This document shows, one piece after another, positions 1 to 51,436 of a DNA stretch of 51,436 bases. The notes under the pieces are model-generated. The model did not search any database and was not told where the DNA came from. It was given only the letters and a program-made list of their open reading frames with translations. The translations under genes and the position numbers were made by a program. Source of the stretch: Octopus bimaculoides (Eukaryota); the NCBI RefSeq assembly GCF_001194135.2, contig NC_068982.1, positions 8,061,624-8,113,059 on the forward strand, written 5' to 3'. Within the stretch, counting starts at the first letter, position 1. Each line of letters starts with the position of its first letter.

Positions 1-224
1 TAAAAGACACCATTTCGAGCGTGGCCGTTTTCGTGCGGGTGACACGTAAAAGCACCCACTACACTCCCTGAGTGGTTGGCGTTAGGAAGGGCATCCAGCT
101 GTAGAAACTCTGCCAAATCAGACTGGAGCCTGGTGTTGCCATCCGGTTTCACCAGTCCTCAGTCAAATCGTCCAACCCATGCTAGCATGGAAAGCGGACG
201 TTAAACGATGATGATGATGATATA
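1..224 (+). mobile_element. 3' UTR and (GAT)n tail of an RTE-X-like LINE
   Basis: Same sequence as the 3' UTR that follows the LINE ORF end at 31615-31800; ends ggaaagcggacgttaaacgatgatgatg. Confidence 0.8.
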
Positions 225-227
225 TAT

Positions 228-445
228 ATATATATATATATCTCACACTTTATATATATATTTATTTATATATATAAATATATATATGTCTCACACTTTA
301 TATATATATTTATTTATATATATAAATATATATATGTATGTATGTATGTATATCTCTTACTTTATATATATATATAAATGGTATATGTATGTGTGTATGC
401 ATGTGTGTGTGTGTGTGCATATGTGCATATTTATATGTATGTATG

Positions 446-507
<62 letters not shown>

Positions 508-546
508 GCACATAAATACACACACATATATACATGTATCTATATA
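228..546. repeat. (TA)n/(TG)n microsatellite field with a roughly 50-bp tandem duplication (tctcacactttatatata...)
   Basis: Directly visible; it generates the spurious YIYI/CVCV ORFs. Confidence 0.9.
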
Positions 547-871
547 TGACTTGGTATGTATTCAACAGCCAAGGATCGAAGGAAGGAACTATTTATGTTC
601 TGAGATTTGAACTCAGATTATAGAGGGATGAAATTAAATGTTGCAAGGCAATCATCAATGGCGTCTACTTTTTCTGCCACACCTCTGCCTTCACAAAGTC
701 ACTAAGAGAAAAATTAACTGTATTTAGTCATTACTAATCACATTAAACAAATATTTTTAATCACTAGTAAACACATAAACTAATATTGATATTCTTAGAG
801 AATATATAATGAATTATGATGAAGAGGCACAACTGAGACATTTGCAAATAGAGACAAAAATCTTTACTTAC

Positions 872-1109
872 GACAAGCATCTTTGATTGTGTCATTAGAC
901 TGCCAGTTAACAGTGATATTATTTTCAGCACATTCTCTTATATAAGCTTCCATGGCAATGCAAAATGCTTGATAAGAGCCAATTTCACTATTGCACATAT
1001 CCCTCATGCAAAGTTTTTTATATCCTTCTGATGGAACAACGCTTAAACATTCTTTAAATACTGAACTTTCCTCCAAACTTGAGCAGTACGTTGTAGCCGT
1101 TTCTAAGTT
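872..1109 (-). CDS. Exon, C8-2 domain (NLETATTYCSSLEESSVFKECLSVVPSEGYKKLCMRDMC...AFCIAMEAYIRECAENNITVNWQSNDTIKDAC)
   Basis: Acceptor atattctttcag, donor gtaagt, 238 nt, phase 0-1; full canonical C8 cysteine set. Confidence 0.94.
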
Positions 1110-2179
1110 CTGAAAGAATATTATGTGTTAAGATATTTTATTTATTAAGGAAGGAGTAAAAAGAGAAACACAAACAACAGCATATGTTATGCATCATACA
1201 TGTATTTATACACTCTTATAGAAAAATATTTCCAGATCACTTTATCATATAACACCAGAGGAACCTTTGTGCAGTTAAGTATTCAATCTGATCGTCATTG
1301 TAATGGTTGACTATCATTCAATACAACCCTGATCAACATTAAAATGGGATAACATATTTTAAGTATAGAATCCCTTGTCATACAATGGACTCTGCATAAG
1401 CCATGTACGGGGACGAGATCAATAAGATGAGAGGTAGCCATGAGTACAGTAATGGATTTAGTATGCCAGTAGGCATTCACTAGGGCTCATTTCCCAGTCC
1501 CCTCTTATTCATCATTGGCCATTAGATCATAACAGAAGAATTTAAGATTGGCTTCCCCAAGAGACCAGTAAATGCTGATGATTGCATTCTCATACCAGAA
1601 TCTGTAACAGAATCAAAAGAATTCCAAGTGTGAATGCAAAACCTGAAATTGAAGGTCTTAAAGTTAACTTAGCAAAGACCAACATTCTAGTAAGCAGGAA
1701 AACAGATAGAACTCTACCTCCTTCAGGTAAATGGCCCTGCTTAGTATGTAAGAATGGTGTAGGCAAGATTTCCATACGTTGTACTCAGTACAAGCTTTGG
1801 ACACACAAACGGTACTGAGTAATGACAGGAAGGTTAATGGAGAAAGTAGTGTTTGTATGTGGAAAATGCAGAGATGCCATAAAACCAAAGATACATAGGA
1901 AATAGATTTTGTCAAATGCCCTGGAGAGTCGCTAGAGGTAGTAGATAGTTTGTTACCAACACAGCTTAATTAGCCATAGGAATATGTCCTGAAAATGTAG
2001 TTTCTAGAATAAGAATGGGATAGGGAAAGTTCAGAGAGCTATTTACTGCTATTGGTAACAGAAGGTCTCTCTTTCTCTCTCTCTCTCTCATATATATANN
2101 NNNNNNNNNNNNNNNNNNNNNNNNNNNNNNNNNNNNNNNNNNNNNNNNNNNNNNNNNNNNNNNNNNNNNNNNNNNNNNN

Positions 2180-2217
<38 letters not shown>

Positions 2218-4154
2218 AATCCCCAAAATGGAACAAGAATGCAACAGACAACGATAAAACGTCCAGACAGATAGACAAAAACGGACAGGACAGACAAAAA
2301 GAAGGACAGGAAAAAACAAGGATGGGTCATTTGCAGCTTTCTCTCATCAGCCACATATCCAGATCATCCTTACAGTTTTTGCCAGTTACACTTGAGACTG
2401 TTGAAATCTGGCTGGCCCCAAAAGTCTAAGCTAAGAGCATTAAATTTTGGGGGAGAAAGCAAGTGAGTGTGTATATTTTTTTTCTTTGTTGTTGTACACA
2501 TTCGCTTGAAATACAGATAACTGGAAATTTTCATAGAAATGGTTCATCTAGAACTGGGGTCCATAGATAAAAAATGATTGAGAAACCCCTGATCTAGACT
2601 AAACCCAATTTAACAGTTAGTAGAAGGACAAATAGGAATTACTGCTCAAACAATATTTGATTAATCCTTAAACAGTGGGAGAGGGTTGCACGAATGTGTG
2701 TGCCAAATTGACACAAGATGAAAGGAATCACTTTTCCTTAATTGTAATTGTTATAGTCATTTTCAGTTTAAATAAATACAAAAATTACAATAATTGTTAA
2801 TCACTCACACAATAAAATTTACAATCTCATTATTGAAAATTGCCATAGTACATATTCCGTTTTCTTTGATGATGACTATATTCATGTTAAATTTTTGAAG
2901 CATCAATTAATGATGTCAGCTGATTAAAGGTTAATTAAGAAACCGAGTAATACACACATAATATCTTGGCACTCCGTCGCTTACGACGTCGAGGGTTCCA
3001 GTTGATCCAATCAACAGAACAGCCTGCTCGTGAAATTAACGTGCAAGTGGCTGAGCACTCCACAGACACGTGTACCCTTAACGTAGTTCTCGGGGATATT
3101 CAGTGTGACACAGAGTGTGACAAGGCTGGCCCTTTGAATTACAGGTACAACAGAAACAGGAAGAAAGAATGAGAGAAAGTTGTGGTGAAAGAGTACAACA
3201 GGGTTCACCACCATCCCCTGCTGGAGCCTCGTGGAGCTTTAGGTGTTTTCACTCAATGAACACTCACAACGCCTGGTCTGGGAATCGAAACCGCGATCCT
3301 ATGACCACGAGTCTGCTGCCCTAACCACTGGGCCATTGTGCCTCCACTACACACATAATATAATACACACATAATGTAAATATACCAAGTGTAAAATATG
3401 TGTATATAAAACGTATTCCTGCCTGCTTTGCTTATTTTAGAGAAGCTGGAGTAGCTGAAATGTAATAATGCTGCTCTTTTGAATAAAGCAGTTTAGAGTT
3501 TATATAGTGAGTTTAAAGTTTAGTGAAGAGCCTTTTATAAAAAAGAAATTAATAATAACTTACAGAATCGTCTATAAGACATGGGTCCAAATCAGTGTCT
3601 CCTTCTTCTTCTGTAGGGCATGCTGGGCTCATAAATTCTTTGACAAAGTTACTTTTATGCAATACTAAATTATTATAGCTAAAGAAATCATTATTTAAAT
3701 CTGAATCAAAGTTCCCACAGAGGCCAAGCACCTGCAAAACAAAGGCATAATTTCATATGGATTAAGAATAAAGTGAGATTAAATTTTGCTCAAATAGATT
3801 TTATTAATGTATACTAAATACTGATTATTTTATTTCAGTTAAAAATAATTCATCAAATAAATACATAATCTCATAAAAGCTAACAGTGTTGATTTAAAAG
3901 AAACAAGCAATATAACAAATTAAATACCTAAAAGTAATATTCTTTTAGGCTTTTATCTGTTTCAGACATTTGACTAACTATGGCCAAGCTGGAGTACTGC
4001 CTCTAGTTGAACAAGCCACCCCCAGGACTTATTCTTTGTCAGCCTAGTACTTATTCTATCAGTCTCTTTTGCTGATCCGCTAAGTTATGGATACGTAAAC
4101 ACAGCAACATCGGTTGTCAAGCGATGATGGAGGAACAAACACAGATACATATAC

Positions 4155-4205
<51 letters not shown>

Positions 4206-4431
4206 NNNNNNNNNNNNNNNNNNNNNNNNNNNNNNNNNNNNNNNNNNNNNNNNNNNNNNNNNNNNNNNNNNNNNNNNNNNNNNNNNNNNNNNNNNNNNNN
4301 NNNNNNNNNNNNNNNNNNNNNNNNNNNNNNNNNNNNNNNNNNNNNNNNNNNNNNNNNNNNNNNNNNNNNNNNNNNNNNNNNNNNNNNNNNNNNNNNNNNN
4401 NNNNNNNNNNNNNNNNNNNNNNNNNNNNNNN

Positions 4432-4474
<43 letters not shown>

Positions 4475-7400
4475 CAAGGGGATTCTTTCAGTTTCCATCT
4501 ACCAAATCCACTCATAAGGCTTTGGTCAGCCTGAGGCTCTACTAGAAGACACTTGCCCAAGGTGCCACACAGTGGGACTGAACCTGGAACCATGTGTTTG
4601 AGAAGCAAGCTTCTTTAATAACAGTTTTAGTAGATAAGAATGTTATCCTTTATTTAGAATTAATAGTTCTACAGTAAGGCCAGTTCAGTATTGCTTGTTA
4701 AACCAGATGAAATGTTGGGTAAAAGTAATCATATGCATATGCTTCTAAGCTGAAGCTAATAGTCTTAAAAACATTTTCATTCTAATAAAACATACTCTTG
4801 TTTCACCAAAATATAGTAGTTAAAAGTTCAGGTCCTTAAAGATAATACTATTTGGTTAAGATGAAAATAATCTAGCCAAACAGGGATTGTAGCCTCTGCT
4901 TCAAGGAATATGTGCCATGGCTTAAAACGTAAGTATTGATTTGAAATCAGATATCTAGTAACATTAGTTGTTACTATGCAGAGTTTGGTTCATATTACAA
5001 GGTGTAGTCAAAAAGTATCCAATTTTGATTGTTTTTTTGCACAAGATAATAATATGTGAGCAAAATCCACATGGGTATTAGGTGACCCCGTTCTTCCTGA
5101 GTATGTGCAAAAATTTTCGTGTCTGTAGGTCGCACCATTTGCCTGCAGTGACGCGTTGAGTACAGACGTGAAGAGTGTGCTGTGCAATTTTTCTTTTTGT
5201 GTCAAGATGACCGAACACATTGAGCAAAGATATTCTATCAAATTCTGCCAAAAACTTGGTGATACAAAAACCCAAACTGTCAAGAAGATTCAGAAGGCTT
5301 TTGGAGATGATGTTATGGGAGAAAACACAAATAAAAGAGTGGTAAATGAGATAGCCACACATCAGTGACAGTGAACCACATTATGGCAGACCAATGACTA
5401 GCAGAAACGATGAAATGATTGCAAATGTTTGAGGAATAGTCTATGAAGACCATCGTGTGACTATTGAGGAGATTGTTGCCGAAGATGGAATCAGCCATGG
5501 GTCAGTTCAGTTAGTTCATTCCGCCCATGTTGTCCAAGCATTCGTCGTCAAGCAAAACACACCACTTTGTTCATCGGGATTCCTACTGCCCAGACTTGGC
5601 TCCGTGTGGCTTGGCTATTCCCAAAGCTAAAGACAAACACTGAAAGGGAGAAGATTTGAGTCAACAAAGGACATTAAGCAAAATTTGATGGCACAGCTCT
5701 ACAGCATCCCAAAAAGTGATTTCCAGAAATGTTCCCAGCAGCAGCAGGAACGCTGGCAGAAGTGTGTAGACCCCAAAGGCAAATACTTTAAAGGAGACTA
5801 AACCAAAAGGTGTGTTTTTTAATATTACTTGTTTTCTGGCCAAAGGTTGGATACTTTTGACTACACCTCATATTTTGACTCCATTCATTTAGTTTTTGAG
5901 TAGGTAAGAAGTCAACTTTGCTTTGCATCCCTCTGGAGCCAATAACATAAAGTGCCAGTTAAGAACTGGGGTTGATACTATCAAATTATCCTTCCCCTCG
6001 AAATTGTTGGCCTTGTGCCCAAATAAGAAACCATTATTATTATTATTATTATTATTGAGTGAGAGAGCAGTGCATGCCATCAAAGTGACACTGGGATAAA
6101 ATATACGAAGCCTAATATATCCGTCATGACTACCCATCTGATAAGAGTACACTAAGCACATGCACTTGCCTCACAGCCATATATGCGCGACATGGTTATC
6201 TCATGTCAAGATAAACAGCGCATGACCTTGCAGGTGGGGGTCCAGTTAGAATTTCCTACAGGTCAAGTAGCCTGTCCAACTCAAAAGGTCTCTTAATAAG
6301 GGTCGTCTAAGGACTTTGAATAAAACACCAATATTTCCAGAGGTGAATTATCCAAACCCCAAAGAATTCCTCTCAACACATGGCTATGATGCTCCCCCAC
6401 TACTTCTGCTGGTGATCAGAAATGCACATATCGTCAGCCACCAAGGGACATGCTCAACTGGTTAAGGTCAAGCAACTGACAAGCAAATCTGTGGTGTTGA
6501 GCAGAATATTTGCTGTTGCCCATCTTTTATACCAAGACAAGGCAATGTACACGATAACACTTCCAATCAGTTAAGATCAGAAGCCATTATTATATTTGTC
6601 AATATTATTATTACTACCAAGTCTGTCCATCTACGATGAAGGCATAAAATAAGGGAGGAAAATCATAACAACAGTATCTATTGAAAAATGTGTAAATGGA
6701 TTTTAATATCAATATGACTACAAAACTTCTTTGTAGATGATATTTTATGTGTGGTCGACACTAATTTTCAAATTACTGGAGTCCGTTGCTCTACTCATAG
6801 CGATGTATAACTGGCCATATGCAAACATTGGAGTGGGTAAAAATACACCTACACAATCTAAAGCCTGGTCCTGTGCTTTGTTTGTTGGGCATGAGAATGC
6901 CAGTTTTATAGTAAACTGCCTGCACCTTAATTGGAACGGAAACCGGTTATCGGTTGGTATAAGGGGTATCAACAGAACGAACAAGTGTTTACCATTGTGG
7001 GTAAACACCTTCTTCGATAACATTGCTTTGATAACATTGGAATTTAGTTCTGCTACCATGTGTCTTGTTCCATTGCAGTGTCAATTGACTGGATCAAAAT
7101 TCTTAAAGAGCATTATCAGACAGTTTTTTTTGTCAATTTTATTTTATGGAGTGGCAATTCTGATGGATTTAAGTTGTTCAAGAAATCTTGTGGGTGCTGG
7201 TGGTAGTTTTCGTCATTTATTGCAGGGGTTTTCAAACTGTGGTCCACGGACCACAGGGGGTCCGCAAGGACAAGACAGGGGGTCCGTGGACAGCAAATAC
7301 TTTTTATGGGCAATTTGATTTTATATATGTTTCTTAAATCGAAATCTTTTAATTGACAATAAACCTATTTGTTAAATACTGTTAAATAAATAAATGTTAA

Positions 7401-10400
7401 AATATATGTTATTTTAAGCAAATATTTATGTATAAATTTCATAAGCATTTATAAGGGGGTCCCTAAGGTAAAACCTGAAATATAGAGGGGTCCGCAAGTC
7501 AAAAAGTTTGAAAACCCCTTATCTATTGTATCCAAATTACAGTACTCTCGACTTTCTTCAGGGAAGTTGCTAATCATGTGTTCATTCACACTGTTTACCA
7601 CTTCATTGGTTGAGGCGATGACAGCTCGTGAACAATGCCATGATGCGATTTTGGGATCTTTCTCTCAAATCATTAAAGACAAACTTGCACGTTTCAGAAA
7701 TAGATGTACAAAATCTGGCCTAATTTGAATCACATTCCTCAGTGGGTCGGAGAATGAACGTTGTCCGGAACTGATGGCGCTTAAATAGGTTGCGAAAGTT
7801 GCATTTGAAGAATTTCGTACCCTCATGTTTTTCTTTAGACTCCATCACAGATTTCCAGATATACAATGTTTTCAAGGTGGCTTGCACTATTTGGGCTCGA
7901 CTATCCCGTTTAACAACAGGTAGAATCTACTTCCAATCGACTGCAAAAAGAACACATACTCCTCCAAACAGGGATTCGTTCGCTCTGATATCGCGTAGGG
8001 AATGATCCAACCATTCGTAAATGAGCTTGTCGCCTTGGCTCACTTCATTGACTATTATTAGATTGGTCATTCTGAAGAGTTGCGTAGTTGCATCTTGAGA
8101 TGACACATTGCAGTAGGGCGGTGGTGTTATGTTTAGGGGCACTTTGAACCGAGAATGAAATGTCTGGCTCTTGGGCAGCAATGTTCCCGCAATCCCAGAG
8201 AGAGCTGTGGCGAGTATGATTTTTTTCTCTGAATGTAGAAAATCTATGATGGCATTGATAAGATATGCTTTGTTAGTTCCACCACTCGTGCTCAAGGCGA
8301 AAACCTTGTTTTCCTGTCGTTGTAAAACTGAGTTTACAACCATATCAAAGTCGTGCTTTTGGTCAGTATTTAGAGTATTGTAGACGTTAGTAGACACTAT
8401 TCGAAGACTTTCCGAGTCATAGTTATATTCTTTGGCGATAATCTCTGGCATCAGTTAACTGGTTTCGTTATATTTAGGTTGAGGCAGCTGGAAATCTCGA
8501 ACCTTTCCTAGTAGTCCTACCAATTCCTTACTTCCGTTTCCAGCTCATATTGGTGCGGAATGAAGGAAAATTTAATAAAGCATTACACAACTTTATGCAT
8601 ACAATCGTTATTGACAAAGTTCATAATGTTTAGAGATAAGCCAGAGCCATCACAATCATTCCTTAACAAAGTTTATGACAAAATTCAGAGAAGGTTTACT
8701 TCCCTTCGCTGCTTTGATTAGAAGTTATCTCCCCTTAATATATTTTTAACCCCCTGTGTTACAGTTGGCAATACCAGGCTTTGCAGCTGAGGCAACATGG
8801 TCGGAGTAGGTTGAGTGGAACTAAAAATGTGGAAGGGGATGACCTAATATCTTTTTTGCTTAGCTTTCTTATTGATATGAATAAAACATAGATTCAATAT
8901 AAGACTTCAATTGAGATTTTAAACTTTTATTCACAATGCACCTTCCATCTCAGTTCGAGCATAAATTTTTAAATAATATCTGGTATGGTTTTAAAATCAT
9001 CATCATCATCATCACCCATTAACATCTGTATTCCATTCTGGCCTGCAGGAGAGCTGTACCAGGCTCCATTTCTTTGTTTTAGCATAATTTCTATGGCTGG
9101 ATGCCAACCATTTTGCAGAGTGTGCTGGTTGCTTTTTGTGGCACCAACACAGGTGCTTTTTATGTAGCATTGGCACAGGGCTCTTGGAGGTCAGTCCTCT
9201 TCAGCAGGAAGAGTGGCTTTAACATTTCTACGGAGGAAGACTGGACTTATTGAGTTCAGTAAAGCATCAGAAGTCATCTCCATAAGGTTCAGTGTTCTGA
9301 GATGGTCCTTCAGTACTTTGTCTCATGTCTTCCTAAGTACCCCATTTCCATGAGTCCCATCCCCTCTGAGTGAATGGCACTTCTTTATGGAGCTGTCTAC
9401 ATCCATGCACATTACATGACCACACCAGCGCAGTTTCCTCTCTTAAAGCCTGCATCTAATTCCTCTTATGCCTAACTTTTCTCCCAACATACTAGTACTC
9501 TGTCGCACATGTACACTTATATTGCACATCAAGTAGAGCATACTAGTCTCATTGCTCTCTAGCTTTCACATGTCCTCTGCATTCTGGGCCCACATCTCGC
9601 TACCATGTAGAACTGCTGTTTGTATACATGCATCATACAATTTTCCTTTCACTTGGAGAAAAGAGACATTTGGTTCCCAACAGAGGTAAAAGCACTCTGA
9701 ATAGTCTATGTCCTATTCTTATTCTAGCTATTACTGTACATCATCGATATACGAACACTACTTTTTAAAAGCACTACATTTTAACTCCATTCAGAAATGA
9801 ATTTATAAAGTTGTTATTTAAAATATTAATGATAAGAATTAAAATATTAATGATAAGAATAAAAGGACATTAAATAAAATATTTTAAAAATTCTAACGTA
9901 GAAGGTGTTTATAAGCCATTTAAAATAACACACAAAAGCCGTCAGATTCACTTCAACATTTAAATTTAATTTGTCAAAATATTTTCATCGCTTTGAGACC
10001 GCGACCTTTTCACTGACAAAATTCCGTACTGCATGTCAATCACCAGATGCAGCACAGAATTTTGTTAGTGAACAGGTCCCAGTCTCAAAGCGACGAAAAT
10101 GTTTTGACAAATTAAAATTAAATATTGAAATGAATCAAACGGTTTTTGTGTGTTTTTAAATGGCTTATAAACACCTTCCACGCTGCAATTGTTTTTGTTT
10201 TCAGCACAGATCAGGCCACGTGCTATGNNNNNNNNNNNNNNNNNNNNNNNNNNNNNNNNNNNNNNNNNNNNNNNNNNNNNNNNNNNNNNNNNNNNNNNNN
10301 NNNNNNNNNNNNNNNNNNNNNNNNNNNNNNNNNNNNNNNNNNNNNNNNNNNNNNNNNNNNNNNNNNNNNNNNNNNNNNNNNNNNNNNNNNNNNNNNNNNN

Positions 10401-13400
10401 NNNNNNNNNNNNNNNNNNNNNNNNNNNNNNNNNNNNNNNNNNNNNNNNNNNNNNNNNNNNNNNNNNNNNNNNNNNNNNNNNNNNNNNNNNNNNNNNNNNN
10501 NNNNNNNNNNNNNNNNNNNNNNNNNNNNNNNNNNNNNNNNNNNNNNNNNNNNNNNNNNNNNNNNNNNNNNNNNNNNNNNNNNNNNNNNNNNNNNNNNNNN
10601 NNNNNNNNNNNNNNNNNNNNNNNNNNNNNNNNNNNNNNNNNNNNNNNNNNNNNNNNNNNNNNNNNNNNNNNNNNNNNNNNNNNNNNNNNNNNNNNNNNNN
10701 NNNNNNNNNNNNNNNNNNNNNNNNNNNNNNNNNNNNNNNNNNNNNNNNNNNNNNNNNNNNNNNNNNNNNNNNNNNNNNNNNNNNNNNNNNNNNNNNNNNN
10801 NNNNNNNNNNNNNNNNNNNNNNNNNNNNNNNNNNNNNNNNNNNNNNNNNNNNNNNNNNNNNNNNNNNNNNNNNGTTTGGAATAATTTTTTCTAGATTACC
10901 TTTATTCAAGACCCAGCCAGCCATTGATGTATGGCAAAATGATGGTGAAATGGAGGTTGTGATGAAGATTGAAACCCCGCTACCACCATCACCCATGTAT
11001 TACACCATGTCGGGCTGCCCGTGTAACAAGAGTCGATGTCCTATCAATCCAGATTCAAACACTTTTACCATTGCCTGTCCTTTTGCTAATTATCATTCTT
11101 TCCCATTAGTCCCCCCCCCCCAAATTATGTCTTTCTTTTATTCTTACTATCCCTCACTTGATATCACTCTTATCATCACTCATTTTTATTGCTTTTTATC
11201 AATCTCTCACATTCAATGCTCTCTCCTTCATTCATTTCTGATTTACATGTATGCTCTCTTTCTCTCTCCAATCTTATTACTGTTTTACTTCCATTATCAC
11301 TCTCTTGGTTTAGTTCTTTCCTTCATAGCTCTCTTCTATTCATCCTCACCATTATGTTGCTTTGAACAAACAGAGGAGGCAGTGTAATATAGAGAAGACG
11401 CTTAAGTATTGTCAGAAGTTTGCTTGTACCATGATAAAATTCACCCAGTACATTCTTGCAAAGTAGTTGGTGTTAGAAAGGGTACCCATTCATAAAAACT
11501 ATGTCAAAAACGAATGTGAAAGAAAGATGTGACCCTGACTCATCGAAACAAGCAGTGACTCTAAATAAGAACTGTCTCAGACTGTATCAACCCACCCAAC
11601 TTATACCAGCATGGAGAGCAGAAGTATGGTAATGAGAATTTTGATGCTGCTCCAGTATTAATTCAATAAATGATCCTAATTTATTATTTTAAATTGAAAG
11701 CTGGTAAAAATCAAATTTGTTCACTTACTTTTCCACCATAACTTGGATCCAGTTTTATGTAGATTGCTTCACCTACTTCATATGAAATACTGAAATGGTC
11801 ACTTTCAAGCAAGTAGAAGGTATTTGTTACTTTTTTCACAAAAATGTGGCTCCCATAGAAAACAGTTTCATCTTGATATAGGGAATTGACGAAAAGTCCT
11901 GTCGGTTTGATTGTGATAGAATAATGATGCAGCTGAACATAAAGTTGGTTAAAACAGTTGATGTCAGAATTAAATGGAGAAGAACAACTCCCAAATCCGA
12001 GTGATATCTTTAGATCGTTTGTTGTATTTGTAGACTGAAAAGAAGGGAAAAATATTTTTTTATAGTAATCAGAAAGGTGTTTTGTAATTAGATGTAAAAA
12101 ATATTAAAACAATTATTTTTTGAAAGATTTTGTTAATTAATAAATAGAATGATATGAACAGATGAATTACTTGAAAATATGAGTAACTGATGGAAATTCA
12201 AATATCAAACACTAATTGGTAATGCTCATTCATTGAAAATCAAATTGTTAAGAAGGAAAGAGTTGTTTCTTTTAGCCAAAAGATCTTTTACTGTGAAGAA
12301 TTTGAAAATCCTTTTGAAAAACAAGCTATACATATTTTAGAAACATTTTTACTCACATGAACAAGGGTATAGTCACAAGCAGCTGGTGCTATGGTATAAC
12401 CTAATGAATCAAATGTGGTGATAGTGTTTTGCCCAATGAGGCTGCATGTTTTTGGACATTTCTTTTCTGTACATTGCCATTTACTATTTACACATTCACT
12501 GTAAAGTAAAATAAAATTTCAACGATGTAAACAATCAACTTACATTTTTTGATTTAGAAAAGCTTTTTTAAAAGAACTCCAGTTCTGTAGTCTTTAGGTT
12601 AATAAGAAAGCTAAATCTAGATAAATTGTTTATGAGACTAGTTCAGCACATTTTTAAAAATGCTAAAAATAGGACCAAAATTAGCATTTGGGGAAAATTG
12701 CAGGGTATAAAAAGGAAAATAGAGAATATTGAACATATTACCAGTAATTGCAATCCATATATGTGGATGATCCATTTGAGTATTTCTTTCCTTTATATTC
12801 ACATGGACATTCTTCTTCAGTTATGCACCTCCCTTGTTCATAGCGTTGCCTATTTGGGCAATAGCAACCAGGAACACAAGAAAAATCACAGTTCTCTTCT
12901 GCATTCCCACTACCACCACAAAAGTTTGGGCAAGCAGGTCCACAGTCACTATATTCCATTCCTCCAGGACAGTCAGTTGCTAATAAATAAATTAATAATT
13001 TACAATTATTTTCTTTTCTCTAAAAGATTTTCATTGAGCAAAATAACCAAGTACTTAAATTATTAAGTCTACCAATTCCAGTATCAGGATTTAAAACCTT
13101 GCATTCATAAGACACATTAATTATTATTTTTATTTTAGGATAGTCAGAGGCAGACAAGTAGTGCTTGTGGTTTTTGCAAGTGTTCATAAACTAGTAAGAT
13201 TGTGGTGCACACCTTAAAAGATGCAGACCCATGTCTGTTGGAAATATATGAGCAGAGGAGAAGCAAACTTCTTACCACACAGCCATATCAGGGCTATGAT
13301 GACATTTTAAATTCAAAACCACAACCAAAAAAAAAAAAAAACTAGTATGACTGAATGTGTATTTACTTTTTTTTTTTGCTTTTACTTGTTTCAATCATTT

Positions 13401-16400
13401 TGACTGCGGCCATGCTGGAGCACCACCTTTAGTCAAACAAATCGACCCTAGGACCTATTCTTTGTAAACCTAATACTTTTTCTATTGGTTTCTTTTGCCA
13501 AACTGCTAAGTTACAAGGATGTAAACACACCAACATTGGTTGTCAAGTGATGGTGGGAGGACAAACACAGACTCACAAATATATACATACATATATGTGT
13601 GTATGATGATATATATATATATATATANNNNNNNNNNTTTCCATCTACCAAATCCATTCACAAGGCTTTGGTCAGCCTGAGATTATAGTAGAAGACACTT
13701 GCTCAAGGTGCCATGCAGTGGGACTGAACCCAGAACCATGTAGTTGGGAAGCAAGCTTCTTACCACACAGCCACTCTTGTGCCTATTTATTGTTTCTTCT
13801 GCTTATAATCAGAAATTACTTTATCCATCATTTAACACCACATAATGTTACTCCCTGCTTTGTTTTCTATCTGAGCATGAATTGAACTGCTATTTCTTCC
13901 CTCTCTTTCTCAGTAAACCTCCTTCCATTCCTGGCAAATTTCTTGGTATTACCAAAATAGTTGTCTAGATAACTAAAAAGAAGAAAATATAATTACAGCA
14001 AATGCTATTATCATCTCTCCAGTCGGGAATGGTAATATTCAAAGTTCCATGTTCAAAAGCTGAATTTTTTACACTTAGGCAAGCTACCTCCTCTGCTTCA
14101 CTTGCTGAAGCACTTTCACGGACGACGCCATAGCAGTAGTCAAGCATAGTAGAGTGGCCACTCTGAGAAAATAAGGTGATTATCAGAGATTAGATGGAGA
14201 AGAATATAAAATTATTAAAAATAGGTAGACATCACATTTTGAAAATGTTAAATAAGGAGAGAGAAATGGTGGGAAAATATTTAACCCTTTCGTTACTGTA
14301 TTTCTGTTGAGATGCTCTGTGTTTCTTTCAATTACTTTAAATATAACAAAGAATTTAGTACAATAACTTAGTTATCATTCAGCTAGTGTTAGGAACATAA
14401 ATTGTGACTAAGGTTTGGTGGAAGATTTTAATTCAGAACTTAAGAAAACAAGACATTTGTACTACAGAGCCAGAGGCGGTTTCAGTCGGGTTGGTAATGA
14501 AAGGGTTAATAGTGGGTATGATATATGAATTTGTGGGGCTGAGATGGGCTGGAAGTATAAGGTGAGTGATATCATGAGAATGGTTAAGAGCCTTTGCTGA
14601 AAGAAGAGAAGCAAGTGAGGTCGTGTGTGCAGAAGGATGACTAGTGTGGTTCTCTTTTGCTCTAGAGCTTTCGTCTGAGATGGACATAGTTGCTGCAGGA
14701 GTGGAGGGAATTTTCTGTTAGGTTTTGGCTAGAGGTTAGGTAGGTAGAGCTTCTACAAATATTTCACAACTGGGAAAGATTGATGTTATGAGAGGACCAA
14801 TGAAGTAGGTAAATTACACCTTTTTTTCCACCCCCATACCACAAAACTGAAGAGCATCTTAAAATACATTGTGAGAATAGACTTATGAAAATAGTGAACA
14901 GAGTCAATAATAAATACTTTCTGTTCAGAATTATTTTTGTTAAAGGAAGCTCATTAGATTATTGAAGAAAAAAATGACATGCTTAATTATATTAGTGACA
15001 TTTGACTAGCTACAAGGTCATAATTATTTTACTAGAGGGGAAATGGAACATTTTAATATCCATGCTTTTCTTGAGTGTTTTTGTAAGGCAAGCAAATCAA
15101 GAAGCCCCAGCTGAGAAACAAAACTAAGCCATTGTTTGGTCTTCTGGATTCTTACTGCCAGATTTACTGCACTTGCCATCATATGTATGATGATATTGTA
15201 TGTAGTAAGTACATTCGGTGGGAAAAACATATCGGCTGGATTAGTCTCATTATTAAAATTTAGAAAAAGAAGGTGGAAGAAGTTGTGAGAGAAAAAATAA
15301 AATAATTTTTGTTTCACATTCAGTTTGGTTTGTTAAAAAAAAAAAAAAAAAAAATCAGTGGTTACTTAATATTTTTCACTGTTAATTATAACAATTATTA
15401 GAAACAACAACGATGACAACAATAACAACAACAATTTTGCGAAGAAATTTACAGAGGGCCATGAAAGGATAGAGGAACAATTAATCACATTACTTGAAGA
15501 CCAGAGAAATCTCAGACTGATTAACCAAAAGCAGAACTGATTGTGTCAGAAAGAAGTATCAAGGGGAAATACGGTTGACAACTTCAAACCATTATCCTGT
15601 CTCCCTATTATGTGTAAGATGAAATGTCTATGTTCCTGGACTAGAAAAACATCTTCTCAGAAGAGCAAAGTGGGGTGCAAAGAAGAACCATTGGTCAACT
15701 GTTGATAGATAAGGCAGTACTGAAAGACTGCAAAATATAGGAAACCAACATAAGGATGGTGTGGATCAACTACAGGATGGCATAAGATATTGTTTCTCAT
15801 TTGTGAATTCTGGAGCACTTGAAAATATTTTGAACGGCACACAGTATCATGAATCTATTGAACTGCAGTATAAATGGTTGAAGCTTTGAACTTGCATCTG
15901 GAAGGCAAAGCTTAGGTTTTGTCAACAGCAAAGATGGAATCTTTGAAGCTTGTCAAGTTGCTTTTATTATTGTGTATGATAGCATTAACTTTGATTTTGA
16001 GAAATACGAAAGCTGTGTTCAAAGAAAGCAAACATAAGATCAGTCCCTTCTGTCTATGGTTGACCTGAAACTCTGGGAAAAATAAAAACCGGCTCAATTA
16101 ATTGATTCAAACTGAGCATTGCTCTAGCATGGAGTTGGAGTGAAAAAGTGTGGAGTGGTGATTCTAAAAAGTCCAACAAGTGGATGGTGTGAAGTTTCCC
16201 ACAGGAGAAGTAATGAAAAAATACACCAGGAAGGATACAGGTAACTGAGCATATTGGAAGTGGTCAAGTTGATGGAAAGCGAAATGAAGAAAATATTACG
16301 TTTATATATTCGTTTTGCAAGATTCTTGATGTGAATTCCTGTATTGAAACAGATAGTGTTGTATTTGGGGATGGCCATGTTGCCAGTTTAGCCAATAAAA

Positions 16401-17083
16401 ACACACATACTAAATATTTGGTGTTCACTTGCTTCAGCCTAAATATGATTAATATAAAATAAAGTTGAAGCAAGTGAACACCAAATATATAGTGTGTGTG
16501 TTTTTATTGGCGAAACTGGCAACATGACCATCCCCAAATAGAAGAAAATATTCTCTCAGCAATATTACAGAAGGCTGGAATTGATTTTGGGAACAAGTTC
16601 CAAGCAATAAATTAGCAGGCAGTTGCTCTCTTGAGATATGGAGAAGGAATGCTACAATGGTGAACCGATGAATAACAATCCTTGGATAAGAAAACAGGAA
16701 AACTTCTCGTAATACTTGGTGCATTCTACCCCAAATGTGATGTTGACAGGCTACCCCTTACAAGAAAGGAAGTAGTGCAGGGATTCATGTTTTGAAGATT
16801 GTGTTCAGACAAAGGAAAACAATATTGCTTGGTATCTAAAGAATACAAATAAGGAACACAGGTCTATTATATACTCTGGGGTCTTGAATAATAGTCCCTG
16901 CTACCGCTTATTAATTTTTCAGATTTTTTCCACCCCCCAACACTTATTAATTTTCAAGATTCGCCTCCTCCCCTCCCATCGTTTTCATTCCAACCCTCCA
17001 CCATGCTGAAATTCTATTGTAAGCTATGCATATTGATACAATAGCAAGAAAATCTAATAATAATTTTATTTTACGTTAAAAAC

Positions 17084-17121
<38 letters not shown>

Positions 17122-17318
17122 CTTTTATTCTTTTACTTGTCTCAGTCATTTGACCACAGCCATGCTGGAGCACAGCCTTCAGTCGAGCAAATCAACCCCA
17201 GGACTTATTTTTTGTAAGCCTAGTACTCATTCTATCAGTCTCTTTTGCTGAACTGCTAAGTTATCGGTTGTCAAGTGATGTTGGGGAGACAAACACAGAC
17301 AGACAGGCACACAGACAG

Positions 17319-17353
<35 letters not shown>

Positions 17354-20300
17354 TATACATATATATACGACTGGCTTCCTTCAGTTTGCGTCTACCAAAT
17401 CCACTCACAAGGCTTTGGTCGGCNNNNNNNNNNTGGCTTCCTTCAGTTTGCGTCTACCAAATCCACTCACAAGGCTTTGGTCGGCCTGAGGCTATAGTAA
17501 AAGACACTTGCCCAAGGTGCCATGCAGTGGGACTGAACCCAAAACCATGTGGCTGGTAGTAAGCAAGCTACTTACCACACAGCCACTTCTGCACCTATAT
17601 ACATATATATAAGAAGCATCAGTTGTGGTGTGCAAGAGAGACGATTGAGCTGGTATGGTCATTTGGCGAGAATAGATGAGAATAGCTGTGTGAAAAAGTG
17701 CCACACCCTAGCAGTTGAGGAAACCTGTGGAAGAGGTAGACATAGGAAGACCTCGGGTGAGGTGGTGAAGCATGATCTTCAAACATTAGGCCTCACCGAG
17801 GCAATGCCTAGTGACCGAGACTTTTGGAAATATACTGTGCGTGAGAAGACCCAGCAAGCCAAGTGAGACCATAACCCGTGGCCTTTACCAGGGTTGTGGC
17901 CAGCCCACTTATGTGTACCTTTCCTTCTTTGGACACTAAACTCTGTTTGCGAAGACCTGTTGAGGCAAGTGAAATGGAAATCGAAATTGAACCAAATTCG
18001 ACGACTGGCACCCGTGCCAGTGGAGCGCTTACAGCACCATCCGAACCTGGAGTGTTCTATCTGTTTTCATAACACATGGAAGAAAAATACTTATCCACAG
18101 TATATGTAAGCAGCATTCATGTAGTTGAGCCTTCAACATTTTAGAGCATTGATAACTTTCAACTCTAAGAAGATCAATCATTTTGAGACACAACACACCT
18201 GCTTCAGGAGACATAGAAAACAAGGAGATTGCTGTCAGAATATATGCTTTACAACCAACCAGTGTTTATAAAAACTCGAGGCTGGACAACTGCTCCAGTC
18301 TATAACTTACACGTGAGTTTACTGCTACTCCATGCTGTAGTCAACAAATTTTCATTTTCAATTTCCCGACGATTTCTCTACCAATCATCAACACAAATTC
18401 CATGCAAACTAAGAATTTTAATGATGAAATATTTATCCCTACAGGACAAGCATTTTATGGAATAAGGATTTAACAACATCAACATGACTCAATTTCTCTT
18501 TGAACTCTTTTTCATAACATCATGGCAGAGAAAAGAGTATTTCGTGGTGCGACATACTGAAATTATTCTATCAAAGAAAAGCAAGCACTTGCTATCGTGG
18601 TGAACAAATGCAAAGAGGAGTGTGATTCTGAATTAGAGTGAATGAAAGGGAAAACTCATTGGGATGCTAAAAGTAAATGTCATGTCCCAGACACACCCCA
18701 AAATGGGGATATCTCACCAAAGCAGTTCGTTTGTTTTACTTGAATTTGGCGAGTGTCAAAGACTCTGATCGACCATTTTATTCTGATATTAAAGTAGCCA
18801 AACACTGCTATGAAAAATATTTCAAAGGCGAAATTGGCAGTGCTGAAAAAAATCCAAAGAAACATTTCAGAGTTGTTAGGAGGTCGTAAAACAAAAGTAC
18901 CAGGCATGGGAGAAGCCTTGTTTGAATGGTTTGTGGATGTTAGAACATCGCTGCATGCAAGATTACCACAATCCCTTTCTCTATTACAGGCTGAGAAATT
19001 TTATGAGGAGTGGATTTGCCAACATCCAGACACACCAACTGAGGAAAAGATTTGTTTTTCAAATAGCTGAATGAAAGGTTGGCAGAAAGAGTATGGGGTG
19101 TCACTGAAATTTCCCAAAGAAATGTATTTCAATCTCCAAAGAGCAATGTGTTGAGCACATTCAGGATTATTTGAAGAACAAATGGAGTGTGCATCATTAT
19201 TTCTTTGACAAATTTGGCATAGATTCTCCTATTATCAATGGAGATGAAATGCCCCTGCACTGGAATGAAAATACTGGACAAACTACCTTATCATTTAGAA
19301 ATCAAGTTACATTCGTCAAAGAAAACCACCATTTATCTAGGGAACATATCACGTTGTTCACCCAGGTTAGCAATGATACCAAAATCAATCTTATCTCAGA
19401 GTCTGTATTTTAAAGAACTGGAAAAAGACCACCACTACTGAATGTCCTACCTACAATGAAATATTGATGGTCCCCTAGAGGTTCTTATAGATTAGAACAG
19501 CTGCTCTGTACTATTGAAAATCTTCCAAACTGATTCAATATGTTTTCACATGCAAACTTTGCCATTTATGTGCTTCATGATTACATGGTGTATTTGATGC
19601 TGGAGGTGAGAGATTCCCCCTGGAAAAGGAATTATATGCTAGTCATCATCGGCGGTGGTATCACTGGATTTGAATATCTTTTTGATCATTATCATGTTTA
19701 ATCCTTTTGTTACCATATTTCTGTTGAGATGCTCTGTAATTGTGACTAAGGTTTGGTGGAAGATTTTAATTCAGAACTTTTCAAAACAAGACATTTGTAC
19801 TACAGAGCCAGAAGTGGTTTCAGCTGGACTGGTATCAAAAGATTTAAATGCTAAAGTGTTAATCTCTCAACCTGCACAAAGACATCTCCTTCAGTGCTTC
19901 TCCATCTCCCAGTCGAGGGCTTTTTGTCTTGCAATTTACTTGGTGCCACAATCAAAGCACCAGTGCTAATGCCACATACTGAGCACCCAGTGCACTCCTT
20001 AACCCTTTTCTTACCATATTTCTGTTGTGATGCTCTGTGTTTCTTTCAATTATTTTAAATATAACAAAGAATTTAGTAAAATAACTTTGTTATCATTAAG
20101 CTAGTGTTAGGAACATAGATTATGACTAAGGTTTGGTGGAAGATTTTAATTTAAAACTTAGGAAAACAAGACATTTANNNNNNNNNNNNNNNNNNNNNNN
20201 NNNNNNNNNNNNNNNNNNNNNNNNNNNNNNNNNNNNNNNNNNNNNNNNNNNNNNNNNNNNNNNNNNNNNNNNNNNNNNNNNNNNNNNNNNNNNNNNNNNN

Positions 20301-23300
20301 NNNNNNNNNNTAACTTTGTTATCATTAAGCTAGTGTTAGGAACATAGATTATGACTAAGGTTTGGTGGAAGATTTTAATTTAAAACTTAGGAAAACAAGA
20401 CATTTGTACTACAGAGCCAGGTTGGTATCAAAAGGGTTAAATTAATCATTTGTTAACCCTTTTCTTACCATATTTCTGTTGTGATGCTCTGTGTTTCTTT
20501 CAATTATTTTAAATATAACAAAGAATTTAGTAAAATAACTTTGTTATCATTAAGCTAGTGTTAGGAACATAGATTATGACTAAGGTTTGGTGGAAGATTT
20601 TAATTTAAAACTTAGGAAAACAAGACATTTATACAACAGAGCCAGAGGCAGTTTCAGCCAGATTAGTATCAACAGGGTTAACTAGATATGGAGCATTTGA
20701 GAGACTTTGGTGATATATCATAAAACTTGACAAAAATGGTTCAGAAATTATCATAAGTTGAAAGAATGAATTTACATAGCATATTGGAAAATTAACACAA
20801 TTTTAATATCGAAGGAAAATGGAAAGGAAAACACAATGGAATATTTTGAATATAATAGAGTATTTTAAAACTTCTCATTTTACTCACATAACTTTTAAAT
20901 GAAGATATTATACTACATATCGCATTTGCCTCTGGATAGGAACTGCCTTCTGATGCAATGATTTCATGTAGTGTGTACTAGGTAAAGAAAGAGATGGAAA
21001 AAGTTTTATATTGAAGAAAAAGGCATGGATTATATGTATATGATATATTAGATATATAAGGTGAAACTGTGTGGCCTAATTTACAAAAAATAAATACTTT
21101 TATTCTTTTACCTTTACAAACACAGACACAGATACACGCACATGCACTCGACGGGTTTGTTTCAGTTTCCATCTACCAAGTCCACCCACAAGGCTTTGGT
21201 TAGCCTGAGGCTATAACAGAAGACACTTGTCCAAGGTGTCATGCAGTGGGACTGAACCTGGAACCATGTGGCTGGAAAGCAAACGTCTTACCACACAGCC
21301 ATGCCTATACCTTGTTTATCTTTTTGAAGTAGTCAATAAAACTATATTTCAGGAGAGGGAAATGATGCAGTGTAACATTCAGGTCTTTCCTGGGGAATTT
21401 ACTTGTACAAGAGAATTGTAATGGTTTTAACCAGTTACTAAAACTATTGCATGGACTTGGTTTACCAAGAGTGCAGTGCTTGTCATGGTTAGAGTTATTA
21501 AATGATAGATTCAAATTTTGGCACAAAACCAGCAAATTTAGTGGAAGGGGATTAGTCATTTAAATTGCTTCTGTACTCAACTGGTACTTATTTTATTGAC
21601 CTTAACAGAAGGAAAGACAAAGTCAGTGCTAGTGGTATTTGAAATGAGAGGGTGAAAGCAAAAGAGATGCCAACAGCTGCAGGAATGCATTTAATCTGTC
21701 CAATCCATGCCAGCATTGACTGTGGACATTAAACGACGGTGATGATGATGATTGAGATCTTTTCTGTCTGGTTGCCAGCAGCTCCAAAAATTAAAGTTTA
21801 CCAAAAATTAAAAAATTTGGCATAACACACTTGCCCAAACTAAATTGCTGGAGTTATTTCATTTTTTCCAGAAAAATCTTTTTAAAAGTTATAGAGGTTT
21901 AAAGTTTGATCATTTTCACCCAGTCAGGAAGCAGGATTTGGAAGCTGTCATTTTGTGCATGACTGCACATTTTGTTGTCAACATCCTGAAAATAGCACAT
22001 GTTGTCAATATTTGTAAACAACACGTGTTATGTCTCTGGCAATTTTCTTTCATGTAAATAAATGTTTATGTTAATTTAAAAGAGAAAAACAGTTACCAAA
22101 ATTTTCAAACTTTAATTACTAATAACTCTTTATTTATTGATTTATAATGAAAGTTACTTTCATGTCATTAATTAGCCTATAAAAGAGTACCATTACACTG
22201 AATATGAAATCAATTCAAACAGAAAATCGATGCTGGCAGCTGCAGGCAACCTAACAAAAAAGATCCAAAGTATTAAATAATGATGAGTGATGCTTAAAGC
22301 AAAGTAATTTACAAATTAGATGACTGATGCAAACAGTCATGATATGATTAATACAAACCAAGGCTTAAGTTTTAATAGCATGAATTGCATAGCAGTAGGA
22401 ATTGTAAGGCATCAACTTCCTAAACTGAAGACAGACTGGGTGTCAGTGAGGAAGCAAGTTCCTAATAGTAATGTAATCAGCTTCTCTCTGCCAAATTTGC
22501 TCACAAAGCTTTGGTCAGCCTGCAGTTTTAGTAGAAGACACTTGTCCAAGATGCAATTGGAGTGAACCCAAAACTATGTGCCTGGAAGAAGCAAACTTCT
22601 TGCCATGCAAGCTAAATTTTGAGAAAATTTTAAGCTTAGTTAACTTTCCAGTTCAAAAAAGCAAAAGCAGAAATCTCTATATAACCATACTATAAAGACT
22701 GATTTCTTTATATGATAATGTCTTAGCTTCATTTAGCATATTTTTAATATCCAGAGTGGTATATTGGCAGAACCATGAGAACATCAGACAAAATATCTTT
22801 AGCTCTACATGTTCTGGATTCAGATCTCTCTAAGGTGAACTTGGCTTTACACCTTTCTGTGAGCAATAAAATAAAGTACTAATGCTAATATAATTGATTG
22901 CGCCCTACCCAAAATTTGTGGCTATATAAACAACTAAATGAAAGATTTTGTTATAAATGTCTCACTGAAGAAACCGAAAAAGAAATGAGCAAGGTCTTAC
23001 TGGTTCATTGAGGACTCTATAATGATCAACGAAACTTTTTGCTGTTGTCAATGTGACACCACTTCGGCTTTGGAATTCATCTGCAATAAAATTAGAAATT
23101 TATTCTTTTCTCCTCTAGGCACAAGGCCCAAAATTTTTGGGGAGGGGGCCAGTCGATTAGATCGCCTCCAGTACTGAACTGGTACTTAATCTATCGACCC
23201 CGAAAGGATGACAGGCAAAGTCGACCTCGGCGGAATTTGAACTCAGAATGTAAAGACAGACAAAAAACTGCGAAGAATTTCACCCGGCATGCTAGTGTTT

Positions 23301-26300
23301 CTGCCAGCTCACTTCCTTCATTTAATAAAATATTCTCTTCTACTCTAGGCACAGGGCCAGGAACTTTTTGGGGAGTGGGGCGGGGGCAGTTGATTAGATA
23401 AACCTCAGTGCACAACTGGTACTTAATTTATTGACCCCAAAAGAATGAAGGCAAAGCTGACCTCGGCGGAATTTGAACTCAGAACGTAAAGACAGACAAA
23501 ATACCGCTAAGCATTTTACCTAGCATGCTAACATTTCTGCCAACTCGCTGCCTTAAAAATAAGAAATTTATTGCTATCATTGTTTCTTCACTCCAGCCTG
23601 CAAATATTATTCTCTATTGAATATTAATTTTTATTTTATTTTATAATTCAAAGTGAAAAGATCAGTAATTTTCAGGAAGCATACGGTTAAGATATAAAGT
23701 ATGGTTTCCATTAATTTCTCTGCAATGCATGAAGTTGGTCATTTAATTAAAACTGGTTATCTAGTGTCTTTGTAATTAAGATGTGTTATTAATTATTAGT
23801 CTTAATTATAGATGTGTGTGTATACATGCNNNNNNNNNNNNNNNNNNNNNNNNNNNNNNNNNNNNNNNNNNNNNNNNNNNNNNNNNNNNNNNNNNNNNNN
23901 NNNNNNNNNNNNNNNNNNNNNNNNNNNNNNNNNNNNNNNNNNNNNNNNNNNNNNNNNNNNNNNNNNNNNNNNNNNNNNNNNNNNNNNNNNNNNNNNNNNN
24001 NNNNNNNNNNNNNNNNNNNNNNNNNNNNNNNNNNNNNNNNNNNNNNNNNNNNNNNNNNNNNNNNNNNNNNNNNNNNNNNNNNNNNNNNNNNNNNNNNNNN
24101 NNNNNNNNNNNNNNNNNNNNNNNNNNNNNNNNNNNNNNNNNNNNNNNNNNNNNNNNNNNNNNNNNNNNNNNNNNNNNNNNNNNNNNNNNNNNNNNNNNNN
24201 NNNNNNNNNNNNNNNNNNNNNNNNNNNNNNNNNNNNNNNNNNNNNNNNNNNNNNNNNNNNNNNNNNNNNNNNNNNNNNNNNNNNNNNNNNNNNNNNNNNN
24301 NNNNNNNNNNNNNNNNNNNNNNNNNNNNNNNNNNNNNNNNNNNNNNNNNNNNNNNNNNNNNNNNNNNNNNNNNNNNNNNNNNNNNNNNNNNNNNNNNNNN
24401 NNNNNNNNNNNNNNNNNNNNNNNNNNNNNNNNNNNNNNNNNNNNNNNNNNNNNNNNNNNNNNNNNNNNNNNNNNNNNNNNNNNNNNNNNNNNNNNNNNNN
24501 NNNNNNNNNNNNNNNNNNNNNNNNNNNNNNNNNNNNNNNNNNNNNNNNNNNNNNNNNNNNNNNNNNNNNNNNNNNNNNNNNNNNNNNNNNNNNNNNNNNN
24601 NNNNNNNNNNNNNNNNNNNNNNNNNNNNNNNNNNNNNNNNNNNNNNNNNNNNNNNNNNNNNNNNNNNNNNNNNNNNNNNNNNNNNNNNNNNNNNNNNNNN
24701 NNNNNNNNNNNNNNNNNNNNNNNNNNNNNNNNNNNNNNNNNNNNNNATATATATATATATATATACCTCTTTAAATCTTCTTTCTGTACATGAGAATATA
24801 CAAGTGCCCTTGCATGCCCCACTTGCAACCACACAAAAAACATCTGCACGGGTGTGCTAATATACCGTTATATAGTTTTAAAACTAGGAAATGAACAAAC
24901 AACTTACCTACAACTACTAGGGTGTGCTAATATATCTTCCTTATTTACATTTGACGGATATTTGTCCTCATCTTGTTTGTTGTTAAGACAATGTTTTGAC
25001 TGATATACCCTCCAGCCTTCATCAGGTGTCTTGGGGAAATTTCGAAACTGGGTTCTCATTCCTAAGGTATTTTTCGATGTTGATGTTATTATTATTATTA
25101 TTCAGGTCACTCCCTGGAATCGAACTCAGAATCTCAGGGTTAGTAGCCCACGCTCTTAATCACTACGCCATATGCCCGAAACATTGTGTTAACAGCAAAC
25201 AAGATGAGGACAAATATCCGTCAAATGTAAATAATGTAAATAATGCACAGCAATTTCTCATCTCTTAAATATAGAACTGTAATACCGTTATATAGTTTTA
25301 AAACTAGGCAATAAACAAACAACTTACCTAGAACTACTAAGTCTCTCAAATGACTGCAAGCATTATCTACCACTCCCCCCTTCCTTCCTTACAATTTCTT
25401 AATCGGATACCGTTCCTACACCTTTCTCTTTGACGCTGTTTAAATATATCTTCAAGGTGCCACAATATATTTGCTCATTTATTCTACAGTACACCTATAA
25501 ATGACCTCAGCCTAAATTCACAAACACATCCCTCTGCCTAGCTTCAACAATACCAAATTTTCCCCTACTCATTTTCATCTCCCTCTCCTTTTCATATTCT
25601 TCTCATTTACTCCCTCCTTCACTAATATGCCTTTCTTCTCAATCTCTTTGCTTTCCATGCATTTTCAATTGAATCCCGTGTGAATCAACTTGGGATCCTT
25701 TGACAACGATGTTAACTTCTTTTGATTTGGCCTGATGAATAGCGAGCAGATTACCCCTATTTTTGAATAACTACAACTCCTGAGATTCTGCTAGTTATGA
25801 AACATATGTAACTTGGATTTTATCAACTCCCTTCCCTAATTTTGGATTTTAATTCACATACAAAGCGAAATTGTAATGGTACCTGTACCAGTAAATCACT
25901 AAGAGCACCGTCCGAGCGTGATGATTGCCAGAGCACTAGCTGTTTGGCTTCTGTGCCGGTGGCACACAAATAGCACCATTTGAGCATGATCGTTACCAAT
26001 GTCGCTTTCCTGGCACATGAAAAGACATTTGAGTGAGTTCGTTGCCAGTACCGCTGGATTGGCTCCTATGCAGGTGGCACGTAAAATACACCATTTCGAG
26101 CATGGCCATTGCCAGTACCTCCTGACTGACCTTCGTGCTGGTGGCACGTAAAAGCACCCACTACACTCTCTGAGTGGTTGGCGTTAGGAAGGGCATCCAG
26201 CTGTAGAAACTCTGCCAAATCAGATTGGAGCCTGGTGTAGCCATCTGGTTTCACCAGTCCTCAGTCAAATCGTCTAACCCATGCTGGCATGGAAAGTGGA

Positions 26301-29300
26301 CGTTAAATGATGATGATGATAATACACAGCAACCCCTGCTGCTAACCATAAGCTACAATTTTTTCAATTTATTGAACTTCGATTCGGGCAAAAAAGTTAC
26401 ATCCTTCTGTTTCAATAAACCACTATTGTTCCTGAAAATTGCTTTTTTATACCTTCTACGGACTGCTCGAAGCTTACTATCCTCCTACACCTCGATCCTT
26501 GGATCCTACTTTACTTGTATATATATGTGTGTGTGTATATATATATATATATTTGGTAGTGAGTAGAGATTTTCTTCACTACTTCAGGGAGTGATGACCC
26601 TGCCTGACACGAGACCCAGGCTCAGCTGGCTCCGGCTGACAGTACCCGGTATGGGCCCCTATCCAGGGTTACGGAAAGGGGACAACCTTCAAAGAAATCC
26701 AGAGTGGAGCCCCGTAGGTGGTTTAGTGCTTGACTCAACACTCTTCCGGCAGCTCCCGCAATCAAGCTGGTGCCAAACGTAATGCTCTGGACTCCTTTGG
26801 ACTACGTCAGCAAAGTCGAGAGAGGAATCCTGACGATTGGGCTACCCAGGATTTTCTTAAATCTAGCCCAGGCCTGCGTAAAACTGATTTTGTGCGCAAC
26901 TCCATTGTCTCCCAAGACAAAAGGATGCCAACAACAACAATATATCATTTGTAAAAAACATAAATCCAAAGAAGAAGCACACTCTAAGATGTAGAGCAGT
27001 ATATATTAAAAATGGGGAGGGCCGGTTTATGGGATTACCTTAGGTTTCCTGTCCATGAAGGGTTTAGCTTTATGGCATATCGTCAGACCCCCAAAAACCT
27101 GTTGGCCCATGACCTCTTAAAAATATGGAGGGGGAAATGCCTCACTACTCAAAGGTAATAATTGGGGATTATTACCTTTTTGTTACCTTCGAATAGGCAT
27201 TTCCCCCTCCATATTTTTAAGGGATCATGGGCCAACAGGTTTTTGGGGATCTGACGATACACCATAAAGCTAAACCCTTTATGGATGGGAAACCTAAGGT
27301 AATCCCATGAACTGGCCCTCCCCATTTTTAACATGTGTAAAAATATATATATTGTGGAGGCACAGTGGTCCAGTGGTTAGGGCAGCAGACTTGTGGTCAT
27401 AGGATTGCAGTTTTGATTCCCAGATCAGGAGTTGTGAGTGTTTATTGAGCAAAAACACCTAAAGCTCCATGAGGCTCTGGCAGGGGGTGGGTGGAAAACC
27501 CTGTTGTACTCTTTCACCACAACTTTCGCTCACTCTTTCTTCCTGTTCCTGTTGTACCTGTATTTCAAAAGGCCGGCCTTGTCACACTGTCATGCTGAAT
27601 CTCCCCCAAGAACTACATTAAGGCTACACGTGTCTGTGGAGTGCTCAGCCATTTGCATGTTAATTTCACGAGCAGGCTGTTCCGTTGATCAGATCAACTG
27701 GAACCCTTGTCGTCGTCATAACCAATGGAATGCCATAAAGATATCTTGTTACTCAAGGACTAGCAGACCTGACACTGTTCAGTATTCGGTGTGCATTCAA
27801 AGCAATGATTAGTAATATTACAAAACCGGTATGCTTCTGAATCTCTTTAACAACTCACAATAGCGACTTTTATTACCTTTATTCCTACCTCAGTTCATCT
27901 TATTGTATCTATCTATCATTACTTTTCATAAAAAGCCTTTACTTTTTTTGATTTCCAATTTGCATTTTCGCTTACTTTTCTTCTTACTTTCCCCTTACAT
28001 TTCCACGTGTAGTTTCTATTTTGCTTTTGTAACATATTTCTATTATATGACCACAGCCACTTGGCTGAAACCCATAAATAAACAAATAAATAAATATATA
28101 TATATACAGGCTTGTTTTGGGTGTGATAAGATGTTTGTGATGTGATGCTGATTAAGAAACAAAGTATTTATTATTACTTTCCCACATCAGGCTTACCAAC
28201 AATACTGAATCATAATTAGAGCTACTTGTCCAATGTGAGCACTGAAATCATTCAATAGTACCAGCATGTCTCTCACTGGACCACATTGTATATTGGTCAT
28301 TTGCTGTTCCTCCATGGAACTATCAGGGTAGATACCATAGAGTTTATAATCTGATCGAGGTAACATAGCATTCCTTTAAAATATGAAAGCCCTTGTATGT
28401 TATCCACTCATTACAAGCAGCTAGGTTTTAGTCTAATTTGGCCATAATTCTGCTTTTATTTGCAAAACCAACCTAGACATCTACTAGTTTTTCACTGTTT
28501 CCCAAAGAGCAGCTGTAACCATATTATATCTTTCCATCTCCAGTGCCACAAGTATTGTGTACCTCCTCAGTTAACCAACGTAGCAATTTTGCTAACATTC
28601 TACTGGCAGAAATAAAGGCTTGGTTTCTTGCATGTTAGTGTTTCACTGCAGCTTAGCACAGGAAATAAACGGTGCAATACAAACAGCACTTGCTTCAGTA
28701 AATTTTTGTCTTATCTACATCATTTCTTAAGACTGCTGGCAAAATGTATCTGCAAACAGATATCTGCAGTAGCTCTTTATCAGTGAGCTGTGTGTACACA
28801 AGCTGAAATAAGCTCATTTTACAATCCCTGCAACAGCTGGCCGGTAGATATTTATAGTGTGATGCAGTGATTCTACAAAATACCTAGTCAGTAAAAAATG
28901 GTCAGCGAGCTAATTCAGTCTTTTTTGTTTTGTTTTAAGAGTTTTTATATTTTTCTTTAAGTAGATTATCCAAAAATCATCCCCCCACCTACCAAACAAG
29001 CTATATGGGGACAATGTAAGGAGGGTAGATGGACAATTCGTTGACAGACTGTTGGCCGACAGACTACTCACAGACGGGACAATTTTGTCATATGGTGCAG
29101 AGTCCTGTAGCCAGACATAGGGTGTTCCACCCTCTTGACCCAGAGCAGCAAAACCTCCTCCAAACACTTGGTGTAGGCCTCTGTGTTGAGTCTGAATCCA
29201 TTTTGGCGAATTGTCTGCACATGGTAAAAAGATAACCTAAAATTATGTACAGATATTTTATTTTTCTAATCTTTTACCAGTTGTGGTTGTTGGACTGTGG

Positions 29301-32300
29301 TCAATGTTGGGGGACTACTTTCAAGGGTTTTATTTTATCATATTAACACCAGTAATCATGCCCATCTATTTATTTCATCGATCTGTATTTATGACAAATG
29401 ATTAAGTTACATTGATTTAGGTCAGGACCACAAGGTGGAGAAAGATCAAGATGAGGTAACAGAATAGTTAATCTTACCTGGAAATAGTTCAAGAAGAAGA
29501 AGCTGTCTGTAAAAGAGAAGATGAAGGTAGCTGACATGTACATTCTTGACAGTCATACCTTTTCCCAAGTAGTATCTGACCAAATTAGAATGCCTGCTCT
29601 TTCTCATTTTTGTGGAAGTGACAGGTACCTTAGTCAAAAGTGCCAACTGTTGTCAGTGCCCAATTAACAAATGTTGCATCATGCACTGAAGCCACAGCAT
29701 CTTTTGAAGTAAAGTCAGTGAGGGTTTTCATTTGCAAAGAAGGTTTACCTCTGCTTGTAATTTTAGAAGAATAGTTGTCTTAGTTAAAATGTAGATAGAG
29801 AATCAGGTTTGGAATCTAATTTTTGTCAGGTGCTCTCAACACCCAATGGAGTAATTTGTGCAAGTCTTGGTAAAATGAACCTCACGTACTATGGATTGTT
29901 AATAGGGGAGTGGGTGTATTAGATATGAAAACCTTGAGTGTTAAGTTGCATATTGAAGATCATTCAGCTAATTTTCTGGATGTTTTTCAGGTTAAGTATT
30001 ATGAACAAATACCAGGAAATGTTTGCCTGTCAGTGATACTGAGGGTTACTATGTATTCATAGAATATTGTACAAGCACAATAGTTTGACGAGCTGGATAT
30101 GATGTACTTGCTCTAACCTACAATGGCTGACTCATCTTTGCATGCGCCTTGTAGGGCTGAATCATGTTATCCAGTAAAACTCTTCTAAGCACTTTCCTTT
30201 AGCAAAGACTGGAAAGAAAGTTTGGTCAACATTCTGGTCTGACAAAGTTTTTGAGTTATTTTTCTCTTTTTCAATGAAGTTGTCAGGGTCAGCAGCTATT
30301 TGAAACAGGAGATTAAGACAGGTAGCACAGTTTTGATGTCTAGAGTTAAGATCATAAAAGATGAATATCTATTTACATTTGCATAAGTGGCAAGCATCTA
30401 TTTACATCATCATGATCACTACTGATGGTGATTTATGATTTTTAATCCTAACAAAGAATTTTACTGAGCTTCATATTGGTTAAAATCGAAAAGCTTATGG
30501 TTTGTGTCTAAATAGTACATTGTATAGAATGGATGTTTATACTTACTGTTAATATCATGATCATAATTTCCACATAACCCTTTCAATAAAGCGTTCTCGA
30601 AAAGAATGGGAGTTGGTGTCATGTGAATCATATCTTCGCTCAATAAGAATTTGATAGGAATTGAGTTGACGACAAGATGTAAGTACTCATTGCGAGTGCT
30701 CAACGAAACACCTGCAAGCAAGAAATAAAGAATATAACAGACATGTATACTTACACACATGCATGCATGCACACACACACACACACACACACAAGCTTGG
30801 GCACACACACACACACACACATACAGACATACATATAATTATATTGAAAAGAGAAAAAAAAAATTCCAATGTGTAGACTGCACCTAGAAATACTCAAGAT
30901 ATTCAAACTTGAGGCATTAAATAAATATAGAAGTGAGAATCAAATTAGGCAAATCAATTTACATATAATAATACATATATTCAACTATTTACCCAATATG
31001 CATAAGGTTTTAAAAATATACTTAATACATCAAACATATTGAAAAAATATTAAACATTTATACATCATCATCATCATCATCATCATTTAACGTCCGCTTT
31101 CCATGCTAGCATGGGTTGGACGATTGGACTGAGGACTGGTGAACCAGATGGCTACACCAGGCTCCAATCTGATCTGGCAATGTTTCTACAGCTGGATGCC
31201 CTTCCTAACGCCAACCACTCTGAGAGTGTAGTTGGTGCTTTTATGTGCCACCGGCACAAAGGCCAGTCAGGCGGTACTGGCAACGGTCACGCTCAAAATG
31301 GTGTATTTTACGTGCCACCTGCACAAGAGCCAGTCCAGCGGCACTGGCAATGATCTCACTTGAATGTCTTTACATGTGTCACCGGCACAAGTGCCAGGAA
31401 GGCGACGCTGGGCACAGGTGCCATCACAAGCCGAGTTTCATGTCCAACGAAGGAGACGATGTTGGCATGGGTGCCAGTCGTCGAATTTAGTTCGATTTCG
31501 ATTCCGATTTCACTTGCCTCAACAGGTCTTCGCAAGTGGAGATTTGTGTCCAATGAGGGAAGGTACGCATAAGTGGGCTGGCTACACCCCTGGCGGAGGC
31601 CTTGGATTTAGATCTCACTTGGCTTGCCAGGTCTTCTCACGCACAGCGTATTTCCAAAGGTCTCTGTCAGATGTCATCGCCTCAGTGAGGCCCAATGTTT
31701 GAAGGTCGTGCCTCACCAGTTCATCCCAGGTCTTCCTGGGCCTACCTCTTCCACAGGTTCCCTCAACTGCTAGGGAGTGGCACTTTTTCACACTAAACAC
31801 TTATACACCTATATATATTTAATATGTTTGATGTATTAAACATATTTAAAAAAAATTATGTACATTAGGTCTATGGTTTTTATATCTATATAGTTTCAAT
31901 ATGTTTGATGTATTAAACATATTTTAAAAATTTGTGCATATAAGGTCTCTGGTTGAATATATGTATTATTATATGTGAATTGATTTGCCTAACTTGATTC
32001 TCATTTCTATACATACATACTTCCCACATATACATACGTCCATACACATATACATGCACACATACATATTTACTAACATTCATAAATACACACAAACATA
32101 CACACACATTGTAAATAAACTTAAAAATTAATCTGGACAGCAGTAGCGTTCAATGACTTTTTATCATGTGTGTGTATGCATGTATGTGTATCTATGTATG
32201 TGTGTCTGTGTGTGAAGGTGTGTGCCAGTATATAAATGTGTGTGTAAGCATATACTTTAAGAGATAGGGAAAATATAATGTTAATATAAAAACAAAAAAA

Positions 32301-33857
32301 ACCCATAAAAAGAGAAAAATGTAAGGGAAGGAAAATGGAGAATAAAAGATTTGTGAAATTGTTTCTATACATACCATCTCTATATTCCCCTGTTTCCATA
32401 AGGCTTCCATCAACCTCTACATGGGTACCATTGGTTGTAATTGTTTTGCCATCAACTCTGATTTCTAGTGTCTATTAAAATATCAAGAATGAATCACTGA
32501 AGGATTATACAGAATTGATAGATTTTCAATGAATGATAGAATGTTTAAAAAATAAAAATATCTAAGGAATCATCATCATCATCAGCATCATCATCATCAC
32601 TGTTTAACGTCCGCTTTCCATGCTAGTATGGGTTGGACGATTTGACTGAGGACTGGTGAACCAGATGGCTACACCAGGCTCCAATCTGATTTGGCAGAGT
32701 TTCTACAGCTGGATGCCCTTCCTAACGCCAACCACTCCGAGAGTGTAGTGGGTGGTTTTTAGGTACCACCGGCACGAAGGCCAGTCAGGCGGTACTGGCA
32801 ACGGCCACGCTCAAAATGGTGTATTTTACGTACCACCCGCACAAGTGCCAGTCCAGCGGCACGGGCAACGATCTCGCTCGAAAATCCTTACACATACCAA
32901 GGGCACAGGCGCCAGAAAGGCGACGCTGAGCACAGGTGCCATTACGATTTCGCTTTGGCTTGTCCCAACAGGTCTTCGCAAGCCGAGATTCGTGTCCAAT
33001 GAAGGAGACGACCTGGCTTAAATATTTTGTTTTTTTTTCAAACTGTCCAGATCTGACCTGTCACACCTCCCCAACAATGTCATTCTAAAAATATACAACC
33101 ACGTCATAGGAATCTCTGAGCTATGAGATAATGCACGATTAATTCAAAACAATGTGAATAAATAGGTGTAGCAGATTTGAAACCGAATCACTGGACAGCT
33201 GTGCAGATGCCACATTGAAATCAAAGTCATTTAATGTACATACACCCAGGCTTATCCCCCATCTTTTTTAGGAGGGGGTAGTCACAACAAGACACACACA
33301 AAGCATGCCATTCATTTTACAGCTCAAAGATGCGAACCCTGTTCTATGCTCGGGTCAATGCATAGAACGCAGTCCCAAATATCAGCAGCATATACTGGTT
33401 CACCCCAGCTGCATCATGCTTCTTCCATACCCCTTTGAGCAACATCAAATTCATTCATTCGTCCACAAACATTCACCAAGCTTTCCTATCATTTACAAAC
33501 TCTTGCCTCTCTCAATCCAACACCTCCAACCACCATTTTTGTTCTCCACAAGCAGCAACGACAACGACATATGGCACGAGCAGAAGCTTTGCTTCTCACA
33601 GAATAACCTGAATGCTAAAGGGTTGAAAAAGAAAAAAATCATCCTCAGAAGTAATATAATTATGTTTAATTTAACTATTGATAATTATTCTATTTGTAAA
33701 GAAGTGAAATGTAAGCTTATTCTACCTGAATGGGAAGTCTAATGATGACCACCTTAGATATCAGGTTAGAAACATTATAAAGAAAAGATGCAATATATCG
33801 TGTGTTGTGCTTGTTTGGCAATCTGAAATTGTGATTCTGCACAACACAACACAACAC

Positions 33858-33934
<77 letters not shown>

Positions 33935-36900
33935 AGGACATCCAGCTGTAGAAAACGAGAGTCTGGTGCGGCTCCTGACCTTGCTAGCTCCTGTCAAACC
34001 ATGCAACCCATGCCAGCAGGGAAAATGGACGTTAAATGATGATGATGATAACGATGGTGGTGGTGGTGGTGACAATGATGATGACGACGATGGTGATGAC
34101 GACGACGACGATGGTGGTGATGATGAATTCATGTACACACATAATGCTGATACCCTTATGTATCAAGATGTTATGATTCTACATACATCTTTCGCACACT
34201 ATTTCGTGGATTACATTAAAATGCATTATGGAAAAATTCTTGGAGGCTGTGATATGAGTCTTGAATTTACCATTGTTTCATTTTCGTTCTTTTCTCGTTT
34301 TCTCTTTTGTGTGTTCCACTATCTTTTTTCTATCCCTCACTCATTCTATCTTTCACTCATTCTGTCCCTCACTCATTCTGTCCCTCACTCATTCTGTCCC
34401 TCACTCATTCTGTCCCTCACTCATTCTGTCACTCACTCATTCTGTCCCTCACTCATTCTGTCCCTCACTCATTCTGTCTCTCACTCATTCTGTCCCTCAC
34501 TCATTCTGTCACTCACTGCCTTTCTACAAAGAGTTCTTGATTATGCTCCTCAAAAAGAAATCCTGTTTATGTTGCACTGGGAAACAGAATATTTAAAAAT
34601 AAACTAGAATATATACAACAACAAAACCCACAGATCAACAAACTGTAGCACTGTAAAAAAAAAAGCCTTTTGATTCAAGTGATTTAGTTCCCTACATCGT
34701 CAAAGATTTCCTAACTTCAACCTGAGAATGCTTGTCAATCCATTACAAGATCTTCAATAAAAACTGTACAAAAGTTGGAACTCAATGAAAAACATTGCCC
34801 AAATAGCTCAAAATTGCTCACTTAGGTACAAGTCTAACTGCCAACCCGAATTAAATGACATAACAGAACATCCTGCTCACCTGATAACAAAAGTCGCATG
34901 GAGGACAAATTTATAGAAGCAAAACATTGTGAATGAGCTGCCGTATAGTGTTACCTGTCCTTGTATGGTGACTGGAAAAGCACAAGAGAGGTAATCTCTT
35001 AATTCAGCTCATAGTGTCGTCTGCTTAGTATCTGTGACTGATGATGAGATAACTACTCTGAAATGCTAGTATCTCACAGTCTAGGTAGGTGGTGCTGTGA
35101 GCTGATCTAGGTGTATACACACCGTTCATCAACCAACGAGATATATTCACCGTAACAAGATGTAGCGAGTAGCTTCTTTCCCAGTTCGAACGTGCATCAA
35201 ACATATTTGGACTGGTAATAGCATTGCAACATCTGTAAATGGTTATCATAAAGAAATGCTTGAAGTTCATTGCAAGTATTCCTAAGAGCCATCTCACATA
35301 ACAGAAGCACAAGAAATATCTTTGCACCAGCTAATCTAATACACCTGGAATTTGAAAAAGGACAAAATTGATCGTATCCCAATAAAGCATTAAGGATGGA
35401 AGTGAGTTTACTATCATTTCCTATATTTTTCAACTGATATGGTTCCGTATTTCATATTTTTCAATCAATAAATTTGTATGGAAAATTTAATGAATTATTA
35501 AGTACCAACACTGATGGATCTACTAGCAGTGTACCAACTAGCATCATTAATTTACATAAAACTTCCAGCAAATTGTATAAGTTCTTTCCAAATCTCTTTA
35601 CTTTTTAAATTGTTTTTGTATATCTTATTTTAACCCAAATATTCTTGTGTTGTGTTGTACTTGCATTTATTGTATGGCATAACCTTCTCAAGTATCACTA
35701 TGTTTAACTATGCACAGAAAATTTGTATACTTGATTTTTAAGACTCAGTTTCATCCACAATATACTCTTTTGTACGATACCTCCCCAGGAGATAACAGTT
35801 CTGAACACTTTCACAAAGACAAAAGCGTGTAAACTTATCTTGTTATGTCTAGGGAGGGTCATTATGCCAATAAAAATTAAAATGAACACACACACGCACT
35901 GGTTCAATATCACTTCTTCATTTTACTAACCATTTGATTGTTTGTTTAATGTATTTATTGAACAATCAATCGGTTTTTAGTTTTCTCTGTCACACTCCTT
36001 TTGTCACTATTTACAACCTCATCAATGGCATGTCCTCATACTTTTCTAGGTCTGTTTGGAATCTATCTGAGAACTAGTCTTATGCTTTTCAATATGCATG
36101 TTTCTATACATGAATTCACGTATAAAATCATGCAAACCAAATACAAACACACGTAGCTTACTTTTTGACACCGAAGCGGACTAGCACAGTTTTCAAGTTT
36201 TAGTATCACTAACCACAAGCCGCTGTAATCTAAAAGTTTAATAGCAGCTTTACTGTAGGGAATTGCAAACATCTTTCCATCAAAGGTCTTAAACATGCGA
36301 GTGTCTTTGAAGCGGCAGCTTTGATCTCCAAGATCATCTGTTTCCTTGGGACCTGTAGCAAATTAATATGTTTATTTAATACAACAAAGAATTTAGTAAA
36401 ATAACTTCATTATCAAATTCAAATTACGATAAACGTAAATAAACAAACGAAGTTTGCTTTTAGAAGCATTGAGATGTCTTAGAAAGTTAAAGAAGTGATT
36501 TTAAATTCTCAAACGCAGGATAATGCTAATAATATAGCCTGAACAGGATAAACTATCCCTATTTTGCAGAAAAAAGTGTAGGTCTCATAGCTGGCCGCCT
36601 ACACTTTTTTCTGCAAAATAGGGGTAGTTTATCCTGTTCAGGCTATATTATTAGCATTATCCTGCGTTTGAGAATTTAAAATCACTTTGTTATCATTAAG
36701 CTAGTTTTAGGAACATAAATTGTGAAATAAGATTTGGGGGAAGATTTGAATTGAAAACTTATGAAAACAAGACATTTATACTAAAGAGTCAGAGCTGGTT
36801 TCAACCGGATTGGTAATGAAAGGGTTAAATCATTACAGCTTAGGGATGAGGATTTTATCATACTGGTCCTATATATAAAATTGTGTGTGCGTGTGTGTGT

Positions 36901-39583
36901 ATGCACCCCTTAATAATGGCTCCAAATTTTGACACAAGGCCAGTAATATTAGGAGATGGGACAAGTCAGTTACACTGACCCCAATTGGTACTTGTTTTAC
37001 TGACCCCTAAAAAGATGAAAGACAAAGTCGAACTCAGCAGAATTTGAGCTTTAATCTTAGTGATGGACGAAATGTCATTGAGTATTTTCTCTGGCATACT
37101 AACAATCCTGTCAGCTCACCACCTTAATAATAATGATGGCCTCTCTCGTTGAAGAAGATGTATGAGCATTCAGCTTTTGCAAAACGATCTGCACAAATGA
37201 TTTGTCTATTGGGATCAAAATGTTTTCATGCTGTATGTTATCTCACTCTCTCCATCAAGTTGACGTTGCCTGAACAGGTGCACACCTGTATCACACGTGA
37301 GGTGTCAAATTGATCACAGAGCAACACGAGATGAAGCATTTTGTTCAAGAACACTACATACCACCTGATCTACGAATTGAAACCAAGATCTCGCGATCGT
37401 GAATGCAACACCCTAACCACTAGGCCATGCATCCTCACTGATATTAATCCTTTCTACTATAGGCACAAGGCCTGAAATTTTGAGGGACAAGGTATAAGTC
37501 GATCTCAGGGCATAACTGGTACATATTTCATCGACCTCGAAAAAATGAAAGGCAAAGTCGACCACGGTGGAATTTGAACTCAGAACTTAAGGGCAGACGA
37601 AATTATAATAATTCCTTCTAGGGATCTTTTTTAAAACGGGGGCCACATTTTTCATTAATGTTTTACGTAGTGTTTTTGGTACCGAAAGACTTTCAAACTT
37701 CGTATACTTATCTATTTTGTGTTATAGAACAGAAAAATATTTTTGTATTCGAATTTATTTCATGTAAAAAATTGTCTTATTTCGATAATTTCAACCAATC
37801 ACTGACGTCCACTCAGCCGATATACATTAAGTGCCGACTACATAAACAAACGATTCTTCGTTTTATTTGCTTTTTTCATTTTAAATTTGCTTTAACCCTA
37901 ACCCTAACCCTAACTCTAACTCTAACCCTAGGGTTAGGGTTAATTGTTTCAGAATCGTTTGTTTATGTAGTCGGCACTTAATGTATATCGGCTGAATGGA
38001 CGTCAGTGATTGGTTGAAATTACAGAAATACGACAACTTTAACATGGAATAATTTATGGATTTCTTTTTTTTTTAAGAAGACTAAGAGAAAAAGATGTTT
38101 TATATGACACATTCTACCAGTGTTCCAAGTTTCAAAGTGTTTCGTTAATGAAAAATGTGGCCCCCGTTTTAAAAAAGATCCCCTTCTAGAATAAGCACAA
38201 GACCTGAAAATTCACATGGTATAAGTTATAACAGATTTACGTACTGTTCGTCTGATAGTTGCAGGAAATGCATTCCGCTGAGGGTACACCCCAGGAACCG
38301 ATTCCTCTCTCACTACAGCAATTTAGCATGGTTGTTAAGTTACCGGAATGCGCTTCTGAGGCAGTGTCATTGCATAGAGTTGAATCAAAACAAAACTTCA
38401 AGTCATCAGTCACAGCTGTAGGTGAAAAAATACGCAAAAAACAGATTGAATATTAGTAGAATGCAAATACCTTGTTTGTGAATGAATGTTTGTTATGAAT
38501 TTTAACTGTGTGCTAGAAATAAAGAATGATATATAAACCTTCTTTCATTGTTACATTTAACCATTGCTGTTTCCCAATTCATAAAAATATTTTTTTACGT
38601 GTTAGAAACGAAAATATATTTTATAATATATTGTGTACTGGACACAGTTTTGTGTGTCACATAGCTAGCTAGAGGCGATGGCCTCTTGGAGCTAATCAAC
38701 AGTAGCTTTTGTCCTATTTTTTCTGAACTGCCATGTTAGCTTGGCAATAACTATTTATACTCAGTACTGCTGCCATAGTCTCCTTTAGAGAGATTTAGAA
38801 ATAATAATATTTCTAGTTTTGAAAATATATTTATTGTGATACAATTATGTAGTAATTTGCAAAGGTGGGTACCATTAATCAAAAAGTTTACTGTTAATCT
38901 GTTAACCAAAAAGTCAACTTCGATAACTGTGAATCGGTAAATTCTTTAAAAATATTACGGAAGTTGCCGATAAACTGTTAACATTAATTAGTATTATAGA
39001 AAAAAAATGATAAAAAGCATCTGTTTTTGCTCTAAAACCACCTAAAAACAACTTTAAAAAGTGCAAAAACAATAAAAACCGTTTACTTCAATTCCATTAA
39101 AGTTAATGGAAGTTAACTCAAGTTGACTTGAGTTAACAGAAGTTAAATGTAACAGAAGTTAATTAATTAATCCAATAACGATTTCCAAAGTTAACTTAAA
39201 AGTTACATTGTGAACGAAAATGTTAACTTCATTAATTAACGATTAACGGATTAACAGTTTGTTAATTTGTTTCTCAAAGTAGTAGAAAGTGAGTTATTGT
39301 TTGTTTTACACCATTAACATAATCATCGCCGTCGTCGCCATCATAATTTAACATCCGTTTTCCATGATGGCAGAGTTAGATTGGTTGACAGGAGCTGGCA
39401 AAGCTGAGAGCTGTACCTAGCTCCATTGTTTCGCATGGTATCTACAAGTGGATGCTTTTCGTAATGCCAACCAATTTACAGACTGATCTAAGTACTTTTT
39501 ATGAGGCACCAGTATCAGTGATTTTCTCGAAGCACCAGCACAGCCAGGGTCACCAAGTACCTTGCTAAAAGGAAAAAGAAAAA

Positions 39584-39630
<47 letters not shown>

Positions 39631-42457
39631 AAGAACACTCAACTGGGAGTGGAGAGAAGTATTGGACGGGGTGGGTTGGTGCCATTTGAGAGATTAAAGG
39701 CAGTGGCAGACTGGCCAGGTTACTAGTTTACCAGATGGCAAGTGGGCTGCTGCACCATTAGAATCCATGTATGGGGGTCCATGTTAGTATCTAAGGGGCC
39801 CATCCCCTCAAGTTTGAGAATTTTTAAATTCACTCCTGGAAGAATGTATTAATTATTTCAGCCTGGCTGTGTTTGTAGAAAGTTGAAAAGAATACTTTTA
39901 ACAAAAAAAAAAAAAAATTAAATGAAAGCATTGAGGTTGCGGGTGGGCCCCCTTGTAGTTGCAGGTGGGCCTTCTTGTTGTTGGGGGTGGTCTTCTTTAG
40001 TCTCCTGGCAACTAATATTTTTAGACCCAGTCTGCCACTTATTGAAGGTATAGGGACAGAGACAGGTGCCTTGCTGTAGATGCATGGATTGCCCAGTTGG
40101 AAGGGGAAAGGGAGTGGGGAGAGAGTAAGATAAGATGAGAGTGATAGTTAGAGAGGCATGGTGAACCAGTTGTATATTTATGAGGAATTATGTACATTAT
40201 TTACATTTGACGGATATTTGTCCTCATCTTGTTTGTTGTTAACACAACGTTTTTGCTGATATACCCTCATCAGGTGTCTTGGGAAAATTTCGAACCTGGG
40301 TTCTCATTCCTAAGGTATTTTTCGATGTTATTATTATTAAGGTCACTGTCTGGAATAGAACTCGGAATCTTGGGGTTAGTAGCCCGCACTCTTAACCACT
40401 ACGCCATATACCCTTGTGCATATGGCGTAGTGGTTAAGAGTGCGGGCTACTAACCCCAAGATTCCGAGTTCTATTCCAGACAGTGACCTTAATAATAAAA
40501 ACAATAATAATAATAATAACATCGAAAAATACCTTAGGAATGAGAACCCAGGTTCGAAATTTCCCCAAGACACCCGATGAAGGCTGGAGAGTATATCAGC
40601 CGAAACGTTGTGTTAACAACAAACAAGATGAAGACAAATATCCATGAAATGTAAATAATGTAGATATGGTGAAGATGTGTCAGGACATGCCCTTGAGGAC
40701 TTTGGGAGTGTAAATTAAATGACTTTTGATTTTGAACAAGTTCCAAGAACAGTTATTCATTGAAGGGTGACGAACTGATTTCATTGATTTTTATCTTGTT
40801 TCAATGATTAGATTGTGGCTATACTGGGGCACCATCTTGAAAAATTTTAGTCAAAGGAGTCGACTCTGGTACTTATTTTAGATTTTTTTTTCTGTTTGGC
40901 TGCACCTGTCTAAATTTTAAATTTGAGTGACAATTTTAAAATTTGGTGTATTGATGTAATATTCCACGCAGAATTTCAGGAGATATTTCACTTAAAAAAA
41001 AAAAAATTTAAAACAAGTCACAGAGGTTTAAAGTTTGGTGATTTTTACTCAGTCAGAAAACAGAATTTGGAAGCTTTCATTTTGTGCGTGACAGTACGTG
41101 TTGCCGACTGTACACAAATGAAGTATGGCTGGAATTCTGCTTTATGCATGCCATATGACTTCTCATAACTTTTTTCATCTATTGGAATTTTCAGAAAATT
41201 TTTGTGAATTTTTATTCTAGACACAGGAATTCATACGATTATGCAAAATCCAAAAGAAAAAAAATGACGCGTGATTTAAGACCATTATTTTTAGTACATC
41301 TCACAACACCACTTAACAGATGAAAGATGACTGCATGAGTAAGCAACTTGGAAACAGATTGGCTTGTTACTATGGAAACAGGCACCTATAGCTTTCGATT
41401 GGCTAAAATTATACAAAATTTGAAAACGAAAAGCTATTAACTCTTTATTGATTTATAGCGAAAATGAATTTTATGTCAATGATTACTTTACACAACTACA
41501 TCGATATTCCAAATATTAAATCAATTGGAACAAAAATTGAAGAAATTGGAAAGTGGCAGCCAAACAGAAAAGATCCCTTTTTTTAAAAAACAAAATAAAG
41601 CCTGGCAATTATTCTATCGGTCTGATTTGCCGAACTGTCAAATTGGGAACGCAGGATCTCCTCATTCAAACTTTTGAATTTTTATAATTTTGAATTTCTA
41701 TGTATCACTTTCCATTTTGAACTCGACAAGGACAGGCAAGCTGTCGAAATATCGTTCAAACCAATAAAATATCTATTGCAATCCCATCGCACTCTTTGTA
41801 TTGTCTATTTAATAATAATAATAATAATAATAATAATAGTAATAATAATAATTCCTCACTGAACAAAAAGTGTATCGATGGAGCTCATATAGATGCAAAG
41901 ATCTACTCCTAACCAATCGCATGATCCTTGAGAATTGTCATAACAAACACAAAATCTCAGTTCTGGATGGATTGATTATAAAAAAGTCTTTGATAGCATA
42001 CCGCATTCATGGATCTTGAAATCACTGGGTGTCTTCAAAATTTCTCCTGTAATTTCAGACTTCCTGAAGCAAAAATTGTCAGTATGGAATACAAATCCCC
42101 AATTATACCACTCGAATTAAGTACCGACAACAATATTAATATCAATATTAATATCCAAGGTGACTCACTTTCACCTCCAATTTTTTGCATAACCCTAATA
42201 CCCCATACAAATGAACTTAACATACAAATTCACGACAAGAAAATAAGCCGTCTATTTTATACGGCTGATTTAATACTCTATGGCAAAGACAATAATGAGC
42301 TTGAAGGCCTATTATGTACTGTGAAAGCATTCAGTGATAACACCGGGATGGAATTTGGTCTTGATAAATGTGCCAAGGCCACTTTCCAGAGTTTTTTGCC
42401 CTAGGTGTCGGGAAGACACTCGGCAAGAAATGGAAACAAAATTGAAAGACGATAATG

Positions 42458-42500
<43 letters not shown>

Positions 42501-45500
42501 CAACCCTCTTGAGAATGAAATAGCCTGGCTATGGAAAATCAAGTTGGTGAAGATAGTGTCAATTATTGTTGGGAACAGTGTCAGAAGGCATCAAGCGGGG
42601 AATATAAAGGAAATTGGAATCGAGTGCCCAGTAGACCTGTTACAGAAGGTTTGCCTCTTTGGCATGGCTAGAATAATCAGGAAAGTATTATATAGCTGGA
42701 AAAACAAACGGGTAGCATGGTACCGTAGGCTGCAGGTAGTAAGCCTGCTACGCATACAAGACTCCAGGTGTTCCAATAAAACTTGTGATAAAAAGAAATT
42801 CTGAGTCTAGAAATTTAGAGGAGAGGGATAATCGATTACATCGACCCTAGTGTTCAACTGGTATTTTGTCCAGCTTGTCAGACAGGGACGTGCCGCCAAG
42901 GTAGGCAAGGTAGGCACTGCCTACCTTGAATAAAATAGATCGATAGCAACATTTCCCTTTTATGGCAAAATATGCATCTAATTCAATAAAATGATGAAGG
43001 TTACTATGTATAAAATGCAAGATATTTGATTTTTTGAAGATTATGTAAGCATAATTCGCCCTTGCCTTTCAATCTCAGTATTTGAGCTATGCATAGTAAT
43101 GCTGTAGTACAGTGTGTTGTGTACACTCCTACAACACCTTTTTCTTTACATGTTATAAAGGCAGAAGTAAATCTACCTTCAACTCATTCATGTGTCTGTG
43201 TTTCACTTATTTTTTTGAGTGTTTTACTACATAAAGGTCACCAACTGCCTACCCTGAGTAATTACTGACAGCACGTGTCTGTTGTCAGATAATCATACGC
43301 GATATGCTTATTCAATATACAAGGTTAGCAATTTATGTATTTAGTATTTTATAGCTTACCTCAAAAATTCTATTCTGCATATATATTATCTTGTTTTGAA
43401 GCTTTAGAACAGTGGTTCCCAACTTGCGTTCTGCGGACCCCTGATGGTACGCAAAGGTAGTACTGGGGTCCGTGAGCTAAATTCAAAATTTCATATAAGC
43501 ATATTAAAAGCGGTCCGTGGGAAAACTTATTTAAATAAAAGGGTTGGGAATCACTGGTGGAAACTACAGTGAAAAGGTTGGGAACCACTGTTGTAGAACA
43601 TATAGGATTTAAATAAGATACAGAATGTCAGAAATGATAGACGTCTAACAAATACCCTTCCGATTTGAAAATGAACAAAGTAAAATGGAGGATTAGAGAA
43701 TGTATCGAATATAAACACATATACATACCAGCCATGTTGTATTCGCAGTATAAACCTTTATACTTCTCATTACATTGGCATTTATTTGGTTGAACACAAA
43801 CACCACCATTTCTGCATGCTACCGTACAAATTGCTGGAAACAAAATCAGGTTACAGTGCACTTTACAGAATACATATACGTTTATGTAAAACAAATTAAG
43901 TAGTGAACATTAACTTATGGCATGCATAAATGCAACGAAGACATGGTTGACTGTTCGTGATCAGAGGTATTCAACAGAAATTTCACAACTTTACTAACTT
44001 CAATGTAGTTGAATATTAGTAATTGAGGCGTTCATGTCTTTTATTAGATTATCAGTGGAGCGAGTAACACAATTACAACTAGTAATCGAAAATGGATCGC
44101 AGACTCAGTTCTCTGTGAGCTTTACTACAAACATCTCAACAATCCAATAAACTAAACACATGTACACAAACAAATTGCGTGCGCATAAAGAAAATGCACG
44201 CATGTACAAATCTGTGTACGAATATATTGAAAAGCTCGAATACATTGATTTGCTTATAAAGAAACCAATGCAAAAAAAAATACGGGACTCTGCTTTGAAA
44301 TTGATGGTATGAACTTGTACCGGTCATTCGAACCCTAACCGCTGCATACCCGACTAGGCATCACGAGCGAGCCACCACAGCTTCACGTGATTGATCTATG
44401 ACTCGACAAGTTGGCCTGGTATGGCCTCTAGGATGTTCTAAAATGTAACCCTTTTTCACCTTATAAAAACCGTTTGGCGCCTTACTCGTCGCAGAGTTTT
44501 GAGGGCGGCTGATTGACTCATCTCTTGCCAGGCAAGCAGCCTTCGGCATTCTCGTAGACAATTTCGGACTTTGAATAGGCAAGTTCGGGTTTTCAGACAG
44601 ACCCACGATGTCCCAGAAGTAGTTTGTACGGACACGATGTGGTTTTTCTATCCTTCCAGTCTGCAGTTATGATTAATTGTCATTGCAAATAGCCAACACC
44701 AAATATCGTGTCCGGCAATAGATAATACAGTTAAATGTTCGTGGGTTGGCATCAATCATTATTCACACAGCCAACAACAACAACAACAACATTCCAGACG
44801 TACACTACAACATAGTAATACAGCCATCCACGGCGACTCAGACGTTTAAAATGTATCACCATTAACCAGGTCCACCTGAGCAACCCCACAACAAACTAGA
44901 ATCAAAATACATCAGGCTTCTGTAACAGCCACGCTTTTGCGTGGTAACATAATATATATTTCATAGCGCATTATTGGTGGGAATGCTTTCCTTTTTTCGC
45001 ATATGAATTCAATAAAGGTTTAAATTCGAGCGTTTTCAGAAATCTACATATAATTTTAAGCACTAATTTCTATATACCCACAGAACCTATCCCACAAGTA
45101 AATATTCCCACTTACGTGTGCTGCAATATTCTCCTGTCCAACCATCGCAACATGTCTGACTTGTTTCTACGATTTCTCTGTGGAGGAAAAAAAAAAAGAA
45201 TTTGATATTATATACAGTTTCTAGAAGAACTCTAAATTTCGACTCTAACTTGCTTAATAGAGCACGAAATACCACTCTACACAGGCTATGTTATTTGTTT
45301 CTTTAACAATGGCGTGTTTGAATCTTCAGGAAAAGAAAACCAATTGCGTCTTTTATAATGATATTGTGAACACAACATGGTGAAATGGTTAGGAGGTTTC
45401 GTTCGCATTTATGACCCTGCAGCGAGGCCTTTATGCAAGTGTCTTTTTACTTTAGCTTCGGTTCGACCCAAACCATGTGGATGGAAATTGGTTGATTGAA

Positions 45501-46171
45501 ATTGTGGGGAAGCACGTCGGATTGATTTTTACCTGTAATTTAAAGGCCCAGAGTTTACATTCTGTCACGCTGGTGCATGTCTCTGTAGACAGTTCAGCCA
45601 CTTACACAACTATACTATGGGCAAGTAGTTAGGTTCGAATCATTGAATACGCATAATCGAAACCGATAGAGATCCATTTTTATAAATTCTTAACAGATAA
45701 CATAACTTTGAGTTAAGTCATTTAGCATAATGATATTTCTAAGTGGAACCCGTGGAAATTCCATGGAATGGAAAAAATTAAGAGGACCTATATAAAGAAA
45801 GAATGAATTGCATTTTTATAGCATTCATAGTTTAGCTTTCTTTAGATATTCTTGATGTTCATCTACATTCATTTCCTCACGCCTCCATCACTGTTGTCTT
45901 TTCCTTCTTTTATTATATTTTCTCGCTGTTCCTCTCTGATCCGTGCCCTATATCTGCGCATCCTTTCTTGAGCAGCTTGCAATCATGTTTCTTGTGAATT
46001 CAGAGTTTGAGCTAAAATTAACCCTTGTAAACAAATATCAATTTTTTAAGCGAGCTGATGATAAATAATTACACTTATGTGTATGCAATGGTCGCTATAA
46101 AAAAAAATTAGTTCAATAAAAAAAACAAAATTTTCACTATCAACACACCACCACTACCACCATTACCTGCT

Positions 46172-46202
<31 letters not shown>

Positions 46203-46479
46203 CTCTCAATATAACTGCTCCTCCTGTCCATATCTATCTACCTTCCCCGTCAGCTAACTTTTTAACCACGTAATAAGTACATTATTTACATTTGACGGAC
46301 ACATAATATCGAGGGCTCATTCATCCTTTTGTTGTCATAAGTAGCTTGCTTACCAACCACATGGTTCCGGGTTCAGTCCCACTGCGTGGCACCTTGGGCA
46401 AGTGTCTTCTACTATAGCCTCGGGCCGACCAAAGCCTTGTGAGTGGATTTGGTAGACGGAAACTGAAAGAAGCCCATCG

Positions 46480-46510
<31 letters not shown>

Positions 46511-46600
46511 GTGTGTGTGTTTGTCTGTGTGTGTTTGTCCTACCCCCTGCCCAACATCACTTGACCGCAGTCAAATGACTGAAACAAGTAAAAGAGTAAA

Positions 46601-46639
<39 letters not shown>

Positions 46640-46995
46640 TGTGCGTGTGCTTGTCACTCCCACCATCACTTGACAACCGATGTTGGTGTGTTTACATACC
46701 CGTGACATAGCGGTTCGGCAAAATGGAACGATAGAATAAGAACTAAGCTTACAAAGATTATGTTCTGGGGGCGATTTGTTCGACTAAAAGGCGCTGCCCC
46801 AGCATGGCCGCAGTCATATGATTGAAGCAAATAAAAGAATAAAGAAAAAATAGAAATTCAACTTACTTTCGATACGTACACAAATCACCAAAGCGCATGT
46901 CTAGGCTGTAGCCATTGACAAGAAGAAACGAATTGGAACTGCAGGAAGTATTTCTCGTAAGAATGTTGTGTTCAGTTACATTACAAAGTGTTGCC
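872..46995 (-). CDS. Partial multi-exon gene for a secreted VWD/C8/TIL glycoprotein (SCO-spondin/otogelin/mucin-like): EMI-EGF-TB-VWD-C8-TIL-E-VWD-C8; 15 exons, about 782 aa, incomplete at both ends
   Basis: Join (minus) of 46867-46995, 45116-45177, 43729-43833, 38245-38415, 36162-36352, 32375-32471, 30547-30711, 23001-23080, 20888-20977, 13997-14162, 12742-12979, 12357-12498, 11729-12034, 3564-3731, 872-1109. All introns are GT-AG, phases match at every junction, and there are no stops. Hallmark motifs: TFDG, GLCGNYD/GLCGNFD, TIL CGPAC..C..GCYCP, many N-x-S/T sequons. Confidence 0.92.
1570..2060 (+). mobile_element. Decayed RTE-X-like LINE fragment (end of RT plus Cys-rich region)
   Basis: GLKVNLAKTNILVS...SGKWPCLVCKNGVGKISIRCTQYKLWTHKR followed by stops and frameshifts. 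Confidence 0.7.
2964..3347 (-). mobile_element. tRNA-headed SINE, family 3, full length with 13-bp TSD
   Basis: Head gtggaggcacaatggcccagtggttagggcagc with a B-box-like ggtttcgattcc; flanked by tacacacataata at 2951-2963 and 3348-3360; sister copy at 27352-27735. Confidence 0.85.
3564..3731 (-). CDS. Exon, VWD2 end (VLGLCGNFDSDLNNDFFSYNNLVLHKSNFVKEFMSPACPTEEEGDTDLDPCLIDDS)
   Basis: Acceptor tttgttttgcag, donor gtaagt, 168 nt, phase 0-0. Confidence 0.94.
3948..4615 (-). mobile_element. tRNA-headed SINE, family 1, with internal (TA)n and assembly gap
   Basis: Head ...ggttcagtcccactgtgtggcaccttgggcaagtgtc, then a microsatellite, then the conserved 3' half; homologous to 46335-46850. Confidence 0.8.
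4998..5870 (+). mobile_element. Internally deleted mariner transposon
   Basis: TIRs caaggtgtagtcaaaaagtatccaa / ttggatacttttgactacacctca with TA on both sides (4996-4997, 5871-5872). N-terminus MTEHIEQRYSIKFCQKLGDTKTQTVKKIQKAFGDDVM; decayed YSPDLAP region near 5580. Confidence 0.9.
6045..6590 (-). mobile_element. Interspersed repeat family 4 (LINE-3'-UTR-like or non-autonomous retroposon, (AAT)n tail)
   Basis: Reverse complement of the copies at 48466-48925 and 48957-49515; (AAT)n tail near 6035-6057. Confidence 0.75.
6614..8760 (-). mobile_element. Decayed Helitron, PIF1-like helicase C-terminal half
   Basis: Degenerate Walker A (STSGGTNKA), TALSGIAGTLL, TFHSRFKVPL, IIVNEVS, FGGVCVLFAVDWK, LNPSELPLHK, FPFQLRCRQFTIKLAFS, GQLYIAMSR and terminal NIIYKEVL*. 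Possible 3' hairpin catc-gta-gatg then GGTAG|T at about 6614. Confidence 0.9.
7223..7520. mobile_element. hAT/Charlie-type MITE inserted in the Helitron helicase
   Basis: TIR caggggttttcaaac / gtttgaaaacccctt; 8-bp TSD atttattg / atctattg. Confidence 0.88.
9200..9740 (-). mobile_element. Decayed RTE-X-like LINE 3' coding fragment
   Basis: Minus strand reads LYDACIQTAVLHGSEMWAQNAEDM..LESNETSML..., matching the 3' ORF end seen at 17611-17866. Confidence 0.7.
10874..11050 (+). mobile_element. Possible DNA-transposon C-terminal remnant with a CxC zinc motif
   Basis: QPAIDVWQNDGEMEVVMKIETPLPPSPMYYTMSGCPCNKSRC resembles the W...P.P......CxC...C ends of large invertebrate transposons; the 5' part lies in an N-gap. 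Confidence 0.3.
11729..12034 (-). CDS. Exon, VWD2 middle (STNTTNDLKISLGFGSCSSPFNSDINCFNQLYVQL...EAIYIKLDPSYGGK)
   Basis: Acceptor ttcccttcttttcag, donor gtaagt, 306 nt with 102 open codons, phase 0-0; IYIKLDPSY.GK is typical of the pre-GLCG segment. Confidence 0.92.
12357..12498 (-). CDS. Exon, end of E module and start of VWD2 (CECVNSKWQCTEKKCPKTCSLIGQNTITTFDSLGYTIAPAACDYTLVH)
   Basis: Acceptor ttttactttacag, donor gtgagt, 142 nt, phase 2-0; absent from the ORF track. Confidence 0.93.
12742..12979 (-). CDS. Exon, TIL domain plus start of E/VWC-like module (STDCPGGMEYSDCGPACPNFC...CVPGCYCP...CITEEECPCEYKGKKYSNGSSTYMDCNY)
   Basis: Acceptor ttatttattag, donor gtaata, 238 nt, phase 1-2; canonical TIL cysteines. 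Confidence 0.95.
13378..13778 (-). mobile_element. SINE family 1 copy
   Basis: Head ggctgtgtggtaagaagcttgcttccc, internal (TA)n with a 10-N gap, conserved 3' half. Confidence 0.8.
13997..14162 (-). CDS. Exon, degenerate C8-1 (SGHSTMLDYCYGVVRESASASEAEEVACLSVKNSAFEHGTLNITIPDWRDDNSIC)
   Basis: Acceptor ttattttctcag, donor gtaatt, 166 nt, phase 0-1; ends in the C8 WR....C motif. Confidence 0.88.
14285..14505. mobile_element. piggyBac-type MITE, about 220 bp
   Basis: TTAA|ccctttcgttac ... gtaatgaaaggg|TTAA (TTAA at 14281-14284 and 14506-14509). Confidence 0.85.
15440..16860 (+). mobile_element. Highly decayed R4/Dong-like (RLE-clade) non-LTR element, RT region
   Basis: Fragments resembling NFKPLSCLPIMCK, EEQ.GCK, QLLIDKAVLKDCK, MVWINYRMA.DIVSH.WILEHL, and IFEACQVAF (GIFQGD region). 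Confidence 0.65.
16362..16540. mobile_element. Fold-back MITE inserted in the R4-like element
   Basis: Arms of about 77 bp (16362-16438 and 16464-16540) starting tatttggggatgg; AT-rich spacer of about 25 nt. Confidence 0.8.
17121..17590 (-). mobile_element. SINE family 1 copy, with about 50 bp repeated across a 10-N gap
   Basis: Standard head and tail; tggcttccttcagtttgcgtctaccaaatccactcacaaggctttggtcggc occurs on both sides of the gap. Confidence 0.8.
17611..18030 (+). mobile_element. RTE-X-like LINE: ORF 3' end plus part of 3' UTR
   Basis: RSISCGVQERRLSWYGHLARIDENSCVKKCHTLAVEETCGRGRHRKT...REKTQQAK*. Confidence 0.8.
18500..19660 (+). mobile_element. Decayed pogo/Tigger-like transposase (CENP-B HTH plus DDE start)
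   Basis: KVPGMGEALFEWFVDVRTSLHARLP...FSNS (CENP-B HTH-like) and SPIINGDEMPLHWNE (first DDE Asp motif); multiple frameshifts; TIRs not identified. Confidence 0.7.
19700..20681. mobile_element. Cluster of piggyBac-type MITE copies: partial 19700-19860, 20003-20436 spanning a gap, complete 20457-20677
   Basis: TTAA|cccttttcttacc starts at 20003 and 20457; aggg|TTAA ends at 20436 and 20677; same family as 14285-14505. Confidence 0.8.
20888..20977 (-). CDS. Exon, linker and start of degenerate C8-1 (YTLHEIIASEGSSYPEANAICSIISSFKSY)
   Basis: Strong acceptor ctctttctttacctag, donor gtgagt, 90 nt, phase 0-0; A..IC..I..F resembles a C8 start. Confidence 0.85.
21140..21305 (-). mobile_element. SINE family 1, 5' half
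   Basis: ggctgtgtggtaagacgtttgctttccagccacatggttccaggttcagtcccactgc head. Confidence 0.75.
23001..23080 (-). CDS. Exon, VWD1 tail (NEFQSRSGVTLTTAKSFVDHYRVLNEP)
   Basis: Acceptor taattttattgcag, donor gtaaga, 80 nt, phase 1-0; matches the VWD tail pattern (N/D)(D/E)F...SG......F. Confidence 0.9.
23105..23555 (-). mobile_element. Two tandem copies of tRNA-headed SINE family 2 (about 23105-23315 and 23336-23555)
   Basis: Both read ...gagttcaaattccgccgaggtc..tttgcct.tcat...ggggtc.ataa.ttaagtaccagtt on the minus strand. More decayed copies at about 21505-21660, 36930-37125, 37450-37600, 42810-42870, 48190-48470, 49570-49720 and 50790-50900. Confidence 0.8.
24941..25281 (-). mobile_element. tRNA-headed repeat with hammerhead-like motif (locus A): minus-strand copy plus inverted 3' tail
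   Basis: Minus 25177-24941 runs A box tggcgtagtg, B box gagttcgattcc, then gacac-ctgatga-aggctg...cagtc-aaaac-att. The plus-strand tail (ccgaaacattgtgtt...atagaactgta) begins at about 25175. Confidence 0.8.
25890..26318 (+). mobile_element. RTE-X-like LINE 3' UTR with (GAT)n tail
   Basis: Homologous to 1-224 and to the reverse complement of 31065-31400; internal ggtggcacgtaaaagcacc sub-repeats. Confidence 0.8.
26586..26940 (+). mobile_element. GC-rich, probably RTE-derived short non-autonomous element with (CAA)n tail
   Basis: About 55% GC in AT-rich surroundings; aaatccagagtggagccccgtaggtggttt resembles RTE 5' UTRs; ends ccaacaacaacaa; no RT coding. Confidence 0.45.
27001..27336. mobile_element. 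336-bp fold-back element
   Basis: 142-bp arms (27001-27142 and 27195-27336), about 12 mismatches, all transitions; the spacer holds its own hairpin aaaggtaataa-ttgggga-ttattaccttt. Confidence 0.88.
27352..27735 (+). mobile_element. SINE family 3 copy
   Basis: Colinear with the reverse complement of 2964-3347; decayed copies at about 37130-37440 (-) and 45370-45620 (+). Confidence 0.82.
29080..29230 (-). mobile_element. Tc1/IS630-like transposase fragment
   Basis: NGFRLNTEAYTKCLEEVLL.WVKR (frameshift) GTPYVWLQDSAP, the second-Asp QDxAP motif region. Confidence 0.65.
29450..30300 (-). mobile_element. Possible very old LINE remnant (endonuclease/linker region)
   Basis: Purine/pyrimidine pattern and short fragmented similarity only; no intact motif. 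Confidence 0.25.
30547..30711 (-). CDS. Exon, VWD1 end (GVSLSTRNEYLHLVVNSIPIKFLLSEDMIHMTPTPILFENALLKGLCGNYDHDIN)
   Basis: Acceptor tttcttgcttgcag, donor gtaagt, 165 nt, phase 1-1; GLCGNYD motif. Confidence 0.93.
31065..31793 (-). mobile_element. 5'-truncated RTE-X-like LINE insertion with 14-bp TSD
   Basis: ORF end VKKCHSLAVEGTCGRGRPRKTWDELVRHDL...REKTWQAK*, 3' UTR and (GAT)n tail; TSD taaacatttataca (31051-31064) / taaacacttataca (31794-31807). Confidence 0.9.
32375..32471 (-). CDS. Exon, VWD1 middle (TLEIRVDGKTITTNGTHVEVDGSLMETGEYRD)
   Basis: Acceptor gatattttaatag, donor gtatgt, 97 nt, phase 0-1; it exactly bridges the phases of its neighbours. Confidence 0.9.
32570..33015 (-). mobile_element. 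RTE-X-like LINE 3' UTR
   Basis: Near-identical to 31070-31550; (GAT)n tail. Confidence 0.82.
33838..34125. repeat. (ACAAC)n/(CA)n run, short RTE-X 3' end (33935-34030), then (GAT/GGT/GAC)n
   Basis: Directly visible; source of the low-complexity ORFs at 33717-34607. Confidence 0.85.
34333..34516. repeat. 16-bp minisatellite (tccctcactcattctg), about 11 units
   Basis: Directly visible tandem units with occasional substitutions. Confidence 0.92.
36162..36352 (-). CDS. Exon, VWD1 start (SPKETDDLGDQSCRFKDTRMFKTFDGKMFAIPYSKAAIKLLDYSGLWLVILKLENCASPLRCQK)
   Basis: Acceptor ttaatttgctacag, donor gtaagc, 191 nt, phase 1-0; TFDG motif. Confidence 0.92.
36380..36788. mobile_element. piggyBac-type MITE remnant interrupted by an insertion containing a 195-bp hairpin
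   Basis: acaacaaagaatttagtaaaataactt stops at about 36414, resumes ctttgttatcattaagc at about 36685 and ends gtaatgaaaggg|TTAA. Confidence 0.72.
36493..36687. mobile_element. Near-perfect fold-back element
   Basis: Arms of about 90 bp (aagtgattttaaattctcaaacgcagg...gtgtagg and its complement), one mismatch seen, 15-nt loop tctcatagctggccg. Confidence 0.9.
37621..38182. mobile_element. 562-bp non-autonomous TIR element with telomeric core
   Basis: Perfect 38-bp TIRs (37621-37658 and 38145-38182); 6-bp TSD cttcta (37615-37620 and 38183-38188); internal 72-bp inverted repeat; (TAACCC)n / (GGGTTA)2 core at 37893-37942. Confidence 0.9.
38245..38415 (-). CDS. Exon, six-Cys TB-like domain (AVTDDLKFCFDSTLCNDTASEAHSGNLTTMLNCCSERGIGSWGVPSAECISCNYQTN)
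   Basis: Acceptor ttttttcacctacag, donor gtacgt, 171 nt, phase 1-1; C..C..CC..SWG..C..C pattern. Confidence 0.88.
39701..40040. mobile_element. hAT-type MITE
   Basis: TIR cagtggcagactgg / ccagtctgccactt; 8-bp TSD attaaagg / attgaagg. Confidence 0.85.
40193..40662. mobile_element. tRNA-headed hammerhead-bearing repeat (locus C): two head-to-head copies forming a 470-bp fold-back
   Basis: Arms 40193-40409 and 40420-40662, 10-nt spacer; each arm has tRNA-like A/B boxes, an (AAT)n linker, a hammerhead-like motif and the tail. Confidence 0.88.
41860..42780 (+). mobile_element. Decayed R4/Dong-like non-LTR element: RT fragment (41860-42400) and C-terminal end (42500-42700)
   Basis: CKDLLLTNRMILENCHNK, WIDYKK.FDSIPHSWILKSL, IQGDSLSPPIFC, LFYTADLILY (YMDD equivalent), GMEFGLDKCA, and LLQKVCLFGMARIIRKVL. 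Confidence 0.8.
42883..43281. mobile_element. hAT-type MITE inserted in a SINE family 2 fragment
   Basis: Perfect 8-bp TSD ttgtcaga (42875-42882 and 43282-43289); imperfect TIR cagggacgtgccgcc / gacagcacgtgtctg; subterminal taggca repeats. Confidence 0.85.
43410..43590. mobile_element. hAT/Charlie-type MITE
   Basis: TIR cagtggttcccaac / gttgggaaccactg; TSD ctttagaa / ttgtagaa; an extra TIR-like copy near 43545. Confidence 0.82.
43729..43833 (-). CDS. Exon, EGF-like domain (PICTVACRNGGVCVQPNKCQCNEKYKGLYCEYNMA)
   Basis: Acceptor ttttgtttccag, donor gtatgt, 105 nt, phase 1-1; canonical six-Cys EGF spacing. Confidence 0.93.
45116..45177 (-). CDS. Exon, EMI-like domain end (EIVETSQTCCDGWTGEYCST)
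   Basis: Acceptor ttttcctccacag, donor gtaagt, 62 nt; the CC.GW.G..C motif is typical of EMI domain ends. Confidence 0.9.
46335..46850 (+). mobile_element. SINE family 1 copy with two internal microsatellites and a partly duplicated tail
   Basis: ggttccgggttcagtcccactgcgtggcaccttgggcaagtgtc head; tail ...ggccgcagtc. Confidence 0.82.
46867..46995 (-). CDS. Exon, EMI-like domain first part (ATLCNVTEHNILTRNTSCSSNSFLLVNGYSLDMRFGDLCTYR-K)
   Basis: Acceptor ctacttttcag, donor gtaagt, 129 nt, phase 2 to phase 2, joins the next exon in frame. Confidence 0.85.
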
Positions 46996-47044
46996 CTGAA
47001 AAGTAGATAAATAGAAACAATTACTGAGTAAATAAATTAACAAA

Positions 47045-47307
47045 TACAGTTCTATATTTAAGAGATGAGAAATTATTTGCATTATTTACATTATTTACAT
47101 TTGACGGATATTTATCCTCATCTCATTTGTTGTTAACATAGCGTTTCGGCTGATATACCCTCCAGCCTTCATCAGGTGTCTTGGGGAACCCAGGTTCGAA
47201 ATTTCCCCAAGACACCTGATGAAGGCTGGAGGGTATATTAGCTGAAACGTTGTGTTAACAACAAACAAGATGAGGACAAATATCCGTCGAATGTAAATAA
47301 TGTAAAT
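47045..47307. mobile_element. Hammerhead-bearing repeat (locus D): inverted pair of 3' halves
   Basis: Arms 47084-47187 and 47204-47307; both carry the hammerhead-like motif. Confidence 0.88.
47209..47256 (+). ncRNA. Candidate minimal type I hammerhead ribozyme of the Penelope-associated class
   Basis: GACAC-CUGAUGA-A-GGCUG[GAGGGUAUAU]UAGCU-GAAAC-GUU-GUGUU. Stem I GACAC/GUGUU, stem II with two G-U wobbles, palindromic AACGUU in place of a full stem III. Activity untested. Confidence 0.6.
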
Positions 47308-47464
47308 TAACAAAGTTAACATATTAAAGATTATAATATTGGTTTATTTCTGTTTTAAGACAACGACGGGAAATCTAATAGAAAACGAAATGATGTCATT
47401 AATTTTCATTTAACAAATTATGTAATAGGAGTTGGATGCTGCGATTTGTTCCCACGCAGTATAC

Positions 47465-47498
47465 TGATGAAATTTATTGGAGCAATTCATGAAATCAA
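47465..47498 (-). CDS. Tentative small upstream exon (DFMNCSNKFH-Q)
   Basis: Very strong acceptor ttttttttctctttttttgcag at 47499. The frame ends in phase 2 as the next exon needs, but the donors are weak (gtatac; alternative gtggga would start the exon at 47456). Confidence 0.3.
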
Positions 47499-47555
47499 CT
47501 GCAAAAAAAGAGAAAAAAAAGCACCCCCACCATCACCACCAAAAAAGAGAAAATA

Positions 47556-47910
47556 GCCGCAGGAGTGACTGTGTAGTAAGTAGCTTGCTTACCAGCCACA
47601 TGGTTCCGGGTTCAGTCCCACTGCGTGACACCTTGGGAAAGTGTCTTTTACTATAGCCTCGGGCTGACCAAAGCCTTGTGAGTGAATTTGGTAGACGGAA
47701 ACTGAAAGAAGCCCGTCATTTGTATATGTATATATGTGTGTGTGTGCGCGTGTTTGCATGTCTGTTTGCCTCCCCACCGTCGCTTGGCAACCGAGGTTGG
47801 TGTGTTTACGTCTTACAAAGAATAATTCCGGGGTCGATTTGCTCGACTAAAGGCAATGCTCCAGCATGGCCGCAGTCAAATGACTGAAACAAGTAAAAGA
47901 ATAAAAGAAT
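47556..47910 (+). mobile_element. SINE family 1 copy
   Basis: Complete head, (TA/TG)n middle and tail ending agtaaaagaataaaagaat. Confidence 0.85.
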
Positions 47911-47964
47911 ATCGCAAAACACTAAGATTCACTCCTTTTAACTGACGGCCGTCACTGCTCGTCC

Positions 47965-47965
<1 letters not shown>

Positions 47966-48002
<37 letters not shown>

Positions 48003-48150
48003 ATAATAGTAGTAGTAGTAAAGCCGGCTGAAAGTACCAGCAACTCGGGCAGTCAACCGGGGTGCCGTGTGCCAGGGGAAGCCAAGGAAGGTATGACTCG
48101 GGGGCCAGCAACCCAAGGGCCGGCCCTGAGTAGTAGTAGTAGTAGTAATG
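47966..48150. repeat. (TAG)n tracts enclosing a GC-rich insert of about 110 bp, possibly a small hAT MITE
   Basis: The insert ends gggccggccctg (reverse complement cagggccggccc, a hAT-like terminus); the other end is degenerate. Confidence 0.45.
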
Positions 48151-48465
48151 GCGATGCTGATGAGAAGGAAGTTAACTGTTTCACATTTTGATACAATACC
48201 AGCAAATTTTCTAGGGATATGTTTAGTCGATTAGATCGACCCTAGTACTTGACTGGTACTTTATCTTATCGAGCCCGAAAGTATGGAAGGCGGAAATTGA
48301 ATTCAGAACAGAAAGAGCGGGAATATAATAATCTTTTCTATTATCGGTACAAGACCCGAAATTTGGAGGAGTGGACTAGTCGATTACATTGACCTCAGAG
48401 TTTCACTTGTAATTAATTTATCGATTCCGATAGGATGAAAGGCAAAGTCGACCTCGACGAAGATG

Positions 48466-48889
48466 AATTACAGCAAATATTCTGCTCAATACCACAGATT
48501 TGCTTGTCAGTTGTTTGACCTTAACCAGTTGAGCATGTCCCTTGGTGGCTGACGATATGTGCATCTCTGATCATGAGCAGAAGTAGTGGGGAGCATCATA
48601 GCCATGTGTTGAGAGGAATTCTTTGGGATTTCAATAATTAACCTCTGGGAACATGGGTATTTCGTTCAACATCTTAAAATAACCCTTGATCCGAAAAAAA
48701 TTCTAACTGGATCCCACCTGCAAGGTCATGCGCTGTTTATCTTTATATGAGACCACCATGTTGCTCGCGTATGGTTGTGAAGCATGTGCCTGGTGTACCC
48801 TTATCAGACGAGTAGTCATTATGGGTATATTGAGCTTCGTATATTTATACCTCAGTATAACGTTGATGGCATACACTGCTTTTTCACTC

Positions 48890-48925
<36 letters not shown>

Positions 48926-49484
48926 TTCCCTGATGCAATACCAAGCAATGCCTCTCATGGCTTCTGATCTTAATTGATTGGAAGTGTTATCATGTACATT
49001 GTTTTGTCTTGCTATAAGGAATGGGCTACAGCAAATATTGTGCTCAATTCCACAAATTTGCTCGTCAGTTATTTGACCTTAACCAGTTGAGCATGTCCCT
49101 TAGTGGCTGACGATATGTGCATCTCTGATTACGAACAGAAGTAGTGGGGGAGCATCATAGCCATGTGCTGAGAGGAAATCTTTGGGGTTTGGATAATTCA
49201 CTTTTGGAAACATGGGTATGTCGTTCAACATCCTTAAACAACCCTTATTCGTGGAAATTTTGAAAGGGATGGACTATTCATCCTGGAGAGAATTCTAACT
49301 AGGCCCCACCTGCAAGGTCATGCGCTGTTTATCTTGATATGAGATCATCATGTCGCGCATATATGGTTGTGATGCATGTGCCTGGTGTGCCCTTATGAGA
49401 CGGGTAATCATGATGGGTATATTGGGCTTCGTATATTTTATCCCAATGTCACTTTGATGGCAAGCTCTGCTCTCTCACATAATG

Positions 49485-49515
<31 letters not shown>
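48466..49515 (+). mobile_element. Two tandem copies of repeat family 4, each ending in (AAT)n
   Basis: 48466-48925 (5'-truncated, with an internal deletion) and 48957-49515; both homologous to 6045-6590. Confidence 0.82.
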
Positions 49516-49537
<22 letters not shown>

Positions 49538-49879
49538 AAAAAAATTTAATAATAATAATAATAATAACAGATTCAAATTTTGATACAAATCCAATAATTT
49601 TGAGGGAAGGGGTAAGTCGTTTATATCGTCCCGAGTGCTCAACTGGAACTTATTTCATCAATCCTAGAAGGATGAAAGACAAGGGCGATCTTAGTTGAAT
49701 TTGAACTCAGAGCGTAAAGTATCTGCGAAATTACACAAGACCCATAGGCAATTGCTTTAAGGGAAGGTTCACTCAGCATATATATATATATAAACTTAGA
49801 TAAAACTTAGATTTGTTTCGACCAAAGATTAGTCCAGGCCATGTCTAATAATGTTACCACCTGATAGGATTATCTAAAT

Positions 49880-50053
49880 CCTTTTTACAGTCAAGTTTGG
49901 TCTATGGTCCATTCAAGTAATGAGTTCTTATTGAGTGAGTTGTATCCAGGTATGGGTGGCTTGTCTGGCATTCTTTGAAGAAATCTGTCTAGACTCCGTT
50001 TAAAGCTGATAGGATCCATTTCCTCTTTCATCTGTTTCGGGACAATGTTGAAC

Positions 50054-50101
<48 letters not shown>

Positions 50102-50210
50102 TCCCTCTCTCGTTCTTCATGGAGGCTTCGGGAACAACGAAATGCATTTGCCACTTCTAAGTGATCCTGGGAACTTAAGTATCATCTCTGATTCGCTGAG
50201 AAGCTGCGCA
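49880..50210 (-). mobile_element. CR1/L2-like LINE 3' end interrupted by (TA)n
   Basis: FNIVPKQMKEEMDPISFKRSLDRFLQRMPDKPPIPGYNSLNKNSLLEW. Confidence 0.65.
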
Positions 50211-50954
50211 TGTTGCAGCAGAATTGTGAATCGTTAAACAATAACACCAAAATTTTCTAGTGCTGCTGTCAATGGAACTCTATATTAGTTACTTTTACGC
50301 TACCATTGCTACATAAATTTTACGGTAATTTTAAATTTCATTAAAACCTATAATAAGACAAGAGGAGACTATTCTTGGTTATTGCACAAGATTACACCCA
50401 ATTAGGCAGCTGGTACAAAAGTTCCTGGTTGTTTAACTGCTGGCATCATTAGATGACTTGAACTAGCTAATATGAACATGATTTACGCATTATTCAATGG
50501 AAGTCACCTTTAATTTGGAATCGTAGTTATCACTTTATCACTGTCTCAACATCCGGACAATCAGATAATATGTGTAAAATCGTCAATAGAAATATATATT
50601 TAACTTCTTTACGCATAGTTTTTTCTTCGGCGTCAGCCTTAATAAGATGATTTGAGGAAGATTAGGAGTTGCCTACGTATATAAATCGTATCTCCGGACA
50701 TCAACGACAGTGTTCAGCGATGATGTTCAGGACAAAATAAGGTCGATGTAGATTAGCACCAGAAACAACGCAGAATGAAAAAGTCGGAATAGAGCCCGTA
50801 AAGTATTCTGTCAGACGCCCTAATAATTCTAACCCCTCATCCTAAACTGGTACATTGTTTATCGACCCTGAAAGATTGAAAGGCAGTGATCTCAGCGAAA
50901 TTCAAGTTCATAATACAGATAATGCCTTGCACCGTTTCTTTAAATCAGTACATA

Positions 50955-51390
50955 TCATTATGTATGTATGCGATTATTTAGTTTTATTTCAAGATTTCTT
51001 ACCAATAAAGACCCAGTTTCTAACCTAGATCCAAGGCTCCTTCATTGGAATTTCAAAAACATCCACAGGATATTTATGTATGTATGTATGTATGTATACG
51101 TGCATATTTGTATGTTTTGCTTTCTGTAGGTTTTTCATGCATATAGTTGCATATCTAGAAATGCTCATATATACTTAAATGATAGACTTCTGGAGAGTTT
51201 TACAGATTTTTACTGTTCCAGTGATGGATTGGATCAGTTTTCTAATCAGCTTTCTCCTTTATGGTTTTGAGAAGCCTAATTTCTCAAGATTGGTATTTAG
51301 GCAGTGTTTTACATATCCCAGGGCTCCAATAATTACAGGTATGAACCTGAACTTGTAATCTGGACAGAGCTGTAGATTCCTCAATAGTTC
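50955..51390 (-). mobile_element. R4/Dong-like LINE 3' end
   Basis: DYKFRFIPVIIGALGYVKHCLNTNLEKLGFSKP..RKLIRKLIQSITGTVKICKTLQK, followed by an (AAT)-type tail near 50960. Confidence 0.72.
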
Positions 51391-51436
51391 ATGTATGTAT
51401 GTACAAACACGCACACATGTATATATATATATATAT

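What the first reader, a model, noticed from the sequence alone, without database searches (positions are those of the whole stretch)
38245..38415. Follistatin-N-type TB module inserted before the first VWD of a gel-forming-type protein
Seen: a symmetric phase 1-1 exon encodes CF.....C...(18)...CC.......SWG.....C..C with six Cys, between an EGF exon and VWD1. Established: fibrillin/LTBP TB domains have eight Cys with a CCC triplet, whereas the follistatin N-terminal TB domain has six (C, C, CC, C..C) and contacts TGF-beta-family ligands. SCO-spondin begins EMI-VWD and otogelin begins EGF-VWD. Inference: EMI-EGF-TB-VWD is a hybrid N-terminus, probably from exon shuffling, and could let a matrix or mucus polymer bind TGF-beta/BMP/activin ligands.
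Basis: partly seen in the sequence, partly recalled or inferred. Interest (0 to 1): 0.7.

Follow-up and report, generated by a model that had tools for sequence, protein, structure and literature searches.

The report
Conserved SCO-spondin six-cysteine exon
The exon is real, but it is not a novel insertion: mammalian SCO-spondin has the same small six-cysteine module, as its own exon, between its EMI domain and first VWD domain, so this is an ordinary, unannotated part of a known protein family.

Summary
Observation confirmed. Window 38245-38415 on the minus strand is a 171-nt phase 1-1 exon with good splice sites. It encodes a six-Cys peptide (C-x5-C-x17-CC-x14-C-x2-C). It lies between an EGF exon and the first VWD exon of a gene that reads EMI-EGF-module-VWD-(C8)-TIL-VWD-C8.

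Interpretation only partly holds. Database-retrieved mammalian SCO-spondin N-termini carry the same module (C-F-x4-C-x16-CC-x15-C-x2-C) at the same place, between EMI and VWD1.
- A profile of five mammalian modules picks this exon as the only hit among 1593 six-frame segments of the window (E=0.003).
- 1 of 20000 composition shuffles and 82 of 20000 Cys-fixed shuffles reach its score.
- In a mammalian Sspo gene the module is also a separate phase 1-1 exon (180 nt).
- The other three intron positions compared around it agree in place and phase.

So EMI-module-VWD is the standard SCO-spondin N-terminus, not a hybrid. The part absent from mammals is the extra EGF exon.

The TB resemblance is weak: Pfam TB gives E=0.042, below its threshold. 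No follistatin-specific signal was found. AlphaFold models were unusable (pLDDT 46-48), so the fold is untested. TGF-beta-family ligand binding is pure speculation. Interest is low to moderate.

The parts
50534..50616 (-). Tentative first coding exon (ATG at 50616; MRKEVKYIFLLTILHILS..., signal-peptide-like), ending in phase 2 at a weak donor GTGATA
   Evidence: Scan for Met plus a hydrophobic stretch upstream of the EMI exon; sequence read. Phase-compatible with the EMI exon but otherwise unverified.
46867..46995 (-). EMI exon 1 (ATLCNVTEHNILTRNTSC...GDLCTYR-K), leaves in phase 2 inside a Lys codon
   Evidence: Sequence and splice sites. Aligns with the mammalian SCO-spondin EMI (C..TE, C, LC.Y.K) in A4. 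Same intron position and phase as L001 2126/2520.
45116..45177 (-). EMI exon 2 (EIVETSQTCCDGWTGEYCST), CC-x-GW motif; leaves in phase 1 two residues after the last Cys
   Evidence: tblastn with P0002/P0003/P0005 hits 45120-45167; same intron position and phase as the mammalian gene.
43729..43833 (-). EGF exon, 105 nt, phase 1-1 (ICTVACRNGGVCVQPNKCQCNEKYKGLYCEYNMA). Absent from the mammalian SCO-spondins compared.
   Evidence: Pfam EGF_2 gives 23.6 bits, E=6.9e-05, above the cut-off. It appears as an insertion relative to mammals in A4. The corresponding mammalian intron is only about 170 nt.
38245..38415 (-). THE FINDING: six-Cys post-EMI module exon, 171 nt, phase 1-1; two N-glycosylation sequons (NDT, NLT) in the long C2-CC loop
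   Evidence: Homologous mammalian exon is L001:2780-2959 (180 nt, phase 1-1).
36162..36352 (-). VWD1 first exon (SPKETDDLGDQSCRFKDTRMFKTFDGKMF...NCASPLRCQK), ends in phase 0 two residues after a Cys
   Evidence: Pfam VWD E=8e-08 on the joined VWD1 pieces. tblastn 36159-36293. Same intron position as the mammal (PCWL|VRV).
32375..32471 (-). VWD1 second exon (TLEIRVDGKTITTNGTHVEVDGSLMETGEYRDG)
   Evidence: part of the Pfam VWD match.
30509..30724 (-). VWD1 distal exon containing GLCGNYD (boundaries approximate, inside ORF 30464-30838)
13968..14189 (-). Tentative second half of the C8 of D1 (…MLDYCYGVVRES…EEVACLSV…IPDWRDDNSIC); boundaries not defined
   Evidence: Weak hit of a C8 profile (E=0.41); translation. 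The position just upstream of TIL is right.
12747..12971 (-). TIL domain exon of D1 (CPGGMEYSDCGPACPNFC...)
   Evidence: Pfam TIL E=5.1e-08; tblastn with P0003 E=5.5e-10.
12360..12506 (-). Start of VWD2 (CVNSKWQCTEKKCPKTCSLIGQNTITTFDS...)
   Evidence: tblastn with P0003 E=7.6e-04; Pfam VWD partial match.
11714..12103 (-). ORF holding a probable middle VWD2 exon; boundaries not defined
   Evidence: No similarity or family test matched this segment. The assignment rests on its position and on reading the translation by eye.
900..1097 (-). C8 domain of D2; the gene continues beyond the window's low end
   Evidence: Pfam C8 E=4.4e-16; tblastn.

Best explanation
The exon encodes the small six-cysteine module that sits between the EMI domain and the first VWD assembly of SCO-spondin-family proteins. 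The gene in the window is a SCO-spondin-like gene on the minus strand. Its N-terminus reads signal peptide(?)-EMI-EGF-module-D1(VWD-C8-TIL)-D2(VWD-C8...) and the gene runs off the low end of the window.

The module is an ancestral, separately encoded phase 1-1 unit shared with mammalian SCO-spondin. It is not a lineage-specific insertion. The lineage-variable element is the neighbouring EGF exon.

Inferred mechanism (not shown): the module is a compact unit held by three disulfides and carrying N-glycans. It probably acts as a structural spacer or adaptor in the N-terminal polymerisation head. It would hold the multimerising EMI domain in register with the D1-D2 assemblies, which in VWF and mucins direct disulfide-linked multimer formation.

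Its sequence has a weak TB-like flavour (helix-CC ... G-x-(S/A)-W-G ... C-x-x-C). It may therefore be a truncated member of the TB/hybrid-domain superfold, but this is not established.
For: Gene context:
- Pfam finds VWD, TIL and C8 above their cut-offs and EGF_2 at about its cut-off on the joined exons.
- tblastn with proteins named Sspo/SCO-spondin (P0002, P0003, P0005) gives collinear minus-strand hits: EMI 45167-45120, module 38392-38243, VWD1 36293-36159 and 30724-30509, TIL 13034-12747, VWD2 12494-12360, C8 1097-900.

Module homology:
- Five mammalian SCO-spondin sequences have C-F-x4-C-x16-CC-x15-C-x2-C directly after EMI.
- In alignment A1 all six Cys plus F9, S40, W41 and S45 are invariant.
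- The mammalian-module HMM hits only this ORF in the window (E=0.0029).
- Shuffle p is about 5e-5 (full shuffle) and 0.004 (Cys positions fixed).
- The global alignment A4 shows EMI, module and VWD1 start in register, with the EGF as a clean insertion.

Gene structure:
- In the mammalian Sspo locus L001 the module is its own 180-nt phase 1-1 exon.
- The phase-2 intron inside EMI (split Lys codon), the phase-1 intron two residues after the last EMI Cys, and the phase-0 intron two residues after the first VWD1 loop Cys all coincide with those in the window.

Context for the mechanism:
- A review describes the SCO-spondin EMI and VWD/TIL domains as the polymerisation apparatus. A zebrafish 5-residue insertion in EMI abolishes the Reissner fibre (PMC8487547; PMC8826430).
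Against: - All comparison sequences are mammalian. No other invertebrate or non-mammalian vertebrate SCO-spondin could be retrieved, so 'ancestral' rests on two lineages.
- Pairwise BLASTP of the N-terminus is weak on its own (E about 0.02 per segment).
- The Pfam EMI model does not score either the window protein or the mammalian proteins. EMI identity rests on alignment and the CC-x-GW motif.
- The diagnostic downstream SCO-spondin domains (LDLa, TSR, CTCK) lie outside the window.
- The spacer/adaptor function is inference only. No structure could be obtained (pLDDT 46-48).
- No transcript evidence.
Confidence: 0.78

Rival explanations
1. First reader's reading. This is a follistatin-N-type TB domain recruited by exon shuffling into a gel-forming polymer, giving it the ability to bind TGF-beta/BMP/activin ligands.
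For: - Six Cys in the order C, C, CC, C..C, as in the follistatin and FSTL3 N-domains.
- Pfam TB is the top family for the peptide (E=0.042).
- A small TB/hybrid profile built from PDB-verified sequences ranks the exon first in the window (E=0.18), with shuffle p about 0.002-0.005.
- hhalign of the module alignment against TB gives P=0.009 over 32 columns.
- Phase 1-1 exons are the classic currency of exon shuffling.
Against: - The module is not a new recruitment. It is already in mammalian SCO-spondin at the same site.
- The follistatin N-domain profile gives no signal for the exon (p about 0.6). hhalign probability is 2% over 16 columns.
- The CC-to-C loop is 14 residues here, against 29-31 in the follistatin and FSTL3 sequences.
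- No FS/Kazal domains follow.
- The TB score is below Pfam's threshold, and the mammalian modules get no Pfam TB hit at E<=10.
- From background knowledge, only particular TB domains of LTBPs bind latent TGF-beta. Most TB domains are structural.
- No binding data of any kind.
Confidence: 0.07
2. The gene is not the SCO-spondin orthologue. It is a lineage-specific SCO-spondin-like or mucus-type paralogue that shares only the N-terminal head. Truncated SCO-spondin-like adhesive and mucus proteins are described in molluscs.
For: - SCO-spondin-like proteins that lack the TSR-rich part occur in limpet pedal mucus (PMC7333891).
- SCO-spondin and SCO-spondin-like proteins occur in octopus skin mucus (PMC11431876).
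- The window shows an extra EGF and ends in D2, so the rest of the architecture is unknown.
Against: Nothing in the window distinguishes orthologue from paralogue. The conserved intron positions and the module argue for common descent of the head either way. This rival changes the gene's name, not the nature of the exon.
Confidence: 0.3
3. Chance Cys-rich open frame in an intron, or a decayed pseudo-exon that is not part of the mature protein.
For: No transcript evidence. Searches of two very large protein collections with the window's peptide found no relative.
Against: - Canonical acceptor with a pyrimidine tract, and a GTACGT donor.
- Exact phase match to both neighbouring exons.
- The only hit of the mammalian module profile in the window, on the right strand and between the right exons.
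- Shuffle p about 5e-5.
- All six Cys intact.
Confidence: 0.03

Closest known systems
N-terminal head of vertebrate SCO-spondin (SSPO): EMI, six-Cys module, D1-D3
   Same: - Same order of EMI, six-Cys module and VWD1.
- Same Cys pattern, with F, S-W and S conserved.
- The module is encoded by its own phase 1-1 exon in both genes.
- The other three intron positions compared also agree in place and phase.
   Different: - The window gene has an extra phase 1-1 EGF exon between EMI and the module.
- Loop lengths differ by one residue each.
- About 24-30% identity in the module.
- The downstream LDLa/TSR/CTCK part is not visible in the window.
TB (8-Cys) domain of fibrillins and LTBPs (Pfam PF00683; PDB 1APJ, 1KSQ, 1UZJ) and the fibrillin hybrid domain (5MS9)
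   Same: - Order of the first cysteines.
- A doublet at the position of the TB triplet. The fibrillin hyb1 sequence in 5MS9 also shows CC, not CCC.
- The G-x-G-SWG motif before C-x-x-C resembles the TB motif G-x-AWG-x-x-C-x-x-C.
- TB is the best Pfam hit.
   Different: - Six Cys, not eight: no CCC triplet and no C-terminal Cys.
- The exon ends 5 residues after the last Cys.
- Different loop lengths.
- The score is below the gathering threshold, and the mammalian copies do not score at all.
- The fold is untested.
Follistatin / FSTL3 N-terminal domain (PDB 2B0U, 3HH2, 3SEK)
   Same: Six Cys in the order C, C, CC, C-x2-C; an N-terminal position in a secreted protein.
   Different: - No detectable sequence similarity.
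- The CC-to-C loop is 14 residues against 29-31.
- It is followed by VWD, not FS domains.
- No evidence of ligand contact.
D1-D2 propeptide assemblies of VWF and gel-forming mucins
   Same: VWD-C8-TIL units at the N-terminus of a polymer-forming secreted protein.
   Different: The descriptions of VWF and gel-forming mucins read here mention no EMI or six-Cys module ahead of D1. Their sequences were not examined.

Membership tests
SCO-spondin family (N-terminal head) | Single N-terminal EMI domain with a CC-x-GW...C ending | tested here: inconclusive
   Six Cys and CCDGWTGEYC align with the mammalian SCO-spondin EMI (A4; tblastn). The Pfam EMI model scores neither the window protein nor the mammalian proteins.
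SCO-spondin family (N-terminal head) | Six-Cys module C-F-x4-C-x16/17-CC-x14/15-C-x2-C between EMI and VWD1 | tested here: met
   (E=0.0029, sole hit).
SCO-spondin family (N-terminal head) | Repeated VWD-C8-TIL assemblies after the head | tested here: met
   Pfam VWD, TIL, VWD and C8. The C8 of D1 was found only tentatively, and assembly gaps lie in that interval.
SCO-spondin family (N-terminal head) | Shared exon-intron structure with a bona fide Sspo gene | tested here: met
   All four intron positions compared agree in place and phase; the two that bound the module give a phase 1-1 exon in both genes.
SCO-spondin family (N-terminal head) | Downstream LDL-receptor class A repeats, thrombospondin type-1 repeats and C-terminal cystine knot | not testable with these tools
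   The gene runs off the low-coordinate end of the window within D2.
TB domain (PF00683) | Eight Cys including a CCC triplet | tested here: not met
   Six Cys, CC doublet, no C-terminal Cys within the exon.
TB domain (PF00683) | Score above the Pfam gathering threshold | tested here: not met
   14.1 bits against a cut-off of 22.2, E=0.042. The mammalian modules get no hit at E<=10.
TB domain (PF00683) | TB fold (helix carrying the Cys cluster, beta-hairpin, 1-3/2-6/4-7 disulfides) | tested here: inconclusive
   AlphaFold2 pLDDT 48.3 (single sequence) and 46.0 (6-row alignment). Foldseek against PDB gave 0 matches.
Follistatin N-terminal domain | Six Cys in the order C, C, CC, C-x2-C | tested here: met
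Follistatin N-terminal domain | Detectable sequence relationship, and the long CC-to-C insert | tested here: not met
   The follistatin/FSTL3 profile gives no signal. hhalign probability is 2%. The loop is 14 residues against 29-31.
Follistatin N-terminal domain | Followed by FS (FOLN-Kazal) domains; contacts activin-class ligands | tested here: not met
   The module is followed by VWD1. Ligand contact is not testable with these tools.

The most novel reading that the evidence does not exclude
The post-EMI module of SCO-spondins is a genuine, previously unannotated six-Cys member of the TB/hybrid/follistatin-N superfold, conserved from this invertebrate-like genome to mammals. It gives SCO-spondin polymers (Reissner fibre, mucus) a docking site for TGF-beta-superfamily ligands or their pro-domains.
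Probability: 0.07. Interest if true: 0.65.

Novelty: new member of a known kind. Interest (0 to 1): 0.3.

Why it matters
It removes a false lead. The EMI-module-VWD order is not a hybrid created in this lineage. It is the normal head of SCO-spondin-type proteins.

Two modest points remain useful.
- SCO-spondins carry a conserved, separately encoded six-Cys module after EMI. Pfam does not annotate it, and no paper in the searched library links SCO-spondin to TB, hybrid-domain or follistatin terms. It deserves a family model and a structure, because it lies in the part of the protein needed for fibre assembly.
- The head's exon structure is conserved between mammals and this genome. A phase 1-1 EGF exon is the only module that differs, which makes it a tidy example of modular gain or loss.

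Tried and rejected
- The search for homologous proteins with two spliced window queries (177 aa and 350 aa, including TIL and VWD) returned nothing.
- The exhaustive representative search accepts only contiguous window translations. With the 56-aa exon it returned one spurious bacterial repeat protein that matches only 'GVGNWGVP'.
- PDB sequence searches with the peptide and with the module profile gave no TB or follistatin hit.
- AlphaFold2 on the peptide alone, and again with a 6-row alignment, gave low-confidence models. Foldseek found nothing.
- The third homologue search used a probe typed from my memory of the human SCO-spondin N-terminus. Only the sequences the database returned (P0002-P0012) are used as evidence.
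- The genomic look-up of P0003 was not on record. P0002 worked.
- I checked whether known zebrafish sspo alleles fall in this module. The review table places icm15 in EMI and dmh4 in a TIL domain. It does not locate stl297 or stl300.
- I rejected the idea that the module is a degenerate EGF, because the CC doublet and the spacing do not fit. The Teneurin-EGF Pfam hit that reaches partly into the module (residues 39-139 of the joined protein) is far below its threshold (25.7 against 65 bits).

Full report
**1. What is in the sequence**

The feature is on the minus strand. Window 38245-38415 is bounded by an acceptor AG preceded by a pyrimidine tract and by a GTACGT donor. Only one minus-strand frame is open. 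It reads VTDDLKFCFDSTLCNDTASEAHSGNLTTMLNCCSERGIGSWGVPSAECISCNYQTN. The peptide has six Cys arranged C-x5-C-x17-CC-x14-C-x2-C and two N-glycosylation sequons (NDT, NLT) in the long loop.

The exon is 171 nt and has phase 1 at both ends. Reading the neighbouring exons base by base shows that the phases fit.
- The EGF exon upstream is 43729-43833, 105 nt, phase 1-1.
- The first VWD exon downstream is 36162-36352 and enters in phase 1.

Its spacing counts are each off by one.

**2. The gene around it**

A six-frame scan and Pfam on joined exons give this order on the minus strand:
- a tentative signal-peptide exon;
- EMI in two exons, 46867-46995 and 45116-45177;
- EGF;
- the six-Cys module;
- VWD1 (Pfam E=8e-08);
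- a tentative C8 fragment;
- TIL (E=5.1e-08);
- the start of VWD2;
- C8 (E=4.4e-16).

The gene then runs off the low end of the window. Several assembly gaps lie where the rest of D1's C8 is expected.

**3. What the module is**

Searches of the large protein collections with window sequences found nothing useful. I therefore used my last homologue search with a probe recalled from the human SCO-spondin N-terminus. Only the returned database sequences are used as evidence. They include proteins that NCBI names 'Sspo, partial' and 'SCO-spondin isoform 1'.

Five of these mammalian sequences carry a six-Cys module directly after the EMI ending (..CCPGWGG..C) and before VWD1. One example is [47 protein letters not shown], with the pattern C-F-x4-C-x16-CC-x15-C-x2-C.

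The evidence that the window exon is the same module:
- Aligned with the window peptide, all six Cys plus F9, S40, W41 and S45 are invariant (A1).
- An HMM of the five mammalian modules, searched against all 1593 six-frame segments of the window with filters off, finds the exon's ORF as the only hit (E=0.0029; next best 1.2).
- The score of 14.9 bits is reached by 1 of 20000 composition-preserving shuffles. It is reached by 82 of 20000 shuffles that keep the Cys in place. Non-Cys residues therefore contribute too.
- tblastn with the mammalian proteins gives collinear minus-strand matches to EMI, module, VWD1, TIL, VWD2 and C8.
- A global alignment puts EMI, module and VWD1 start in register, with the EGF as a clean insertion in the window protein (A4).

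**4. Gene structure as an independent test**

The genomic locus of P0002 (L001, NCBI assembly GCA_964027135.1) was mapped exon by exon. The mammalian module is its own exon, L001:2780-2959, 180 nt, phase 1-1. Four intron positions coincide with the window gene in both place and phase:
- a phase-2 intron inside EMI that splits the Lys codon after ..C-x-x-Y-(x)-K (AA|A in both);
- a phase-1 intron two residues after the last EMI Cys;
- the phase-1 intron at the end of the module;
- a phase-0 intron two residues after a Cys in the first VWD1 exon (PCWL|VRV against RCQK|TLE).

The mammalian intron between EMI and the module is only about 170 nt and holds no EGF exon. This is hard to explain except by common descent of the whole head. 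The module is an old, constitutive part of SCO-spondin-type proteins. The extra EGF is the piece that differs.

**5. Is it a TB or follistatin-N domain?**

By sequence, only weakly.

| Test | Result |
|---|---|
| Pfam TB on the window peptide | Best family, E=0.042, 14.1 bits (cut-off 22.2) |
| Pfam TB on mammalian modules | No hit at E<=10 |
| TB/hybrid profile from PDB-verified sequences (1APJ, 1KSQ, 9R3S, 1UZJ, 5MS9) against the window | Exon ranks first, E=0.18 |
| Shuffle p against that TB/hybrid profile | 0.002-0.005 for the exon; 0.007-0.04 for two mammalian modules |
| hhalign, module alignment against TB | P=0.009, probability 4.5%, 32 columns |
| Follistatin/FSTL3 N-domain profile | No signal for the exon (p about 0.6) |
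| hhalign, module alignment against follistatin N-domain | 16 columns, probability 2% |
| PDB sequence searches with peptide and profile | No TB or follistatin hit |
| AlphaFold2, alone and with the 6-row alignment | pLDDT 48.3 and 46.0 |
| Foldseek against PDB | No match |

The follistatin CC-to-C loop is 29-31 residues, against 14 here. The fold is undetermined.

The fair statement is this: the module has a TB-like motif, fails the defining TB features (eight Cys, CCC triplet), and has nothing specifically follistatin-like beyond the number and order of its Cys.

**6. How it probably works**

Shown: the module is a conserved, separately encoded, Cys-rich unit with N-glycan sequons, located between EMI and D1.

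From the literature:
- EMI and the VWD-TIL assemblies are regarded as SCO-spondin's polymerisation apparatus (PMC8487547).
- A 5-residue insertion in the zebrafish EMI prevents Reissner fibre formation (PMC8487547; PMC8826430).
- SCO-spondin-like proteins occur in mollusc mucus and adhesive secretions (PMC7333891; PMC11431876).
- Invertebrate mucin-like proteins group nearest to SCO-spondins (PMC4948705).

Inferred: the module is a rigid disulfide-bonded adaptor that positions EMI relative to D1-D2 during multimer assembly. Binding of TGF-beta-family ligands is possible in principle but has no support.

**7. Novelty and verdict**

The exon is a new member (with about 24-30% identity) of a module already present in known SCO-spondins. 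The 'hybrid N-terminus' claim fails.

The library search found no paper linking SCO-spondin with TB, hybrid-domain or follistatin terms. Pfam has no model for the module. The small residual value is an annotation gap in a biologically interesting protein head.

The source organism was not determined.

Noticed in passing
window 43729-43833 (-): The EGF exon is itself a symmetric phase 1-1 exon and is absent from the mammalian Sspo gene, where the corresponding intron is about 170 nt. Either the EGF exon or the module exon could be skipped without breaking the reading frame. Whether the EGF was gained here or lost in mammals is unknown.
   Followed up: partly
window 7930-8454 (-), probably continuing in 6748-7080 (-): A PIF1-like helicase fragment (Pfam PIF1 E=1.4e-35) lies inside an intron of the gene, on the same strand. 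It looks like a Helitron-type or PIF1-family transposon remnant. The second ORF had no Pfam hit.
   Followed up: partly
window 41997-42401 (+): A reverse-transcriptase-like fragment (Pfam RVT_1 E=3e-05, below the cut-off) lies in the intron between the EGF and module exons. It is probably a decayed non-LTR retrotransposon.
   Followed up: partly
window 2099-2179, 4206-4431, 10228-10873, 13628-13637, 17424-17433, 20178-20310, 23830-24746: Seven runs of N (assembly gaps), several flanked by dinucleotide microsatellites. The gaps between 13 kb and 30 kb may hide the missing first half of the C8 domain of D1, and the one at 10.2-10.9 kb may hide VWD2 exons.
   Followed up: no
window 38173-38418 (+): An 82-codon open frame with 5 Cys runs antisense to the module exon. 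Nothing supports it as coding, and the mammalian module profile matches only the minus-strand frame.
   Followed up: partly
L001:2780-2959 and proteins P0002, P0003, P0007, P0008: Four of the five mammalian modules carry an N-x-S/T sequon (ANSS, ANTS, ANAS) in the same long C2-CC loop where the window peptide has two sequons. The elephant sequence P0005 has none. A glycosylated loop may be a shared feature.
   Followed up: no
P0004 (Myotis) and P0009 (Smutsia): These database entries for the SCO-spondin N-terminus lack one or more module or EMI cysteines, or lack the whole region. They are probably poor gene models. They were left out of the profiles.
   Followed up: no
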